Positions 1 through 64,000 of a stretch of DNA of 64,000 nt are shown piece by piece. The DNA lies in NCBI GenBank assembly GCA_016839055.1, contig JAEKNX010000001.1, positions 303,693-367,692 on the forward strand, in the 5' to 3' direction. Position 1 is the stretch's first letter, and the number at the start of each line of letters is the position of its first letter. The notes beneath the pieces are model-generated. The model saw nothing but the letters and a program-made list of their open reading frames with translations. It had not been told where the DNA came from and did not search any database. The translations under genes were made by a program, and so were the position numbers. The stretch is from Spirochaetales bacterium. GTDB taxonomy: Bacteria; Spirochaetota; Spirochaetia; UBA9216.

Positions 1-151
1 TCTGCTGCGAAGACGCAGATGGAAGCTGATTTTCTATCACATACTGTGAGATTATATAGAGTTTATATATAAGAAAAAACTAGATGTTATAGTTGACTCC
101 TGTCTTATATGTTCGTAACTTTATGTAATACTAATAAGATCTGGAGTTATT

Positions 152-1312
152 GTGAATTCATTTAATTATTTTATACCTACAAAGGTTTTATTCGGACCTG
201 GAAAACTGAATGAACTGGCTAAAGAACCTCTTCCCGGAAGCAGGGCTTTAATCGTTGTAAGCGGCGGAACATCCATGAAGAAATACGGATATCTTGAGAG
301 GGTGCAGGGACTCCTGAAGCAGCAGGGCGTCGATTCTGTTGTCTTTGACAAAATACTTCCTAATCCAATTCTTGCTCATGTCACCGAAGGAGCACAACTT
401 GCGAAGGCTGAAAAATGCGACTTCATTATCGGTCTCGGAGGCGGAAGCAGTATCGACTCTGCCAAGAGTATTGCTGTCATGGCAAAGAACTCCGGTAATT
501 ACTGGGATTACGTTCACGGCGGCAGCGGCAAAGGTCAGCCAATAAAAAACGGAGTTCTTCCGATTGTAGCAATAACTACTACTGCAGGAACCGGAACAGA
601 AGCGGACCCGTGGACTGTGATAACTCATGAAGAGCGAAATGAAAAAATTGGATTCGGTACAGAGGCAACTTTTCCGACTCTCTCGATTGTCGATCCTGAG
701 CTTATGGTTTCAGTTCCTCCACATCTTACCGCATATCAGGGATTCGATGCTCTCTTTCATGCTGTTGAGGGTTATATAGCTAATATAGCAAGCCCGGTAA
801 GTGATGGGTTTGCTCTCTCTAGTATCGAGCTTATCGCAAAATCGCTTGCGGCTGCTGTAAAAGACGGGAGTAATATCCAGGCGCGAACAGATATAGCGCT
901 TGCGAATACTCTTTCGGGCTTTGTTGAATCAACATCTTCATGTACTTCAGAGCACTCTATGGAACACGCAATGAGCGCCTTCTATCCTGCTCTTCCTCAT
1001 GGCGCGGGGCTTATTATGCTCTCTGAGGCTTACTTCAGTTTCTTTGAAGATAAAATTCCCGAAAAATTTGCCCGAATGGCATCGGCCATGGGAATGGAAG
1101 CCGAACCCGGGAATTTTGTAAAAGCCCTCATGAAGCTTCAGAAGGACTGCGGCGTTGATCAGCTTAAGATGTCTGATTATGGGATAAGTAAGGAAGAAAT
1201 CGGAAAGCTTGCCGAAAACGCGAAGTTCTCGATGGGCGGATTATTCGACATGGACAGCTATTCTCTGAGCATGGCAGAAACTGTCTCCATAATGGAAGCG
1301 GCATATAAGTAG
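152..1312 (+). CDS. Iron-containing (group III) alcohol dehydrogenase
   Basis: 386 aa with the Fe-ADH family hallmark GLGGGSSIDSAK and a C-terminal His-rich metal site (HAVEGY..., HSMEHAMS, LPHG). GTG start at 152 is preceded by a GGAG RBS. Confidence 0.85.
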   Translation: MNSFNYFIPTKVLFGPGKLNELAKEPLPGSRALIVVSGGTSMKKYGYLERVQGLLKQQGVDSVVFDKILPNPILAHVTEGAQLAKAEKCDFIIGLGGGSSIDSAKSIAVMAKNSGNYWDYVHGGSGKGQPIKNGVLPIVAITTTAGTGTEADPWTVITHEERNEKIGFGTEATFPTLSIVDPELMVSVPPHLTAYQGFDALFHAVEGYIANIASPVSDGFALSSIELIAKSLAAAVKDGSNIQARTDIALANTLSGFVESTSSCTSEHSMEHAMSAFYPALPHGAGLIMLSEAYFSFFEDKIPEKFARMASAMGMEAEPGNFVKALMKLQKDCGVDQLKMSDYGISKEEIGKLAENAKFSMGGLFDMDSYSLSMAETVSIMEAAYK

Positions 1313-1334
1313 AACCGAACATATCAAGAAAAAA

Positions 1335-1367
1335 GGGGCTTTCCGATATTCGGAGCCCCTTTTTTTA
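1335..1367. terminator. Rho-independent terminator after the ADH gene
   Basis: GC-rich hairpin GGGGCT..AGCCCC followed by TTTTTTT, immediately 3' of the ADH stop. A convergent minus-strand small ORF stops inside the T-tract. Confidence 0.6.
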
Positions 1368-1701
1368 GTCTTCGAAACTGTCGGTATCAATTTTTATGAC
1401 CTCGATAACCGGCTTGTCTGTTATATCAGTTTTTTTCTGCTCGACCGAGCAGCTGCCTTTTGGGCTCATTCATGTATGAACGCCAAAACGAGGCAGTATC
1501 CATCTTTGCAGAACAATGATTCCCACAAAAACAAGAATCATAGCAATATTTTCATTCATATATGCACCTCTATAAAGAGAATATAAAGTAAAATATATAT
1601 AGTCAAGTTGGCAATGATAAATTCTCAATATATAAATCTGATAAATACTTTGCCCATTGCCAAAAGATGTTTTATGTTAAGTATATAAACTTGGAGGAAT
1701 T

Positions 1702-2199
1702 ATGAGTAAAAAAAATATGATTGAGGCTGTAGCGGAAGGTATAAAAGGGGAACTCGACGGTATATCAATATATGAAGCGGCAGCCGAAAGAAGTCTGGGA
1801 GAAATTAAAGAATTTTTTCTGGATCGGGCAGCTGAGGAAAAGATGCATTATAACTGGCTTGCGAGCTATTATCGGAAATTGATGAAAGCTGAAGATGCAG
1901 ATGTAGATCTTCTTCCAGGTGTTCTACCCGATAAACCAAGCCCGATAATAAGCGTTGAATTTCTTGAACGAATAGGCTCAGATAGTTTCCTTAGTGCCGC
2001 TATTTCCTCTTCGATTCTGCTTGAGTTAAATGCTATTGATCATTATAGAAAAAGCGCTGAAATTTCAGATGATCTCGATGTGAAAATGCTTTTTACGGAG
2101 CTTGCTGACTGGGAGAAAGATCATTATGAAATGCTGCTGAAGATCCAGGAAGATTCCCGACAGAGCTGGTACAATGCTCAGAGTTTTGAACCTTTTTAA
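1702..2199 (+). CDS. Rubrerythrin/ferritin-like diiron four-helix-bundle protein (no rubredoxin domain)
   Basis: 165 aa with two ExxH motifs (AEEKMHY, WEKDHYE) and the N-terminal EGIKGELDGISIYEAAAE region typical of rubrerythrin-like proteins. A good RBS GGAGG lies upstream. Confidence 0.6.
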   Translation: MSKKNMIEAVAEGIKGELDGISIYEAAAERSLGEIKEFFLDRAAEEKMHYNWLASYYRKLMKAEDADVDLLPGVLPDKPSPIISVEFLERIGSDSFLSAAISSSILLELNAIDHYRKSAEISDDLDVKMLFTELADWEKDHYEMLLKIQEDSRQSWYNAQSFEPF

Positions 2200-2432
2200 G
2201 TTTTTCTGCAGCGCTTTACATGAATGCAATTAAGTATTTACATCCATAAGCAGCTCTTTCAAGAAGTAGGAAATTGCCAAACCATGTTTCTTGAAAGAGT
2301 CGTTGCTGTATAAATCAATTCATAAATCCTAAACACTGCTTGCTTTTTCAATATTGCCGGTTATTGTAGCATACTATTTTTGTAATATATAAACATACCT
2401 ATGCAAAAAGATAAAATAATATCTAATATTCA

Positions 2433-2462
2433 TTGACAGATCTCAAAGAAGCAAGTTATGGT
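2433..2462 (+). promoter_or_regulatory. Candidate sigma70-like promoter of the AOR operon
   Basis: TTGACA, an 18-nt spacer, then TATGGT (TATATA follows), about 110 nt upstream of the GTG start at 2576. Confidence 0.3.
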
Positions 2463-2575
2463 TATATAGGATTAAAGCTTTGGTGGAAGCTGTTATATTG
2501 AAAATAAAGAGACATCTCTAACTAGTCATAGGAAAGTTCTATGCAAGATTAGGGATCTCTAAAACGGAAGGACCA

Positions 2576-3238
2576 GTGATTGAAGAAAAGGAAACAATTT
2601 TAGATCAAAAGGTTACTCGTCGGGATTTTCTCAAGATATCAGGTATGTCTGTATTGGGAATATCGGCGGTATCATGGCTATTTCCCGGATGCAGCAATGC
2701 TGTAAATGACGAAGTGATGTTATTTGAGAATGCGTCGGGAGTGATCGTTCACATCTCCAATAGATGTACAGGCTGTCTGTTATGTGAATCTACATGTTCG
2801 GTAGTTAATGACGGAAAAGCAAGTCAGACCACAGCAAGAGTGAAGATCAGCAGGAACTTTGCATATGGCCCTGAGGGAGTCACGGGGGCTTGGTGGAATA
2901 ATCCCGGCGATATGGGTAATTTTAAACTGGTGGCGGAAACCTGCCGGCAGTGTGAAGTTCCCGCATGTGCTCTTGCCTGTCCGGAACAGGCTATTTATCA
3001 GGATAAAAAGACGGGTGCGAAAATTGTTGATGCCGAGAAATGTATTGGCTGTGGTACCTGTACCGCCGCTTGCCCTTGGAATATTCCTACTGTTGATCCT
3101 GATTTAAAGGTTTCAACCAAGTGTGTTTTATGTCATGGCTACCCCGGCTGTGTTTCAACATGTCCGACAGGAGCTCTTAATTTTGTGACCTGGGAAGATG
3201 CTATACAGAAGTATAAAGAGCATTTCAAGGTAAGCTGA
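2576..3238 (+). CDS. Tat-signal 4Fe-4S poly-ferredoxin electron-transfer subunit (YdhX/AorA-like)
   Basis: 220 aa. N-terminal twin-arginine signal TRRDFLKISGMSVLGISA. Several CxxCxxCxxxCP ferredoxin motifs (CTGCLLCESTC, CRQCEVPACALACP, CIGCGTCTAACP). Sits directly upstream of the AOR gene. GTG start with a GGAAGGA RBS. Confidence 0.75.
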   Translation: MIEEKETILDQKVTRRDFLKISGMSVLGISAVSWLFPGCSNAVNDEVMLFENASGVIVHISNRCTGCLLCESTCSVVNDGKASQTTARVKISRNFAYGPEGVTGAWWNNPGDMGNFKLVAETCRQCEVPACALACPEQAIYQDKKTGAKIVDAEKCIGCGTCTAACPWNIPTVDPDLKVSTKCVLCHGYPGCVSTCPTGALNFVTWEDAIQKYKEHFKVS

Positions 3239-3278
3239 AGAGCATCGACTGAACAATAAAAACACATAGGAGAAAGAC

Positions 3279-5396
3279 ATGGCAATTAATGGCGGATGGG
3301 CAGGAAAAACTCTTAGAGTAAATCTGTCTACAGGCAATATAACTACAATAAATACAGAAAATTTCAAGAGATATATCGGTGGAATGGGCATTGGCTACAA
3401 GGTTCTATGGGATGAAGTTCCTGCCGGAACAAAGGCTTTTGATGAAGCAAACAAAATCGTATTCGGTGTAGGTCCTTTGACAGGAACCGGAGCAATTTGT
3501 TCAGGAAGAACAAATATTACAAGTCTTCTTCCCTCAAACCCTTACAATGCAGTAAGTGACAGCCACATGGGTGGACATTTCGGAGTTGAACTCAAGTATG
3601 CCGGATGGGATGCTATCATTGTTGAAGGAAAATCATCCAGACCCGTATGGCTCAAGATTGTTAATGATAAGGTAACAATAGAAGACGCAGGACTGTTTTG
3701 GGGGAAGGGAACCTTCGATACCATAGCCGGAATTACGGCAATGATGGGACAGGAAAGCCAGGTAGCGGCTATCGGTCAGGCCGGTGAGAATCTTGTAAAT
3801 CTCAGCGTTATCAGAACCGGTCCTAGCCACTCAGCCGGAGGTCATGGAGGAGTTCTTGGCTCCAAGATGCTGAAAGCCATCGGTATTATGGGAAGCGGCG
3901 CTGTTAAAATTGCCGGCGACAAGATGAAATGGCATGAGCTGAATCAGTATACTCTCAGCATAGTCGGCGCAAATAATCAGCATGTTGTTCCGCGGACACC
4001 ACAGCCCTGGGCGGAATACAATCATCCCGGAAGCCGATGGACGGCTAAAGAAGGATTATATTGGGAAAAAGCAGATCCTCCTATTGAGACAGGAATCTGT
4101 ACACCGGAAGAAAACCATAAGATCGGCTTCCGGACAATGAAATCAATGCTTGATATTGGTAAAAATGGGCCTAAGTATACGGTGAGAATGGGCGGCTGCG
4201 CATCCTGTCCGATTCGATGTAAATCACATCTCGAAGTTCCTCAACTAGAGAGGTATGGTGTTCCTACTCATGTGGCTAACACCTGTATGGGATTCTATAC
4301 TCCATGGGGCGTTATTGCTCCATTTTCCGGTAATAAAGCCAATGTCCCGGGTGAGTCTGAAGATGATTCACTGGTAATCGCCAAGGCGCTCGGCACATAT
4401 ATAGCGGATGATTATGGTGTCTGGGGAAACTACGGCCAGATAGGACGCGACTTTCACTGGACTTATAAGAATGATGTCCTGAAAAGAGTTCTTCCCGCAG
4501 CTGAGTACAACAGCATAAACTGGGAACAGCTCAAGGCTGGAGATCCTGAGTTTTTCAAGGATTTTTATCGTCGCATAACTTTTAAGGAAGGAGAACTCAG
4601 CCATTTAGGTGACGGAGCTTTCCAGATTTCAGAGAGATGGAACCTCGGTGAAGACTATTGGACATACAAGGGAAATAAACTCTGGACCAAAATGGGATAT
4701 CCAGTTCATCATAGTAATGAATCTGACGGTCAGGTCGGCGCTGTTATCAGTGTTCTGTTCAACCGGGATGCTCAATGTCATACGCACCAGAATTTTATTG
4801 GAAGCGGACTCCCGACTGATCTGCAGAAGGAAATAGCCGCCGAGATGTGGGGCGGGCCGGAAGCCATTGATGCTCCTGCTGATTATAAACCCATGACCAG
4901 AGCAAAGGCTAAATTCGCTAAGTGGAGTGTTGTCAGGAATCTTCTCCATGATAGTCTCACCGTATGTAACTGGATGTGGCCCTTCATAACCTCACCGCTT
5001 AAGGATAGAAACTATCGTGGTAATACTGCTCTTGAATCACTCTATTATACAGAGGCCACAGGAGAGACTATTACTGAAGATGAGCTAGACCTCCAGGCGG
5101 AAAGACTCTTTACCCTTCACAGGGCTCTTACTGTCAAGCAGATGGGTACCGTCGATATGAGAAACAAGCATGATCAGCTTACCGGCTGGCAGTTTGATAT
5201 GGATCCCGACAAGAAGGCCTTCACCCCTGGGACTATCAAGCTTGACAGGGACGATTTTGAAACAACACTTACGATGTTTTATGAAGAGATGGGCTGGGAT
5301 GCTAAGACAGGTTCTCCTACAAGGGCTACACTAGACAAGCTCGGACTCGGATATGTAGCTGACGAGCTGGAAGTTTTGAAGCTTCTTCCTGTCTAG
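3279..5396 (+). CDS. Aldehyde:ferredoxin oxidoreductase (AOR) family tungsto/molybdo-pterin enzyme, YdhV-like long form
   Basis: 705 aa. The N-terminal MAINGGWAGKTLRVNLSTGNIT domain 1 and the overall pattern match the AOR family (AFOR_N plus AFOR_C). Its length (~700 aa rather than ~605) and the adjacent Tat ferredoxin mirror the E. coli ydhX-ydhV arrangement. Confidence 0.85.
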   Translation: MAINGGWAGKTLRVNLSTGNITTINTENFKRYIGGMGIGYKVLWDEVPAGTKAFDEANKIVFGVGPLTGTGAICSGRTNITSLLPSNPYNAVSDSHMGGHFGVELKYAGWDAIIVEGKSSRPVWLKIVNDKVTIEDAGLFWGKGTFDTIAGITAMMGQESQVAAIGQAGENLVNLSVIRTGPSHSAGGHGGVLGSKMLKAIGIMGSGAVKIAGDKMKWHELNQYTLSIVGANNQHVVPRTPQPWAEYNHPGSRWTAKEGLYWEKADPPIETGICTPEENHKIGFRTMKSMLDIGKNGPKYTVRMGGCASCPIRCKSHLEVPQLERYGVPTHVANTCMGFYTPWGVIAPFSGNKANVPGESEDDSLVIAKALGTYIADDYGVWGNYGQIGRDFHWTYKNDVLKRVLPAAEYNSINWEQLKAGDPEFFKDFYRRITFKEGELSHLGDGAFQISERWNLGEDYWTYKGNKLWTKMGYPVHHSNESDGQVGAVISVLFNRDAQCHTHQNFIGSGLPTDLQKEIAAEMWGGPEAIDAPADYKPMTRAKAKFAKWSVVRNLLHDSLTVCNWMWPFITSPLKDRNYRGNTALESLYYTEATGETITEDELDLQAERLFTLHRALTVKQMGTVDMRNKHDQLTGWQFDMDPDKKAFTPGTIKLDRDDFETTLTMFYEEMGWDAKTGSPTRATLDKLGLGYVADELEVLKLLPV

Positions 5397-5411
5397 GTTT
5401 TAAGGATTAAA

Positions 5412-5969
5412 ATGTCTGAAGTAAAAGCGGATGAGACCGAACGTCTCATCCGTGACAAAATAGTAAGTCTTATCAGAGATAATTCAGCTAAGGGGGTAGT
5501 TTCTTCATTGAAGAAACTACAGACCAGCGCTTCCGATTGTGGAGATCTTTCCGGTTTTTACGGAAAGATCTCTCAACATACTGATTGTTCCGATATAAAG
5601 GAGATCTCAGGAGGCGACGGGCTCTACTATTACAGCAGTGGACGGATGTCAGATAGTTATGCAAAGTTAGCGGTGATGCTCGAGGAAAAGGATCTGCTTA
5701 ATTTAATAGTTTCTACTATTAGAGATGAAAGCAGGATCTATCCGAGGACAACTGCGGCCGAGGTATTTATTGAGGCTCCGTATTCAATACCTCAGGAAGA
5801 TATGAATGAATTCCTTAAAATAATTGAAACAGATGAGCGGTTTCCAGATATTGATAGTTGTCGGACGTCTATTGATTCAGTATATCTTTACTCAACGGAT
5901 TACATTCCTAAAGCTCAGGCGGAATATCTCAGTGAATGGGATGCAGTAGGTCAATATGAAAGTCAGTAA
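5412..5969 (+). CDS. Hypothetical protein, possible AOR-operon accessory/chaperone
   Basis: 185 aa, no recognised motif. Translationally coupled between the AOR gene and the FdhD-like gene. Confidence 0.4.
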   Translation: MSEVKADETERLIRDKIVSLIRDNSAKGVVSSLKKLQTSASDCGDLSGFYGKISQHTDCSDIKEISGGDGLYYYSSGRMSDSYAKLAVMLEEKDLLNLIVSTIRDESRIYPRTTAAEVFIEAPYSIPQEDMNEFLKIIETDERFPDIDSCRTSIDSVYLYSTDYIPKAQAEYLSEWDAVGQYESQ

Positions 5970-6612
5970 GTCTGTAAAACCAGAGCATCTTCCACTTGTT
6001 GCGGAAGTAAAATTCCAGATGTTTATAAATGGGATTTATTATTCGGATTTTTTATGTACGCCAGATTCTATAACTGAGCTGGTTACGGGTAATCTTTATG
6101 TAAACAGTAATATTACAGCGATTGAGGATATTGAAAAAATATGTATAAACGGTTATAAGATTGATGTAATCGTGGCCGACACCGAAGGCCGAACGGAACG
6201 GGCGAAGACTTCAGGTGAATTTTCGCCGCCCGGGCTTGAAAAGCTGATAGAGTTTGCAAAGTTAATGTTTGATAGAGCAGCGATTTACAAAGAGTATGGC
6301 GGAATACACTGTAGTGCTCTGTCTGATGGAATAAATCTTATTGCTTTTAATGAAGATATTGGCAGGCACAATGCTTTTGACAAGGTTGTCGGAACAGCCC
6401 TGATGAAAGATTTCGAGCTAGATAAACTTATTTATATTACATCGGGCAGAGTTAATCTTGAAGTTATGAATAAAGCTGTGGCTTGCGGGATTCCATTAAT
6501 AGTGTCCCGTAGTATAATGTCGAGCGCCGCTTTTGATCAGGCTGAAAAAAACGGGACTATGGTTATTGGTAGAATATTAACTGCCGAACCGTTTGTCTAT
6601 GAAGGGAAATGA
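5956..6612 (+). CDS. FdhD/NarQ-family (sulfurtransferase-like) cofactor-maturation protein, short form
   Basis: 218 aa. N-terminal VNG..TP.SI.EL..G-like region and a C-terminal GIHCSAL...DIGRHNAFDKVVG...SGRVNLEVMNKAVACGIPLIVSRS block characteristic of FdhD. The catalytic Cys-pair loop is not evident. Confidence 0.65.
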   Translation: MKVSKSVKPEHLPLVAEVKFQMFINGIYYSDFLCTPDSITELVTGNLYVNSNITAIEDIEKICINGYKIDVIVADTEGRTERAKTSGEFSPPGLEKLIEFAKLMFDRAAIYKEYGGIHCSALSDGINLIAFNEDIGRHNAFDKVVGTALMKDFELDKLIYITSGRVNLEVMNKAVACGIPLIVSRSIMSSAAFDQAEKNGTMVIGRILTAEPFVYEGK

Positions 6613-7376
6613 TACTTATGTCGGAAAAGACTATTGATATAAATTCTACAATGGCATTTAAGGCGCACTTTAAAGTTCTTAAAAGAACTCTTATGGTATC
6701 TCTAATAAGCCTTACCTGTGGCAGCATTGTCTGTTTTATATTCTTTGAACCTATAGTTGAGTTTCTTTACACCCCTTTCCTGGGGATTGAAGGCAATGGG
6801 ACAAATGATACCCTGTTTATAAACAATATCTTTGAGGGTTTCTTAACAAAACTTAAAATTTCGATTTTATCCGGATTTACACTGAGTTTCCCGATAATCT
6901 TGTTTAAAATTCTGCAGTTCATTTTTCCTGCCTTGGGGAAAAAAGAAAAAAAGGTTATACTTTATACTCTTTTAGTGAGTGCTGTATTAGTATTGGTGGG
7001 TTTTTATTATAGTTACTATATGATCCTGCCGCTGACAATAGAATTCTTCACCAGTGTAGGGTTTCTGCCAGATAATGTCGGCATCCTGCTTAACTACCAG
7101 AACAACATAATATATATTTTTAAGTTCATTTTTATGATTATGGTCACCTTCCAGTTTCCCGTTTTAATGGAGATGCTGATGGTTACAAACATTATTGAGA
7201 GGAGCACTCTGATTGGGTTAAGCCGTTTTATAATTGTAGGTGTTTTTCTGCTGTCGGCATTGATAACGCCTCCGGATTTTATTTCCCAATGCATGATAGC
7301 CTTTCCAATGGTTTTTTTGTACTTTCTTGCTATTTTTATTGCAAAAGTTTTTAGATTCGGTGAGAAGAGGGAATAG
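6609..7376 (+). CDS. tatC: Twin-arginine translocase subunit TatC
   Basis: 255 aa polytopic membrane protein. The N-terminal H(F)KVLKRTL resembles the TatC HLxELRxRL motif, and the C-terminal LITPPDFISQ matches the TatC TPPDxxSQ motif. Overlaps the upstream gene (ATGA). Confidence 0.8.
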   Translation: MILMSEKTIDINSTMAFKAHFKVLKRTLMVSLISLTCGSIVCFIFFEPIVEFLYTPFLGIEGNGTNDTLFINNIFEGFLTKLKISILSGFTLSFPIILFKILQFIFPALGKKEKKVILYTLLVSAVLVLVGFYYSYYMILPLTIEFFTSVGFLPDNVGILLNYQNNIIYIFKFIFMIMVTFQFPVLMEMLMVTNIIERSTLIGLSRFIIVGVFLLSALITPPDFISQCMIAFPMVFLYFLAIFIAKVFRFGEKRE

Positions 7377-7381
7377 TAATA

Positions 7382-7726
7382 ATGAACGGCAATGGACTTG
7401 GAATAAGCGAATTATTAGTTCTCCTGGTTGTAATACTTGTTTTTATAAAACCGGCTGACATGCCTAAAGCGGTTCGATTAATCGGGAAAGTATGGGCAAA
7501 ATTTTATCTTTACTTCTCAATGTTTAAGAGGGAATTTAGAAGGCTAGAAAATGAGATTGGTATTGAAGACGAGATGAAGGAAATACGGGCGATAAATGCA
7601 CAGTTGAAAGGTGAAGTTGTATCACTTAGAAATAGTGTTAATATAATTGAAAAAAAAGAAATTGATGAGATGAAAAGTAATGCTGATAAAAGCATAGATC
7701 AGGATAACAAATCTAAGGAGAAATAG
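7382..7726 (+). CDS. tatB: TatA/TatB-family protein (TatB-like, extended charged C-terminus)
   Basis: 114 aa. N-terminal GISELLVLLVVILVFIKPADMPKAVRLIGK is the TatA/B transmembrane-plus-amphipathic-helix signature, followed by a long charged tail as in TatB. Confidence 0.7.
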   Translation: MNGNGLGISELLVLLVVILVFIKPADMPKAVRLIGKVWAKFYLYFSMFKREFRRLENEIGIEDEMKEIRAINAQLKGEVVSLRNSVNIIEKKEIDEMKSNADKSIDQDNKSKEK

Positions 7727-7727
7727 A

Positions 7728-7892
7728 ATGCTTGGATCTACAGAGATTATTGTAATTGGTGGTGTGATTGTCTTATTATTTGGGGCAAGTGCTATTCCCA
7801 AATTTGCTAAATCATTAGGCCGTGCCAAGAAAGAATTTAAAGACGGCGTGAATGAGGGACTGGAAGAGCAGGATAAAGAAGAAAAGAAATAA
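7728..7892 (+). CDS. tatA: Twin-arginine translocase subunit TatA
   Basis: 54-aa ORF, too short for the ORF track. MLGSTEIIVIGGVIVLLFGASAIPKFAKSLGRAKKEFKDGV... is a canonical TatA. It starts 1 nt after the tatB stop, with an AAGGAG RBS inside the tatB 3' end. Confidence 0.7.
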   Translation: MLGSTEIIVIGGVIVLLFGASAIPKFAKSLGRAKKEFKDGVNEGLEEQDKEEKK

Positions 7893-7979
7893 TATTATTA
7901 CAGATTATCTAATTTTTTACTTGTTATGATATAGTCTTACTAGTTAAATATGATATTTCACGATATTGAGAGGTTTTAT

Positions 7980-10181
7980 ATGGAAAATAAAAGAATAGTT
8001 ATCCTCGGCGGAGGATATGCCGGGATTGAAGCGGCGAAAAAATTAAATAAAAGATATAAGAAGAATGATAAGGTAGAGATTACCCTCATAGATAAAAATA
8101 CATATCATACTCTCATGACTGAACTTCATGAGGTGGCCGGCTCCAGGGTTGAGCCTGATTCAGTGATGGTAAGTTATGAGAGAATTTTTTCCGGCACCAA
8201 GGTAAATGTTGTTACCGATTTCATCACCGGCATTGATTTTGAGACACAGAAACTCAAATCAGATAAGACTGCCTATGATTATGATTATCTGATTCTTGGA
8301 ACAGGCGGTGCTCCGGAATTTTTTGATATTGACGGAGTTCAGGAAAACTCTTTTTCACTCTGGTCTCTTGAAGATGCAATGCGTATACGAGAGCATTTTG
8401 AAGAACGATTCAGACTGGCTGCAAAAGAACCTAATCCGGAAATCAAAGCGAGAATGCTTACCTTTGTTGTAGCCGGCGCCGGATTTACAGGTATTGAGCT
8501 TATAGGTGAATTTCTTGAACGTCGTGATGTTCTATGCGTAAAATATCATATTCCTGTTTCAGAAGTGAAAATGATAGTCGTGGAAGCTCTCGATACTGTG
8601 CTTCCGATTATAGAAGAGAAACTCCGCAATAAAGCAGTTAAATACCTGGAAAAGAAGGGAACGCAGATTATTCTTGGCGCGCGCATAACGGGTGCTGCCG
8701 AAGGCAAGGTTCTATTAGCCGACGGTTCGGAAATCGCTACAGATACCTTCATCTGGACCTGTGGTATTCATGGTTCCGAGTTTACCTCCAGGATTGATCT
8801 TACAAAGGGACACACCGCAAGAGGCGAGTGCAGCAAAGCATCAGCTGATGGTATTCACGGGATGAGCGGTTGTCGTTTTGAGGATGACGAGCGCTACATT
8901 GTCGGAATACGGGGAAGAATTCTTGTAAATGAATATATGCAGACAGTGGATTATAAAAATGTCTTCGCAGTTGGAGATAACCTCTGGTTTGTCGAGCATG
9001 AGAAAGTTCTTCCTCAGATTGTAGAGACGGCCCTCCAGACTGGAGAGACCGCTGCACTAAATATCATCGCAGATATAGAAGATGCTGAAAAGCATGCGTT
9101 CAAATCTAACTTCCATGGTTTCATGGTTTCCATAGGCGGCAAGTATGCCGTGTCTAACGCCGGCGGAATGAAGACCTCCGGGTTCATGGCTATGGTAATG
9201 AAGCATTTTGTGAATCTGCATTACCTTTTCGGGATTGCCGGTGTAAATTCTGCCTGGGGATATCTGAAACATGAGTTTTTCGAGATGAAAGATAGAAGAA
9301 CTTTTATCGGTGAACATCTTTCATGGAAGATCCAGGGATGGTGGACAGCCCCGCTTAGGGTTTGGCTTGGTGTTATGTGGCTGACCGAAGGACTTAATAA
9401 GATAGGAGAAGGCTGGCTTAACTTTTCTGCTGGAACAAAATCAAGCTGGATGTTCAGCCAGGGAATTATACAAAGGGGTGTTAAAGCTGCCGCAGATGGA
9501 GTCAGCGCAGCGTCCGGGGCTGTAGAATCCGCCGGTGTTTCCCATGGCGACATGACGGCTGTTTTTGACGCTGCCGCAAAGAACGCATATTCCTTAACAG
9601 ATACCGTAGCCGCAGCCTCCGGCGCGGCTGAAGAAGTTGTCGCCGACACCATCAGTGCCGCCTCTGGCGCAGCCGAGACAGTGGTCAGCGCGGCAGCTGA
9701 TGCGGTGAGCGCCGCGTCGGGCGCTGTTGCGGATACAGCCTCACAAAGCCTGGAAGCAGTCGGTCATGTGTTCGGAAAACTCTGGGATACTGCCAATAAC
9801 ATCATTCCCTATGATTCTGCCTTTGTAACATGGTTCAGGGAGACATTTATGGACAGCCTGATGGCTTACATCCATTTCCCCGTTTTTCAGCTTATGATAG
9901 TCGTCATGGAACTCGGTATCGGACTCGCGCTTATAGGCGGACTCTTCACATGGGTTGCTGCAGCGGCTTCAATTGTAATGTGCGCGGTCTTCACCTTCTC
10001 GGGTATGTTCAGCTGGAATCAGGCTTGGTTTGTTTTTGCCGCCTTTCTTATGCTTGGCGGAGCAGGACGAAGTCTCGGTCTTGACCACTGGGTAATGCCT
10101 GCAATCAAGAAGTGGTGGAACGGTACTAAATTCGCCCGACGTACACACCTTTACCTCGGCGAACCAAGACTCAAGAAATAA
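7980..10181 (+). CDS. Type II NADH dehydrogenase-like flavoprotein (NDH-2) fused to a DoxX-family membrane domain
   Basis: N-terminal RIVILGGGYAGIEAAKKL dinucleotide motif and a second GAGFTGIELIGEF motif (two Rossmann folds, pyridine-nucleotide disulfide oxidoreductase class). An Ala/Ser-rich SAASGA repeat linker, then a C-terminal 4-TM DoxX-like domain (FPVFQLMIVVMELGIGLALIGG...). The start is more likely Met-11 (7980, GAGAGG RBS) than 7950. Confidence 0.7.
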   Translation: MENKRIVILGGGYAGIEAAKKLNKRYKKNDKVEITLIDKNTYHTLMTELHEVAGSRVEPDSVMVSYERIFSGTKVNVVTDFITGIDFETQKLKSDKTAYDYDYLILGTGGAPEFFDIDGVQENSFSLWSLEDAMRIREHFEERFRLAAKEPNPEIKARMLTFVVAGAGFTGIELIGEFLERRDVLCVKYHIPVSEVKMIVVEALDTVLPIIEEKLRNKAVKYLEKKGTQIILGARITGAAEGKVLLADGSEIATDTFIWTCGIHGSEFTSRIDLTKGHTARGECSKASADGIHGMSGCRFEDDERYIVGIRGRILVNEYMQTVDYKNVFAVGDNLWFVEHEKVLPQIVETALQTGETAALNIIADIEDAEKHAFKSNFHGFMVSIGGKYAVSNAGGMKTSGFMAMVMKHFVNLHYLFGIAGVNSAWGYLKHEFFEMKDRRTFIGEHLSWKIQGWWTAPLRVWLGVMWLTEGLNKIGEGWLNFSAGTKSSWMFSQGIIQRGVKAAADGVSAASGAVESAGVSHGDMTAVFDAAAKNAYSLTDTVAAASGAAEEVVADTISAASGAAETVVSAAADAVSAASGAVADTASQSLEAVGHVFGKLWDTANNIIPYDSAFVTWFRETFMDSLMAYIHFPVFQLMIVVMELGIGLALIGGLFTWVAAAASIVMCAVFTFSGMFSWNQAWFVFAAFLMLGGAGRSLGLDHWVMPAIKKWWNGTKFARRTHLYLGEPRLKK

Positions 10182-10249
10182 ATAATTGCGGCATCATTTC
10201 GGCGGCCTTTATCCAGGCTGCCGGAGTCGCCTTTCTTCAAAGGAATATT

Positions 10250-11224
10250 ATGCAAACGGTTTCAAGTTCAATTACTAATATACAGATGACTGAAGATCTG
10301 AAGCAGGTAAGGACGGTAATTGACGATCTCATAAAAGATACACCTGATATGATTCATGATATGATTTCCAATCTGCTCTCATGCAGTGGAAAGATGCTCC
10401 GTCCTATGATGGTAGTCCTTGCCGGTCGTTACGGCGATTTTGAGGCAGAAAAGATCTATTCTCTGGCAGCGGCAGTTGAGCTTCTTCATAATGCAACCCT
10501 TGTTCATGATGATATTATAGATGATGCTGCGCTCAGACGCGGTTTACCTGCAATTCATACAATACATGGTTCAAAGCTTGCAATTCTCGTTGGAGATTAT
10601 CTATTTTCAACATGCTTCGTGCTGGCGGCCAAAAACTCGAAGATTCAACATTATGACAGCCTCGCGCAGGCTGTTGCCCGAATATGCGAAGGGGAAATCC
10701 TTCAGGATACAGGGAAATTTGTCTTCGACCCCAGTGTTCGTAATTATAAACGAAGAATTGCCAGCAAGACAGCGGTTCTCTTTTCCCTGAGCCTCTATCT
10801 CGGCGCGAAGGAATCTGGTTGCAGTGAGACTGTGTGCTCTGTTTTTATACGAATCGGATACAATGTCGGAATGGCGTTTCAGATAATTGATGATATCCTG
10901 GATTTTACAGGTGATCCGAAGAAAATAGGAAAACCCGCATTTGGTCATGACCTGTCAGAGGGTATTTACACCCTGCCTCTGATTCTGGCTCTCAAGGACG
11001 GGGACGCGCAGCTTGAAAAGATGATGCGGAGACAGAGTCTCTCAAGGCGAAGAAGAAAAAAAATCGTCGGGATAGTAAGCATTTCGAGGGGGATGGAGGA
11101 CGCAAGAGGGGCCGCGGCTCTTTATTCCGAAAGGGCACTCAGGGAAATCGGACGGCTTGATGACGGATATACAAAAGATCAGCTGCTCAGCCTGACCTCG
11201 AGGCTGGTGTCGCGGGAATACTGA
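10250..11224 (+). CDS. Long-chain polyprenyl diphosphate synthase (IspB/HepT-like trans-isoprenyl diphosphate synthase)
   Basis: 324 aa with the first DDxxD motif (LVHDDIIDDAALRRG) and the second (FQIIDDILDF). Confidence 0.85.
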   Translation: MQTVSSSITNIQMTEDLKQVRTVIDDLIKDTPDMIHDMISNLLSCSGKMLRPMMVVLAGRYGDFEAEKIYSLAAAVELLHNATLVHDDIIDDAALRRGLPAIHTIHGSKLAILVGDYLFSTCFVLAAKNSKIQHYDSLAQAVARICEGEILQDTGKFVFDPSVRNYKRRIASKTAVLFSLSLYLGAKESGCSETVCSVFIRIGYNVGMAFQIIDDILDFTGDPKKIGKPAFGHDLSEGIYTLPLILALKDGDAQLEKMMRRQSLSRRRRKKIVGIVSISRGMEDARGAAALYSERALREIGRLDDGYTKDQLLSLTSRLVSREY

Positions 11225-11246
11225 GCAGAGAGCAGGTTTAAAGCAT

Positions 11247-11474
11247 CTACTCGAGGAAGGTTTTAATCCTTGGATGATCAGGATTACTGAAGAGCTTTTC
11301 TGTGGAAGCTCTTTCTCTTATTTCTCCCTCGTCTATGAATACGACCCAATCCGACACTTTTCGAGTGAAGGTCATCTCATGGGTAACTATTATCATTGTC
11401 ATATTGTCCTCTGCAAGGTTCTTGATGACCGAGAGAACCTCACCTGTTAATTCCGGGTCCAAGGCGCTTGTTGG
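11247..11474 (-). pseudogene. Remnant of an amino-acid ABC transporter ATP-binding protein (C-terminal ~75 codons only)
   Basis: The frame encodes ..PTSALDPELTGEVLSVIKNLAEDNMTMIIVTHEMTFTRKVSDWVVFIDEGEI.., which is the D-loop/H-loop/C-terminus of GlnQ/HisP-type ATPases. It begins immediately after an in-frame TAG. There are no Walker A/B motifs and no permease gene, and it lies directly downstream of the substrate-binding-protein gene. Confidence 0.6.
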
Positions 11475-11494
11475 CTAATCAAAGAGCATTACCT

Positions 11495-12304
11495 CTACCT
11501 TGCGAGGAGGATGTCCTCAGCAAACCATTTCTTTGAGATCTCGGCCGCAGTTCCGTCGGCGGCCATCTCGTCAATGACGTGATCAACGGCATGAATGAAG
11601 GCCAGTTCATCCTTTCGAAATCCAATTGCGTATTCCTCGGCGGCAAAGAAATCTTCTGCTATCTTATATATACCGGGTTTCCCGGAGAGGTAGTACCGGC
11701 CGAAAATCTCATCTACGACGACGGCATCAATCCTTCCGACTTCAAGATCCATCAGCGCCTGAACATTGTCCTGATATTTGACCAGTTCGGTAAAGCTTTC
11801 CATTACAGGGGTGTAACTCTTGACGGCATCTTCCGCGGTGCTTCCTAGCTGTATGCCGATCTTTTTGGCTGCGAGATCCGATTTCATACTGATTCCGGAT
11901 CCTGGCTGAACAATGATTATCTGCTTGTTTGCAATATAGGGCTTGGAGAACTCAATCTTCTCCTTGCGCTCATCAGAGATAGACAGTCTGTTCCAGATTA
12001 TATCGATGTTTCGGTTGTTAAGATCGAGTATCTTGGCATCCCAGTCTATAGGCTGAAGTTTCAGTTCAACTCCGAGTCTTTTGCAGACTTCCTTTGCCAA
12101 ATCAATATCGAATCCCGCTATTTCTCCGTTTGTATCCCTGAACCCCATCGGCGGGAAGCTGTCGTTTAGACCGATGATGATTTCACCCTTTTCCATAATA
12201 TACTTGAGAGATTTATCTCCGTTTGATGCTGATTCCTGAGTTCCTGCGGCAAATAGCATAGTTGTCAGCAGAAGTACAGCGAGGATAGAAGCGCTTCTTT
12301 TCAT
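11495..12304 (-). CDS. Amino-acid ABC transporter substrate-binding protein (family 3 SBP)
   Basis: 269 aa. Signal peptide MKRSASILAVLLLTTMLFAAG. Polar amino-acid SBP fold motifs (IIIGLNDSFPPMGF, IDIIWNRLSISDERKEKIEFSKPY). Confidence 0.85.
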   Translation of the reverse strand: MKRSASILAVLLLTTMLFAAGTQESASNGDKSLKYIMEKGEIIIGLNDSFPPMGFRDTNGEIAGFDIDLAKEVCKRLGVELKLQPIDWDAKILDLNNRNIDIIWNRLSISDERKEKIEFSKPYIANKQIIIVQPGSGISMKSDLAAKKIGIQLGSTAEDAVKSYTPVMESFTELVKYQDNVQALMDLEVGRIDAVVVDEIFGRYYLSGKPGIYKIAEDFFAAEEYAIGFRKDELAFIHAVDHVIDEMAADGTAAEISKKWFAEDILLAR

Positions 12305-12484
12305 AGTAACTCCACATGTAAAAATTCAAGGCAAGTATAGGGAGGCACGAGCTTAATGTAAATATCAGAGGGGATTATTATTGGTGATTCTCAGATAACG
12401 AGGCAGGCGTGCAGGAATGTATAGCGTATTTAATTACTTGCTATTAAAAAAAACTCATGCATAATTGAGACAAGGAGCATAATA

Positions 12485-12877
12485 ATGAAAACTTTAATAG
12501 TTGAGGACGATTTTGCCAGCAGACTGCTGCTTCAGGAACTTCTTAAACCCTATGGAGACTCACATGTCGCTGTAAACGGGGTGGAAGCGGTAAGTGTATG
12601 TACTGATACAATAAAGAACCATAAATATTATGATCTGATATGTCTTGATATTATGATGCCTGAGATGGACGGACAGACCGCCCTTAAAAAGATACGGGCC
12701 CTCGAGGACGCGGCTGGACTTGGTTCCTTCACCAGGGCGAGAATAATCATGACAACCGCCCTCGGAGATGTGAAGACTGTTATGGGTTCGTATTACGAGC
12801 TCTGCGACGGCTACCTGGTTAAACCATTTTCTCGAGATCAGCTTGAAAAGCAGCTCAGGAAGCTGAACCTGGGCTGA
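12485..12877 (+). CDS. Single-domain CheY-like response regulator (receiver only)
   Basis: 130 aa with the acidic pocket (EDD), the phospho-acceptor Asp in LICLDIMMP, and the conserved T and K (YLVKPF). Confidence 0.85.
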   Translation: MKTLIVEDDFASRLLLQELLKPYGDSHVAVNGVEAVSVCTDTIKNHKYYDLICLDIMMPEMDGQTALKKIRALEDAAGLGSFTRARIIMTTALGDVKTVMGSYYELCDGYLVKPFSRDQLEKQLRKLNLG

Positions 12878-12913
12878 TATAGAGAAGGTGAGGGACAGGG
12901 AGGCAGAGTAGTC

Positions 12914-13441
12914 TCAGGTCTCTTCCGGAAAAAGTTCTGTTTTCATACTGGAATTCTCAATCATTTTTCCCAGCAGCTCGGAGCTGATGATGATGAGAGG
13001 CAGTGAGACGGCAAAGCGGATCAGGGTAAACTTCAGCCCCAGGAAGCTCGCCTCGAATATTGCCATAGGAATTCGGAAGATAGCGGCGGCGGTAAGATAG
13101 GCGATAACTATTGAAGTCCTGGCGCCCTTCTTGTAGAGCGAGGCTGAGACCGGGAAGGCCACATACATTCCGCCGACTGTTGTTCCTGCCAGCAGCAGAA
13201 TCCAGAAATAAGCCTTTAGGCTCGACTTCTCGCCGAGGTGCCTCTGAATAATCTCTTTTTTTACCCAGACTTCAAACAGGCCTATAAGGATGAAGGACGC
13301 CGGCAGTATCTTCAGCATTGAAAGTGCAAAGGTGAGGAAATTGCTGCCTATTTCCCTTCCAGGCTCAAAACCCGTGAACAGTGATATTAAAATAAAAAGA
13401 GCGTATACAACGGTGATACCCGGCTGGATAAAACGCTTCAT
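12914..13441 (-). CDS. Membrane permease half-protein (two-component permease, DUF318-like), subunit 2
   Basis: 175 aa, about 5 TM helices. Start overlaps the upstream paralogous half (ATGA). The pair resembles split putative two-component membrane permease subunits. Confidence 0.45.
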   Translation of the reverse strand: MKRFIQPGITVVYALFILISLFTGFEPGREIGSNFLTFALSMLKILPASFILIGLFEVWVKKEIIQRHLGEKSSLKAYFWILLLAGTTVGGMYVAFPVSASLYKKGARTSIVIAYLTAAAIFRIPMAIFEASFLGLKFTLIRFAVSLPLIIISSELLGKMIENSSMKTELFPEET

Positions 13442-13923
13442 GATGTAAAATCTCCATAAAAGAATCCGATTATAAGCGAGATGGTCAGGGCCATTACAAG
13501 GCAGACAGCATTTCGTAAAAGACCGGCTTTCATGCCAAGGTACTTCTGTTCAATAGGAAATGAGATAACCCCGACGAGCATCAGCGTCGTTGAAAAGGAA
13601 GCAATCACCGAGTATGGAACGCCCTTTCCGGCGAGGATGCCGCAGAGCGGAAAGGCCACGAAGCCGGGCATCATCGTGATTGAGCCGAAGAAGGCCGCAA
13701 TTCCGATGCCGCGGGCAGAGTTTGCGTCTCCCAGGTATTTAATTATCATCTCGTCGGTCACGATATGGAGGAAGACAGACACGAGAATCAGCATGATTGA
13801 GAACGCCGGGGCAATTTTTATGAATTTCTTAAATGCAACTTTGAGCGCCTTAAGGGTCTTCTTCCTGTCGGCTATTAGTGAGGCTATAAGGGCAGCCCCG
13901 CAGATGGTGTAGAGTATTATCAT
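13438..13923 (-). CDS. Membrane permease half-protein (two-component permease, DUF318-like), subunit 1
   Basis: 161 aa, hydrophobic throughout. Translationally coupled to the next half. Confidence 0.45.
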   Translation of the reverse strand: MIILYTICGAALIASLIADRKKTLKALKVAFKKFIKIAPAFSIMLILVSVFLHIVTDEMIIKYLGDANSARGIGIAAFFGSITMMPGFVAFPLCGILAGKGVPYSVIASFSTTLMLVGVISFPIEQKYLGMKAGLLRNAVCLVMALTISLIIGFFYGDFTS

Positions 13924-14796
13924 CTATCTTCCAGTTTTAATGGATTTCATCGCCTCATCCGCGAGATAGGAGCTTCGTACAAGGGGTGCGCTCGAGGCGT
14001 GGAGAAAACCCATTTCCATCGCGATTTTTCCATACTTGTCGAATTGATCAGGATGAACCCATTCCACGACGGGGTGGTGTTTTTGAGAAGGTGACAAGTA
14101 CTGTCCGACGGTTAGGAAATTACAGCCGACATTCCGGAGGTCGCGGAAGAGGTCAATGACTTCGTCCTCTTTTTCACCTAGGCCCAGCATTATCCCGGAT
14201 TTTGTATAAATACTCTTAGATTGATCCTTCACGCGCCGGAGAAGCTCGAGTGACTGCCTGTAGTCTGCCTGGGGCCGTACGCCCGGATAGAGCGCGGGGA
14301 TGGTCTCGACGTTATGATTTATTATGTGCGGCCCGGCAGCTATAACGCGGCCGAGGGCCGCCTCATCTCCCTGAAAGTCGGGGATGAGCACCTCGATTAT
14401 CGTGTCGCCATCGTCAGCCCTGATTGCGCTTATTACATCGGCAAAATGTGCTGAGCCGCCGTCTGTCATATCATCCCGAGTTACCGAGGTTATGACCACA
14501 TGTCGGAGGCCCAGTTCTCTGACGGCCTTGGCAATATTTGCAGGTTCGTTCGGATTGATAGCTTCAGGACTGCCGTCGGCGACGTTGCAGAAGGTACAGC
14601 TTCTGGTACAGACTCGGCCGAGAATCATGAAGGTGGCGGTTTTTCGGTTGAAGCATTCTCCCTTGTTCGGGCAGGCGGCTTCTTCGCAGACTGTATTAAG
14701 GTGAAGTTCTTCGAGAAGGTTTTCGACCTTCGTGAAATCATAGCCGGCCTTGTATCTTACCTTTAGCCAGTCGGGACGTTTAGTTCTGTCCATCAT
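13924..14796 (-). CDS. lipA: Lipoyl synthase
   Basis: Radical-SAM [10 protein letters not shown] motif plus the N-terminal [12 protein letters not shown] auxiliary-cluster motif. The start is placed at the internal Met ([13 protein letters not shown]) to avoid the 119-nt overlap with lipB. Confidence 0.9.
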
Positions 14797-15475
14797 ATAC
14801 CTCTTGGAGTTTTCTTTGTATAAGCTCGGCGCCGAATACCTGCGAGAAATACTTTGCCGTAAGGCCTTTAAGCTGTTCAAAGTCAACTTCATGTCCAAGC
14901 TCTTTTTCGACTGATGTCACGCTGCGATCGGCAAGGCCGCAGGGAATAATCCAGTCAAAGTGTCTGAGGTTTGTTTTTACGTTAAATGCAAAGCCGTGGA
15001 AGCTTATCCATTTTCTAACCGCTATACCTATCGCAGTTATTTTTCGTGAATCGATGTAGACGCCGGTATATTTGCCTTTGTCGGACTTTGTCTCGATTCC
15101 GTATTCATTCTTCAGAAGACGTGAAAAGATTTCTTCGATGTTGGAAACATACTGGTGAAGGTCTCTGCCGAACTCTTCAAGCCTGAGGATGGGGTACCCG
15201 ACTATCTGTCCGGGGCCATGATAGGTCACATCTCCTCCGCGCTCGACATTAAATAATTCCACACCTTCACGGGCAAGGATTTCGTCAGAAACAAGAATGT
15301 TCTGTCTCTCGGCTCTTCGTCCCATGGTAAGAACTGGAGGATGCTCGACGAAGAAGAGGGTGTTATCCAGACGTCCGTCCTTAACCTTCAAAACGGTTTC
15401 TTTTTGAACCTTGAGTGCTTCCGAATATGCCATAAGTCCTAAATCAACAAAGTTTATCTTCATAAATTTCAACAT
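14780..15475 (-). CDS. lipB: Octanoyl-[ACP]:protein N-octanoyltransferase
   Basis: 231 aa. [19 protein letters not shown] and the Cys in [13 protein letters not shown] are diagnostic of LipB. It sits upstream of lipA. Confidence 0.85.
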
Positions 15476-15562
15476 AACATTTTTACTAAAAAATGAAAAT
15501 TACCCTTATGCTGTTTGCTTATAAGTGATTGGTTATTGTATAATAAACTGAAGGAGTAGCCT

Positions 15563-16846
15563 ATGGATAAGGTAATAAACATCATTCTTGGAGGGGGGAA
15601 GGGTTCCAGACTTTATCCTCTGACAAAACAGAGGGCAAAACCCGCTGTGCCATTCGGTGGTAAATCCCGGCTTATAGACATTGCTATCTCAAACAGCATT
15701 AATTCGGGGTTTAGGAAAATATACATCCTGACACAGTATGAATCGGCTTCACTTAACTTCCATATCAATAGATCCTATCAGTTCGACAACTTCTCAAAAG
15801 GTTTTGTTGAGATACTGGCGGCAAGTCAGAATGATTATGACAACGGCTGGTATGAGGGGACTGCCGATGCCGTTCGGAAGAATATGAGTAATTTCAGGAA
15901 TCATAATCCTGATTACTATATGATTTTATCAGGCGACCAGTTGTACAGCATGGATCTGAAGGCATTTTTAAAGCAGCATAAGGAAAGCGGAGCCGAAATA
16001 ACAATAGCAGCCACTCCGGTTAATAGGGATGATGCGAATGAACTAGGTATCTTGAAAATAGACGATGAGAAGAAGATTATCTCCTTTCTCGAGAAACCGG
16101 GACCAGACAAGGATATTTCCGAACTTATTATTCCCGATGATATATTATCTGATTCCGGAATTGACCGCAGATCAGGGAAAAGTTTTCTTGCATCGATGGG
16201 TATTTATATTTTTAACGCAGATGTAATGGAAGAATGTCTGGATTCCAAATATACAGATTTCGGAAAGGAAATAATTCCTGAGAGTATAAAAACCCGAAAG
16301 GTTATGTCTTATGTTTATAATGGGTATTGGGAAGATATTGGAACTATTAAGAATTTCCATGAGGCGAATCTGAATCTGGGTTCCCCTCAGCCGAATTTCA
16401 ATCTCTATGATGAAGAAAAACCTGTTTATACTCATAGACGAAACCTTCCGCCGTCAAAAATCAATTCCTGCGTTTTTAAGCAGTCTCTGGCTGCCGAAGG
16501 ATCAATTATTACTGATGCTTATATAAATTATTCTATAGTAGGAGTAAGAACCATTATTCATGAAGGTGCATCTCTTGATTCAGTCTACTGTATGGGAAGC
16601 GATTTTTATGAGTCGCCCAAACAAGTTGCAAAGAATCGTACACAGGGAATACCGGATATTGGAATAGGCAGATCTGCGGTAATCAGAAAAGCAATAATTG
16701 ATAAAAATGCCCGTATCGGTGCTAACTGTAGAATAGGAATTGATAATATGGACAGGAAAGACGGTGACTACGGATTTTATCATATTGTTGACGATATAAT
16801 AATCATTCATAAGAATGCAGTAATTAAAGACGGCACCGTTATTTAG
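15563..16846 (+). CDS. glgC: Glucose-1-phosphate adenylyltransferase
   Basis: 427 aa. N-terminal IILGGGKGSRLYPLTKQRAKPAVPFGGKSRLIDIAISNSINSG is the ADP-glucose pyrophosphorylase signature, followed by a C-terminal left-handed beta-helix. Confidence 0.9.
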   Translation: MDKVINIILGGGKGSRLYPLTKQRAKPAVPFGGKSRLIDIAISNSINSGFRKIYILTQYESASLNFHINRSYQFDNFSKGFVEILAASQNDYDNGWYEGTADAVRKNMSNFRNHNPDYYMILSGDQLYSMDLKAFLKQHKESGAEITIAATPVNRDDANELGILKIDDEKKIISFLEKPGPDKDISELIIPDDILSDSGIDRRSGKSFLASMGIYIFNADVMEECLDSKYTDFGKEIIPESIKTRKVMSYVYNGYWEDIGTIKNFHEANLNLGSPQPNFNLYDEEKPVYTHRRNLPPSKINSCVFKQSLAAEGSIITDAYINYSIVGVRTIIHEGASLDSVYCMGSDFYESPKQVAKNRTQGIPDIGIGRSAVIRKAIIDKNARIGANCRIGIDNMDRKDGDYGFYHIVDDIIIIHKNAVIKDGTVI

Positions 16847-16855
16847 CGGGATAAT

Positions 16856-18838
16856 ATGGAAATACCCGGAATAATAAAAAATGATCCCTACCTGCAGCCG
16901 TATACGGAAAAGATAAACTATCGAATCAGACGGTTTACAGACATCAGATCAGAACTATATGAAAAGTCAGAAGGAAGCGGCAGGGCGTATGAGTATTACG
17001 GTGAACACCGCCTGGGAAACTCTATTGTTATCAGAGAATGGGCGCCCAACGCATCGGCAATTTTTCTGATCTGTGATCATAACAACTGGCGGAAGTCGGA
17101 GGAGCTTGCTTTCCGAAGACTCGGAAGCTATGGAGACTGGGAGATTATTGTTCCTGAGGCAATTCTTAAGCATGGGAGTCTTTACCGTTTGCTTGTAGAA
17201 TGGTCCGGTGGACAGGGAGAGAGAATTCCCGCCTATGCAAGGAGGGTCGTCCAGGATCCGCAGACCTATATTTTCAGTACTCAGGTGTGGTTTCCTAAAG
17301 AAGAATACCGCTTCAAGTATAAATCTGAAGACGCCGCCGGGGGCAGGCTGTTCATATATGAGGCTCATATCGGGATGGCTGTTGAAGAAGGGGGAGTCGG
17401 AACTTTTAGCGGATTCAGGGAGCATGTCCTTCCGCGGATAATAAGTTCGGGGTTCAACACAATTCAGCTGATGGCCCTGATGGAGCATCCGTTTTACGGC
17501 TCATTCGGCTATCAGGTTTCAAGTTTCTTCGCCTTATCTTCAAGATATGGAACCCCTGAGGAATTCAAACAGTTAGTTGACGAATGTCATAAAAACAATA
17601 TCAGGGTGATTATGGATCTTGTTCACAGTCACGCGGTTAAAAACGAGGTTGAAGGCATAAGCAAGCAGGACGGCAGTGATTTTCTATACTTTCATGAAGG
17701 CGGACGGGGCGACCATCCGGCCTGGGATTCTCGATGTTTCAATTACGGTAAACCTGGGGTTCGAAATTTCCTTCTCTCAAACTGTGCCTGGTGGATTGAA
17801 GAATATAACATCGATGGTTACCGTTTTGACGGTGTAACGAGCATGCTCTATAATGACCACGGACTGGGAGTGTCGTTTGACCACTACGACAAGTATTTCG
17901 ACGAAAATGTTGATGAGGACGCCGTCCTCTACCTTGCTCTGGCCAATGATCTGATTCACAGAATTAAACCGGAGGCGATCACAATAGCCGAAGATATGAG
18001 CGGACTGCCGGGCATAGCCGCCCCGCTAAAAGACGGCGGATGCGGCTTCGACTACCGACTTACAATGGGAATACCGGATTACTGGATAAAGCTTCTTAAA
18101 GAGGTGAGTGATGAAAACTGGAACGTCTCTGAAATCTGGAATGTTATGAATAACCGTAGATTCTCTGAAAAGCATATAGCCTACTGCGAGAGTCATGATC
18201 AGGCCCTTGTTGGAGACAAGACCTTGATTTTCAGACTTATTGACGCCGATATGTACAGCGGCATGAGCATCGGTTCCGGGTCGGTCAGGGTTGAGCGCGG
18301 TATTGCCCTGATTAAAATTATAAATTTGCTTACTATGTCCGCCGCCGGTGACGGTTATCTGAACTTCATGGGAAATGAGTTCGGGCATCCGGAATGGATT
18401 GATTTTCCAAGAGAGGGAAACGGCTGGAGCTATCATTATGCAAGGCGGCAGTGGTCGCTCGCCGATAATAAGGAGCTGCGGTATTCGAGGCTGCTTCGAT
18501 TTTCATCTGATATGCTTAAATACTGCGCCGGCTCACTCAATGCTCAGTATTCAAGACTTATAATGAGCAATAACAGCGATCAGATCCTTGCATGGGAACG
18601 CGGCGGGCTGATCTTCGTAATAAATCTGAACTCCAAGAGGTCGTTTACCGATTACGGAATTGAAGCCCCTGCCGGTAAATGGGTTCTGGTGCTTAACAGT
18701 GATTCGGAGATATATGACGGACACGGCAGGATTCCGGACGGACTTGAAATTTCTTCAGTAACGGATGAAAAAGGAGTCAGCAGGATAACACCCTATATTC
18801 CATCAAGGACCGCTCAGGTTTTTAAGAAAGCAGATTGA
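16856..18838 (+). CDS. glgB: 1,4-alpha-glucan branching enzyme, eukaryote-like GH13_8 type
   Basis: 660 aa. HPFYGSFGYQVSSFFALSSRYGTPEEFKQLVDECHKNNIRVIMDLVHSHA and the GYRFDGVTSM, EDMSG, CESHDQALVGDKT catalytic regions fit the GH13 branching-enzyme pattern. The VVHSHA form and length suggest the GH13_8 (eukaryote/Bacteroidetes-type) subfamily rather than E. coli-type GH13_9. Confidence 0.8.
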   Translation: MEIPGIIKNDPYLQPYTEKINYRIRRFTDIRSELYEKSEGSGRAYEYYGEHRLGNSIVIREWAPNASAIFLICDHNNWRKSEELAFRRLGSYGDWEIIVPEAILKHGSLYRLLVEWSGGQGERIPAYARRVVQDPQTYIFSTQVWFPKEEYRFKYKSEDAAGGRLFIYEAHIGMAVEEGGVGTFSGFREHVLPRIISSGFNTIQLMALMEHPFYGSFGYQVSSFFALSSRYGTPEEFKQLVDECHKNNIRVIMDLVHSHAVKNEVEGISKQDGSDFLYFHEGGRGDHPAWDSRCFNYGKPGVRNFLLSNCAWWIEEYNIDGYRFDGVTSMLYNDHGLGVSFDHYDKYFDENVDEDAVLYLALANDLIHRIKPEAITIAEDMSGLPGIAAPLKDGGCGFDYRLTMGIPDYWIKLLKEVSDENWNVSEIWNVMNNRRFSEKHIAYCESHDQALVGDKTLIFRLIDADMYSGMSIGSGSVRVERGIALIKIINLLTMSAAGDGYLNFMGNEFGHPEWIDFPREGNGWSYHYARRQWSLADNKELRYSRLLRFSSDMLKYCAGSLNAQYSRLIMSNNSDQILAWERGGLIFVINLNSKRSFTDYGIEAPAGKWVLVLNSDSEIYDGHGRIPDGLEISSVTDEKGVSRITPYIPSRTAQVFKKAD

Positions 18839-18846
18839 GGTTTGTA

Positions 18847-20814
18847 ATGAATAATATTAATGGTCCATTTGAGTTAGATAACGACCTTGAATGGCTGGAG
18901 ACAAATCAGGCGGGTGCGTTCTGCTGTTCTACAGTTCTTGACTGTCCGTCAAGAAAGTACCATGGCCTGCTTGTGACTCCCATCGAGGGGGCTGAAGGAA
19001 GATATCACATTCTTTCATCTGTCGACGCGGCGGTGAGCGGTAAGCCGGATTACACCCTCGGCACAAGCCGGTATCCAATGGCTGTTCACCCCGAATCATA
19101 TAAAAACCTAGACATGGTGGAATTGCTTCCATGGCCTGCCTGGCGTTACCGGAGAGACGGACTTGTAATCAGGAAAGAAGTGTTCATGTGTCCCGCACAG
19201 AAGGCTGTCTACCTAGTCTTCCTGCTCGAAGAAGGGGCCGCCCGGATTTGTCTTGATCTGAAGTTTCTGTTTACCTTCAGAAACAGCCATAATCTCACTC
19301 GAAAAAATAATGATATTAATCCGGAAATAAGAAAGGGTGACCGTCTCAGACTGAAACCTTATGAGGGGATGCCCGAAGTTGAAATTACATTTTCCGGGGA
19401 GTGGAGCCAGGAAGGCGATATATACTGGGATTATAACATCGAATATCCTGAAGAACTGGAGAGGGGGTTGGAATATTCTGAAGACAGATTCGTTCCTGGA
19501 CAGGCCTCGATATCACTCAATAAAGGCACTGCCTTTGTCATAAGGGTGGCTGTCGAACAGGACTCCGGGTTTGATCCTGGGCTTCTCCCCGGGATGAGGG
19601 ATGAGCAGTTGAAGATGAGGCAGAAAGATGTTGCCCTAATTGACCGCCCTGAAGCGCTTCTGAGGTATAATGCCAGGCATTTTATGCTCGTTAATCCTTC
19701 GGGTAAGAAGTCGGTGAATGCCGGATATCCATGGTTCGGTGAATGGGGCCGCGATACGATGATAGCTCTGCCAGGGCTTACCTGTTATAACGGCCATACA
19801 GATTCCTGTGTCGATGTTCTTTGTGACTACATCTCGATGATTAAAGACGGACTTCTTCCCAATACCCTTGGAGAGACTCAGGGGTATACTTCATATAATT
19901 CAATTGACGCGGGCCTGCTTTTCTGCAGAGCCGTAATTAATCTGATGAAAACAGGTTACGGCGTATCTGAGGCGGAGAAGAAAGTCCTGCATAAAAGATT
20001 TCTGCCCGCTGTTGAAGGACTTGTTGATGCCTTCATCCAGGGACGGGTTCCTGGAACAAGGCTCAATTCTGACGGACTAATTTCCTCGGGCAACAGGAAT
20101 ACGCAGCTGACATGGATGGATGCTACGGCCTGGGGCCATCCGGTGACGCCCAGGTGCGGTTTTGCTGTCGATATAAACGCCCTATGGTTTGACGCTCTTT
20201 GTCTTTGTCGAAGTTTAAGTGAAGCTGGCGGAAAAAGAGTGGCCCCGGCGGTTATTGTTCTGCTTGAGAGTATCCCTGAGAGTTTCCGGAAGATGTTCTG
20301 GATTGACGACGGTGAGTACCTGACTGATACTGTCTACGATGGAAAGCCGGACTATAAGATACGGCCCAACATGCTTTTCGCCTCATCCGCCACGGAAGGG
20401 CTTCTGGATGACAGGCAAAAAAAAGCGGTTGTCGCTGCGGCGCAAAGGCATCTGCTGACTCCGCTGGGGCTGCGGACCCTGTCTCCTGAAGATGAGGAAT
20501 TTTGCCCTTATTATACAGGTGGTCCTGATGAGAGGGATTCACGCTATCATCAAGGAACTGTATGGCCCTGGTTGCTTGGCATAATGATAGAGTCATCGAT
20601 AAATTGCTCAAATGAGCCTGTAAAAATTGCTGAATCATGGGCAGGGTATCTTGATAATTTACTGAAGATTCATCTTAATAATCAGGGATGGGGATTTATT
20701 TCCGAAATATTCGACGGAAGGACACCCGGGAAAGGCAAGGGCTGTTTTGCCCAGGCTTGGAGCAGCGGGGAGATTATAAGGGCATATTCCATCATTCAAG
20801 AAGTACTGAAATAA
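18847..20814 (+). CDS. Amylo-alpha-1,6-glucosidase / glycogen-debranching-enzyme C-terminal (GDE_C, (alpha/alpha)6-barrel) family protein
   Basis: About 655 aa. GYPWFGEWGRDTMIALPGL and the downstream acidic barrel motifs match the GDE_C family. The ATG at 18847 has a GAGG RBS; the ORF track started at an upstream TTG. Confidence 0.7.
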   Translation: MNNINGPFELDNDLEWLETNQAGAFCCSTVLDCPSRKYHGLLVTPIEGAEGRYHILSSVDAAVSGKPDYTLGTSRYPMAVHPESYKNLDMVELLPWPAWRYRRDGLVIRKEVFMCPAQKAVYLVFLLEEGAARICLDLKFLFTFRNSHNLTRKNNDINPEIRKGDRLRLKPYEGMPEVEITFSGEWSQEGDIYWDYNIEYPEELERGLEYSEDRFVPGQASISLNKGTAFVIRVAVEQDSGFDPGLLPGMRDEQLKMRQKDVALIDRPEALLRYNARHFMLVNPSGKKSVNAGYPWFGEWGRDTMIALPGLTCYNGHTDSCVDVLCDYISMIKDGLLPNTLGETQGYTSYNSIDAGLLFCRAVINLMKTGYGVSEAEKKVLHKRFLPAVEGLVDAFIQGRVPGTRLNSDGLISSGNRNTQLTWMDATAWGHPVTPRCGFAVDINALWFDALCLCRSLSEAGGKRVAPAVIVLLESIPESFRKMFWIDDGEYLTDTVYDGKPDYKIRPNMLFASSATEGLLDDRQKKAVVAAAQRHLLTPLGLRTLSPEDEEFCPYYTGGPDERDSRYHQGTVWPWLLGIMIESSINCSNEPVKIAESWAGYLDNLLKIHLNNQGWGFISEIFDGRTPGKGKGCFAQAWSSGEIIRAYSIIQEVLK

Positions 20815-20832
20815 ACATACAGAGGCAATAGT

Positions 20833-23265
20833 ATGAAAGAAATTAAAAGAAAAGGAAATTCCGAAACTGAACTCATGGAAGGCTTCCTTGAACATTTAAA
20901 ATACAGTCTCGCAGTTAGTCTTGAAAACAGCCACAGCACAGATAAATATATAGCTCTTGCATACACCGTTCGCGACAGGATAATCGAACGGTGGTTTGAC
21001 ACAAAGCGGACGCATGAGGAGAAGAAGGCAAAGTCGGTAAACTATTTTTCATTCGAATTTCTCATGGGCCGGGCCATGAGTAACAACATGATCAATCTCG
21101 GCATCAAGACTGAGGTTGATAAGATGCTGATTGAACTAGGAATCAACTGGGAAGAAATATCCTCAGCTATGGTTGATTCGGGCCTCGGGAACGGCGGACT
21201 CGGACGTCTTGCGGCCTGCTTTCTTGACTCACTTGCTACTCTTGAGATTCCGGCCTACGGCTACGGCCTGCGGTATAAATACGGTTTTTTCAAACAGATA
21301 ATAATAAACGGATATCAGATCGAAGAAGCCGATGACTGGCTGAAAGGAAAAAATCCCTGGGAGATCAGGCGGAATGATATTCCCGTAAAGGTGCAGTTCA
21401 GGGGGCGGGTAGCCAGAAATAAAAAAGGCAGGTGCTTCTGGGTCGATACATCCGATATAATCGGAATACCATATGATACGCCCATTGTCGGTTATGGCGG
21501 GAATACAGTAAATACGCTCAGGCTTTGGGATTCAAAGAGTTCGGAGCAGTTTGACTATCAGGCCTTTAATCAGGGAGATTATTTTAATTCTCTCGATGAA
21601 GAGGTTCTTGCCGAGACCCTTACGCAGGTACTCTATCCGAATGATTCAATATATTCCGGCAAGGAACTCAGATTCAAGCAGCAGTTTTTCTTTGTGAGCG
21701 CATCTCTACAGGATATTTTTCGGCGGTTTAGTAAACTGGATCTGTCGATTGAACATTTTCCTGAAAAAATGGCCATCCAGCTCAATGACACTCATCCTGC
21801 CATAGCTGTAGCCGAGCTGATGAGACTGCTGGTTGATATCGAACAGCTTGACTGGGACGCCGCCTGGGATATAACGAACAGGACTCTCGGATATACAAAC
21901 CATACCCTGATGCCGGAAGCCCTGGAATCCTGGCCTGTTGAGATGTTTGAGAAGTATCTTCCGCGGCATCTCGAGATTATTTATCAGATAAACCACTTTT
22001 TCCTTCAGACTGTTGCCGGGCTCTATCCGGGAGACCAGGGCAAACTTCAGCGGCTGTCCCTGATTGGCGAAGAAGGCGATAAGAAGATAAGGATGGCCCC
22101 CCTTGCAATTCTTGGTTCCCACTCGGTGAACGGTGTTGCCGAGCTTCATTCAAAGCTGGTGAAAGAAAAGCTTGTGCCCGATTTTTATCAGATATTTCCA
22201 GAGAGATTCAATAACAAGACAAACGGAATAACTCAGAGGCGATGGCTGCTGAAGGCAAACCCGGAGCTGTCTGCTTTGATAACAGAGTCGATAGGTGACG
22301 GCTGGATAACCGATCTCAGAGGTTTGAAGAAACTCAATATGTACTCCGATGATTCGGCATTTCTGGGACGTCTGGACAAGATTAAACGCGGCGGAAAGCA
22401 GGAGCTCTCTGATTTTTGTTTCAAGAATTACGGCTACAGACTTAACCCTGACTCAATGTTTGATGTCCAGGTTAAGAGGATACATGAATACAAAAGGCAG
22501 CTGCTCAATGTTCTTCACATAGTAGCCCTCTATAATAGGGTGAGATCCGGTAAAATCATCCATCCCCGTACATTCATCTTCAGTGGAAAGGCCGCGCCGG
22601 GTTACGAGGCTGCAAAACTTATAATAAAGCTGATAAATAACATCAGCAGGGTCATAAACGGTGATAAATCGATGAAGGGAATGCTGGAGGTTCACTTCCT
22701 GCCCAACTACAATGTTTCTCTTGCCGAAAAAATATTTCCGGCGGCTGAATTGTCCGAACAGATCTCTACTGCCGGAACAGAAGCCTCGGGTACCGGAAAC
22801 ATGAAGTTCATGCTTAACGGTGCTTTGACAATAGGAACCCTCGACGGAGCAAACATCGAGATCCTCGAGGAAGTCGGGGCGGAAAACATGTTTATTTTCG
22901 GCCTGAAAACCGAGGAAATTGAAACTCTGCGCCACAACTACAGCCCCGAAGACTATCTTGGAGACGAGGAAATAAATGAGGTAATCAAACTGATAGCAAG
23001 CGGATATTTTAATATAAGTGAAGCGGATATTTTTGAGCCGCTAATACGTAATCTTACGACCTATGATCATTATATGCATATGGCGGATTTCGGTTCTTAC
23101 ATTAAAGCTCAGAATACGGCAGGTGAAAAATATCTTGACAGGCCGGCATGGCTTCGTTCGTCCCTTTTAAACATAGCTAATTCGGGGAAATTTTCATCAG
23201 ATAGAACCATAGCCGAATATGCCTCCGATATCTGGGACGTCAAGGCCTGCCATGTCCCTAAATAA
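20833..23265 (+). CDS. glgP: Glycogen/maltodextrin phosphorylase
   Basis: 810 aa with the GT35 pyridoxal-phosphate motif EASGTGNMKFMLNGALTIGTLDGANIEI. Confidence 0.9.
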   Translation: MKEIKRKGNSETELMEGFLEHLKYSLAVSLENSHSTDKYIALAYTVRDRIIERWFDTKRTHEEKKAKSVNYFSFEFLMGRAMSNNMINLGIKTEVDKMLIELGINWEEISSAMVDSGLGNGGLGRLAACFLDSLATLEIPAYGYGLRYKYGFFKQIIINGYQIEEADDWLKGKNPWEIRRNDIPVKVQFRGRVARNKKGRCFWVDTSDIIGIPYDTPIVGYGGNTVNTLRLWDSKSSEQFDYQAFNQGDYFNSLDEEVLAETLTQVLYPNDSIYSGKELRFKQQFFFVSASLQDIFRRFSKLDLSIEHFPEKMAIQLNDTHPAIAVAELMRLLVDIEQLDWDAAWDITNRTLGYTNHTLMPEALESWPVEMFEKYLPRHLEIIYQINHFFLQTVAGLYPGDQGKLQRLSLIGEEGDKKIRMAPLAILGSHSVNGVAELHSKLVKEKLVPDFYQIFPERFNNKTNGITQRRWLLKANPELSALITESIGDGWITDLRGLKKLNMYSDDSAFLGRLDKIKRGGKQELSDFCFKNYGYRLNPDSMFDVQVKRIHEYKRQLLNVLHIVALYNRVRSGKIIHPRTFIFSGKAAPGYEAAKLIIKLINNISRVINGDKSMKGMLEVHFLPNYNVSLAEKIFPAAELSEQISTAGTEASGTGNMKFMLNGALTIGTLDGANIEILEEVGAENMFIFGLKTEEIETLRHNYSPEDYLGDEEINEVIKLIASGYFNISEADIFEPLIRNLTTYDHYMHMADFGSYIKAQNTAGEKYLDRPAWLRSSLLNIANSGKFSSDRTIAEYASDIWDVKACHVPK

Positions 23266-24871
23266 CAGACTTATTTCTCCGGAGAGCAGCCGGCTGAGTG
23301 TTTTTATAAATGACAAGCCGGTTCCCGATAAAGTCCGTCTTCTGAGGCTCTACGCCGGTGATTATTTGACATTGAAGGTGGAGATAACATCAAAAAAAAG
23401 CTGGGATGAATTTCTACTGCATACCGACCTGGGAGGCAGCTGGTCATATCTCAGTTTTAATAAAGATGAGACTGATGAGTCCTGCTATACTCTTGAACTT
23501 AAGATAGCCGGAGCAGGAGAGTTTTGTTTTCGTTATGCCGCATCCGATGAGAATAGTCTGTACTGGGAGCCGGCACCCTATCACCGGCTTCTTGCCGACC
23601 CGGCAGTTATGGATGGGCTCACAATGTACACACTCATTCCTAATGTCAGCGGACCTGTAAGTGCGTGGAGCAGAAAGCTGCCGGAAATTGCCGCAATGGG
23701 ATTTAACACCATACATTTGCTGCCGGTAACCATGATGGGCTCATCCGAGAGCCCTTACTCCGCCGCGGATCTCTTTAGTCTTGATCCGGCATGGGGAAAG
23801 GACATCGGCGACTTTAAGACCTTCGCAAAGGAGGCCTCCGCAGCCGGGATTATGCTCTGTCTTGATATGGTTCTCAATCACATCAGTATTGATAACCCGG
23901 TATGCACCAAGCATGCTGATTGGCTGATACCCGATGACCAGAGGCCTGACGGACTGAAGCGTGCCGGCTGCTGGCATCACCGGGACTGGATAAGCTGGGA
24001 GGATCTCGTTCTCATCAATTATGATCATCCGGTCAATACCGTTAGAGCCGAAATTTATGACTACATGAGGTCATATATCGATTATTGGATAGAAGCCTCC
24101 GGCGGGAAAGACATAATGATAAGGCTTGATAATCTCCATTCATCAAATCAGCCCTTCATCGGCTGGCTTCTTCCTGAAATAAGATTAAAGTGGCCGGACG
24201 TGATTATCCTATCGGAATACTTCGGAGCCGAAGATCACTTAAATGAGGCTGTACAAACTTTCGGTCTGAACCTGCTTATGGCTAATTCATGGGAGTATCC
24301 CTTTGCTCCGGTTCTTCAGAATTATCTCTCCGGTCTGCATTCGCCGGAAACTTCAGCTAAATATCTTATCGAACCATCCTCACATGATACGGGCAGTATT
24401 CCCGAACTCTTCGGTTCCGTTAGTTCCTCGATTCCGCGTTATCTCTGCTGTGCGTTAATGGGTACAGGGCAGACCGGAATAATACAGGGTTTTGAATACG
24501 GCGCGGCAGAAAAAATAAACTTTATCGGGCGGATACCTGAAAAAAGACCCGAAGCAGAATGGAATTTTACCGGTATGATATCTGCGGTAAACAACATACT
24601 ACATGAATATCCCTGCTTCAGGAAAAAAGGTAATATCGTTTTCCTGGAAACAGGCTGTGACAGTCTGATTGCCTGCAGGCGGACCGGCGAGGGGGCAGAG
24701 TTTATCATAGCGGTAAATCTGGATACCGGGGCGCAGCATGATTTATATATAAATTCCGGAAACCGTTTTCAGTTTATCCTGTCCGAGAATGTTGAGCGGG
24801 AATCGACTGATAATAAAATAGTATTGAAAGCCTGCGGGGTTTGTGTTCTGAAGAATATTATCACCGTATAG
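23252..24871 (+). CDS. GH13 alpha-amylase-family enzyme with an N-terminal beta-sandwich domain (possible glucanotransferase partner of the GDE-type glucosidase)
   Basis: GH13 regions I-IV are recognisable: DMVLNHIS, IRLDNLHS (nucleophile Asp), SEYFG (acid/base Glu), SSHDT. The N-terminal ~150 aa look like a carbohydrate-binding or linker domain. The start is placed at the internal Met (MSLNNR), overlapping the glgP stop by 14 nt. Confidence 0.65.
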   Translation: MSLNNRLISPESSRLSVFINDKPVPDKVRLLRLYAGDYLTLKVEITSKKSWDEFLLHTDLGGSWSYLSFNKDETDESCYTLELKIAGAGEFCFRYAASDENSLYWEPAPYHRLLADPAVMDGLTMYTLIPNVSGPVSAWSRKLPEIAAMGFNTIHLLPVTMMGSSESPYSAADLFSLDPAWGKDIGDFKTFAKEASAAGIMLCLDMVLNHISIDNPVCTKHADWLIPDDQRPDGLKRAGCWHHRDWISWEDLVLINYDHPVNTVRAEIYDYMRSYIDYWIEASGGKDIMIRLDNLHSSNQPFIGWLLPEIRLKWPDVIILSEYFGAEDHLNEAVQTFGLNLLMANSWEYPFAPVLQNYLSGLHSPETSAKYLIEPSSHDTGSIPELFGSVSSSIPRYLCCALMGTGQTGIIQGFEYGAAEKINFIGRIPEKRPEAEWNFTGMISAVNNILHEYPCFRKKGNIVFLETGCDSLIACRRTGEGAEFIIAVNLDTGAQHDLYINSGNRFQFILSENVERESTDNKIVLKACGVCVLKNIITV

Positions 24872-24881
24872 GAGTTGATAG

Positions 24882-26348
24882 ATGAAAAAGATATTGATGC
24901 TGACAAGTGAAACGGTTCCTTATGCCAAAACAGGCGGGCTGGCCGATGTTGTGACGGCTCTAGCTATCGAACTTAAACGGCTTGGCCATGATGTGAGGGT
25001 ACTCATGCCCAGATACTACCATATAGACAGAAGCAGTCTGAAAAGACACGACAGCGCGCTGGGAATATGGCTTGGAAGTGGAGAAGAATGGACTGCTGTA
25101 TATGAAGGACATCTTCCGGGTACTGAAGTGCCGGTATATTTTCTCGATCATGAGCGTTTTTTCGGACGCGACGGGATATACGGAGCCCGGCCTGATGATG
25201 GGTTTGAGGACAACGCAGCGAGATACTCGCTGCTCGCGCGCGGGGCCTTCCAGCTGTGTAGAATGCTGCACTGGTTTCCGGATATAATTCATGCACATGA
25301 CTGGCCGGCGGCTCCGGCCTGCTATCTGCTTAAGAAAGAAGAGGGGCACCGGGAATTCTCGAAGACCAGGAGCGTGCTGACAATCCACAATCTTGGATAT
25401 CAGGGAATCTTTGCCCTGAATGACGCTGTTTATCTGCAGCCTGAACTAGACGTATTAAATCTTTCAACAATAGAGTACTCGGGTGCTTTTAATTTTCTGA
25501 AGGCAGGGATAATGACAGCTGATAAGATTACAACTGTCTCTCCAACCTATGCTGAGGAAATAAAGAGGCCGGAGTATGGTTTTGGGATGGACGGCCTGCT
25601 AAGATACCGCGAACGCGATCTGAGAGGGATTATAAACGGTATCGACTATTCAATCTGGAATCCTGAAACAGATGAATATATCAGCCCCAATAATTTTTCA
25701 GCCGACAATATCAGGAATAAAAAATTAGTTAAAAAAGATCTGCAGAAGAAAGCCGGACTCAAAGCCGCCGCCAATGTTCCGCTTGTCGGAATAGTAACCC
25801 GGCTTGTTGATCAGAAGGGAATTAAGGAATTATGTGCTCCAGGCAGTGGCGCACTATTTTCCATCTGTAGTGATTTTAATATACAATTCGTAATTCTCGG
25901 CTCGGGAGACTCATGGTGTGAAAAGGAACTGAACAGTTTGTCTTCCAAGCTTCCGAACCTGTCGGTGAAAATCGGTTATGACAATCATTTCGCTCACCTG
26001 ATAGAAGCCGGCTCTGATTTCTTTCTCATGCCCAGCCGGTATGAACCCTGCGGTCTCAACCAGCTGTATTCGCTTTCTTACGGGACCCTTCCTATAGTGC
26101 GGAGGACAGGAGGGCTTGCTGATACTGTTGAAAACTATGACATGGAAACCGGCGGCGGAACAGGCTTTCTCTTCGACGACCTGCGTCCGGATGTTCTCTA
26201 TGATGTCCTGAAATGGGTAGTAGAAACATGGGAACAGAGGATGCCGGACATCCTTGCGATGAGAAAGAGGGCAATGGAAAAGCGGTTTGCCTGGGAGAGT
26301 TCGGCCCAGGAGTATCTGGAAGTCTACTCTCAGGCGTTAAAACACTGA
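24882..26348 (+). CDS. glgA: Glycogen synthase (ADP-glucose type, GT5)
   Basis: 488 aa with N-terminal SETVPYAKTGGLADVV, the KTGGL motif of bacterial GlgA. Confidence 0.9.
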   Translation: MKKILMLTSETVPYAKTGGLADVVTALAIELKRLGHDVRVLMPRYYHIDRSSLKRHDSALGIWLGSGEEWTAVYEGHLPGTEVPVYFLDHERFFGRDGIYGARPDDGFEDNAARYSLLARGAFQLCRMLHWFPDIIHAHDWPAAPACYLLKKEEGHREFSKTRSVLTIHNLGYQGIFALNDAVYLQPELDVLNLSTIEYSGAFNFLKAGIMTADKITTVSPTYAEEIKRPEYGFGMDGLLRYRERDLRGIINGIDYSIWNPETDEYISPNNFSADNIRNKKLVKKDLQKKAGLKAAANVPLVGIVTRLVDQKGIKELCAPGSGALFSICSDFNIQFVILGSGDSWCEKELNSLSSKLPNLSVKIGYDNHFAHLIEAGSDFFLMPSRYEPCGLNQLYSLSYGTLPIVRRTGGLADTVENYDMETGGGTGFLFDDLRPDVLYDVLKWVVETWEQRMPDILAMRKRAMEKRFAWESSAQEYLEVYSQALKH

Positions 26349-26351
26349 TAA

Positions 26352-27308
26352 TCAGGTTTCGATGGTCATCAGGTCGTCATCATCAAGGTAGAGTTGGGGT
26401 TGATCCGGGAAAATATCGCTTATCAGCTTCTCTGTAAGAGTTGAGAGTTCCTTAGGAAAGGGTGAACCTGGATTTGTTAGAATAACAGGACTTCGCCTGA
26501 AAATTGAGGCCTGAACCTCTTTATCTTCCGGGAGATGTCCGAGGAAATTGAGCTCAATACCAATATTCTTCCAGGTTATGTCACGGAGTTTCATGCCCAG
26601 GTTTATGCTCTCCTGATTCTCGACCCTGTTTATCAAAACCATAGGTCTGAATTCTTTTATTTTTAATTCGGCAATTTCTCCGGAATCCTTCGAATACGCA
26701 TAGAGTTCATTTAGCAGATCATGGCTGAATGAGCGGCCGGAACCCTCCAATTTGCTGTTTACAAAATTATAGATTATATCACGCTCCATGCTTTTGGCCT
26801 TAAAACTCCGGAAGAGCAGCCTGAAAACTGATGTCTTTATGAAAGAATATGCATTCAGGACAGAGGTAGTCTCGGGAGTTGTGAAAATTATTCCGTTAGA
26901 GGAAATAAGAAAGAAATCGACAGTATTAAAGGTCGATCCGGCTGCCAGATCAAGGATGACGAAATCGGCCTCGAGATTATTAATCTGCTTGATAAGTTTC
27001 TGTTTTGTGAAGAACTGAAGATTTCCGGTTCCGGGATTAAGTGTGTCGCCAGGTACGAAGAATAGGTTTTCAATCTCAGTATTTACCATGATCTCTTCGA
27101 GAGAATCTTCCTGTTTGTTAATAACGGAACTGACACCCGAATGCCTGTTTTTTATTCCGAGACAGGTATGAAGGTTGCTTCCGCCTAGATCAAGGTCGAT
27201 GAGTACTGTTTTTTTTCCCAGCTGGGCCAGCTTTATGCCTAAATTAGAGGTGAAGATGGTTTTCCCCACACCTCCTTTTCCGCTTCCAATAGGTATTACA
27301 ATTGCCAT
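26352..27308 (-). CDS. ParA/MinD-family P-loop ATPase (orphan)
   Basis: 318 aa with the deviant Walker A IGSGKGGVGKT at the N-terminus and a Walker B VILDLAAG. No CxxC (not Mrp) and no partner parB/minE nearby. Confidence 0.7.
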   Translation of the reverse strand: MAIVIPIGSGKGGVGKTIFTSNLGIKLAQLGKKTVLIDLDLGGSNLHTCLGIKNRHSGVSSVINKQEDSLEEIMVNTEIENLFFVPGDTLNPGTGNLQFFTKQKLIKQINNLEADFVILDLAAGSTFNTVDFFLISSNGIIFTTPETTSVLNAYSFIKTSVFRLLFRSFKAKSMERDIIYNFVNSKLEGSGRSFSHDLLNELYAYSKDSGEIAELKIKEFRPMVLINRVENQESINLGMKLRDITWKNIGIELNFLGHLPEDKEVQASIFRRSPVILTNPGSPFPKELSTLTEKLISDIFPDQPQLYLDDDDLMTIET

Positions 27309-27386
27309 ATAATCAGGATAGTGAAGTTTTCTCCATTTTGCAATTAAAAAATTGAATAAATTACTTCTTTGATTTAATATATTTCC

Positions 27387-28052
27387 ATGATAATTACTGC
27401 TTTTGACGGAAGTCCGAGAAAGAATGGAAACAGCAGGATGCTGTTAAACGCGTTTATTGCCGGCGCGAAAGAGAAAAATTCGGATATAAAAATATATAAA
27501 ACTGATGAAATGGATATTAAGCCATGCAGAGGCTGCCTTATGTGTAATACATTGAAGCTTTGTGCAATCCGCAAAGACAACTGGCAGGATATTGCGGACA
27601 GAATTGCGGGCTCGGATATTCTGGTTTTTTCGAGTCCTATATATTTTCATCACACCACAGCATCGATGAAGCGGCTGCTCGACAGGCTGCGAAGTTTCAT
27701 CCATGTGCAGATAACCGTAAGCGGTCTTATTCATACCCCTCATGAGAAATGGAACAAAAAGATTTGTCTGCTCACGGCACATGGATCCTCAGCCGTCGAT
27801 GACGCGCTGCCCCTAGTCGATCTATTTAAGTTTTTATCTGAGGTCATGGGGCCGGATAACGAGTTTTATCATCTCAATGCTGTCCGTCTGGCAGCATCGG
27901 GGCAGATATCATTTGATGAAGAACGGCTGAGAGGACTCTATAAAAAGCTTGGAATACCTGTTGAGCTTGCCGTAGAAGATGCCGAACGTAACGCCGGATA
28001 TCTGAAGGAAGCCGAAAATCTCGGATGCAGCTTAATTGGACGGAAAATATAA
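27387..28052 (+). CDS. Iron-sulfur flavoprotein (Isf)-like NADPH-dependent FMN reductase family protein
   Basis: 221 aa flavodoxin-like fold (MIITAFDGSPRKNGNS) with the compact CX2CX2CX5C motif (CRGCLMCNTLKLC) typical of Isf. Confidence 0.6.
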   Translation: MIITAFDGSPRKNGNSRMLLNAFIAGAKEKNSDIKIYKTDEMDIKPCRGCLMCNTLKLCAIRKDNWQDIADRIAGSDILVFSSPIYFHHTTASMKRLLDRLRSFIHVQITVSGLIHTPHEKWNKKICLLTAHGSSAVDDALPLVDLFKFLSEVMGPDNEFYHLNAVRLAASGQISFDEERLRGLYKKLGIPVELAVEDAERNAGYLKEAENLGCSLIGRKI

Positions 28053-28107
28053 TGAACATCGGCTGTTCAACATCCTTCAGGCAGGTTAAAATAGCCTAGG
28101 AGGATAT

Positions 28108-30315
28108 ATGTACAACATTGAAGAATCCCTTAGTGACCAAATCCTGTCATTTAAAAGTTCGCGGCCGACCGTTATATTTACCGAAGCATTAGACCCCCGG
28201 CTTCTTGAAGCCGTTTGTTATTTAACCCGATTTCTGCGGCCCGTTCTTCTCGCGCCTGAAAAAGATGTCAGGAAGGTATTCAGCAGCGAGCTGAGTCACC
28301 TGGAAAAAAGTCGGATAGAATTTACAATTTCTGAATCTAGTTTCGTCGAAATAAGTAAAAACAAAGAACTTGTTGAAGAATTCGCGGCCGAATATCAGAA
28401 GACTCTCGAGGCCGAGGGTGAGAAGATCTCTCATGCTGATGCCGCTGGGAAAATGCTCGACCCCTGTTTGTTTGGAATCTTTGCCGTAAGGCTCGGTCAC
28501 GCCGACATGGTTGTCGGCGGAAGTACACATGAACCGGTCACGTATTTTCGCCATGTGCTGAAATTTCTGAAGAAGAAGCCGGTACAGTCGGAAACCGGGA
28601 TATTTGTTCTTCCTGATGATCATCCTGAAAACATTTATTCAAATAATATAATTGTCTTCGGAGATGTTGGTGTAAACGGTACAATGACTCCCGAAGTTCT
28701 GGCGAGAATAGCCGTAGATACCTGCTCAATCGCCAGGAATCTTTTTCCTGATAATGTTCTGCCGAGGATACATGGCGCCATTGTCTCGTACTCAAATCAC
28801 GGTTCGGATGAAGGTCCGTCACCGGACCTTGTAAAGAAGGCAACAAAGCTCGTTCCGGATCTCCTCAAGGAGTATGCTCAGGAGGATCCGAGGTACAGCA
28901 CCATATCAATCGAAGGTGAAATCAAGGCTAATGTAGCCCTCTCTGAGCGTTCGGCTATGTATTACAACAAGGAAAATGAGGATGGATGGAAGGGCCCTAC
29001 TAATGTAATCATCTGTCCTAACCTCGATATGGGAAATCTACTTTATCATCTTTACGCAACAAGATTCCCCGATGCGAAGAAATTTACAATCATTTCCGGG
29101 GTAGGATTCTCGGCGGTTGATCTGGCCAAAGACTGTTCCTCAGAGGATATTCGGCTTGGAGTCAAGGCGCCTATTCTAAATCTTCTTCAGAAAGAGGGAT
29201 GGACAAAGACCCGTCGTGATACCTTCTTCAGACGCTATAAGGTTCTGGCAATTAATCCTGGATCTACATCGACGAAAGTCAGCGTATATGAAGGTGATTA
29301 TGAGCTTTTCACCGAAGAGCTGCAGCATACGGCAGAAGATCTCGCGCCCTATGAGGGCAAGGCTGTTGCCGAGCAGTTTCAGTATCGAAAAGATATGATA
29401 ATGGAGTTCCTGTCTGAAAACGGATTGTCAATAGATGATCTCGACGCAGTCGCCGGACGCGGAGGCCTTGTTCGGCCGATAAAACACGGGACTTACCGGG
29501 TTAATCAGCGGATGCTTGATGACCTTAGGGCCGGCATAGGCGGCGAACATGCCTCAAACCTCGGAGCGCTTATTGCAAATGAGATGGTTGACGGCACTGA
29601 TCTCCCCGCCTTCATAATTGACCCCATCGTTGTCGATGAGGTGGAAGAGAAGGTCAAGATAACGGGCCTTAGTGAACTGAGGCGGTACATAATCAGCCAT
29701 TCCCTGAACCAGATAGCATCGGCAAAGCGGTATGCTGAGGAGCACGAAACCTTTTACGAGAATCTCAACATCATTGTCGCTCATATGGGAGGCGGAATAT
29801 CCGTCGGTGCTCATTATAAGGGCCGATATGTCGATGTCAACAATGCTCTAAACGGGGAAGGCCCCTTCTCACCACAGCGTTCGGGTTCACTGCCTATAGG
29901 GCCGCTCATAGATCTCTGTTTTTCCGGTAAGTACAGCCATGATGAGATGAAAAAGCTCAATAAGGGCAGGGGAGGCCTTATTAACCTTCTAGGTACAAAC
30001 GATCTGCGTGATGTTGAAAAGATGATAGACGAGGGAAATGAGTTTGCCGCCCTTGTTTTTGATGCTCTCGTATATCAGATGTCAAAGGAGATAAGTTCGC
30101 TTATACCCGCCTTCAATGGAGAGGCTCTGGATCAGGTTATTCTTACCGGTGGAATGGCGCGCTCTGAAAAACTGGTTGAAGGAATTACCGCTTCAATCAA
30201 ACTGCTTGGATGCGGAGTTACCGTTTATCCTGGGGAAAATGAGATGTATGCGCTGGCGAAAGGAACTGTCAGGGTTCTGCAGGGCAAGGAAGAGGCCAGG
30301 GAATACAATCCCTGA
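28108..30315 (+). CDS. Fused phosphate butyryl/acetyl-transferase (PTA_PTB) and butyrate/acyl kinase (Ptb-Buk fusion)
   Basis: 735 aa. The N-terminal ~330 aa are a PTA/PTB-family domain (..IVFGDVGVN..). The C-terminal ~360 aa start with the butyrate-kinase N-motif INPGSTSTKVSVYEG and carry ASKHP-family acetate/butyrate kinase motifs (IVAHMGGGISV). Confidence 0.8.
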   Translation: MYNIEESLSDQILSFKSSRPTVIFTEALDPRLLEAVCYLTRFLRPVLLAPEKDVRKVFSSELSHLEKSRIEFTISESSFVEISKNKELVEEFAAEYQKTLEAEGEKISHADAAGKMLDPCLFGIFAVRLGHADMVVGGSTHEPVTYFRHVLKFLKKKPVQSETGIFVLPDDHPENIYSNNIIVFGDVGVNGTMTPEVLARIAVDTCSIARNLFPDNVLPRIHGAIVSYSNHGSDEGPSPDLVKKATKLVPDLLKEYAQEDPRYSTISIEGEIKANVALSERSAMYYNKENEDGWKGPTNVIICPNLDMGNLLYHLYATRFPDAKKFTIISGVGFSAVDLAKDCSSEDIRLGVKAPILNLLQKEGWTKTRRDTFFRRYKVLAINPGSTSTKVSVYEGDYELFTEELQHTAEDLAPYEGKAVAEQFQYRKDMIMEFLSENGLSIDDLDAVAGRGGLVRPIKHGTYRVNQRMLDDLRAGIGGEHASNLGALIANEMVDGTDLPAFIIDPIVVDEVEEKVKITGLSELRRYIISHSLNQIASAKRYAEEHETFYENLNIIVAHMGGGISVGAHYKGRYVDVNNALNGEGPFSPQRSGSLPIGPLIDLCFSGKYSHDEMKKLNKGRGGLINLLGTNDLRDVEKMIDEGNEFAALVFDALVYQMSKEISSLIPAFNGEALDQVILTGGMARSEKLVEGITASIKLLGCGVTVYPGENEMYALAKGTVRVLQGKEEAREYNP

Positions 30316-30319
30316 GCCG

Positions 30320-31171
30320 TCAGTTTTCTTTATTGAGAAGCTGATCCAGTGAATCATGAGTGCGGTTGAGTGTCGAGGATATAGAGTTGGCATCCTGAAG
30401 TAGACGGAAAACATCTTCAAGTGACTTGAGCCCGTCAGTAATGGCTATCGTCTGTTCCGACACTCCTCCCTTTATCTCTGCCAGCATATAGCCGGAATTC
30501 TCGAGACTTTTTCTGCTCTTATCGAAGTCACGGCTTGTCTCAAGCATGTCCTTCTGGAAATTCTCCAGGAGGACAATAAGATCGTTGAAGCTGCCTCGTA
30601 CCTGCTTGAGCCCGGAGTTGAACTCGTTGATGGATCCGCTTATTGTATTCGCGAAATCCTGAGTCTGTACCGAAAGGCTCCTTATTTCCTTTGCAATGAT
30701 ATTAAATCCCTTGCCCGAGCTTCCTGCGCGTGCTGCCTCAATGGATGCGTTAATAGCAAGGATGTTTGTCTGCTGGGCAACATCATCAATTTCACGTGTC
30801 ATTTCACGCACCTGCGAGGATTTATCCTCGAGTGAAGAAAAAAGGCCGTGGAGCTTCTGTGATTCCTCAGTTGCGTGAGTTATTTCTTCGACATTCTTCT
30901 GAATAGCGGAATTAACAGAAGAGGTCGTCTGGATAATTTCACTCATGCTGCTGTAAATATTTTCGGTGTTTGTGCTTGTACTCTCTGAGGTTGCCCTTAT
31001 TTCTTCAAAACTCGCGACGATCGTCTCTAACGAATTATGAATATTTTGTATCTTTCTCTCTATTATGTTCATGGCACTCTGGGTCACTTTTGAGAGGATT
31101 ATCCCCTTATTATAGCCAATGGTAAGAAGAGACATCGTTTTTTTGAAGAAATTTGATTGTTTATCACTCAT
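30320..31171 (-). CDS. Soluble methyl-accepting chemotaxis protein (signalling domain only)
   Basis: 283 aa, no TM segment. Highly conserved MCP tip ILAINASIEAARAGSSGKGFNIIAKEIRSLS. Confidence 0.8.
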   Translation of the reverse strand: MSDKQSNFFKKTMSLLTIGYNKGIILSKVTQSAMNIIERKIQNIHNSLETIVASFEEIRATSESTSTNTENIYSSMSEIIQTTSSVNSAIQKNVEEITHATEESQKLHGLFSSLEDKSSQVREMTREIDDVAQQTNILAINASIEAARAGSSGKGFNIIAKEIRSLSVQTQDFANTISGSINEFNSGLKQVRGSFNDLIVLLENFQKDMLETSRDFDKSRKSLENSGYMLAEIKGGVSEQTIAITDGLKSLEDVFRLLQDANSISSTLNRTHDSLDQLLNKEN

Positions 31172-31176
31172 ATCCG

Positions 31177-31950
31177 TTACTCGTAAATCTCGTCGATTAT
31201 ATCAATTCCGCATTGAAGGCCTGCGAACCAGTCAAGAAATTTCTTTACATTTTCATCTTTGAATATTGCACCATGTTGGGGCGCAAGATACTTAATATTA
31301 AGACCGTCAAGTTTTGATATCCATTTCTTTGCAGCCTTGTTGGAGGACATGTATCTGCGGTGGAAGCCTTCCATGATCTTTCGATGCTCATCAAAGTCTT
31401 CAACAAAAATATACTGATTTCCCGTAGGAAAGACTGCAGCGCCTATGTCGCTAGTAAATAAAACACAGGAAACCGGATCAAAAAAACTATAGCAGCCTGC
31501 TGAATGCAGAAAATGAGCCGGAATCAGTTTCAAGTCAGTTGATCCGGCAAGTTTTAGACTTCCCCCGAGTCCTTCTATTCCGACTATTCTGTCTTGATTA
31601 ACTATTCCAAAGTGGGGAATGAATCTAAGCCAGAGCTCAGATATGTAGACCTTTGCCTTGGTGACCCCCAGCCAGAGAGCTATTCCGCTTGATACATCCG
31701 GATCCTGGTGGGAAAAAAAGATATTGTCGATCTTATCGAGATCAATATATCTGCTTACAAGGGCTATTACACGTGCAAAAAGATGTATTCCGCCAGGATC
31801 TACCAGGGTCCCGCGGCCGTTGCTTATAATCAGGTATTGATTAGTCTGGACGACGCCTTGTTCTTCGACTTCATCCGCGCCGAGCCAGATGAACTGATGC
31901 CCTCCATCCTGAAAGAGAATTTTACCGTTTATATCATTTGAGTTTATCAA
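31177..31950 (-). CDS. Metallo-beta-lactamase-fold diiron-type protein resembling the flavodiiron N-domain / ODP (oxygen-binding diiron protein) family
   Basis: 257 aa MBL fold. Metal-ligand pattern H-x-D-x-D (SHQDPDV) plus downstream H, D, H (PAHFLHS, TSDIG, APQHG), like FprA/ROO N-domains but without a flavodoxin domain. It is co-oriented 5 nt upstream of the soluble MCP, the arrangement described for ODP-MCP pairs. Confidence 0.55.
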   Translation of the reverse strand: MINSNDINGKILFQDGGHQFIWLGADEVEEQGVVQTNQYLIISNGRGTLVDPGGIHLFARVIALVSRYIDLDKIDNIFFSHQDPDVSSGIALWLGVTKAKVYISELWLRFIPHFGIVNQDRIVGIEGLGGSLKLAGSTDLKLIPAHFLHSAGCYSFFDPVSCVLFTSDIGAAVFPTGNQYIFVEDFDEHRKIMEGFHRRYMSSNKAAKKWISKLDGLNIKYLAPQHGAIFKDENVKKFLDWFAGLQCGIDIIDEIYE

Positions 31951-32073
31951 TGATTCCTCCTGAGTCTGCTATTCTTAATTAATAGTATATTTAGGGCTTT
32001 AGATCAAATGCATCCAAAAAAGCCGCGGGAATGTTGACTCCCGCGGCAGTGATATTTAAGAAATTACCGACAA

Positions 32074-33882
32074 TCAGATAATACTCTCAGCTGTGATTTC
32101 CTCCCAGATCTCCTTAATAGAGTGCTTAACCTTCCGTTTACGATCGGTATAGCTTGTATGAAGAAGTCTGTGAGATTTATGCGACAGAGGTTCTCCGAGA
32201 AAATCCTCGTAGATCTTTTTAATCATCGGATTATTATGGGACTGCCTGACAGGCGCATTGGCGTCTATTGTATATAAGCCCTGCTGTCTTGCTTCCTTGT
32301 TATACTGGTACTCACCCTTGATCCTCGGCTGTCCGCCGCCTGATATGCATCCTCCGGGACAGGCCATGACCTCGATGAAGAGGTATTTGTCTGCCTCTCC
32401 GGTTTTAATTTTTTCAAGGACATTACGGGCGGCCTTAAGACCTGTTGCCATGCCTACTTTTACCTTGCCGTAGTCTCCGCCGAGATCAATTTCAGCTTCT
32501 CTGAAATTCTCAAGCCCGCGGACGGCCTTGATGTCTATCTTATCAAGTTCCTTTCCGTTGACAACAGCATAAAGGGTTCTGAGAGCGGCTTCCATTACAC
32601 CGCCGGTAGCTCCGAAAATGACCGCGGCGCCGGTGTAGTCGCCCATCCATGGGTTGTCATACACTGAATCGGGAAGGTCGGCCAGCCAGACACCCTCACG
32701 CTTAAGCAGCCTTGAGAACTCACGCGTGGTAAGAACAACATCAACATCCGGTTTCCCGTTCTGAGTCATCTCCGGACGTTTTGCCTCTTCCTTTTTTGCG
32801 GTGCAGGGCATTATTGAAACAACCCTCATATTACGGGGATTAATGCCCATTTTCTCGGCAAGGAAGCTTTTTGCTATAGCTCCGAACATCTGCTGGGGCG
32901 ACTTTGCCGAAGACAGATGCGGAATGAGCTCGGGATAATTTTTTTCTACGAAATTGATCCAGCCGGGAGAGCAGGAGGTCATCATCGGCAGAGTTCCGCC
33001 GTTTTTGATCCTGTCTAGCAGCTCGGTACCTTCCTCCATTATTGTCAGGTCGGCCGAGAAGTTCGTATCGAGGATTACATCACCTCCGATTTTGCGGATG
33101 GCTGAAATTATTTTTGCTTCTACAGATTCCCCCGAGAGCATGTGAAACTCTTCTCCCAGGGCAACCCTGACTGCCGGCGCTACCTGGAATACAGTCACAA
33201 TTTCCGGATCATAGAGATAATCAACAACTTCCTCGGTATCGTCCCGGGCGGCAAGGGCTCCTACCGGGCAGACCAGCGTACACTGTCCGCAGCTTACGCA
33301 GTTTGAACTACCGAGAGCCAGGCTGTCTTTTATGCCAATTTCGGTAGTAAGCCCCTTGTCGGTGAAGACGAGGACGTCGGTCTTCTGCACTTCACGGCAG
33401 ACCTCCACACAGCGAAGGCATCTGATGCATTTGCTCATGTCGCGGATTATAGCCGGAGACGAGATTTCCTTCGTTCTACCCCTGTAGAAATGGGGATAAT
33501 TATAATGTGTCTGCTCCAGGCCTACAAACTGGGCTACATCCTGAAGCTCACAGTCGCCGTGTCTGATGCAGGACGCGCAGTCCTGATTGTGGTCGGCAAG
33601 CAGAAGCTCAACCTGCAGCCTTTGACGCTCTCTTACCAGCCTTGTTCGGGTAAGCACCTCCATGCCTTCGGCCATCGGGGTGTCACAGCTGGTCACAATC
33701 TGATGTTCGGGGCCTCCCTTTTTTTTAGTATCAACAAGGCAGACCCTGCAGGTACCGGGAGTATGATTAAGGCATGTAAGAGCACAGAGGGTCGGAATGA
33801 AATGTCCGTGGGCCCTTGCGGTCTGCAGGATAGTATCATTTTCGTTAAATTCGACTTCTTTTCCGTTTATATATCCTTTCAT
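32074..33882 (-). CDS. hydA: [FeFe]-hydrogenase catalytic subunit (HydA), M3-type
   Basis: N-terminal 2Fe-2S and two 4Fe-4S ferredoxin motifs, then H-cluster motifs TSCSPGW, MPCTAKKEE and EVMACPGGCISGGGQP. The start is set at the internal Met (MKGYINGKEV) to remove the overlap with the upstream gene. Confidence 0.9.
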   Translation of the reverse strand: MKGYINGKEVEFNENDTILQTARAHGHFIPTLCALTCLNHTPGTCRVCLVDTKKKGGPEHQIVTSCDTPMAEGMEVLTRTRLVRERQRLQVELLLADHNQDCASCIRHGDCELQDVAQFVGLEQTHYNYPHFYRGRTKEISSPAIIRDMSKCIRCLRCVEVCREVQKTDVLVFTDKGLTTEIGIKDSLALGSSNCVSCGQCTLVCPVGALAARDDTEEVVDYLYDPEIVTVFQVAPAVRVALGEEFHMLSGESVEAKIISAIRKIGGDVILDTNFSADLTIMEEGTELLDRIKNGGTLPMMTSCSPGWINFVEKNYPELIPHLSSAKSPQQMFGAIAKSFLAEKMGINPRNMRVVSIMPCTAKKEEAKRPEMTQNGKPDVDVVLTTREFSRLLKREGVWLADLPDSVYDNPWMGDYTGAAVIFGATGGVMEAALRTLYAVVNGKELDKIDIKAVRGLENFREAEIDLGGDYGKVKVGMATGLKAARNVLEKIKTGEADKYLFIEVMACPGGCISGGGQPRIKGEYQYNKEARQQGLYTIDANAPVRQSHNNPMIKKIYEDFLGEPLSHKSHRLLHTSYTDRKRKVKHSIKEIWEEITAESII

Positions 33883-33892
33883 GGTTGTGCTC

Positions 33893-35875
33893 CTATTTCT
33901 CAGTAATCGCGAGAGAGACTCTGTAGCACCTGAGACAGCGGCTTGCTTCCTCATATGCCTGTTCTACAGTGATATTCTTCTCGACTTCTTCGAAGATCTT
34001 TTTCCGGACCTCCGGATCAATTTCATCGGCAATTATCCGTTTTGTCGCCCTTACAGGAACTGCGAGATAGTCAGTGTCATCCTTCTCAATATCCTTGATG
34101 AGCTCACTCATTCTCTCTGAAGGATCAAAGAGAACCCTCCCGTGGGTGAGGTAGTCATCTATAGACTTCGCAGCCTTCATTCCGAGGGCCATAGCCTCGA
34201 TAAGGGTCTTGGGTCCGGTTGTACAGTCTCCACCGGCAAAAACACCCTTCTGGGTAGTCTCGAGGGTGTGAGGCTCGGCGTCGATGAGTCCCCATTTATT
34301 CAGTTCAATTCCGTCGTTCGGAGACAGGAAGGAATGGTCAACTCTCTGGCCGATTGCAGGAATTATAAAGTCACAATCCATAGTATATTCGGAGCCGTCA
34401 ACAGGTTTTGCGCTTCTTCTTCCGCCGGCATCAGGTTCTCCAAGTTCCATTTTTATAAGCTTAAGACCGGTTACCTGGTTGTCTTTTGAGACAATCTGTA
34501 CCGGATGTGTGAGAAAATGAAAGATTACTCCTTCTTTCTCGGCCGCCTCTATTTCTTCATGGTCCGCGGGCATTTCATCTTTTGACCGCCTATAAACCAG
34601 ATGAACTTCTTCGGAGCCCATTCTGAGAGCTGACCTGGCACAGTCCATAGCTACATTACCGCCTCCGACAATTACCATCTTATTTCCAAGATCAACATCG
34701 AGGCCGATATTCAGGTAGTAATGGTTTATATAGAGCAGAAAGTTTATTCCTGATTTATATCCCTTCATCGAGCGTTGTTCACCCGGAATTCCAATCATTT
34801 TTCCGGTGCCGGCTCCTATTCCGAGGAAGAAGGCCTTATAACCCCGTTTCTTCAGATCAGTGAGAGTGAAATCCTTTCCCATCCGCTGATTGTAATATAT
34901 TTTTCCGCCTAGGGTTTCGACTATTCCGATTTCCTTATGAAGGACATCGGATGGAAGCCGATAGTTAGGAATCCCAACCGAGGCCATACCGCCTGGTTCC
35001 GAATGAGCTTCAAAGATATCTACTGAATACCCTTTGAGAAGGAGGTGATAGGCGGCGTTGATGCCGGCCGGGCCGGTACCGATAATCGCGACTTTCAGAT
35101 CATCCGGTTTTTTATCGGCGATTAGATCCTGGTCAAACCAGTTATCGGAGATGTATTTTTCCCGTTCAGCGACAAAGCGCTTGAGCAGTTTGATGCCGAC
35201 AGGTTCGTCAACGAGGTTTCTTCTGCATGCAAATTCACAGAAACGTACGCAGACCCGTCCGCAGGTCTCGGCCATCGGATACTTCTGTAGTATTACACTT
35301 ACAGAATGGGTGAGCTTGCCGTCCTGGATGTAGTCGATGTAGCGCGGGACTTCTACTTTGGCTGGACATGCTTCAATACAGGGAGCCGTGACATAGGAGT
35401 AGGCTTCCTGTCGCTTGTAATTTGCTATGTCTCTTATCTCGGCTTCAAGCTCCTGACGGAAGTAAGTGAGCATCTTCTGAAGGGCAACGGTGGCTGTCTG
35501 CCCCAGCCCGCAGAGGCTTGTGGTTCTTACATGTTCGGCAAGCAGTTCAAGTTCGTCCAGAGACTCAACTCCCGCTACACCATTTATGATGTCAGCAAGT
35601 TTCTGCTTGATTATATTGGTTCCAACCCTGCAGGGAGTACATGCCCCGCATGATTCTTTAGCGGCTCTGGTTATATACAACATGGCCGCATCTAAAAGAT
35701 TAACACCTCCATCGAAGATGAAGAATCCCTTCCAGCCAAAAAAAGCTTTTATTGGATTGCCAGGGTTAAATTCAACAAAGTTGTCGAAACGGGGACTGTC
35801 TTCTATCTCAAACATCCTTTTGTCCCTGTTGTCAATGACTTCACCATCCCAGACACCAAAAATTACTTTACTCAT
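33893..35875 (-). CDS. Hydrogenase-associated flavoprotein: NuoF C-terminal (4Fe-4S, SLCGLGQTA) domain fused to a glutamate-synthase small-subunit (GltD)-like FAD/NAD(P) oxidoreductase
   Basis: N-terminus has ESCGACTPCRVGT...SLCGLGQTA (NuoF/HoxF iron-sulfur region) but lacks the FMN/NADH-binding part. The remainder has ferredoxin-like Cys clusters and AIIGTGPAGINAAYHL / VIVGGGNVAMDCA dinucleotide folds, as in GltD/NfnB. The start is taken at MSKVIF (AGGAG RBS). Confidence 0.75.
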   Translation of the reverse strand: MSKVIFGVWDGEVIDNRDKRMFEIEDSPRFDNFVEFNPGNPIKAFFGWKGFFIFDGGVNLLDAAMLYITRAAKESCGACTPCRVGTNIIKQKLADIINGVAGVESLDELELLAEHVRTTSLCGLGQTATVALQKMLTYFRQELEAEIRDIANYKRQEAYSYVTAPCIEACPAKVEVPRYIDYIQDGKLTHSVSVILQKYPMAETCGRVCVRFCEFACRRNLVDEPVGIKLLKRFVAEREKYISDNWFDQDLIADKKPDDLKVAIIGTGPAGINAAYHLLLKGYSVDIFEAHSEPGGMASVGIPNYRLPSDVLHKEIGIVETLGGKIYYNQRMGKDFTLTDLKKRGYKAFFLGIGAGTGKMIGIPGEQRSMKGYKSGINFLLYINHYYLNIGLDVDLGNKMVIVGGGNVAMDCARSALRMGSEEVHLVYRRSKDEMPADHEEIEAAEKEGVIFHFLTHPVQIVSKDNQVTGLKLIKMELGEPDAGGRRSAKPVDGSEYTMDCDFIIPAIGQRVDHSFLSPNDGIELNKWGLIDAEPHTLETTQKGVFAGGDCTTGPKTLIEAMALGMKAAKSIDDYLTHGRVLFDPSERMSELIKDIEKDDTDYLAVPVRATKRIIADEIDPEVRKKIFEEVEKNITVEQAYEEASRCLRCYRVSLAITEK

Positions 35876-35883
35876 AATTTCTC

Positions 35884-36330
35884 CTAAAAATTGACGATTT
35901 CGGGTGATTTCCCGGATTCCCGTAAACATTTTACGAATTCAGTAAAAACCGTATTTTTATCAATCCCGTTAACAGGATTAAAGGCCCTTCCATGATAGAT
36001 TTTAATTCTATCATGCCTCATGATTTCATTTTTCAGTAGTTTTACCGCATCATTAGCGGTGTATTCACTAAAAAAAATCTCATTAAGTTTTTTGATTGTT
36101 AAAGTACCTTCTGCAACAATAATATTACCGAGAAAACCATAGGGATGCATTCCGCATCCTGATGTTTTCAAATCGATTCTTGTTTTATCTTTCAACCGTC
36201 GCTCGAAAATTAAGCTGGTTGTCCCTCCGAGAATGATTTTCCCGCCGTCCTCTTTGATGAAGCTGCTGACTGCTTCATCATCGTCTGAGCGGTTCTCCGG
36301 AGGTCCGAAAAATATTACAAGACCGGACAT
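35884..36330 (-). CDS. Hypothetical protein in the hydrogenase operon
   Basis: 148 aa, no secure motif. Translationally coupled between the 2Fe-2S ferredoxin gene and the GltD-like gene. Confidence 0.4.
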   Translation of the reverse strand: MSGLVIFFGPPENRSDDDEAVSSFIKEDGGKIILGGTTSLIFERRLKDKTRIDLKTSGCGMHPYGFLGNIIVAEGTLTIKKLNEIFFSEYTANDAVKLLKNEIMRHDRIKIYHGRAFNPVNGIDKNTVFTEFVKCLRESGKSPEIVNF

Positions 36331-36578
36331 TATCCTGCCGTGTTGAGCACTTCTTTAAGAAAAAAACCTTCCGCTTCTTCTGGGCTCGTTTCAAAGACGT
36401 TTGAATTAACGCTTACCCGAACTTTCTTGCCGGAACATTGCCCCATGCAGAATGCACCCTTAAGACTGATGTTTTTTTCAAGCTTGTTTGATGTGATAAG
36501 ATGCTGAAATGTCTTTATCACCTTTGTCGCCCCTCTGAGATGGCATGAAGTACCAATACAGACTGTAAGCTCGACCAT
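36330..36578 (-). CDS. Thioredoxin-like [2Fe-2S] ferredoxin (NuoE/HydC-like minimal form)
   Basis: 82 aa with four Cys in a CIGTSCHLRG...CMGQCS arrangement, typical of thioredoxin-like 2Fe-2S ferredoxins found in hydrogenase operons. Confidence 0.6.
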   Translation of the reverse strand: MVELTVCIGTSCHLRGATKVIKTFQHLITSNKLEKNISLKGAFCMGQCSGKKVRVSVNSNVFETSPEEAEGFFLKEVLNTAG

Positions 36579-36779
36579 GAGAACCTCCTCGTTAGAGATG
36601 AATAATTATCAAAATACCGGCTTATTATACACGAGTATTTGTGCACCGCAAGAGACAATTGCCTGATTTGTCAGTGTTAGAGCGCTAACACGAAGTTCAT
36701 CTAAGGACGTAAAAACATATAAAAACGACTGGAAAAAAAATGAGATAAGAATTATCATTTTTATATAAGATATTGAGGA

Positions 36780-37304
36780 GTGAATATGAAAAAAGGGCTA
36801 TCAGTAGTTTTCCTGTTATCAATTCTGTTATCCGGAGTTTTTGCCCAGGAAGAAAGAAGTATTACTATTAAAAATGAAACAGGATACAACATCATCTATC
36901 TGTATTTTTCCCCTTCCGATTATGATGACTGGGGTGATGATTTCCTCGAAGGTCTTCAGCTAGCCGACGGTGAATCGATTGACGTGAAATTGAGCCGTGA
37001 TTATGACGTGTCGCAGAACATTTATGATCTGCAGGCCGTAGATGAGGATGATGACTATTACACTATTTATGAGACGGATATATCTAATAATCCGCTCGTG
37101 ACGATTACGATGGATAATTATGACGGCGGAAGTGAAGATGATGATTATGATTATGATGATGAATATTCGGGTTATGATGACGGCTATAGTGACGGCTACA
37201 CCGAAGGCTACAAACTTGGATATACTGAGGCCTTTCGTGATGCTTACCTGGAAGGTTTCAGAGCCGCGCAGGAAATAGAAGTGCCTGCCGACAGCTGGAG
37301 ATAG
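36780..37304 (+). CDS. Secreted highly acidic Asp/Tyr/Gly-rich protein of unknown function
   Basis: 174 aa. Signal peptide MNMKKGLSVVFLLSILLSGVFAQ. C-terminal low-complexity region DDDYDYDDEYSGYDDGYSDGYTEGYKLGYTEAF. Confidence 0.5.
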   Translation: MNMKKGLSVVFLLSILLSGVFAQEERSITIKNETGYNIIYLYFSPSDYDDWGDDFLEGLQLADGESIDVKLSRDYDVSQNIYDLQAVDEDDDYYTIYETDISNNPLVTITMDNYDGGSEDDDYDYDDEYSGYDDGYSDGYTEGYKLGYTEAFRDAYLEGFRAAQEIEVPADSWR

Positions 37305-37381
37305 GAAGGTTCATTAGAAAACAGACGTAGAAAAACTCAGATGTTAAACTACTTTTTATGCTGTAAAGGAAATGTCAAAAA

Positions 37382-37407
37382 AGCCGGAATTGTTTCCGGC
37401 TTTTTTG
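37382..37407. terminator. Rho-independent terminator
   Basis: AGCCGGAA-ttgt-TTCCGGCT hairpin followed by TTTTTT, 3' of the acidic-protein gene. Confidence 0.6.
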
Positions 37408-37632
37408 GTTTACCCTGCATAAGTAATGATTAGGCGGCATTTAATATTTAAAGACGCCGTTTCCAACACTAATATAGGCACCGTTACCGATTACCTGGAA
37501 TTGAAATGACTCTATATGTGAACGATCTAATGTTGTTAAGCACATGAGCGCCTTTGTTATCATTCAAGGGGCCGGACTAACCGGTTATGATTCCGAGAGT
37601 TACTTCATTGACTCAAGAAATGCTCACTTTTT

Positions 37633-38616
37633 TCAGTAGAATCGGGGGATCGGAAGATCAAGAATAGTGTGCAGCCCCGGAGCCGCCTTTAAGACTCCCG
37701 GAATGCTATGGAGCACCATCGCGGCGGTACCCTTATCTCCCTGAATGCCCGGCTTTATTACCTGTAGAATTTCCGGTTCTCCATCTATGGTTATCCTGTC
37801 TTCTTCGTCAGAATCTTCAGAGGCTGTGAAATTCAGTTTAATTCTCTTTCCTTCTGTCGTGATACCGGTTATCCCCTGGGTTATCCCGATAACTCTATCG
37901 GTGCTGCCGAGCCTTTTCATCGGAGTCTGGATTATTTCCGCCAGAGACCAGCCCATTCCACCGGCAAGAATACGAAGAGATACTTCCAATCCGATGTGGC
38001 CGCCGATGATGCCTGCTCTTCGACCATTTTCGAATTCTTCTGCGGTGAGGTCTTTGCCCATCTTCTGCTGGAAAGAGGTTCTTCGTCGGCGTATATCCAG
38101 GCTTCTATTAATAGTGATGGCCTCTATCCGGGTACATGGCGCGGTAAGAAGCAGGGGTAGGAGATCCATTAGAAAGCCGGGATTGATACCTGTGCCGGCC
38201 GCGGAGGTTCCGTAACGTACTGCCAGGTTATCAATCCTGTTCCAGATATCTTCGTTGGAGGGAAGGGGGTAGCTCATCTCTTCGCAGGTGGAAACTACCG
38301 AAATATCGTGAGAGAAGAGTGTTTCCAGAACAGGTTCTATATCAGCAAGCCGGGATGATGTGGCCGCTACAGCCATAGCGGCACATTCGGATAGGGCGAG
38401 CCTCTGTCTGCTGCTGCTCAGCCACTCTTTGAGACTAGGAGTAATATTAATGGCCGGAGCATCAGGGCGGGACAGCAGTTCTCTCAGAGAGAGTTTAGAG
38501 AACTTCGGATCCGGATCTACCAATCCGATTATCTCCAGCCAGGGTTTTGACAGCGCCGCTTCGGCTATTTCTCTGCCCATAGAACCGAAACCGATAAGAA
38601 TGAGAGGAATTCTCAT
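37633..38616 (-). CDS. DapB-like NAD(P)-binding oxidoreductase family protein (dihydrodipicolinate reductase / 2,4-diaminopentanoate dehydrogenase-like)
   Basis: N-terminal Rossmann motif MRIPLILIGFGSMGREIAEAAL with the DapB_N-type layout. The start is taken at this Met rather than the 39-codon upstream extension. Confidence 0.5.
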   Translation of the reverse strand: MRIPLILIGFGSMGREIAEAALSKPWLEIIGLVDPDPKFSKLSLRELLSRPDAPAINITPSLKEWLSSSRQRLALSECAAMAVAATSSRLADIEPVLETLFSHDISVVSTCEEMSYPLPSNEDIWNRIDNLAVRYGTSAAGTGINPGFLMDLLPLLLTAPCTRIEAITINRSLDIRRRRTSFQQKMGKDLTAEEFENGRRAGIIGGHIGLEVSLRILAGGMGWSLAEIIQTPMKRLGSTDRVIGITQGITGITTEGKRIKLNFTASEDSDEEDRITIDGEPEILQVIKPGIQGDKGTAAMVLHSIPGVLKAAPGLHTILDLPIPRFY

Positions 38617-38876
38617 ATTATTCGCCTCCATGGAGAATTCTGTACTATAGCGGTGGAGATTGCAAGTGTGAATTATAAGAATTACCCGGGTCTGATCTTT
38701 TAGAAGAGCCTTAGAGGCGCACTTTATGCACAAATGTCATAATTGAATCAGCATCAATCCCCTATTAACACTATTGCTATATGTATAAAGGTAATATATA
38801 TTGCTTTTAATCTGATGGAAATTTTCCCTTTCCAGTACAATAATCGCAGAAGATAATAATTATTAGGAATTGAAAA

Positions 38877-39920
38877 ATGTTTGATAATATTAATGGTCAC
38901 ATCGAAAAAAATCAACTCATCCTCTTTCTGCATTCTATAGATGAGGGGTTTCTTTTGCTTGATGCCTCCTGGACGGTTGTCGATATGAATCTCGGCTCAT
39001 GGCAGAAGATGGGTTTTCAGCTAGGACAACAGAGTATAGGAGCGAAATTTCTGGAGGTCTTCCCTTCAGTTAGAAATACCGATAGATTTGACACTTATAA
39101 AGAGGTTATGCGTACAGGAGTTCCGGCCTCAATTGACCAGGTGTTTATAAAAAACGAGCTTGGTAAAAGTTTTTTTTATTTTCATATCTATAAGGTCGGA
39201 GACGGGCTTGGAATCATAGTCCGTGATATTACGGAAGAAAAGCAGCAGGAATTAGAGCTTATAAAGAGGAACAAGCAGCTCAGCGATTTGAGCGCGCATC
39301 TTCAGACCGCCAGAGACCAGGAGAGGGCGGCGATTGCCCGCGAGATCCATGACGAACTGGGCCAGGATCTAACAGCCTTGAAATTTGAACTTCATTGGTT
39401 GGAACAGAAGATGCTCCCCGATCAGTCTTTGCTAAGAGAGAAGAGCCGTGAGCTTATTAAAACAGCAGATAATATGATACAGGTTGTCAGGAAAATAACC
39501 TCCAAGCTCAGGCTGGAATACCTTGAAACACATTCTCTTCCGGAAGCTCTCAAACTGAAATTAAAGGAATTTAATAAAATGACCGGAATCGACACCTCTA
39601 TTTCGGTTGAATCCGGAGAAATTGAAATATTCCAGGAGGCCGCAATTGTTTTATACAGGATTCTTCAGGAAGCCCTTACAAATATTGCCCGACATGCGGG
39701 TGCGTCAAAGGCGGAAGTTACCTACTTTTGTGATGGTGATTCTGCATTCCTGAGTATAATGGACGATGGCAGAGGCATAGGGAAAGAGGAGCTCAATGCA
39801 CCCGGAGCCTACGGCTTAATCGGCATGAGAGAAAGGTGCAGCAACTTAAAGGGAAAACTTAAGATTACAGGTAGTCTAGGTCAGGGGACGCTTGTTGAGG
39901 TTGTGCTTCCTCTTTTGTAG
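38877..39920 (+). CDS. Cytoplasmic sensor histidine kinase, NarL/LuxR-partner type (PAS-like plus HisKA_3 plus HATPase)
   Basis: 347 aa, no TM. H-box ERAAIAREIHDELGQDLTALK (HisKA_3) and a C-terminal HATPase_c (DDGRGI, GYGLIGMRER). Confidence 0.8.
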   Translation: MFDNINGHIEKNQLILFLHSIDEGFLLLDASWTVVDMNLGSWQKMGFQLGQQSIGAKFLEVFPSVRNTDRFDTYKEVMRTGVPASIDQVFIKNELGKSFFYFHIYKVGDGLGIIVRDITEEKQQELELIKRNKQLSDLSAHLQTARDQERAAIAREIHDELGQDLTALKFELHWLEQKMLPDQSLLREKSRELIKTADNMIQVVRKITSKLRLEYLETHSLPEALKLKLKEFNKMTGIDTSISVESGEIEIFQEAAIVLYRILQEALTNIARHAGASKAEVTYFCDGDSAFLSIMDDGRGIGKEELNAPGAYGLIGMRERCSNLKGKLKITGSLGQGTLVEVVLPLL

Positions 39921-40007
39921 GAATAATCCCTACAGGAAAATCAGAACTTGTCCTATTATTTGTATCAGTGCTATATATTAAGGTGTCTATGAAACGGAGA
40001 AAGAAAG

Positions 40008-40640
40008 ATGATAAATGTACTTATAGCCGATGACCACGCGATAATAAGAAGGGGATTAAAGCAGATTCTCTCAGAAGATCCGGGAATTGCTGTAAAAGAC
40101 GAAGTTGCAAACGGACACCAGGTTTTAGAAAAATTAAGGCAGAACCGATATGATATACTTATTATGGACATATCCATGCCTAAGCTGAGCGGTCTTGATG
40201 TTCTTCTGCAGGTTAAAGTGGAATTTCCGGAGCTGCCTGTGCTCATCCTGAGTATTTATCCCGAAGATCAATACGCTATACGAGTATTAAAGGACGGGGC
40301 ATCAGGCTATATGAATAAAGAAGTGGCCCCTGATGAACTCATTAAGGCTGTTAAAAAAATAATTAAAGGGAAAAAGTACATCAGCGAGAACATAGCCGAG
40401 CATCTTGTCGCCATGATTGGAGATGGCGATGGTGAAAAACTACAGGAAAAACTTTCAGACAGGGAGTTTACCGTTTTCCGTCTTATAGCAGAAGGGAAGG
40501 TCAATAAGGAGATAGCAGCTGAACTGAATCTCAGCGCTAAAACCATCAGTACCTATAGAACCAGGATTCTCGAAAAAATGAACTTGAAGAATAATGCTCA
40601 ATTGATAAGTTATGCAGTAAGAGAGAAACTAGTTGATTAG
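40008..40640 (+). CDS. NarL/FixJ-family response regulator (receiver plus LuxR-type HTH)
   Basis: 210 aa. Receiver with DD..D (ILIMDISMP) ..KPF-like motifs. C-terminal LSDREFTVFRLIAEGKVNKEIAAELNLSAKTISTYRTRILEKM LuxR HTH. Confidence 0.9.
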   Translation: MINVLIADDHAIIRRGLKQILSEDPGIAVKDEVANGHQVLEKLRQNRYDILIMDISMPKLSGLDVLLQVKVEFPELPVLILSIYPEDQYAIRVLKDGASGYMNKEVAPDELIKAVKKIIKGKKYISENIAEHLVAMIGDGDGEKLQEKLSDREFTVFRLIAEGKVNKEIAAELNLSAKTISTYRTRILEKMNLKNNAQLISYAVREKLVD

Positions 40641-40651
40641 GCGGCAATACT

Positions 40652-42130
40652 ATGTTAGAAAACCTTCTTAATGACCTGTCGAAAAGCGATATTCTCGAAA
40701 GTATCTACGAATGTCATAGTGATGCAATCTTCATTATCAGCAGTAGTCCCGAGCGGAACATTGTTGACTGTAATGATGCCGCTGCCAGGTTGTTTGGATT
40801 CGACCGTGAAGAATTAATTGGAAAGTCGATAGATATTGTTCACACCGATGATGCCGCATCTGGCGAGGTTGAAGAAATTTTTTTTCCGAAAACTGTAAAA
40901 AAGGGATTTTTTCATCTTGATAAATTTAAAATGAAGAGAAAAGACAGCAGTATCTTCTTTTCAGAACTAAGCGTTATGCCTCTTTTTAGCGCTACCGGGG
41001 AACATCAAGGCTGGGTTAGTATGGTCAGAGATATTTCTGAAAAATGTAAGGTTGAAGAAGATCTTTCAATTGAGAGAACAAGACTCTCTGCTCATCTCAA
41101 TGCGGCGTCTATAACCCTTATCACTCTGGATAAAGACGGACGAATTGATTTTGTTAATAGTTACGGTCGGGCTCTGCTGGATCTTGATGATAGTGATGTG
41201 AGAGACAGAAACTGGTTTGATGAATTCGTTCCAGCGGGAAAAGAAGAAGAGACTATTTCGCTTTTTTATAAATTGCTGTTGGATCGTGACAGAAACGGTA
41301 AATATTTTGTCCATATTATTGATACACCCAAAGGCAGACAAAAAACGATAGGATGGTATGCGGCAGTTTATTATGATGAATCAGATGCTTTCAGCGGTTT
41401 CATCCTGAGGGGCGTGGAGATTACCAAAAATGAAGAGTTTGCGGTCAGGATGATAAAATCCAATGAAAGCTTGAGGAAGCTCAACTCGCGCCTTCATAAG
41501 AGACGAGAGGACAAGATGGCCGGTCTGACCCGAAAGATAATGGATGATATGGGGCAGGTGGCAACCGGGCTCAGTTTTGATGTTTCGATGCTTGAGAAGA
41601 TGCTCTGGAAGGATGACTTTAATTCGAAGAGAATAGAGATGTCCAATAAACTAAAAGAAGCAGGTGAGACTCTGAATTACCTGATTCAGTTCGGACGGGA
41701 TCTCTCATCCGGTATCCGGCCGACATCTCTCGATGACATCGGCCTGCCGGCGACCCTTAAATGGTTTGCAGGCGATTTTCAGAAAAAAACAGGCATCATC
41801 TGTTCAGCGCAGCATATCTCGAGTTCGGTATTAGTAGAAAAAGATTCATCAATTATTCTCTTCCGTGTCTGCGAAGAGATTTTTGAAAATATAAAAAACC
41901 ATTCCCGGGCGAATCGGGTTGATATTCTTCTTGAAGAAAAAGACGGCCGTCTGAACTTGAGTATCAAGGACAATGGCGTCGGTATCTCCAGGGGGGACAT
42001 TTCAAACCCTGCTTCTTTGGGCCTTCTTCGAATTAAAGAAAATGTAAGAGATATAAGTGGAACAGTCGTGATAAACGGTGAAAAAAGTACTGGTACTACA
42101 ATTACTATCAGCATTCCTATAAAAAAATAA
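40652..42130 (+). CDS. PAS-PAS histidine-kinase-like protein in which the phospho-acceptor His appears replaced by Met
   Basis: 492 aa. Two PAS-like regions, a HisKA_3-like H-box region reading LTRKIMDDMGQVATGL (compare REIHDELGQDLTAL in the neighbouring kinase), and a C-terminal HATPase_c (DNGVGI...GLGLLRIKE). Confidence 0.65.
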   Translation: MLENLLNDLSKSDILESIYECHSDAIFIISSSPERNIVDCNDAAARLFGFDREELIGKSIDIVHTDDAASGEVEEIFFPKTVKKGFFHLDKFKMKRKDSSIFFSELSVMPLFSATGEHQGWVSMVRDISEKCKVEEDLSIERTRLSAHLNAASITLITLDKDGRIDFVNSYGRALLDLDDSDVRDRNWFDEFVPAGKEEETISLFYKLLLDRDRNGKYFVHIIDTPKGRQKTIGWYAAVYYDESDAFSGFILRGVEITKNEEFAVRMIKSNESLRKLNSRLHKRREDKMAGLTRKIMDDMGQVATGLSFDVSMLEKMLWKDDFNSKRIEMSNKLKEAGETLNYLIQFGRDLSSGIRPTSLDDIGLPATLKWFAGDFQKKTGIICSAQHISSSVLVEKDSSIILFRVCEEIFENIKNHSRANRVDILLEEKDGRLNLSIKDNGVGISRGDISNPASLGLLRIKENVRDISGTVVINGEKSTGTTITISIPIKK

Positions 42131-42280
42131 CCAATAGTGTAGTCCTTTTCCTACAATCCCCTGAGTAAGGCCTTACAACATCTACCTTATATTCCTACCT
42201 GCAAATCAGAAATCTGCCGATATTACGTATTTCAATCAGCTGTTATGTTTAATAATATCTTATAGCTACAGAGGAATATT

Positions 42281-44308
42281 ATGAAACTGCAGAACAAATT
42301 TTTAATCCCGATCCTGTCACTGATTATTGCCGGCATGGCGGCTCTGACCCTTGTCAGTTATATAACAGAAAAAGGAGAAATAGAGCATGCCGTCGAAGGT
42401 GAAATAGCTCAGGTTGCTGACGCGCTGCATAGGAATGTTGGAAATTATCTTAGTGAAGCTGATAATAATATTATTATTTTCGGTAATAGAAATCTATACA
42501 GGGCTTTATTTGAAAACGAAGGAGCATATGATGCTGCTGCCCTTTTAGCTGTCAATCAAACACTCTTTGATGTTCAAAAGGATAACCTCAAGTATGAGTT
42601 TTTTGCTGTAGCTGATAAAACCGGTATAGTTATTGCTTGCAGTGATGAGACCCAGGTAGGCAAGATGAATGTATCCGACAGGGAGTATTTTCAGACCTCG
42701 ATTGCCGGAAGGGGAGCTTCTTCGGATGTTCTTGAAAGCAAGATGACAGGGAAGCCTGTTATAGTTGTGTCAACTCCGATTATAGTAAACGGCAGTGTGA
42801 AAGGAATTTTCCTGGGATCTCTTGACCTGACTTCATTTAGTGAGATCTATGTTCTTCCTGTTAGGGTCGGCAATGGCGGTTATGCATATCTGCTAGATAG
42901 AAATTCAAATGTAATCGCTCATCCGGATTCAAGTCTTGTTCTTAAAGAAAATTTCAGTAATGAAGATTTTGGAAAGGCGATAATGAGGCAGGAAGATGGA
43001 TTTTTGCGTTATACCCACAATGGTATAGAAAAAATTGCGGCTTTCAGGACTGAAAAAATGAAGGGGTGGACTGCCGTAATAACCGCTAATGAAGATGATG
43101 TCTATGCCGGCGTAAATAAAATGAAGATGATGTCCATTATTCTGATTTTAGTATGCGTAGTCATTATCGGAATTATTGTATTTTTTATAGTACGCTCTAT
43201 TGTAATTCCTATTAAAAGGGCTGTTGGCTTTGCTCATCATGTTGCAAAGGGTGATCTGACAGTAACTGCAGATGATGCTTTTCTTAAGAGAAAGGATGAG
43301 ATCGGGGAACTGGCGAATTCACTGAATAATATGAAGAATAAGCTTCTCTTGGTAGTAAGTGATATTACAGCAGCTACAGATAATGTTGCATCAGGCAGTC
43401 AGCAGATGAGCGCGACGGCCCAACAGTTATCACAAGGAGCCACCGAACAGGCCGCATCCGCTGAAGAGGTCTCAGCATCAATGGAGCAAATGGGGGCCAA
43501 TATACAGCAGAATGCTGATAACGCCATGCAGACTGAGAAGATTGCTCAGCAGGCTGCGGAAGACGCAAACGATGGTGGAAAAGTTGTTCTTGAAACAGTA
43601 GACGCGATGAACGAGATTGCTTCAAAAATCGGAATAATTGAAGATATAGCTCGTAACACGAATCTGCTCGCCTTAAATGCAGCCATAGAAGCGGCAAGAG
43701 CCGGTGAGCATGGAAAAGGATTTGCAGTGGTTGCGGCCGAGGTACGGAAACTTGCAGAAAGAAGCCAGGAAGCAGCTAAAGAGATAAGTCAGCTTAGTGC
43801 TAAGAGTGTGGGTGTAGCCGATACTGCCGGGGCGAAACTGCAGAAAATTGTTCCTGATATCAGAAAGACAGCCGAGTTGGTCCAGGAGATAAGTGCGGCA
43901 AGTAATGAACAAAGAACTGGTGTCCAGCAGATAAACCAGGCGATTATGCAGCTTGACCAGGTTGTACAGCAGAATTCCGCTGCATCCGAAGAAATGGCCG
44001 CCATGGCTGAGGAATTATCCGGACAGGCTGAACAATTAAGAGCAACGATTAACTTTTTCAAGGTAAACTCATCTAATTCTTCAAAAAAGAATATAGAAAC
44101 CCCAAATACAAAGCAGCTTCCTGGTAATTTTGAACTATTACGCGGACGATTTGAAGTAAAAGATGAATCTTCAGAATCTACCAGGGGGAAAACAAGTAGA
44201 AAAACAGGTCTTGCTCCTGAAAACAGAATACCTCAAATGGCAATTGCTGCTTTCGGTGGAAACAATAGTGGCTCGAATGCTGTAGACACTGATTTTGAAG
44301 AATTTTAG
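42281..44308 (+). CDS. Transmembrane methyl-accepting chemotaxis protein with a periplasmic dCache_1-type sensor domain
   Basis: 675 aa. N-terminal TM, a ~280-aa periplasmic domain with double-Cache features, a second TM, HAMP, then the MCP signalling domain ([34 protein letters not shown]). Confidence 0.85.
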
Positions 44309-44324
44309 GAACAAGGATGAAGCT

Positions 44325-44828
44325 ATGAGTAATAGAATAATGACTCAGATAAATCAGTATTTAACTTTTTCCCTTGATGATGAGTAGTATGCAATCAATG
44401 TTACCAAGATTCGTGAGGTTCTTGAGTTTTCATCGGTAACTAAAGTTCCGCGAATGCCTGAATTCCTTCGGGGAATAATTAATCTCCGGGGAAGTGTTGT
44501 TCCTGTTGCCGATCTTAAAGTTAAATTTAAAATGTCTGATGTTAAGGCTGATATTAATACAAGAATTATTGTTACTGAGGTGAGTCTCAACGCCGGAGCT
44601 GTGATTGTGGGTATTCTCGTTGATTCAGTTCAGGAGGTTATAGATATACCTGCTGAACATATTGAGCCGACACCGAAATTCGGAACCGGTTTAAACACCG
44701 ATTTTATTGAGGGAATAGGAAAAAAGAATGATGATTTCATTATTATCCTGAATATTGATGCGGTTTTCAGCCTTGAAGAGATAAATACCTTCGGTGAAGA
44801 TTTAGTTGTCGAAGAAACATTAGTATAG
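44325..44828 (+). pseudogene. cheW: cheW (chemotaxis coupling protein) interrupted by an in-frame TAG at codon 21
   Basis: Reading from ATG 44325 gives MSNRIMTQINQYLTFSLDDE*YAINVTKIREVLEF...VPRMPEFLRGIINLRGSVVPV..., a canonical CheW. The TAG at 44385-44387 falls where CheW has the conserved E of the LxxEEYxI motif. The ORF track only reports the part after the stop (44454-44828). Confidence 0.65.
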
Positions 44829-44881
44829 GGTAATTCCCGTTTCTGATTGATTAGGGTCAGGAATGCAATAGAGGTGGATTT

Positions 44882-46990
44882 ATGACAAGTTACGATATTA
44901 AAAAAAAAGGAGAAAAATTTGTTTCCGTTGCATCTATGACAAAATATATGCTGAATAAGGAAATGAAGGATAAGTCCTTTATTGAGAATATTCCGCATGC
45001 TATATATATTGTAGATATAGATGGGGAAATTATTTTTGCCAATAAACATTTTTGCAGCTTACTCGGATGTGAAAATAGTTTCCTGATTAATAAATCACTC
45101 TTTAATCTTGAAGATGAATCGGTGGAAGTCAGAATGTCATCTCATTTTGATAGTGCCATACAGAGTGGTTTCAGGTTTATTTCACACACCACTACTGTCT
45201 GTAATTATTGTGGAGAATTATTAAATGTTATCAATAACACCATCGTAGTAAAGAACAATGAAAAGGTGACGGCATTCCTTGGTGTTCTTATAGACATAAC
45301 CGAGAAAACTGAGATTGAAAAATCCGTAAGTGAAAATCAAAATAAATTAAGCAAAATACTTAAGCATATCTCTGAAGTAATTGCCATTGTCGACAGAAAG
45401 GGAATTATAAAATTCGAATCTGAATCAATTGAGTATCTGCATGGGTATAAACTTGATGAGACGGTAGGGTCGAGCTTTCTTGAAAGAGTTCACCCTGGTG
45501 ATAGAGAACTCCTGACTCAGAAGTTATTGGATTGTTCTCTCGCAAATGGTAATAGTGCATCTTCCGAGTACCGGTTTATACATAAAGATGGGAGCTTGCG
45601 TCATATGGAAGTCTTTTTGCAGAATATGTATGATGTGCCGTCTATTCAGGGGATTCTTGTCTATTTTAAGGACTTAACCGAGTTCGATTCAATAAAAAAC
45701 AGGGCTTACTATTTAGAGTTTAATGATCCACTAACAGGTTTACCTAATAAAGAGATGTTTACCGCGCGTCTGCGAAGGGAATTGAAACGTGCAGAAAGAA
45801 CTAAAAAAATATTTGCGGTAATGTCCATTAATCTGAATAAATTCAAATATATAAATGATCTGTATGGAACCCCTGCGGGTGATGAAGTTCTAATAAAGGT
45901 AGGAGCGAAATTAAAGTCGATATTTCGGGATGATGATCTTGTTTCCAGGTTTGAAGGTGATAAATTCCTTGTCCTTTTATCAGATATTGACGGTTCTCAG
46001 AGCGCGGAGATTATCTTTAAAAAGACAGCGGATGTTTTTTCCGAACCTTTGAGTGTAGGGTCTCATATGATAAGAATAACCGCAGGGATGGGAATTTGCT
46101 TCTATCCTGATGATGGAAATGATTCTGACCTTTTGATCAAGAACAGTGAAACTGCCATGTGTAATGCTAAAAACCGGCGCCTTACTTCATATTCACTTTT
46201 CGATGAAAAACGGAACAATGAGATGCTCTCCAGGATCAAGATTGAAAAAGAACTGCAGGACGCCATCGATTTAAAAGAATTCTGTGTTTACTATCAGCCC
46301 AAGGTTGATGTTTCTGGGACAATTATCGGGATGGAAGCCCTTCTTAGATGGCAGTCTCCGGTTCGGGGACTTGTCCCTCCAGGGCTTTTTATTCCAATTG
46401 CAGAAAAAAACGGGATGATTCTTCAGCTTGGAGAGCATGTATTGTATGAATCCTGTGTCCAGAACAGGAAATGGCAGGAAAAAGGACATAAGCCCATTCA
46501 GGTAGCGGTGAATATCTCTCCTTTTGAATTCAGCAGAGCAGATATAGTCAGTAATATTAAGGCTGTTTTAAAGGATACCGGGATTAATCCGCAATGGCTT
46601 GAGGTGGAGATTACCGAGAGTGGAATTATGGAAAATGAACAGGATTCTATTGAGAAGCTGGCTGAGATTCACAACATGAATGTCTCAATCGCTATAGACG
46701 ACTTTGGTACCGGTTATTCTTCACTCAGCAAGTTGAAGGATTATCCTGTTGATAAGCTGAAAATAGATAAATCATTTGTTGACAATCTTCCTGAGAATAT
46801 AAAGTCGGTAATTCTTGTGAAAAGCATGATCGGCTTGGCTCACAATCTTGGGTTTAAGGTCGTAACAGAGGGGGTTGAGACAAGAGCGCAATTTGATTAT
46901 TTACTTGAAAACGGTAGTGACCAGTTTCAGGGGTATTATTTCAGTAAGCCGGTAAATGCCGAAACTTTTGGAAATTTAATAGATAATTAG
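44882..46990 (+). CDS. PAS-PAS-GGDEF(degenerate)-EAL c-di-GMP phosphodiesterase-type signalling protein
   Basis: 702 aa. Two PAS domains. The GGDEF domain has the active-site motif reading SRFEGDKF instead of RxGGDEF. The EAL domain has QPKVDV...EALLRW, DDFGTGYSS and KIDKSFV motifs intact. Confidence 0.85.
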   Translation: MTSYDIKKKGEKFVSVASMTKYMLNKEMKDKSFIENIPHAIYIVDIDGEIIFANKHFCSLLGCENSFLINKSLFNLEDESVEVRMSSHFDSAIQSGFRFISHTTTVCNYCGELLNVINNTIVVKNNEKVTAFLGVLIDITEKTEIEKSVSENQNKLSKILKHISEVIAIVDRKGIIKFESESIEYLHGYKLDETVGSSFLERVHPGDRELLTQKLLDCSLANGNSASSEYRFIHKDGSLRHMEVFLQNMYDVPSIQGILVYFKDLTEFDSIKNRAYYLEFNDPLTGLPNKEMFTARLRRELKRAERTKKIFAVMSINLNKFKYINDLYGTPAGDEVLIKVGAKLKSIFRDDDLVSRFEGDKFLVLLSDIDGSQSAEIIFKKTADVFSEPLSVGSHMIRITAGMGICFYPDDGNDSDLLIKNSETAMCNAKNRRLTSYSLFDEKRNNEMLSRIKIEKELQDAIDLKEFCVYYQPKVDVSGTIIGMEALLRWQSPVRGLVPPGLFIPIAEKNGMILQLGEHVLYESCVQNRKWQEKGHKPIQVAVNISPFEFSRADIVSNIKAVLKDTGINPQWLEVEITESGIMENEQDSIEKLAEIHNMNVSIAIDDFGTGYSSLSKLKDYPVDKLKIDKSFVDNLPENIKSVILVKSMIGLAHNLGFKVVTEGVETRAQFDYLLENGSDQFQGYYFSKPVNAETFGNLIDN

Positions 46991-47034
46991 GAATAGTAAA
47001 TATTCCATTGTAATACCCTAAAACGCGGAAAAAA

Positions 47035-47397
47035 TCAGGCAAACGTGCTGACGACTGCTTCTTTAAAAGTCTCAATCTCGATGAAGAGCATTTTTTCCAT
47101 CTGGGCGCAGGAGAAGAAGTCGGCAATGGACGCGTACTTCTCATAATCGGCGAGAAGCGCTGCCGCCCTAGTACCTCCGGTTTCAATAATAAAATCTTTG
47201 AGCCGGCAAGCCTCGCTTGAGACGAGGAAGGCTTTTGTGCTTGTATGGGCATTATTGAAAACTGCATCTTTGAAACTATTATATCTGAGGTAGAAGTTTC
47301 CGAGAAAGGTGTCAACGAGGATGGAGTTCCCGCCGCGGTTCATGGCTAGTATCTTTTTAAAGCAGCTGTAATCCAGCACCGTTGTGTTTAGTTCCAT
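47035..47397 (-). CDS. Hypothetical small protein downstream of the gcv operon
   Basis: 120 aa, no recognisable motif. Co-directional, 63 nt after gcvPB. Confidence 0.35.
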   Translation of the reverse strand: MELNTTVLDYSCFKKILAMNRGGNSILVDTFLGNFYLRYNSFKDAVFNNAHTSTKAFLVSSEACRLKDFIIETGGTRAAALLADYEKYASIADFFSCAQMEKMLFIEIETFKEAVVSTFA

Positions 47398-47460
47398 ATT
47401 CTCTTTAAGGATAGGTTATGGCTTCCTCCAAATCAAGCTTTTTCAGCCAATTTGTTTAAT

Positions 47461-48927
47461 CTATAGCTGACTTTGAGATCCTACCCGGTATCTTAAATCG
47501 GGATTCTTTACGGCCGCCACCTCATCGGGCCTGCACACAGGTGTTGTAGCCGGAAAATTATGGAAAATTTTCGGTGAACTTTCCGCGAGATCAGCTAATT
47601 TTATCATCTCCTCAATGAAGTTATCGAGGGTTTCCTTTGATTCTGTCTCGGTAGGTTCGACCATGATAGCCTCCCTTACGTTAAGGGGAAAGTAGACTGT
47701 GGGCGGGTGTATGCCGCGGTCTATCAGCGCTTTGGCAAAATCCAGGGCTCTAACGCCTCCGTCGGCGAAGTTTTTTGCCGAGATGACGAACTCATGCAGG
47801 GTTCCGTCGGGAAAGGGAATGTTAAACCGCTCTCTGAGGCGGCTCTTTAGATAATTTGCGTTGAGTACCGCATTCTCACTCGCCTCTATGAGGCCGTCGC
47901 GTCCCATGTAGAGGATGTAGGCATAGGCGCGGAGCAGGATGCCGAAGTTGCCGTAGAAGGGCGATATGTAGCCTATGGAGGACGGTTTTTGGTATTCCAG
48001 GGCGTAGGTTCCGTCATCCCGCATTATTATTCTCGAGGTCGGGAGGAATTCGGCGAGTTCTTTAGTAACACCGACGGGGCCGGCGCCTGGGCCTCCTCCG
48101 CCGTGGGGTGTCGAGAAGGTCTTATGAAGGTTCAGGTGGACAATGTCGAAGCCGAGGTCTCCCGGCCTGGCCTTTCCGAGGATGGCATTCAGGTTTGCCC
48201 CGTCGTAATACATCAGAGCGCCAGATGAGTGCGCGAGCTCTGTTATCTCCTTTATATGAGGATTGAAGATGCCGAGGGTGTTCGGACAGGTAAGCATTAT
48301 GCCGGCGGTCTTCCCGTCGAGGGCCTTACGGTATTCCTCCATGTCCATGACGCCGTTTTTATCGGATTTTATAGTCTTAACCTTGTAGCCGGCAATGGCG
48401 GCACTCGCAGGGTTGGTTCCATGGCCTGAGTCCGGGATGATGATATACTCGCGTTTGTCGCCGCGGGACTTGTGCCAGGCGGCTATGAGCATTACGCCGG
48501 TGAGTTCTCCGTGAGCGCCTGCCATAGGCTGAGTAGTGAATGAATGCATCCCGGTAATCTCAGAGAGCTGTCTCTCGAGGTCGTAGATTACCTGCAGGGC
48601 TCCCTGCGTGAGTATTCCGCCTTTGACCAGCTGCGGCTGAAGAGGGTGTATAGATGCAAAGCTGTCGATGCAGGCTATCTTTTCGGTAAAGCGTGGATTG
48701 TACTTCATCGTGCAGGAACCGAGGGGGTAGAAGTTTGTGTCAATGCAGAAGTTAGTCCTGGACAGACAGGTGTAATGCCTTACAACCTCGGGTTCGGAGA
48801 TGTTCGGCAATCCAGTTGTTCCGGTTCTTAGGTATTGTTTCTCGAGAGCCGCGGCCTGTGGTACATCGCTGTGCGGCAGTTTTATTCCCCGTTTGTCTTC
48901 GCTGGATTTTTCAAATATCAGCTCCAT
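47461..48927 (-). CDS. gcvPB: Glycine dehydrogenase (decarboxylating) subunit 2
   Basis: 488 aa. PLP-binding region ...DIVHLNLHKTFSTPHGGGGPGAGPVG... typical of P-protein subunit 2. Overlaps the gcvPA stop by 10 nt. Confidence 0.9.
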   Translation of the reverse strand: MELIFEKSSEDKRGIKLPHSDVPQAAALEKQYLRTGTTGLPNISEPEVVRHYTCLSRTNFCIDTNFYPLGSCTMKYNPRFTEKIACIDSFASIHPLQPQLVKGGILTQGALQVIYDLERQLSEITGMHSFTTQPMAGAHGELTGVMLIAAWHKSRGDKREYIIIPDSGHGTNPASAAIAGYKVKTIKSDKNGVMDMEEYRKALDGKTAGIMLTCPNTLGIFNPHIKEITELAHSSGALMYYDGANLNAILGKARPGDLGFDIVHLNLHKTFSTPHGGGGPGAGPVGVTKELAEFLPTSRIIMRDDGTYALEYQKPSSIGYISPFYGNFGILLRAYAYILYMGRDGLIEASENAVLNANYLKSRLRERFNIPFPDGTLHEFVISAKNFADGGVRALDFAKALIDRGIHPPTVYFPLNVREAIMVEPTETESKETLDNFIEEMIKLADLAESSPKIFHNFPATTPVCRPDEVAAVKNPDLRYRVGSQSQL

Positions 48928-50258
48928 AATACATCCTCCAGCGCGTCGGTAAAACGTACAATCTCATGCTTGGTTCTTTTTTCGGTAACCGCTATTAGCA
49001 GGTAATTTTCCATGTTTTCGTAATACCTTCCAAGCGGAAAACCTGCTGCTATTCCGCGTTCTATCATCTTTCCGATAACTTCATTTGCGTTAACCGGCAG
49101 CTGTATTGTGAATTCATTGAAGGTCGGCGAGCTTCGCAGAACCTTAACCCCTTTAATCGCCGACAGGGAGTCTTTTGCGAACTCGGCCTTGTCGCGGCAG
49201 AGACTGGCAAGCTCTTTGAGCCCCTTGTCTCCGAGGAGGCTCATATAGAGCAGTGATCGGAGCGCGCAAAGCGACTGGTTAGAGCAGATGTTCGAGGTTG
49301 CCTTCTCTCGCCTTATATGCTGTTCCCTGGTCTGGAAGGTGAGAACATAGGCACGCCTGCCGTTCTTGTCGGTAGTGGCGCCGCAGATTCTGCCGGGCAT
49401 GTTCCTGAGAAACTCCTGTTTAGTGGCCATGAAGCCCAGGTAGGGACCGCCGAATGACAGGGGGATTCCCAGGCTCTGGCCTTCACCTGTTACGATATCG
49501 ACACCTATTTCTCCCGGCGGCTTCAGCATTCCGAGAGATATGGGATAGACACTGGAAATAACGAGGACCCCATTTTCATGGGCTTTTTTAACTATGTCTG
49601 AGTGATCATCCACTGTTCCGAAGAAGTTGGGATTCTGGAGAATTACCGCGGCGGTATCCTTGCCTAGGTGTTTGAAGAGCTCCCCTCGGTCACTCTGGCC
49701 GTGGCAGACAGGAACTTCGGTAAAATCAATGTCGAGATTATGAGTATAACTTCTAACCATCTTGCGGTAGATGGGGCTTACTCCGCCGTCCATCACTATG
49801 CGGTTCCGCTTTGTAATCCTGATGGCCATCATTGCAGCCTCATAGAGGGCCGTTCCGCCGTCATAGAGCGACGCGTTGGACGCGTCCATTCCGGTCAGGC
49901 TGCAGATGCAGCTCTGATATTCATAGATTGCCTGCAGGGTCCCCTGTGAAGCCTCGGGTTGATAGGGAGTGTAGGCGGTGAAAAACTCACCGCGGGAAGA
50001 GAGGCTGTCCACCGCTGCCGGAATATAGTGGTCGTAGAATCCGCCGCCTATAAAATAGGTCAGATTATTGACATTTTTGGCCCCCAGATTCCGAATTGCC
50101 TGCTCAACCTCAAACTCCGATTTCCCCTCAGGAAGATCGAAGGACTTAGCCCTCAGTTCCGGCGGGATTGAACTGAAAAGTTCATCAATCCTGCCGGAGC
50201 ATCCGACAGCCTTGAGCATTTCGTCTCTAGTATCATTTCCATTTGGAACATAACTCAT
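48918..50258 (-). CDS. gcvPA: Glycine dehydrogenase (decarboxylating) subunit 1
   Basis: About 446 aa from the internal Met (MSYVPNGNDTRDEMLKAVG), with P-protein subunit 1 motifs (FTAYTPYQPEASQG). Confidence 0.9.
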   Translation of the reverse strand: MSYVPNGNDTRDEMLKAVGCSGRIDELFSSIPPELRAKSFDLPEGKSEFEVEQAIRNLGAKNVNNLTYFIGGGFYDHYIPAAVDSLSSRGEFFTAYTPYQPEASQGTLQAIYEYQSCICSLTGMDASNASLYDGGTALYEAAMMAIRITKRNRIVMDGGVSPIYRKMVRSYTHNLDIDFTEVPVCHGQSDRGELFKHLGKDTAAVILQNPNFFGTVDDHSDIVKKAHENGVLVISSVYPISLGMLKPPGEIGVDIVTGEGQSLGIPLSFGGPYLGFMATKQEFLRNMPGRICGATTDKNGRRAYVLTFQTREQHIRREKATSNICSNQSLCALRSLLYMSLLGDKGLKELASLCRDKAEFAKDSLSAIKGVKVLRSSPTFNEFTIQLPVNANEVIGKMIERGIAAGFPLGRYYENMENYLLIAVTEKRTKHEIVRFTDALEDVLWS

Positions 50259-50344
50259 GAGTAAACCTCCGATTTCGAAAAAGAGCAACTCTGGATGTGA
50301 ATGCATTTTGTTCCAATAATTATTGCATTCATACAAAAATATCC

Positions 50345-50728
50345 TTAATCGAGACTGTCTATAAACTCCTGATATTCACCCGGGCTGAGAAGCGGTGTAA
50401 TCATTGCTCCGGTAATGCGAATCTTGAAGATCCAGCCGTCGGTGTAGGGCGATTCATTAATCAGTTCCGGTTCATCATCAAGGCGGGAATTTACTTCTAT
50501 TATTTCTCCTGCCGCCGGCGAATAGACTGAACTAACAGCCTTTACAGATTCAAGTGTTACCGGGCTGTCGCCGCCTGAGATGACCTGTCCGACTTCCGGC
50601 AGTTCCACAAAGGTGATATCGCCGAGTTCTTCCTGAGCATAGTCAGTTATTCCTATGATAACCATATTTTCGTCACTTACTTTTAACCATTCATGTTCCC
50701 TGGTATAGGATAATTCTTTCGGCAGCAT
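50345..50728 (-). CDS. gcvH: Glycine cleavage system H protein
   Basis: About 127 aa from the internal Met (MLPKELSYTREHEWLKV). Lipoyl-lysine motif LESVKAVSSVYSP. AAGGAG RBS in the 19-nt gap after gcvT. Confidence 0.9.
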   Translation of the reverse strand: MLPKELSYTREHEWLKVSDENMVIIGITDYAQEELGDITFVELPEVGQVISGGDSPVTLESVKAVSSVYSPAAGEIIEVNSRLDDEPELINESPYTDGWIFKIRITGAMITPLLSPGEYQEFIDSLD

Positions 50729-50747
50729 TTCACTCTCCTTTAGTCGT

Positions 50748-51833
50748 CTACCGTATAAAAGGCAGATCAATTATTACAGCATTTATTTTTGTATCATCTT
50801 TTCTGCATTCGATTATGGTACCGACGGCAGATATTGATTGATCAATCATGGCCAGTCCTATTCCCTTATTCAACATTGGTGAGAATACACCGCTGGTGAC
50901 GACTCCGGCAGGTTTATTATCTTTGTATATTGTAAAGCCTTCACGGGCCGTGCTCCGTCCCGCACAGAGGAAAGGAGTAAGAATCCGGGCGGGCTTATTT
51001 CTAATCTGTCTGATGAGGGCATCTTTTCCGATAAAATCTTTATTGAAATTAACAAAACGCTCGAGATTGGCCTCGATTGGGGTTATTTTATCAGTTATGT
51101 CATAACCGTAAAGTGGCAGCCCTTTCTCAAGTCTCAGTGAGTTCCGGGAACTAAGGCCGGCGGGCTTTACACTATCAACTTCAAGCAGAAGCTCCCAGAT
51201 TGTTACGGCCGATTCAGGCGGCATGAAAAACTCAAATCCCAATTCACCAGTGTAGCCCGTGGTACTTGCTGTCAACTTTATGCCCTCATATTCGAACTCA
51301 ATGAAGGCAAAGCGGTTCATCACAACGAACTCTATATCAGGGAAAACCGACGAAGCTGTTTTAAATGACAGGGGCCCCTGCAAATCGATCTTCGCCGTTT
51401 TATCGGAAATATTAGTAAATGAGGTTGAAGTGGAAAGATGGCTACAGATCCATTCAGCGTCATTAGTAATTCGTGAAGAGTTGACGACAATCATAAACCG
51501 GGTGCAGCTGTATTTAAAGATAATTAAATCATCTATAAAGAAGCCCTCGTCATTTAAAAGAAAACCGTACCGGCATCTTCCAGAACCAAGAGAGGCGAGT
51601 CCGCAGGAGAGAAGGTTTTCAAGATCTTTTTCAGCCTTTTTTCCTTCTATTATGAACTCACCCATGTGACAGATATCAAATATTGAGTTAGCAGATCTTG
51701 TGTGCAAGTGTTCTTTAAGGATGTTGCCGTACATTTCAGGCATTTCCCAGCCGGCGAAGGGCGCCAGCTTGGCATCTATTTTTTTATGGTTTTTATAAAG
51801 CGGAGTTCTATCGAGTTTTTTATTTACAGACAT
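50748..51833 (-). CDS. gcvT: Glycine cleavage system aminomethyltransferase (T protein)
   Basis: 361 aa. N-terminal LYKNHKKIDAKLAPFAGWEMPEMYG and the folate-binding fold motifs of GcvT. First gene of the gcvT-H-PA-PB operon. Confidence 0.9.
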   Translation of the reverse strand: MSVNKKLDRTPLYKNHKKIDAKLAPFAGWEMPEMYGNILKEHLHTRSANSIFDICHMGEFIIEGKKAEKDLENLLSCGLASLGSGRCRYGFLLNDEGFFIDDLIIFKYSCTRFMIVVNSSRITNDAEWICSHLSTSTSFTNISDKTAKIDLQGPLSFKTASSVFPDIEFVVMNRFAFIEFEYEGIKLTASTTGYTGELGFEFFMPPESAVTIWELLLEVDSVKPAGLSSRNSLRLEKGLPLYGYDITDKITPIEANLERFVNFNKDFIGKDALIRQIRNKPARILTPFLCAGRSTAREGFTIYKDNKPAGVVTSGVFSPMLNKGIGLAMIDQSISAVGTIIECRKDDTKINAVIIDLPFIR

Positions 51834-51874
51834 TCAGTACACCTTTTTTTTATAGTAAGATGAAAGCCTGGTTT

Positions 51875-51903
51875 ATTATATAATCAGATTCGTTAATTTA
51901 CAA
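51875..51903 (-). promoter_or_regulatory. Candidate sigma70-like promoter of the gcv operon
   Basis: On the minus strand: TTGTAA, a 17-nt spacer, then TATAAT, about 40 nt upstream of the gcvT ATG (AAGGTG RBS). Confidence 0.4.
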
Positions 51904-52044
51904 ACAGGAAATTATGAATTCAGCAATTCTCTATTTAACCTTCGGAAGCGGTTGGATAATTTTTAAAATGCCGGAATATTTTAAAAATCACCTCTCTATC
52001 TAGTAATTAGTAAACCCCAAACCCGCTTCCAGAATGTCAGTAGG

Positions 52045-52182
52045 TCTGAATTTGGCTGCATTTGTGTGCCGCCGCTGCGGGACCCAGTGCAGTGGTAAAT
52101 CGTCTCAGTCTTCTGAGCAGATTTATTGCTGTGCAGGGTGCAGCAAGGGCCTAACAGTTAATGAATTGCAGCCAAATTCAGA
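52045..52182. repeat. 138-bp element bounded by a perfect 16-bp inverted repeat (candidate MITE-like element or structured sRNA)
   Basis: TCTGAATTTGGCTGCA at 52045-52060 and its exact reverse complement TGCAGCCAAATTCAGA at 52167-52182 enclose 106 bp with internal hairpins (CTCAGtcttCTGAG, TTGCTG..CAGCAA). It lies in the divergent intergenic region between gcvT and tRNA-Asn and encodes no protein. Confidence 0.5.
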
Positions 52183-52390
52183 ATTGCTGTTTCTTTGAAT
52201 ATCTTGCTTATATAGGCATAGCCTTCCTTCCTTGCCCGTTTTACTCATTTACGTCTCTTGTTTTTTAATAAATATCCTGCTCTAATATTGTGAAAATTAA
52301 AAAAAGAGATAAGTGTATATTATGAGTTAATTGTTTATTCAGTAAGTGTTTAATAGGTGATGAAAAGATAAAAATCTTTTATAAAAACCG

Positions 52391-52419
52391 TTGACATAAA
52401 ACCTGATTTTGTTTATCTT
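52391..52419 (+). promoter_or_regulatory. Sigma70-like promoter of tRNA-Asn
   Basis: TTGACA (52391-52396), a 17-nt spacer, then TATCTT (52414-52419). The tRNA begins about 18 nt downstream. Confidence 0.45.
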
Positions 52420-52436
52420 AACCAAGCATTACGCAT

Positions 52437-52509
52437 TCCCCTGTAGCTCAGCTGGTAGAGCGGGTGACTGTTAATCACTAGGTCGGCAGTTCGAGTCTGT
52501 CCGGGGGAG
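52437..52509 (+). tRNA. tRNA-Asn (anticodon GUU)
   Basis: 73 nt. Acceptor stem UCCCCUG/CGGGGGA, D-arm GCUC-AGCUGGUA-GAGC, anticodon loop CU-GUU-AA, T-arm GGCAG-UUCGAGU-CUGUC, discriminator G. CCA is not encoded. Confidence 0.85.
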
Positions 52510-52514
52510 AATAG

Positions 52515-52552
52515 ATGGATTATCCGAAATGTCGGATAATCCATTTTTTTTG
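52515..52552 (+). terminator. Rho-independent terminator after tRNA-Asn
   Basis: Perfect 13-bp stem ATGGATTATCCGA / TCGGATAATCCAT with an AATG loop, followed by TTTTTTTT. Confidence 0.75.
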
Positions 52553-52855
52553 CGCCCATCGTTTTCATCTCGTAATTTGAATCATAGACTATGCAACTCC
52601 TCTGTTGATAATAACGCCTTCATGTGTATCGTTAAAGCCTTATTTATTAACCATGCAAACATCATAAGAGTTTTTGTCAGACCAATGTTTGTTTATTCTT
52701 GCGTCTATTCCGAGATATGAGCGGTCAGTATGTGTTGGTTCCTTTGAGAAGATTCTATGGCCTTTATTTGAAATAGTCTGAAATATTATTTTTGTTTTTC
52801 ATTCTGAATGATGATATCATGTGTATTCTGAATAAATATCAGACAAGGATAAAAA

Positions 52856-53983
52856 ATGAAACTAAAGGCTGCTTTGATTCTTGTATTTTTCTGCTTTGGA
52901 TTTTCCGTTTACTCCGACGATAATCATTATGATGTTTTTAACATAATTGAAAAATACAGCCCGCTTTTAAAGGAAGATAGCAACAACTGGACGACAGTCC
53001 ATTGCGTTGCTGCCGAAGGCTCGGCAGGCGAAATGGAAATATTACTGGAATCTGCTGACCTGATAGATGAGGTGGATGCTTTTGGAAACTCCCCGGTTAT
53101 GATTTCAGCCCTTTACGGCAATATTGGGGCCTTCCGTGTCCTTATTGAGAATGGCTGTAGGCTGGACATCCTGAACAGGCGCGGCGGAAGCTGCGCATCA
53201 TACCTTGGTTATTTTAATGATGAGGATATTGATGAAGCCCTCGCGTTGATTGACGAGTATTCTGATATCGACATCCCGACCTCAGGTGAGATGTCCTTGC
53301 TTCATTATGCTGTTCACGGGGGCAACTATGGGCTAACTGCAAAAATTCTCGGATATGGGGTTGATGTCAACCGGGAGGATAGTCGCGGCAGTATGCGGCC
53401 TGTTGATATGGCCCGGTTTATTTCATTTCAATATACCGATGTTGTTGATATTTCCGATGGTGATATAGAGCTGGAAAATATGCTCGTAGATCTTCTCCTT
53501 GATAATGGGTCTAGGAACAAATCTTTTATTCCGATGTCAATTGGTGCCTTCGGCAATTTCTTTTTTAATATTTATATAGCGATTGATTCTCTTCTCGATG
53601 ACGGTCCATCCATGGATGAAGTAAATAGGGGTGAATATTACACTTATAAAGAAGTGAATGGCTCGTTAAATCCTGTAATAGGAATAGAAGCTGTCGGTAA
53701 AATGTTTGAAGACGCCGGATTAAATGTGGAGCTGAAACTGCATAAGCAGAATTTCAAACAGATAATTGATGAATGCAATGATTCAGAAGATCTTTATCTG
53801 ATAATGGCCAACATGTCAGGACATCCATATATTAAAAATCACTGGGTCCTCATTACAACGAGATATCAAACCGGAAGTTACCAGGATTTCCTGAAAGTCT
53901 ATGAATCTTCATCTCTTTTTGCCCCGCTTTTTTACCGGGTAGATGATATCGGTATGATGATAAGCATCAAAGTAAACAATTGA
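52856..53983 (+). CDS. Secreted ankyrin-repeat protein
   Basis: 375 aa. Signal peptide MKLKAALILVFFCFGFSVYS. At least three ANK-like repeats (TTVHCVAAEGSAGEMEILLE..., GNSPVMISALYGNIGAFRVLIENGCRLD, MSLLHYAVHGGNYGLTAKILGYGVDVN). Confidence 0.7.
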   Translation: MKLKAALILVFFCFGFSVYSDDNHYDVFNIIEKYSPLLKEDSNNWTTVHCVAAEGSAGEMEILLESADLIDEVDAFGNSPVMISALYGNIGAFRVLIENGCRLDILNRRGGSCASYLGYFNDEDIDEALALIDEYSDIDIPTSGEMSLLHYAVHGGNYGLTAKILGYGVDVNREDSRGSMRPVDMARFISFQYTDVVDISDGDIELENMLVDLLLDNGSRNKSFIPMSIGAFGNFFFNIYIAIDSLLDDGPSMDEVNRGEYYTYKEVNGSLNPVIGIEAVGKMFEDAGLNVELKLHKQNFKQIIDECNDSEDLYLIMANMSGHPYIKNHWVLITTRYQTGSYQDFLKVYESSSLFAPLFYRVDDIGMMISIKVNN

Positions 53984-53993
53984 GGCGGCTATT

Positions 53994-55025
53994 TTGAAAA
54001 AGACAATAATAACGCTTTTTCTTTTAATATTAGTTTGCCCTCTGTTCAGCGATCCTTTCAGCCTGTTAAACAGCGGTGAATATGCAGCCTATCATGATAC
54101 AAGGGGTGAGCAGGATTTCTTCAGGGCTTACTGGGGCCATAATATAATTGATGTCGGAGCGGCATTTTTTATTAAAAATATTGATAACAAGACGGGCGAG
54201 AGTATAAACTACATGGTACAGCTGCGCAGGACAGAAGATAGAGGTCTTGAGATTGAACAGATTAAGGGGCTTAGCGAAGATGATCCTCCTTTGTTCAAAC
54301 AGTCAATTGTAGACCTCTTGAACTTTATAGACGTTTCGAGTTCCTACAGGACTGACGACGGCGAGAGGGATTTAAACCGGGAAACCTCGAAATATATTGA
54401 AATATATCATTTCGACTCTCATCTTCCTCTGTTCGGTTTCAACAGCATCAGGCTGAGCGGCAGAGCTGAAGAATATAAGCTGACTTCGGCCGGGATGTTT
54501 GACTTAAATGATATAAGTCCTTTTTTTGAATTAAGGCCTGAAGATGAACTTGACATTCCTGCAAGGAGGGGGCTTGGTATTCCTCAAAAGGAGAAGGTCG
54601 AGGCGTTCCTTTTCGATTACAGGCTTGATATAGATTCCAACTGGAGTGAGAATAATGAATCAGGTTATCCGGGATACTGGCTTTCATTATATAGTTTTCG
54701 TGATTCCCAGATTATGCTGGAAAAGGAAAAATGGAGCGATATAGAATCCGCCGGACTCTATAGCATCGACGACTTTATCAGGCAGACCGTCTATTTAACC
54801 GGAGACCGTATTTTTATGGATTCTATGATTTTGGATATAAATAATGGAATATATACGCTTTCTTATTACCTGAATGATTCTAATAACAGCAATAATTATG
54901 TTGAAAGAAAGATCTGGCTCGAGGATGACTATCTCTATATCCTTAATTTTTCGAGTTTTGCCGATATCTACAGGCAGAATCCAGACTACTTTGATGAGAT
55001 TAAAGCATCCTTCAGGAGGAAATAG
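53994..55025 (+). CDS. Secreted hypothetical protein
   Basis: 343 aa. Signal peptide MKKTIITLFLLILVCPLFS. No recognisable domain. Confidence 0.5.
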   Translation: MKKTIITLFLLILVCPLFSDPFSLLNSGEYAAYHDTRGEQDFFRAYWGHNIIDVGAAFFIKNIDNKTGESINYMVQLRRTEDRGLEIEQIKGLSEDDPPLFKQSIVDLLNFIDVSSSYRTDDGERDLNRETSKYIEIYHFDSHLPLFGFNSIRLSGRAEEYKLTSAGMFDLNDISPFFELRPEDELDIPARRGLGIPQKEKVEAFLFDYRLDIDSNWSENNESGYPGYWLSLYSFRDSQIMLEKEKWSDIESAGLYSIDDFIRQTVYLTGDRIFMDSMILDINNGIYTLSYYLNDSNNSNNYVERKIWLEDDYLYILNFSSFADIYRQNPDYFDEIKASFRRK

Positions 55026-55174
55026 ATGGCGAAGAAGCTGAATGTGAATTTCAATACTTTAAAATTACCGCAGCTTCTGATAGAAAGCTATCTGCTTTTC
55101 TATGTCGGTGCTGTATCAACGTCTGTACGGCAGAGGCTGTACAGATGAGATTCAAAATACGGGGATGAAAACTA

Positions 55175-56308
55175 ATGAATAAAAAGCTGATTATAGTAAT
55201 CTTGATGACTGTGTTCTTTGAATCAATACTTTTTGCCGATTACACGGTAGGAGAAGGCGGTGATTTTGGAACAATTGCCGAGGCGCTCAGCAATGCATCG
55301 ATCGATGAAAAACTTGTTCTGAATCTTATTGATCCTGTTTATACTGAATCGGGGCTGATTATAGAATCGGATGTTGAAATCAACGGGGCATCAGTAGATG
55401 GTACCGTCATTCAGGCTGCCGCACTTCCTGGCATTGCGGAGGACAGAGTCTTTCGAGTTACAGCCGGAGGGCAGGCTGTTTTCAGGGATTTAACAATAAG
55501 AAATGGAAAACCAACCGCAATTCCTCATCGGGGCGGAGGCATCGATAACGAGGGCTTTGTGAGGCTTGAGCGGTGTAACCTCTCAGGGAATGAAGCAGTC
55601 TACGGCGGCGGGATATTTACCCGTGGAAGGGTGGAGCTTGTGGATAGCAGCCTGAGTGGTAACTATACTACTGAGCTGCCCAATGAGCTGATTAATTCCG
55701 GTATCGGATGCAGGGGCAGCGGGGGAGCTATAAAGACTGAGAAGGGCGGAGAACTGATAATTGACGGATGTTCCATCTGGGATAATTACGCTTTCGGTAG
55801 GGGCGGCGGAGTCTTTGTCGCCTGTGAAAGTGCTGCATATATTACTAATACTACAATTGCATCGAATGACTGCAGGCGCAGGGGAGGCGGAATTTACAAT
55901 AATGGCGACCTCTTCCTGAATCATGTGACTATTGCAAATAACTCATCGGTGAAGCGCGGAAGCGGTCTCTGTTCAAGGGGAAGAGCCTCTATGAAGGGGA
56001 CTTTGATAGCAGGAAGCAGTTTTCAGGATTTTTATATTGCCAAAGGGGGCGGTATTTACGGAGAAGGTTTTCTTGAAGTGAACGAGGGCAATTTTGTAGC
56101 CGACGGCAGCCTCGATGGCGCGGCATCAGGAGATCCGAAACTCAAAGCCCTGAAAACTGTAGGCGGCAATCCGCCCTTCATGCCTATCGGAATCTTCAGC
56201 CCGGCAAGGGACGGGCTAATGGCGGAGGACACCCCAGAGAAGGATCAGAGGGGCCGCCTCCGTGGCAGACAGCCTGATATTGGAGCTTACGAGTACGGTT
56301 TGTTTTGA
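55175..56308 (+). CDS. Secreted right-handed parallel beta-helix protein with Pmp-like (polymorphic membrane protein) GGGI/FxxN repeats
   Basis: 377 aa. Signal peptide MNKKLIIVILMTVFFESILFA. Repeated GGGI(D/F/Y)N.G / RGGGVFV / GGAIKT motifs spaced about 20-25 aa apart and many Asn, typical of Pmp/pectate-lyase-like beta-helices. Confidence 0.6.
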   Translation: MNKKLIIVILMTVFFESILFADYTVGEGGDFGTIAEALSNASIDEKLVLNLIDPVYTESGLIIESDVEINGASVDGTVIQAAALPGIAEDRVFRVTAGGQAVFRDLTIRNGKPTAIPHRGGGIDNEGFVRLERCNLSGNEAVYGGGIFTRGRVELVDSSLSGNYTTELPNELINSGIGCRGSGGAIKTEKGGELIIDGCSIWDNYAFGRGGGVFVACESAAYITNTTIASNDCRRRGGGIYNNGDLFLNHVTIANNSSVKRGSGLCSRGRASMKGTLIAGSSFQDFYIAKGGGIYGEGFLEVNEGNFVADGSLDGAASGDPKLKALKTVGGNPPFMPIGIFSPARDGLMAEDTPEKDQRGRLRGRQPDIGAYEYGLF

Positions 56309-56328
56309 TAATAAACGGGGTGGTATAG

Positions 56329-56892
56329 ATGTTTTATTTTGATGACGAGAAAAATGTCAGTGAATATACAGCAATGGCCGAAGGCTTTGATGGAAAGGAT
56401 CTTATTTTAAAACTAGAGAAATATCTTACTCCTGGAGCCTCGGTTCTTGAACTTGGAATGGGGCCGGGAACAGATCTCGATATTCTTCAGGAAAAATACA
56501 AGGCTACCGGCTCTGATCTTTCAGAAGTATTTCTGAAGAATTATAACAGAATTAAACCGGACATTCCGCTGTTAAAACTTGATGCCGTAACTATAGATAC
56601 AGAATTGCGCTTCGACTGTATCTATTCCAACAAGGTTCTCCATCATCTTTTCAGAGAGCAGCTCGAATTATCATTGAAACGGCAGTTTGATGTTGTTCAT
56701 TCAGGAGGATTTATTCTCCATTCTTTCTGGCTTGGAGAGGGAAGTGAGGATTTCGACGGCCTGTTCTTCCAGTATTATTCACTCAACGAACTCAAGGAAG
56801 TCGCCGGTAAATATTTTAAGGTAATTGATTCATGGATCTATGCTGAAATGGAACCGCAGGACTCGGCGGCCTTAATTTTAAAGCGAGTGTGA
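56329..56892 (+). CDS. Class I SAM-dependent methyltransferase
   Basis: 187 aa. Motif I VLELGMGPGTDL and the post-I acidic residue. Small-molecule MTase fold. Confidence 0.7.
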   Translation: MFYFDDEKNVSEYTAMAEGFDGKDLILKLEKYLTPGASVLELGMGPGTDLDILQEKYKATGSDLSEVFLKNYNRIKPDIPLLKLDAVTIDTELRFDCIYSNKVLHHLFREQLELSLKRQFDVVHSGGFILHSFWLGEGSEDFDGLFFQYYSLNELKEVAGKYFKVIDSWIYAEMEPQDSAALILKRV

Positions 56893-56943
56893 TGCCCTCT
56901 GAAAGTTATTGTCCCTATTAGAGTATAGTGATATTCTCACCTC

Positions 56944-58161
56944 ATGAAAAACAAACTAGCGGAAATATATGACAGCAGCAGGATAAAAAGTTTTCTTTTT
57001 TCCATGATGCTCTTTGGAATAGTGATAGGACTTTATAACGGAGTTTTTAATAACTATCTTCATGAAATACTCGGACTAACGAAGGCGGAGCGGGGCTGGC
57101 TTGAACTGCCCAGGGAACTTCCGGGACTTCTCATCTTCGCAATCCTTGCTCTTCTTACGAAATTTACCGAAATAAGGCTTATTAAACTTGCGTTTCTCAT
57201 AACTTCTATAGGACTTGCCGGACTCTTTTTTTTCGGAGAGTCAAAGGCGATAGCCATTATTCTTCTTGCAGTGTACAGCACAGGAGAACATATGATGATG
57301 CCTGTCAGGCAGTCTGTTGGCCTTCATATGGCAAAAAGCGGGAAAGAGGGTGCCGCTATGGGGCTTCTCCGCAGTTTCGGCAATGCCGGGCAGGCAATCG
57401 GCTTTTATGTAGGTCCGCTTTTGCTTTTATTAGCAGCCTCTGCCGGCGGCAATTCTTTTTTCAGGTACAGGATAGTCTTTCTCGCCGCCTTTATAATTCT
57501 TGTGACAGCACTCATTGTTTCCTCCTTTTTGAAAAAAGGCAGTGAAAAAGTAAACCGGAAAAAAATTCATATTGATAAAAAATATACACGCTACTACCTT
57601 CTCGAAGTATTTTTCGGAGCCCGCAAGCAAGTCTTTTTAACATTTGCTCCTTACGTACTTATTACCGTCTATGACGCTGGTCCGGGACTTATTTCGATGC
57701 TGTACGGGTTGTGGTCTGTGATTAATATTTTTATCGGCCCGGCTGTAGGCAGGATGATTGACCGCTTCGGTTATAAGAGGGTTCTAATTTTCGACGCGGT
57801 TGTGCTTATATTAATATGTCTTGTCTACGGATTTGCTCATCGGATATTTGCATTCGAAACGGCGTTCATTCTCATCTGCGTAGTTTTTGTGCTTGATGCG
57901 GTAATGTTTGCATTCGGAATGGCCAGGGACATGTATGCAAGAAGCCTTGCTGTTACGAAGGATGAGCTGACATCAACCCTTGCAACAGGACTGTCGGTTA
58001 ATCATCTTGTAAGCATAGTTATTGCAATCTTTGGAGGCTTGCTGTGGGAGAGAATGGGAATGGAGTACCTGTTTACTTTTGCCGCTGTCCTAGGGATGGG
58101 CTCATTGATATTTTCGGCAAAACTACAGAAGCCAGAAAAGACCCTTGAGATGTTACAGTAG
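56944..58161 (+). CDS. Major facilitator superfamily transporter
   Basis: 405 aa, about 12 predicted TM helices. MFS-like loop motifs (GRMIDRFGYKR). Confidence 0.75.
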   Translation: MKNKLAEIYDSSRIKSFLFSMMLFGIVIGLYNGVFNNYLHEILGLTKAERGWLELPRELPGLLIFAILALLTKFTEIRLIKLAFLITSIGLAGLFFFGESKAIAIILLAVYSTGEHMMMPVRQSVGLHMAKSGKEGAAMGLLRSFGNAGQAIGFYVGPLLLLLAASAGGNSFFRYRIVFLAAFIILVTALIVSSFLKKGSEKVNRKKIHIDKKYTRYYLLEVFFGARKQVFLTFAPYVLITVYDAGPGLISMLYGLWSVINIFIGPAVGRMIDRFGYKRVLIFDAVVLILICLVYGFAHRIFAFETAFILICVVFVLDAVMFAFGMARDMYARSLAVTKDELTSTLATGLSVNHLVSIVIAIFGGLLWERMGMEYLFTFAAVLGMGSLIFSAKLQKPEKTLEMLQ

Positions 58162-58977
58162 CAGCCTTTGCGCGTATTCAGGCTGCTCAAGAGTAAGACG
58201 AATAACAGAGAGTTCATCTCCATCGTGTGAACCGTTTATACAGACCGTAGATCCGATTTTCTCAAGCCAGGAGCCTGTCATTCTTGCTGATTCATGGATG
58301 TGTCCATGTAAGGTGAGAAGCGGCTGGCGCTCTTCAATAAAACGTTTTATTGCGATACTGCCGAGGTGTTCATCAAGCAGGACATGATCAATTTTTTGCC
58401 CCTTGAGATCGCCTTTGTCCAGCAGGGTCTTATAGGGCGGGGAATGAAAGAGAAAAATAGAACTGCCTGGAGCCATTTCCAGTGCAAGTGAGTCAAGATC
58501 GTCCTTGATCGTCGTCCATTTACGATCGTTCTCGGATGTCGGGAATGATCTTCTTCCTTCCTCAGGGCTTATACAGCCTAAGTCGGTAAATCTTGAAACA
58601 TCATATCGTTCCCAATCTTTTAAGTAAAAGGGAGTTGGCGGAACAAAGCTGTATCCGAATAAATCATATTTATTCCAATTTAATTTTCTTTGATGAAGAT
58701 ATACCCATAGATTATTCCCTGCACTTATTAAAGATGATTCAAAATATCTCGGATCATCATTTCCCATTATCATAACAACTTTTGGATAGTCATCACCAAG
58801 ATCCTTATGAAGGGACAAGAAATTTGCCATTAAATAATTATGAATAAAATCAGTATCGCCATGATGAAGGCTATCGGAGCCGGGCATGAAGGGCGGAAGG
58901 AGATCTCCTCCGATAAACAGTATTTCGGGCGGCCTCTCACGCAGGTATTTAAATAACGAAAGATACCGCGGCATTTT
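58153..58977 (-). CDS. Calcineurin-like metallophosphoesterase
   Basis: Motifs D-x-H (VTDLHG), GDL (FIGGDLLPPF), GNDD (IMGNDDP), H (LFHSPP) and GH-x-H (LHGHIHESA). The start is taken at the internal Met (GKMPRY) so it does not overlap the upstream gene. Last gene of the three-gene operon with the PPDK_N-like proteins. Confidence 0.75.
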   Translation of the reverse strand, partial: KMPRYLSLFKYLRERPPEILFIGGDLLPPFMPGSDSLHHGDTDFIHNYLMANFLSLHKDLGDDYPKVVMIMGNDDPRYFESSLISAGNNLWVYLHQRKLNWNKYDLFGYSFVPPTPFYLKDWERYDVSRFTDLGCISPEEGRRSFPTSENDRKWTTIKDDLDSLALEMAPGSSIFLFHSPPYKTLLDKGDLKGQKIDHVLLDEHLGSIAIKRFIEERQPLLTLHGHIHESARMTGSWLEKIGSTVCINGSHDGDELSVIRLTLEQPEYAQRLLL

Positions 58978-59005
58978 TCCGTGGAGATCAGTAACAAATA
59001 CTGCC

Positions 59006-62000
59006 TCAGTCACTTTTGTGCCTGAGGGGTAATTCTCTTGCTGAGTCGGTAACAGCATCTATCTTTACAGCAAAACTTGTTCTTTTTTCTATGTCCGAAT
59101 CGGTAATAAGATGTACATCAAGAAGATTATCTGTTTTGTACCCGGTTCTAAGATAATTAATCCGTCCCAGGCAAAGGCTCCAGCCGTCAAGCCATAATAA
59201 AAGTGACTTTTTCTTCTCACAGGAGTCGTCAACATGAATTAGAAGATCAATATCGCTCATAGGACCGGCGTTTGCATTTTTCGTGCTTCCAAAAAGATAA
59301 AAAGCCTTCACTCCAAATTTCTCAACATCAATCGAATCTGCTATTTTCTCAGCCATGGCAAAACGCCAGCTCCAGTAATCTTCCTGTTTATCGGTATGAT
59401 GAGAATATATATCAACGGATGCAGAACTCTCCTGTGATGAAGGCGTAGCAAAATAAGCCAGAGCTTCATTAATATCTTCATTCATAAGAATCCTGAGGAT
59501 TTTTCCTTCTCTTTCTTTCATTACATCGGCTACATAGATTACATCTGATAAATCAGAATATTCAGGGATTAATTCTGACAAAATATTTCCTGAACCGGAA
59601 AGAAAGGTTTTGTTAAAAATGATATCGCTGTCATCCGGGTACAATGGGAGATATTTTATTGAAGATTCAACTAGGTCCTGAAAAAAATGTGTTCCAAATG
59701 AGAGTTCAGGAAGATAATCACCCTTTTTCTGTGCAATTTCAATAAGCATTGCCGTATTGTTAATGTCGGAATAGTTTACCTTGACACCGAGCTTAATATC
59801 CCCCCGGCTTCCCCATCTTCCAGGTCCCATTAAAATGAATCTGCGCTTGGGCAGAAGAGAGTTGATTCGGCTGATTGCCCTTCCTACTCTTTCGAGTTTT
59901 TCAAGAGTATTTAGCGAACTATATGCATCTGGATTAACATAGACAATATTAGTGATGTTATCTATGATTCCGTTGCTTACATGTTTTTTAGCATTGAAAA
60001 GTATACTATTTTCAGAAATATCTTTTGGAATGGGCTGAGGAATGCTGTCTAAAGAACCGGCCTGAGGTCTGCATTGAAGGAGGTAGATCTCTCCCCTGCA
60101 GTATGCAAATTCAATATCTACTTCAGTATGCATTTTGTCTTTGAGTTCATGAAGCATCTGTTTAATCCTGAAAATGAAATCCGTATTTTGAATCAGTGGT
60201 TCAAGTGAAAAAATTAGATCATCATTTTCGAAATCAAGTTGATAGATGTTTTTTGTAAACAGACAATTGTCGGAGAATACAGAAATAAGATTCACTATAT
60301 CAGGATATTGTGAACCATAGGTTCTCAAGATGTTTATCAGGTCGACAGATTCAAATGTATTTGTTTCAAGATTAATAACATCCATCATTTTAGGAGAGTA
60401 TCTAGCTGCTTCTAGAGGATCCGGATTTACCTTGATATCAGGGTTTCCTGGACACAATAAAACAGGATAGTCGTTACTGAGTCTGTCGACAGCCCGCGTG
60501 CCTAGTCCTGGTACTATTCGCAGAAGTCCGTCTTCTTTGTTGATTCTAGGTGACCAGCGATATTCATTTTGACTGAAGCCTACACCCGCGAACGAAGGAA
60601 AGAAATACTTGCCGACCTTTTCTCCTACAACTTCCTGAATAATTATTGCCATCTCCTCATGGAACTCCAGAAGACCATGCTCTTTACGGTACTCAATGGG
60701 GTCTGGTCCTATTGTCGACGCATAGACTTCCGCTACTGCATCCAGGACGGCTTTAAGCCGTTCTTCTTTCGTCCCTTGATTAGCGAGAAACAAACTTTTG
60801 TATTTGCCAGAGAATGCAGTACCGTACCTGTCTTCCAGAAGACTGGAACTTCTAATGATGATTGGCTTGTCCCCCAAATTATCTACAACCATCGACAGTC
60901 CATTGAGTAAATCAATAGGAAAGTTTGAGTTTTTAAAGACCTGAATAAAATTGGGATAATCCGCGCGTACTTCTTCAATGTCCTTGAACTTCTGTTCAAG
61001 CGCCTCTTCAAGATTATTGTAATAAATAAACTTAAGCATGAAATCGGATGAAATATACCATGTCGACGGTGTCATAACCTCTATTCCTGCATTTTTAAGA
61101 AACTGCTCCGCAATGAAGAGCCCGGCGCTTTTCCCGCCTAATTTCCCATGGCTGTTATTGGGATAAACCGAATGCTGTAAGATTGAATAAAAGTCGTCAA
61201 TATCAAGATAATCACGAGAAAATTTTATAAATTCTATCTGATCTGTAAAAAGCCTCTGTATGAAGAGCGAATTTATATTACATCTGGAATAAGAAGATAT
61301 TTCAAAATGGGAATTATTCAGATGATGATACTTTGATACAGCAGCAGAAATTTCTGACAGGGGAGTATCGGTATTTTCAAGAACCTGAACAAGAAATCCT
61401 ATTTTGTCTTCTTTGATCCATTTATTAAGATAGGCCAAAAGTTCGTCATCGCCAAGATTTCGGGAAGCAATTTTAAAGATATGCTGATAGAATTTATCAT
61501 GAATTGAAAAATCTATTTTAAGACTAGGAATATTTACATCTTGAGGAATCATAATATTATCACAACTTTTTTTCATTCCAAGACAACCCAGAATACTCTG
61601 GGCTTCTGCAATACCGAGAAAACATAGACGATTAAGCATCCTTCTGCAGATTCTGTTGAAAAGATTGCTGTCCATTTTTTCAACAAGCTCAAGGATAACC
61701 ATCCAGTCCGCTTTAACATTGCTGTTTATATCCTTGCGGGCTTGTTCCCACTGATCTAAGGAAATCTGAATATCACGCTGGAAGAGGTAATTTTCAATAC
61801 GTTCGGCTATTGAATTTAGAAGCTGTTGTTCTTCAGCAAGAAAAGGGGTGTGAAGGTGGTTATCCCTGTCAATGAAAAAAACTTCAAGACTGCCTACCAA
61901 TTCACCTTTAAGTTTCAATTCAGCTTTTTGAACCCATTTTGATTCAGTAAAATTATCAGATGCAAAAACATCATTTTGATATATTATTCTCACACAGCAG

Positions 62001-62176
62001 TTTTCCGGATACTGCCAGCCCATTGGTATTATTTCAATAAGTTTGGGTAAAACTTCCTTTATTTTCTGTTGGTCCTTATTTACAATTTCCTTGACTTTGT
62101 ATAAACATTGCAGCTCTTTAGCTCTTTCGTTGAGACTCTGCAGAAGATCCTGATTATCATTTCCTTGCTTTTTCAT
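59006..62176 (-). CDS. Large multidomain protein: unknown N-terminal region, PEP-synthase/PPDK N-terminal-like ATP-grasp nucleotide-binding domain, degenerate swivel-like block, and C-terminal Pol-beta-type nucleotidyltransferase domain
   Basis: 1056 aa. PPDK_N-like motifs GKLGGKSAGLFIAEQF, IIRSSSLLEDRYGTAFSGKYKS, PSFAGVGFSQNEY, EVDIEFAYCRGEIYLLQCRPQ. Then ILMGPGRWGS...FGTHFF, shared with the upstream paralogue and lacking the phospho-His. The C-terminal LFGSTKNANAGPMSDIDLLIHVDD is a GS-x10-DxD minimal NTase motif. Confidence 0.7.
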   Translation of the reverse strand: MKKQGNDNQDLLQSLNERAKELQCLYKVKEIVNKDQQKIKEVLPKLIEIIPMGWQYPENCCVRIIYQNDVFASDNFTESKWVQKAELKLKGELVGSLEVFFIDRDNHLHTPFLAEEQQLLNSIAERIENYLFQRDIQISLDQWEQARKDINSNVKADWMVILELVEKMDSNLFNRICRRMLNRLCFLGIAEAQSILGCLGMKKSCDNIMIPQDVNIPSLKIDFSIHDKFYQHIFKIASRNLGDDELLAYLNKWIKEDKIGFLVQVLENTDTPLSEISAAVSKYHHLNNSHFEISSYSRCNINSLFIQRLFTDQIEFIKFSRDYLDIDDFYSILQHSVYPNNSHGKLGGKSAGLFIAEQFLKNAGIEVMTPSTWYISSDFMLKFIYYNNLEEALEQKFKDIEEVRADYPNFIQVFKNSNFPIDLLNGLSMVVDNLGDKPIIIRSSSLLEDRYGTAFSGKYKSLFLANQGTKEERLKAVLDAVAEVYASTIGPDPIEYRKEHGLLEFHEEMAIIIQEVVGEKVGKYFFPSFAGVGFSQNEYRWSPRINKEDGLLRIVPGLGTRAVDRLSNDYPVLLCPGNPDIKVNPDPLEAARYSPKMMDVINLETNTFESVDLINILRTYGSQYPDIVNLISVFSDNCLFTKNIYQLDFENDDLIFSLEPLIQNTDFIFRIKQMLHELKDKMHTEVDIEFAYCRGEIYLLQCRPQAGSLDSIPQPIPKDISENSILFNAKKHVSNGIIDNITNIVYVNPDAYSSLNTLEKLERVGRAISRINSLLPKRRFILMGPGRWGSRGDIKLGVKVNYSDINNTAMLIEIAQKKGDYLPELSFGTHFFQDLVESSIKYLPLYPDDSDIIFNKTFLSGSGNILSELIPEYSDLSDVIYVADVMKEREGKILRILMNEDINEALAYFATPSSQESSASVDIYSHHTDKQEDYWSWRFAMAEKIADSIDVEKFGVKAFYLFGSTKNANAGPMSDIDLLIHVDDSCEKKKSLLLWLDGWSLCLGRINYLRTGYKTDNLLDVHLITDSDIEKRTSFAVKIDAVTDSARELPLRHKSD

Positions 62177-63879
62177 AGGACAATTATTCCTTTATGTTTC
62201 CTTCCATCTACTAATATTTTAATACTTTTGGGGGATCTTATGTGATTAAAAAACCGGCCGGAATGTATTACTTCCTGTTTTGAAATCCAGTCATAGTTCA
62301 GAAATCCCTTATCATTTGGATTCTGCTCATCTATGGATAAATATGGGAGTCCCGTATTGAGTATATTATGAAAAAAATGTGACCCCTGACTGAGTGCAGG
62401 ATTCATGTCCTCTTTTGTTGATTCAATAATGACACCGGCAGCTGAAATTTGGCTCCAGTTTACAGGAATCCCAAGTGCGGGGTCGGAGCTGCCCCAGCGT
62501 CCAAAGCCCGCTAAAATGTATTTACGTCCATTTTCAATAAAACATCTGTTTATTTTTTCAAGCTCAAGCGGAAATTCCGCGGTTCTCATGGGATCGAATT
62601 TCGAAGGCTCTATATATACAATATCATTTATATCTTCTATTACAGCATTGCCTAAGGCATTTTCTGAATAAACAATAATATCTTCTCTATCGAGATTGAA
62701 TATGGAAGAATCAAGGTTTACGAAGGAGGATTTCATCGGTCTAATCTGAAGAAATGCAAAATTTGCTTTTATATCGTTTGCTTGGTCAATATTAACCGCA
62801 AATTCAATTTCAATGTCGGAGCCGGATTTTTTTTTGAATTGATCAAGGATCTCTATAATCAATTCATTGAATTCAATAATTCGGCCTTTTAGCACCGGTG
62901 AAAAATCTATAAGCCTGAATCCGCTGGGTCGCAGTCCCATTTCAAGCCGGTCTGAAGAAATAGAGTATGTAGAACATAAATTACATAAACTATTGTCTCG
63001 CTCAAGTATTTTCAGGGGGAGCTTGACCATGTATTCCGTCTCAGAGAAAGGATTCTTTTTTTCCGGGGGATATAGATCTATGGCCCAGAATTCAGTCTGA
63101 CCGGCATCAAGAAGGTTTTTCATAGATGCCGGAGGAGGCACTTCCGGTTCGGCCGGATTGTAAAACCATTTTTTCCCACCGTCGACAATCGATTTACCAA
63201 GACCTGCTGCAAGTTCCACAACACCGTCCTCGGCTTTTCCATTACTGAAAGGGTAATAGTTAAACGATCTGCCGACGCCTGCGAAATCCGGATAAAAATA
63301 GTTATTTCTTTTCATGCCATGAACAGATTGGATAATTACTGCCATTTTTTCAATATTGATATCTATCCCCGCCGCATTGAAGCAATCAACAGAAGACTTA
63401 AACCATGTAGAGGCATATACGAATTTCACGGCATTAATTAAGTCTAAGAATCTGACATTCGGATCAGGGTTATTATTAGGAATCATTTTAGTCGCGAAAA
63501 CACCGGCGAAAGGTTTATTAAGAGAATCTTCAGTAAGACTGGAAGAGCGAATAGCTATGGGCCCCTTAAGGGAATTCGATAAAAGGCGAATTGCGCCAAT
63601 CAAGGTAACCGGAAACGAAGATTTCTGAAAAATGAGTGATAGCTGACTATCGGATTTATCCAGAAAAAGTTCCGGGCTTAGCTTGTTTTCTTTTATAAAT
63701 AGATCAAAAACATCAGAAAGCAGTATTGTCATAGGCGGAACACCTATTCTGATTCCTTTATAGATATATTCAGGAAAAATATCTTGAAGACAGGAGTTTA
63801 TTCTGATTAATCCGGAGCCTTTGCCTCCAGGAGAGCCGCTTCCTATAAATGATATTGGAGAAAAGTAATGGTTTTCCAA
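62173..63879 (-). CDS. PEP-synthase/PPDK N-terminal-like ATP-grasp protein (paralogue of the downstream gene, no NTase domain)
   Basis: 568 aa. SGSPGGKGSGLIRIN, IAIRSSSLTEDSLNKPFAGVFATK, PDFAGVGRSFNYY, DIEIEFAVN...FAFLQIRP are PPDK_N-like. The C-terminal ILAGFGRWGSSDPALGIPVNW...QGSHFF block matches the paralogue. TTG start with an AGGAG RBS. Its stop overlaps the start of the 1056-aa gene. Confidence 0.7.
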   Translation of the reverse strand: MENHYFSPISFIGSGSPGGKGSGLIRINSCLQDIFPEYIYKGIRIGVPPMTILLSDVFDLFIKENKLSPELFLDKSDSQLSLIFQKSSFPVTLIGAIRLLSNSLKGPIAIRSSSLTEDSLNKPFAGVFATKMIPNNNPDPNVRFLDLINAVKFVYASTWFKSSVDCFNAAGIDINIEKMAVIIQSVHGMKRNNYFYPDFAGVGRSFNYYPFSNGKAEDGVVELAAGLGKSIVDGGKKWFYNPAEPEVPPPASMKNLLDAGQTEFWAIDLYPPEKKNPFSETEYMVKLPLKILERDNSLCNLCSTYSISSDRLEMGLRPSGFRLIDFSPVLKGRIIEFNELIIEILDQFKKKSGSDIEIEFAVNIDQANDIKANFAFLQIRPMKSSFVNLDSSIFNLDREDIIVYSENALGNAVIEDINDIVYIEPSKFDPMRTAEFPLELEKINRCFIENGRKYILAGFGRWGSSDPALGIPVNWSQISAAGVIIESTKEDMNPALSQGSHFFHNILNTGLPYLSIDEQNPNDKGFLNYDWISKQEVIHSGRFFNHIRSPKSIKILVDGRKHKGIIVL

Positions 63880-64000
63880 TGTTCGCTCCTGAAAATGCCG
63901 GATTTATAACAATCCGGCTATATTTTAATTATACCCAACCCCGCTGCTTGCAAGCTTCCGCCACACGGGTTATTGAAATAATATAGGCGGAATCCCGCAT

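Follow-up and report, generated by a model that had tools for sequence, protein, structure and literature searches.

The cheW locus and its neighbours

The window, the whole 64-kb stretch of spirochaete DNA analysed here, carries three consecutive genes on the forward strand: a chemoreceptor (MCP) gene, a gene for the CheW adaptor, and a gene for a protein with GGDEF and EAL domains. The middle gene is interrupted by an in-frame TAG. The features of the locus are as follows.

42281..44308, + strand: dCache_1-HAMP-MCPsignal chemoreceptor, 675 aa, ending in TAG; 81% identical to the ortholog of the same length in locus L082
44309..44324, + strand: 16-nt spacer from the MCP stop to the first codon of cheW; contains an AAGGA ribosome-binding site; the layout matches that of the orthologous locus
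44325..44828, + strand: cheW frame of 167 codons, broken once (codon 21), as read from translation and Pfam; 77% identical to the intact orthologs P0001 and P0122
44382..44384, + strand: GAG, codon 20, the intact family-invariant Glu (Glu in 120 of 120 homologs)
44385..44387, + strand: premature in-frame TAG (amber), codon 21, next base T; aligns with Gln (CAA) of the nearest orthologs and with E28 of Escherichia coli CheW
44826..44828, + strand: TAG, the gene's own terminator
44882..46990, + strand: PAS-PAS-GGDEF-EAL protein, 702 aa, ending in TAG; ortholog at the same position in L082

An earlier note, made from the sequence, had described a cheW gene with a stop at codon 21, starting at ATG 44325 behind an AAGGA element. 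Translation of 44325-44828 bears this out: the stop at codon 21 is the single internal one, and the ribosome-binding site, the ATG and codons 1-20 are all preserved. The frame from this start to the terminator is complete except for the TAG. With the TAG read as X, the Pfam CheW model (PF01584) scores 122 bits (cut-off 23.5), and the alignment spans the interruption: residues 11-150 correspond to profile positions 1-136 of 138. The gene thus resembles other CheW adaptors in encoding one CheW domain, matched over its full length, and similarity to E. coli CheW extends over residues 10-153 (E = 2.9e-33). Solved examples of this family include the E. coli structures 2HO9 and 6S1K and the Thermotoga maritima structure 1K0S.

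The deposited sequence does contain the TAG, and no other locus compared has one like it. Only the window, one of 162 loci, has an interrupted cheW; the other 161 are intact. Among the homologs listed, the only close relatives of the window CheW are P0001 and P0122 (77% identical), which are identical to each other except for the called start and come from independent datasets: Logan SRR11790965 (locus L001) and JGI 3300035389 (locus L082). The comparison with orthologous cheW genes that the earlier note had proposed accordingly reaches a sister lineage sampled twice; in both loci cheW is intact, with CAA (Gln) at codon 21. A conspecific genome with the same allele was not found, the best CheW matches being 62% identical among genome contigs and 59% identical among metagenome contigs; exact-protein look-ups with the 124-aa ORF after the TAG, the MCP, P0002 and P0121 led to no such genome either.

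A probable accessory receptor-adaptor pair

The neighbourhood is conserved in part. At 108 of the 162 related loci, cheW is immediately preceded by an MCP gene, so in this respect the window follows the habit of CheW adaptors. The gene order in L082 (545-5223) is that of the window: a 675-aa dCache-HAMP-MCP protein, CheW, and a PAS-PAS-GGDEF-EAL protein. L001 has a GGDEF match at the position of the downstream gene. Among related loci, the downstream GGDEF/EAL gene is confined to L001 and L082; more distant CheW relatives retain the MCP gene upstream without it.

Three features set the window apart from CheW adaptors in general: the frame is broken at codon 21; there is no nearby cheA; and the PAS-GGDEF-EAL gene downstream is shared with the two closest relatives only. 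Neither a second CheW nor a CheA P5 domain is present in the 64-kb window. The earlier description of this gene as the only cheW of its MCP cluster holds within the window, where no other CheW-like sequence occurs. The unit looks like an accessory receptor-adaptor pair beside a c-di-GMP enzyme rather than a core che operon.

The Wsp-type system of Pseudomonas, in which an MCP, CheW and CheA control c-di-GMP through a GGDEF output protein, offers a comparison. As in Wsp, MCP and CheW genes stand beside a gene for a c-di-GMP-metabolising enzyme, the likeness here being one of gene adjacency alone. Unlike Wsp, the window contains no CheA, CheB/CheR or receiver-GGDEF protein, and the inputs of the GGDEF-EAL protein are PAS domains, not a receiver. 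A functional tie of receptor and adaptor to c-di-GMP turnover is possible, judging from gene order. A search of the literature for an MCP-CheW-GGDEF/EAL unit in spirochaetes found nothing relevant.

A second, short MCP gene lies 13 kb upstream of cheW and adjoins a gene of the ODP family. At 30320-31968 (- strand), an ODP-family di-iron protein with a metallo-beta-lactamase fold (PF19583, 239 bits) is encoded by a gene that overlaps the beginning of one for a 293-aa MCP consisting of the signalling domain only. We take this pair to resemble the ODP/soluble-chemoreceptor pair that senses oxygen and iron in Treponema denticola.

Codon 21 and its precursor

The earlier note held that the TAG replaces the conserved Glu of an N-terminal motif, through a change from GAG to TAG. 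Alignment corrects both points. The two glutamates of the "EE" motif, E27 and E28 in E. coli CheW, correspond to positions 20 and 21 of the window CheW, and the motif as such belongs to the E. coli protein. In the window, codon 20 encodes the invariant Glu and is intact. Codon 21 is variable: in 120 homologs the column holds V (94), I (16), Q (5), T (3), L (1) and M (1), and never Glu. Thus position 21 is Glu in E. coli, whereas in the subfamily of the window it is V, I or Q.

A single base change converts TAG to a sense codon for K, Q, E, S, W, L or Y. Among the residues seen in column 21 of the 120 homologs, only Gln and the single Leu are within that reach, and Gln (CAA) is the residue in the only close orthologs. 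CAG to TAG is therefore better supported than GAG to TAG, and a C-to-T transition in a Gln codon is the most parsimonious precursor event that the alignment suggests.

A probable recent lesion in an otherwise flawless gene

Apart from codon 21, cheW shows no sign of decay. Comparison with L082 reveals neither a frameshift nor a second stop within the gene. The dN/dS ratio between window and L082 (Nei-Gojobori) is 0.20 for cheW, close to those of the flanking MCP gene (0.19) and GGDEF-EAL gene (0.17). Codons 1-20, with about 10 synonymous sites, are too few for a separate dN/dS test. In alignment A2, 42 of 43 family-invariant columns are kept, the exception being the conservative replacement V51I, as are 25 of 29 nearly invariant residues. 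This retention argues that the lesion is young. Taken together, the comparisons indicate that purifying selection acted normally on cheW up to the very recent past, or else that the gene is unbroken in the real population.

The earlier note had left three options side by side: an inactivating mutation, a sequence error, and read-through or suppression. Of these, recent mutation is favoured, since the gene has no other lesion and no relaxed selection and the ortholog cluster is intact; suppression is disfavoured, TAG being an ordinary terminator in the window. A very recent nonsense mutation, or a segregating nonsense allele captured in the consensus of the metagenome-assembled genome, has probably knocked out this accessory cheW. 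Such a lesion resembles the ordinary amber alleles and young pseudogenes of bacteria: a single point change in a gene that is otherwise intact and free of secondary decay. It differs from them in one respect only, that in a metagenome-assembled source a nonsense allele and a consensus error are indistinguishable.

That difference leads to the most serious alternative, in which the TAG is an artefact of sequencing, assembly or consensus. The population would then carry a sense codon (CAG, Gln) and a working cheW, the base having been miscalled or a rare variant promoted. In the deposited sequence such an error would look identical to a nonsense allele, and the absence of secondary decay would be expected of an artefact, or of a decoded codon, just as much as of a very young mutation. 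This reading agrees with the intact start codon, ribosome-binding site and operon layout, and also with the retained invariant residues, the dN/dS shared with the neighbours, the metagenomic source, and the fact that none of the 161 related loci has such a lesion. Three points weigh on the other side. Single-base substitution errors are rare in a deep short-read consensus, which applies if the platform was short-read; genuine nonsense pseudogenes are common in bacterial genomes; and the 64 kb contain no further broken gene, which makes a generally error-prone assembly unlikely. An artefact is thus a good deal less probable than a nonsense mutation, and it carries more weight than any other competing explanation.

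TAG as a terminator

If the TAG were decoded, full-length CheW would be made, through near-cognate read-through, an amber-suppressor tRNA, or pyrrolysine machinery elsewhere in the genome. The preserved ribosome-binding site, ATG and codons 1-20 would suit this explanation. So would the ancestral Gln: near-cognate read-through of UAG usually inserts that amino acid. The search for suppressor and Pyl genes covered the 64-kb window alone, which leaves room for such machinery elsewhere in the genome. In addition, one Spirochaetes genome is reported to encode PylRS (PMC9630628).

The use of TAG in the window argues otherwise. The 43 Pfam-supported genes terminate with TAG (16), TGA (18) or TAA (9); cheW itself and the genes on either side of it are among those with TAG. 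Domain models run to C-termini that lie just before these TAGs: GlgC, 135 of 135 model positions; GerE, 57 of 57; EAL, 236 of 236; and GCV_T_C, 78 of 80. Efficient suppression would extend all sixteen of these products. Every stop in the window with an open frame on both sides was also listed. Besides the cheW codon, the only TAGs between long ORFs of the same frame are those at 5394 (between AFOR and a protein of unknown function), 13924 (LipA and a permease) and 16844 (GlgC and GlgB). Each lies between two separate, complete genes, the second of which starts 0-5 codons further on, and recoding of TAG throughout the window was therefore rejected. None of the other genes in the 64 kb has an internal TAG.

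The machinery and signals for decoding were likewise sought in the window. The earlier note had asked for amber-suppressor tRNA and Pyl genes; the 64 kb contain no suppressor tRNA, the sole tRNA being Asn-GTT, and Pfam identifies no Pyl-related or methylamine methyltransferase gene among the annotated ORFs. The 100 nt after the TAG hold no read-through RNA structure (z = -1.08; 25 of 200 shuffles are as stable), and Rfam gives no match. As far as the 64 kb shows, TAG is read as stop here.

Pyrrolysine decoding in bacteria is likewise a poor parallel. The cheW codon shares with it an in-frame UAG inside a conserved gene. Unlike the known cases, cheW does not encode a methylamine methyltransferase; the window lacks pyl genes and tRNA-Pyl; TAG is among its commonest terminators; and codon 21 is variable rather than catalytic, so that no special residue is called for. 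Suppression or recoding is disfavoured because TAG ends 16 of 43 genes naturally, the window has no suppressor tRNA, and no RNA structure follows the codon. Decoding of the TAG is accordingly improbable. The more elaborate proposal, that a decoded UAG acts as a conditional on/off translational gate on an MCP-CheW-c-di-GMP module, by pyrrolysine or suppressor machinery or by leaky read-through that restores Gln, is more improbable still.

Possible restart products and the public annotation

Two shortened ORFs begin beyond the TAG.

44394..44828, + strand: 144-aa "CheW", NCBI MBI9105417.1 (P0121); starts at ATC, two codons past the TAG, with no GGAG-type ribosome-binding site
44454..44828, + strand: 124-aa remnant ORF (P0002), from the first ATG past the TAG, with no ribosome-binding site

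The second is the truncated ORF of the program-made list that the earlier note had mentioned. Both belong to one 552,750-bp contig. The public record, named [quoted passage not shown], begins MNVTKIREV and carries no pseudogene mark. The NCBI model from ATC looks like an annotation artefact that masks the lesion, and it is likely that the public annotation conceals a pseudogene in this way.

Could ribosomes restart at ATC 44394 or ATG 44454 and yield a shortened, functional CheW? The NCBI listing of a 144-aa CheW as an ordinary gene favours the idea, and the ATC lies 6 nt past the TAG, near enough in principle for a restart. It is nevertheless very improbable, since genuine starts in the window are preceded at 6-10 nt by GGAG-type sites and neither of these codons is, ATC is a very weak start codon, and no homolog shows a natural loss of the N-terminus: the 120 listed are 160-207 aa long, and at none of the 161 related loci with a CheW-size ORF is the alignment shortened relative to the family model, all of them covering the N-terminal strands.

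The residues at stake are conserved ones. The 144-aa form loses the invariant Q11, L13, F15, L17 and E20; the 124-aa form loses A23, R30, E31, L33, T39, V41 and P42 as well. From the solved structures 2HO9 and 1K0S, we take these losses to remove one or two beta-strands at the start of the CheW fold. An AlphaFold model of the intact ortholog had a mean pLDDT of 36.8 and was not used for strand assignment.

Other loci in the window

Several further loci deserve mention in their own right. At 12914-13441 and 13438-13923 (- strand) lie two half-size permease-like genes of the ArsP_1 family (PF03773), of 161 aa and 175 aa. Both match the N-terminal half of the model; their start and stop overlap as ATGA, and a GGAG site lies upstream. 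The pair looks more like a permease divided between two genes than like a frameshift. As ATGA-coupled genes, they lend no support to the idea of a generally error-prone assembly, for which they had been the suspicious case.

Central metabolism is represented by several clusters. A compact glycogen cluster (15560-26348, + strand) encodes GlgC, a GlgB-like branching enzyme, a GDE_N/GDE_C debranching enzyme, glycogen phosphorylase, an amylase-like protein that includes a glucanotransferase domain, and GlgA; several adjacent genes share a frame and are parted by a stop and a few codons. A glycine cleavage operon (47461-51833, - strand) comprises GcvT, a 141-aa ORF (probably GcvH), GcvPA and GcvPB, with no glycine riboswitch at the Rfam gathering threshold. 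Lipoyl synthase and a lipoyl ligase or transferase of the LplA/B family are encoded 33 kb away, at 13924-15499 (- strand).

Other ORFs have composite architectures. A 741-aa ORF (28090-30315, + strand) has a phosphate acetyl/butyryl-transferase domain (PTA_PTB) at residues 22-354 and, at residues 544-708, the C-terminal portion of a domain of the acetate kinase family; two enzymes of successive pathway steps may be fused in it. In a 745-aa ORF (7944-10181, + strand), a pyridine nucleotide-disulphide oxidoreductase domain is followed by a DoxX membrane domain at the C-terminus. Adjacent proteins of 1061 aa and 576 aa (59006-63903, - strand) each contain a PPDK_N ATP-binding domain; the larger has in addition a C-terminal nucleotidyltransferase (NTP_transf_2/Polbeta), an unusual architecture.

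Expected consequences of the proposed nonsense change

For the favoured explanation, a recent nonsense mutation, the expected course is simple. Ribosomes from ATG 44325 would stop after 20 residues. Restart products from ATC 44394 or ATG 44454 would be poorly made, because neither codon has a ribosome-binding site, and, lacking the first one or two CheW beta-strands, would most likely be non-functional. The stretch of about 440 untranslated nucleotides could in turn have a polar effect and so lower expression of the GGDEF-EAL gene that follows. We infer, then, a biological change rather than an error, with loss of CheW function and perhaps polarity as its results.

Counts of che genes for this metagenome-assembled genome would overstate its functional complement, because the record of a 144-aa "CheW" hides the premature stop. 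The corrected precursor codon, Gln rather than a conserved Glu, is a useful by-product of the comparison. The biological weight of the lesion is small: one broken accessory adaptor gene in one uncultured spirochaete, an ordinary event of a known kind. Wider interest would attach to it only if the codon were decoded. If the allele is real, it illustrates on a small scale how a loss-of-function variant can segregate in a natural population.

Follow-up and report, generated by a model that had tools for sequence, protein, structure and literature searches.

What does a bacterium do with two adjacent dikinase-like ATP-grasp proteins, one of them fused to a nucleotidyltransferase, and a phosphoesterase encoded alongside? 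The locus lies at one end of a 64-kb stretch of spirochaete DNA (hereafter, the window), where three minus-strand open reading frames were borne out. Gene A (positions 62173 to 63879; 568 aa) begins with a TTG codon preceded by an AGGAG Shine-Dalgarno sequence and encodes a PPDK_N ATP-grasp domain followed by a conserved C-terminal GRWG/HFF domain. Gene B (59006 to 62176; 1056 aa) encodes a sensor module, a helical region, its own PPDK_N ATP-grasp and GRWG/HFF domains, and a minimal nucleotidyltransferase (NTase), and gene C (58153 to 59058; 301 aa) encodes a metallophosphoesterase. A and B, described as translationally coupled in a first-pass annotation of the window, overlap in the sequence ATGA; the overlap of B with C is 53 nt long with an ATG start for C and 8 nt long with a GTG start. 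The reading frames, coordinates, and motifs quoted in that annotation are all real, and each motif is invariant in the 20- and 24-sequence alignments by which we judged invariance.

Glutamate dehydrogenase heads a cluster of four genes

The same annotation described the locus as a three-gene operon. Genes A, B, and C do overlap on one strand, but the unit is incomplete, as a gdh gene leads it; this context was overlooked because the window ends inside gdh. Only the last 23 codons and the stop codon of the gene are present (63929 to 64000, minus strand), and the minus-strand translation of positions 64000 to 63929 ends in MRDSAYIISITRVAEACKQRGWV*. This sequence is identical at 19 of 23 positions to the C terminus of the glutamate dehydrogenase (GDH) preceding A in an orthologous, 75% identical locus (L089), where GDH is a 428-aa ELFV_dehydrog protein, and we thus read the window-edge fragment as a GDH C terminus. 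Full-length ELFV_dehydrog homology, the catalytic Lys/Gly-rich motif, and the Rossmann domain are all found in orthologous loci (the window itself shows the last 23 aa), and the nearest solved structure to the orthologous-locus GDH is 1euz (E = 7.5e-123). With its catalytic motifs intact, the gdh product is, to judge from these similarities, a canonical hexameric glutamate dehydrogenase. The cluster-linked GDHs share a conserved insertion (vSCWDQ...) near the dinucleotide-binding strand.

We examined gene neighborhoods at 84 loci from many phyla, counting only the evaluable loci in each case (77, 79, or 71). In 75 of 77 loci, a gdh gene precedes B at a distance of no more than 3 kb, with both genes on one strand in 72, and the gdh products are 65 to 77% identical across linked loci. 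A immediately precedes B in 64 of 79 loci and is absent from the other 15, and in several lineages A and B are fused into a single protein of ~1620 aa. C adjoins B in 45 of 71 loci (38 convergent and 7 co-directional) and is absent from 26. Beyond A/B, GDH, and C, no gene family is conserved across the 84 loci. The conserved unit is, therefore, gdh–A–B(–C), and synteny, on which the first-pass annotation had made its interpretation depend, is maintained. The cluster is spread over more than a dozen bacterial phyla, with gdh-linked loci in the Spirochaetota, Cloacimonadota, Calditrichota, Ignavibacteria, Planctomycetota, Acidobacteriota, Zixibacteria, Eisenbacteria, Krumholzibacteriota, Fermentibacteria, Bacteroidota, and Myxococcales. 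B has 4697 homologues, and identities of at least 50% between phyla point to vertical descent of the cluster.

This pattern bears on the suggestion that the genes belong to an accessory, mobile, or defense module near a tRNA-Asn gene, a reading that we regard as very improbable. The tRNA-Asn gene is 5.6 kb away, the G+C content of the cluster (0.36 to 0.40) is below the window mean, and there are weak PADLOC matches of the B NTase to PDC-S09 (4.7e-6) and of C to PDC-S10 (1.2e-9). However, these matches to candidate singletons are partial and limited to generic catalytic cores, and A has none. The flanks consist of a glycine-cleavage operon, an MFS transporter, and a methyltransferase rather than the supposed accessory region, no integrase, transposase, or other mobility gene is nearby, and downstream synteny is the same in a related spirochaete. 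Full-length conservation between phyla and fixed synteny with a housekeeping gene also run counter to a mobile or defense island, which the synteny data largely refute.

Dikinase-type ATP-grasp domains lacking the dikinase partners

Pfam searches agree with the first-pass annotation in assigning PPDK_N domains to A (62728 to 63828, aa 18 to 384; 2.9e-24) and B (60023 to 61144, aa 345 to 718; 3.9e-50). The two proteins are 28% identical over 529 aa (E = 1e-44), in an alignment that extends through the GRWGS/HFF block, and are evidently paralogues. Each retains the conserved Lys (GGK), Arg (RSS), and Glu/Gln/Arg Mg/phosphate ligands of the His-dependent dikinases: invariant residues are GGK (18-20), RSSS.ED (111-118), E357/E359, and Q378/R380 in A and GGK (347-349), RSSSLLEDR (442-450), D687/E689, and Q701/R703 in B. 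The closest structural matches of the B domain (Foldseek) are to rifampin phosphotransferase (5e-11), as well as to HpeI and PPDK.

Homologues carry database names such as "pyruvate, phosphate dikinase," "pyruvate, water dikinase," and "phosphoenolpyruvate synthase," and the PPDK_N match is strong; yet the probability that A and B are merely divergent members of these enzymes or of rifampin phosphotransferase is close to nil. Neither the PEP-utilizers domain (PF00391) nor the PEP-binding TIM barrel (PEP-utilizers_C, PF02896), whose absence had already been noticed, is matched in A or B at E ≤ 1. No rifampin-binding domain takes the place of the barrel as an acceptor-substrate domain, structural alignments to rifampin phosphotransferase spanning the ATP-grasp domain only. 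NCBIfam scores of 20 to 50 bits fall far short of cut-offs of 600 to 1300, a PDB sequence search with A and B gave no match, and the NTase and sensor domains would be out of place. Domain content thus refutes an ordinary PEP synthase, PPDK, or rifampin phosphotransferase identity. The first-pass view of a modification or signaling module distinct from these enzymes holds in general, as does its statement that no system with such an architecture has been characterized: we likewise found no description of one in the literature.

A division of dikinase machinery between two adjacent genes is known from two-component small-molecule dikinases such as HpeHI and phenylphosphate synthase. HpeI, among the top structural matches, is an ATP-grasp-only subunit (PMC12167813); its partner in HpeHI contributes the swivel His together with the substrate site. 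A and B differ in that each has a full ATP-grasp plus GRWG/HFF domain, hence they are paralogues and not complementary halves, and their context is gdh as opposed to aromatic catabolism.

The GRWG/HFF domain and its invariant histidine

C-terminal to each ATP-grasp domain is a region (A, 62176 to 62706, aa 392 to 568; B, 59441 to 60013, aa 722 to 912) with the motifs GFGRWGS (458-464), D466, E486, and SQGSHFF (497-503) in A and PGRWGSRGD (785-793) and SFGTHFFQDLVE (826-837) in B. The first-pass annotation had described this block as devoid of histidine; on the contrary, an invariant His sits inside G(S/T)HFF in both proteins (H501 in A, codon 62377-62379; H830 in B, codon 59687-59689), as well as in a third paralogous subfamily. 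The region is a new conserved domain whose invariant residues include Arg, Trp, Asp, Glu, and His.

Several searches failed to reveal homology to the phospho-histidine swivel domain. PF00391 gives no match at E ≤ 10, its GG.T[SC]HAA signature is missing from A and B, a profile search of the PDB is empty, the A domain has no Pfam or PDB sequence match, and Foldseek recovers no match to Enzyme I. An hhalign comparison of 147 copies of the domain with six genuine PEP-utilizers mobile domains returned a probability of 0.3%. In the models, the invariant His lies at the N terminus of a helix, a placement that leaves room for a functional analogy to the swivel His. The AF2 model of B has low pLDDT exactly in the GRWG/HFF motif loops. 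In A, the domain is modeled as rigidly packed against the ATP-grasp domain (pTM 0.88); given this rigid docking and the undetected swivel homology, a dikinase-type His relay is hypothetical. A and B differ from RPH-Lm and PEP synthase/PPDK in lacking a detectable swivel domain and a substrate-binding TIM barrel or rifampin-binding domain, in the docking of the C-terminal domain, and in their extra sensor, helical, and NTase domains.

A nucleotidyltransferase, a sensor module, and a phosphoesterase

The C terminus of B (59009 to 59380, aa ~933 to 1056) matches NTP_transf_2 (PF01909; 5.8e-7) and Polbeta (PF18765; 4.4e-6), both above the Pfam gathering scores, and has the features of Pol-beta minimal NTases: a G[SG]-x9-12-[DE]x[DE] motif with a third carboxylate (invariant G963-S964, x10, D975-I-D977, and D1020) and an alpha-beta-alpha-beta-alpha-beta core. 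Foldseek places it, as the first-pass annotation anticipated, among Pol-beta-type structures, namely, the MNT antitoxins 8xeh_E, 8xeo_B, 7bxo, and 7ae9_G. MNT antitoxins AMPylate protein Tyr. The ~120-aa domain is nevertheless no member of a HEPN-MNT toxin-antitoxin pair: its match to the NCBIfam MntA model (9.8e-5) reaches 22.2 bits, the cut-off being 60, the cluster contains no HEPN gene, and a 930-aa enzyme is joined to the domain, which thus does not stand alone.

The N-terminal ~330 aa of B, previously called a region of unknown type, divides in two. A helical part (61172 to 61714, aa ~155 to 335; all-helical by AF2 secondary structure) indeed has no family match, but residues ~11 to 146 (61739 to 62146; LNERAKELQCLY...IPMGWQYP...PFL.EE) form a widespread GAF-like signaling sensor module. 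Although it has no Pfam model, this module matches 8301 representative proteins at E ≤ 1e-3, often in two to five tandem copies and together with Pkinase, MCPsignal, HAMP/GGDEF, GerE, PAS/GAF, or HisKA domains; Foldseek matches it weakly to a dual-sensor kinase GAF domain (6ob8). At four loci from other phyla (L003, L025, L033, and L063), the module is also part of a histidine kinase whose gene lies just upstream of gdh. With its ATP-grasp nucleotide/Mg-binding residues and NTase GS...DxD...D motif intact, B could be a signal-regulated enzyme with two predicted active sites, an assignment that we make tentatively. A paralogue of the catalytic module bears receiver domains, typical of regulatory and not of metabolic enzymes, in place of the GAF-like sensor.

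C matches Metallophos (PF00149; 6.1e-8) and keeps every metal-binding motif of the calcineurin-like phosphoesterases (DxH, GD, GNDD as motif III, H, and GHxH), all conserved in 42 homologues. It has a family-specific insert (PPTPF.LKDWERYD) and no close solved structure.

Possible functions of the cluster

The near-universal linkage to gdh is the strongest clue to function and directs attention to nitrogen/glutamate metabolism. It was missed when a small molecule, a glycan, or a nucleic acid was named as the target, of which we retain the small molecule as an alternative. The reading that we favor, if with less than even confidence, is that A and B are a sensor-controlled writer, and C the eraser, of a covalent modification that regulates GDH. 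The sensor module of B would read a ligand reporting nitrogen/carbon status, A and B would spend ATP to modify GDH with a phosphoryl group, a nucleotidyl group, or both, with the GRWG/HFF domain of B as a putative acceptor or phospho-carrier site, and C would strip the group off, such that GDH activity tracks cellular nitrogen/2-oxoglutarate status. A, which has neither sensor nor NTase, would pair with B and be dispensable in some lineages. The gdh linkage, the A+B fusions, a normal GDH, and the intact motifs of the ATP-grasp domains, NTase, and C speak for GDH modification, as do the resemblance of the NTase to MNT antitoxins, the recurrence of the sensor module in gdh-upstream kinases, and the receiver-bearing paralogue. 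Against it, gene linkage is equally compatible with a metabolic or allosteric connection, and A and C are missing from some loci. The receiver-bearing paralogue has no GDH neighbor at three of four independently sampled loci, so the catalytic module is not intrinsically GDH specific. We found no literature report of covalent regulation of such GDHs in cluster-bearing phyla.

The allosteric connection is the main rival, possible but rather doubtful: the ATP-grasp and GRWG/HFF domains might (pyro)phosphorylate a small molecule (ATP → AMP + Pi + X-P), to which the NTase may add a nucleotidyl group, with C hydrolyzing the product, the sensors setting its level, and the compound acting allosterically on GDH/nitrogen metabolism. 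The characterized ATP-grasp relatives (rifampin phosphotransferase, HpeHI, PEP synthase, and PPDK) all use small molecules or glucans (PMC12167813), and a single catalytic module with alternative sensors (GAF-like or receiver) and a dedicated phosphoesterase is the pattern of a second-messenger system. The receiver-bearing paralogue is often found without GDH. But no small-molecule-binding domain is recognizable, the neighborhood offers no conserved receptor or effector candidate, and linkage to gdh is tighter than a diffusible signal would predict.

A direct metabolic partnership seems distinctly unlikely. In it, A and B would act on a substrate or cofactor of GDH, with NAD(H) or a 2-oxo acid as a conceivable phosphate acceptor, or would couple ATP hydrolysis to the reaction, and C would be the matching phosphatase. 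PEP synthase phosphorylates a 2-oxo acid, A, B, and C read as co-transcribed with gdh, and the GDH insertion is close to the dinucleotide-binding strand; however, the 2-oxo-acid-binding TIM barrel is missing, sensor and receiver domains are uncommon on pathway enzymes, the MNT-type NTase is not a cofactor-biosynthesis fold, and some lineages have lost A or C.

Covalent modification of GDH would resemble, in logic only, the reversible modification of one central metabolic enzyme, according to metabolic status, by a large multidomain enzyme dedicated to or encoded with it. Examples are GlnE, the glutamine synthetase adenylyltransferase, which uses Pol-beta-type NTase domains, and AceK, the isocitrate dehydrogenase kinase/phosphatase. 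Sequence relationship to these is limited to the generic NTase fold; here, the target is putative, an ATP-grasp module is present, and removal would fall to a separate metallophosphoesterase instead of to another domain of the modifying enzyme itself. Enzyme I-Ntr (PtsP) again has a link to nitrogen status: its N-terminal GAF sensor, which senses glutamine (PMC4848567), governs phosphotransfer to a protein substrate by an enzyme of the PEP-utilizing superfamily. That enzyme has a TIM barrel and a true swivel His domain for its use of PEP, and neither ATP-grasp nor NTase; B has no detectable Enzyme I-type domains.

Regulatory features are also visible upstream. At L003, the sensor-module histidine kinase is accompanied by an NtrC-type sigma54 regulator, and a sigma54-like site is located at −54; both features likewise speak for GDH modification. 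The gdh-A spacer at L002 is only 5 nt long and lacks the inverted repeat found in that of the window (63897 to 63918, minus strand; GCCGGATT-GTTATA-AATCCGGC), which may possibly act as a partial terminator or attenuator.

Gene order and conservation of the cluster

Three adjoining minus-strand genes near the end of the window, located where the first-pass annotation had placed them, encode a PPDK_N protein (A; 63879..62173, 568 aa, with a TTG start preceded by AGGAG), a PPDK_N protein with a nucleotidyltransferase (NTase) (B; 62176..59006, 1,056 aa), and a metallophosphoesterase (C; 59058..58153, 301 aa). A and B meet in an ATGA overlap; between B and C the overlap is 53 nt (8 nt with a GTG start for C). 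These genes had been described as a three-gene unit, but the description missed a further gene, present upstream in 75 of 77 loci, that for glutamate dehydrogenase (GDH; gene, gdh), most of which lies beyond the window edge; the edge itself is 121 nt upstream of A. The final 72 nt of the window encode, on the minus strand, the C terminus of this GDH (...MRDSAYIISITRVAEACKQRGWV*), identical at 19 of 23 positions to the end of a 428-aa ELFV_dehydrog protein encoded just before A in L089, where the B ortholog is 75% identical. That locus also has the downstream MFS transporter and methyltransferase genes of the window, there as a pair after C; the gdh context beyond the window edge was taken from this and from a 70%-identical orthologous locus. 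The 50-nt spacer between gdh and A holds a hairpin (63897-63918; a perfect 8-bp stem with a weak T-run after it) that could lower read-through from gdh into A, B, and C; it is not kept in the homologous locus L002, whose spacer spans 5 nt.

Of the 84 loci assembled, 4 came from looking up exact proteins and 80 from a scan of GTDB with a single genome for each species; tblastn served to position the GDH, A, B, and C genes in every locus. A GDH that is 65 to 77% identical to the spirochaete enzyme is encoded within 3 kb upstream of B in 75/77 evaluable loci, and on the same strand as B in 72. A lies directly upstream of B in 64/79 loci (in 14 loci, gdh is followed by B without A), and C lies within 1.5 kb downstream of B in 45/71, convergent in 38 (such B/C pairs are often only 2 to 40 nt apart) and co-directional, as in the window, in 7. 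Several lineages encode A and B as a single protein of ~1,620 aa, in the order A-B. All-against-all clustering of every ORF from the 84 loci recovered no conserved family besides A/B, GDH, and C.

The GTDB species scan gave at least 590 confirmed matches, and at least ~590 of the scanned species genomes carry the cluster. Carriers include the Spirochaetota, Cloacimonadota, Calditrichota, Ignavibacteria, Planctomycetota, and Acidobacteriota, as well as the Zixi-, Eisen-, Krumholzi-, and Fermentibacteria, Bacteroidota, and Myxococcales; between these phyla, B retains 46 to 53% identity over its full length. Such slow evolution, together with the spread across phyla, implies an important function. 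The cluster is conserved in the manner of housekeeping genes and is not an accessory island; the accessory region assumed by the first-pass annotation is not supported, and no mobility genes were found in the window flanks. A defense or mobile-element module is essentially excluded. PADLOC models match only weakly and partially, and a role in anti-phage defense was rejected.

Domain composition of A, B, and C

Pfam assignments agree with the domains originally called: PPDK_N in A (2.9e-24) and B (3.9e-50), NTP_transf_2 (5.8e-7) and Polbeta (4.4e-6) in B, and Metallophos in C (6.1e-8). None of the three proteins has a Pfam match to the PEP-utilizers domain or to the PEP-binding TIM barrel, the latter already recorded as absent. 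A and B are paralogs (28% identity over 529 aa; E, 1e-44) whose similarity extends through the GRWGS/HFF block, and both ATP-grasp domains retain the Lys of GGK, the RSSS.ED segment, and the Glu/Gln/Arg ligands. The cluster builds on a known enzyme superfamily, and homologs carry such names as "pyruvate, phosphate dikinase" and "phosphoenolpyruvate synthase." These names are misleading. A and B have just the ATP-grasp domain in common with PEP synthase, PPDK, and RPH; of the three features that define that family and can be checked in sequence, they lack two. They score only 20 to 50 bits against the NCBIfam PEP-synthase, PigC, and RPH models (cutoffs, 600 to 1300), and PDB sequence searches with A, B, and C yielded no match. 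That the cluster encodes an ordinary PEP synthase is essentially excluded.

After the ATP-grasp domain, A and B share a GRWG...SxG(S/T)HFF domain. Its first description, as a block devoid of His, is wrong: a His is present in the G(S/T)HFF motif itself and is invariant in A, B, and a third paralogous subfamily. The invariant residues are Gly-Arg-Trp-Gly, Asp, Leu-Gly, Glu, Ser-x-Gly-x-His-Phe-Phe, and Tyr. Like the PEP-utilizers mobile domain, this domain follows ATP-grasp in the chain and, in a good AF2 model of A (pLDDT 87), has its His at a helix N terminus; the strand/helix order in that model also resembles that of the mobile domain. We considered whether the block is a divergent PEP-utilizers swivel domain and rejected this possibility: Pfam gave no match to PEP-utilizers at E ≤ 10, a profile search of the PDB gave nothing, Foldseek gave no Enzyme I match, and hhalign, in the second of two negative runs, assigned a probability of 0.3% to 147 copies against six genuine mobile domains drawn from PDB alignments. 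In the model, the domain is firmly docked on ATP-grasp and not tethered (pTM 0.88). Given the failed homology tests and this docking, we treat it as a new domain; a phospho-His relay might run through its invariant His.

For B, AF2 gives a model of intermediate quality (pLDDT 75), in which confidence is lowest exactly at the most conserved loops (residues 448-459, 787-809, and 817-840). The C-terminal ~120 aa of B constitute a minimal NTase in which G963-S964, D975-x-D977, and D1020 are invariant. By both NCBIfam and Foldseek it is nearest to the MNT antitoxins, which AMPylate a protein; although MNT-like, it is no MntA antitoxin. C has all metallophosphoesterase motifs, with motif III in the form GNDD (usually GNH[DE]), plus a strictly conserved, family-specific insert (PPTPF.LKDWERYD). 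No solved relative of C is detectable by sequence, and C represents a distinct metallophosphoesterase subfamily.

A sensor module on B and on gdh-adjacent kinases

The N-terminal ~330 aa of B, initially listed as of unknown type, do lack a Pfam model, residues ~11-146 included, but this last portion (window 61739-62146, minus strand; LNERAKELQCLY...IPMGWQYP...PFL.EE) is a very widespread, GAF-like signaling sensor. This "ERAKELNCLY" module (consensus, LNER.KEL.CLY...IP.GWQYP...PFL.EE) matches 8,301 representative proteins at E ≤ 1e-3, often in 2 to 5 tandem copies, alongside Ser/Thr kinase, MCP, HAMP/GGDEF, LuxR-HTH, PAS, GAF, and histidine-kinase domains, and Foldseek weakly matches it to the GAF domain of 6ob8.

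In four of the homologous loci (L003, at 2260-2700, L025, L033, and L063), a histidine kinase whose gene lies just ahead of gdh carries the same module, so that one kind of sensor is found both on B and on the regulator of operon transcription. The kinase in L003 is paired with an NtrC-type sigma54 activator, and a sigma54-like site (TGGCAC-N5-ATGCG; L003:4850-4900) lies at -54 relative to gdh; L012 has a similar site (TGGCAT-N5-TTGCA) at -55. A sigma54 promoter is not a general trait of the cluster, as sites occur upstream of gdh in just 4/67 loci.

Proposed control of glutamate dehydrogenase

Carbon and nitrogen metabolism meet at GDH. The linked enzyme is an ordinary hexameric GDH with intact catalytic motifs; among solved structures, its best relative is 1euz of Thermococcus profundus (E, 7.5e-123), with RocG/GudB next. 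In A/B-linked GDHs (e.g., L002:6979-8265), the dinucleotide-binding domain has two short conserved insertions (consensus, cVscWDQ.dqtsy.frk and kA..lGYEvL), and the enzymes also have several conserved Cys; all of these are absent from 1euz and from GdhA-type paralogs.

Catalytic residues are intact in the ATP-grasp, NTase, and phosphoesterase parts, B bears a signaling-type sensor, A and B are fused in several lineages, and gdh-A-B linkage is near universal. We tentatively favor, with somewhat less than even confidence, a reading in which A and B would form a complex gated by the sensor of B and would spend ATP on GDH, adding a phosphoryl and/or AMP group; C would then take the modification off. 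The logic would be that of GlnE with glutamine synthetase or of AceK with isocitrate dehydrogenase. The broader claim, that the cluster constitutes an unrecognized, phylum-spanning, and categorically new system of post-translational GDH control, in which B and A write by means of the ATP-grasp module, the new His/Arg/Trp-bearing domain, and the MNT-type NTase and C reverses, is possible but on balance doubtful. If true, it would do for GDH what the GlnE cycle does for glutamine synthetase, but with entirely different parts, and would provide the first PEP-synthase-lineage ATP-grasp acting on a protein. An alternative, in which A and B act metabolically on a substrate or cofactor of GDH, seems to us quite improbable.

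To our knowledge, almost nothing is known of post-translational GDH switching in bacteria beyond a few model organisms. Neither this architecture nor a GDH-linked dikinase/NTase turned up in full-text literature searches, in keeping with the earlier view that no characterized system of the kind was known. Many carriers (Spirochaetota, FCB and PVC groups, Acidobacteriota, and others) dominate anaerobic digesters, sediments, and soils, and the conserved cluster is wholly uncharacterized and now misannotated as "PEP synthase" or "pyruvate phosphate dikinase." Resolving it would reveal a new control mechanism for nitrogen assimilation or amino-acid fermentation, give a function to two domains that have no model (GRWG/HFF and the "ERAKELNCLY" sensor, the latter in >8000 protein clusters), and correct the annotation of thousands of proteins.

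A receiver-domain paralog

The third paralog (~1,000 aa) consists of a receiver, a receiver-like domain, a linker, PPDK_N, and the GRWG/HFF domain, with no NTase; it occurs at L001:12156-15143 (minus strand) and L087:6001-8958, and also in L085, L086, and L088. Databases label it "phosphoenolpyruvate synthase" or "CheY-like," and its family matches A and B in size and conservation. Near some A/B loci it adjoins a GdhA-type GDH and a C homolog, such that the whole family at first appeared GDH specific; this idea was dropped after an unbiased sample, in which GDH or C was nearby in 1/4 loci and the paralog stood alone in 3/4. It follows that the catalytic module has no intrinsic tie to GDH, whereas the A/B pair has one.

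A GDH-independent paralog fits the main rival to GDH modification, namely, synthesis by the module of a phosphorylated small molecule or signal, which C degrades. The small-molecule substrates of all characterized relatives fit it as well (for HpeHI, PMC12167813). We consider this explanation credible, though somewhat less likely than GDH modification. In L085 and L088, the receiver paralog sits after a LexA and Y-family polymerase (IMS) gene pair.

Genomic surroundings

Flanking genes in the window comprise a glycine-cleavage operon and genes for ankyrin, beta-helix, methyltransferase, and MFS transporter proteins; no riboswitches or other known RNA elements were detected in the window or in seven loci. 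Between tRNA-Asn (52436-52510) and the cluster lie plus-strand genes for an ankyrin-repeat protein (52856-53983), a 343-aa protein with a signal-peptide-like N terminus and no family match (53994-55025), and a right-handed beta-helix protein (55175-56308). The MFS transporter gene (56944-58161, plus strand) and C (58153-59058, minus strand) converge with a 9-bp overlap of their 3′ ends. Just upstream of the tRNA are the minus-strand glycine-cleavage genes (gcvT, a 141-aa ORF at the gcvH position, gcvPA, and gcvPB; 47461-51833), a second ammonia-releasing amino-acid pathway near the gdh cluster, whose closeness is probably a coincidence.
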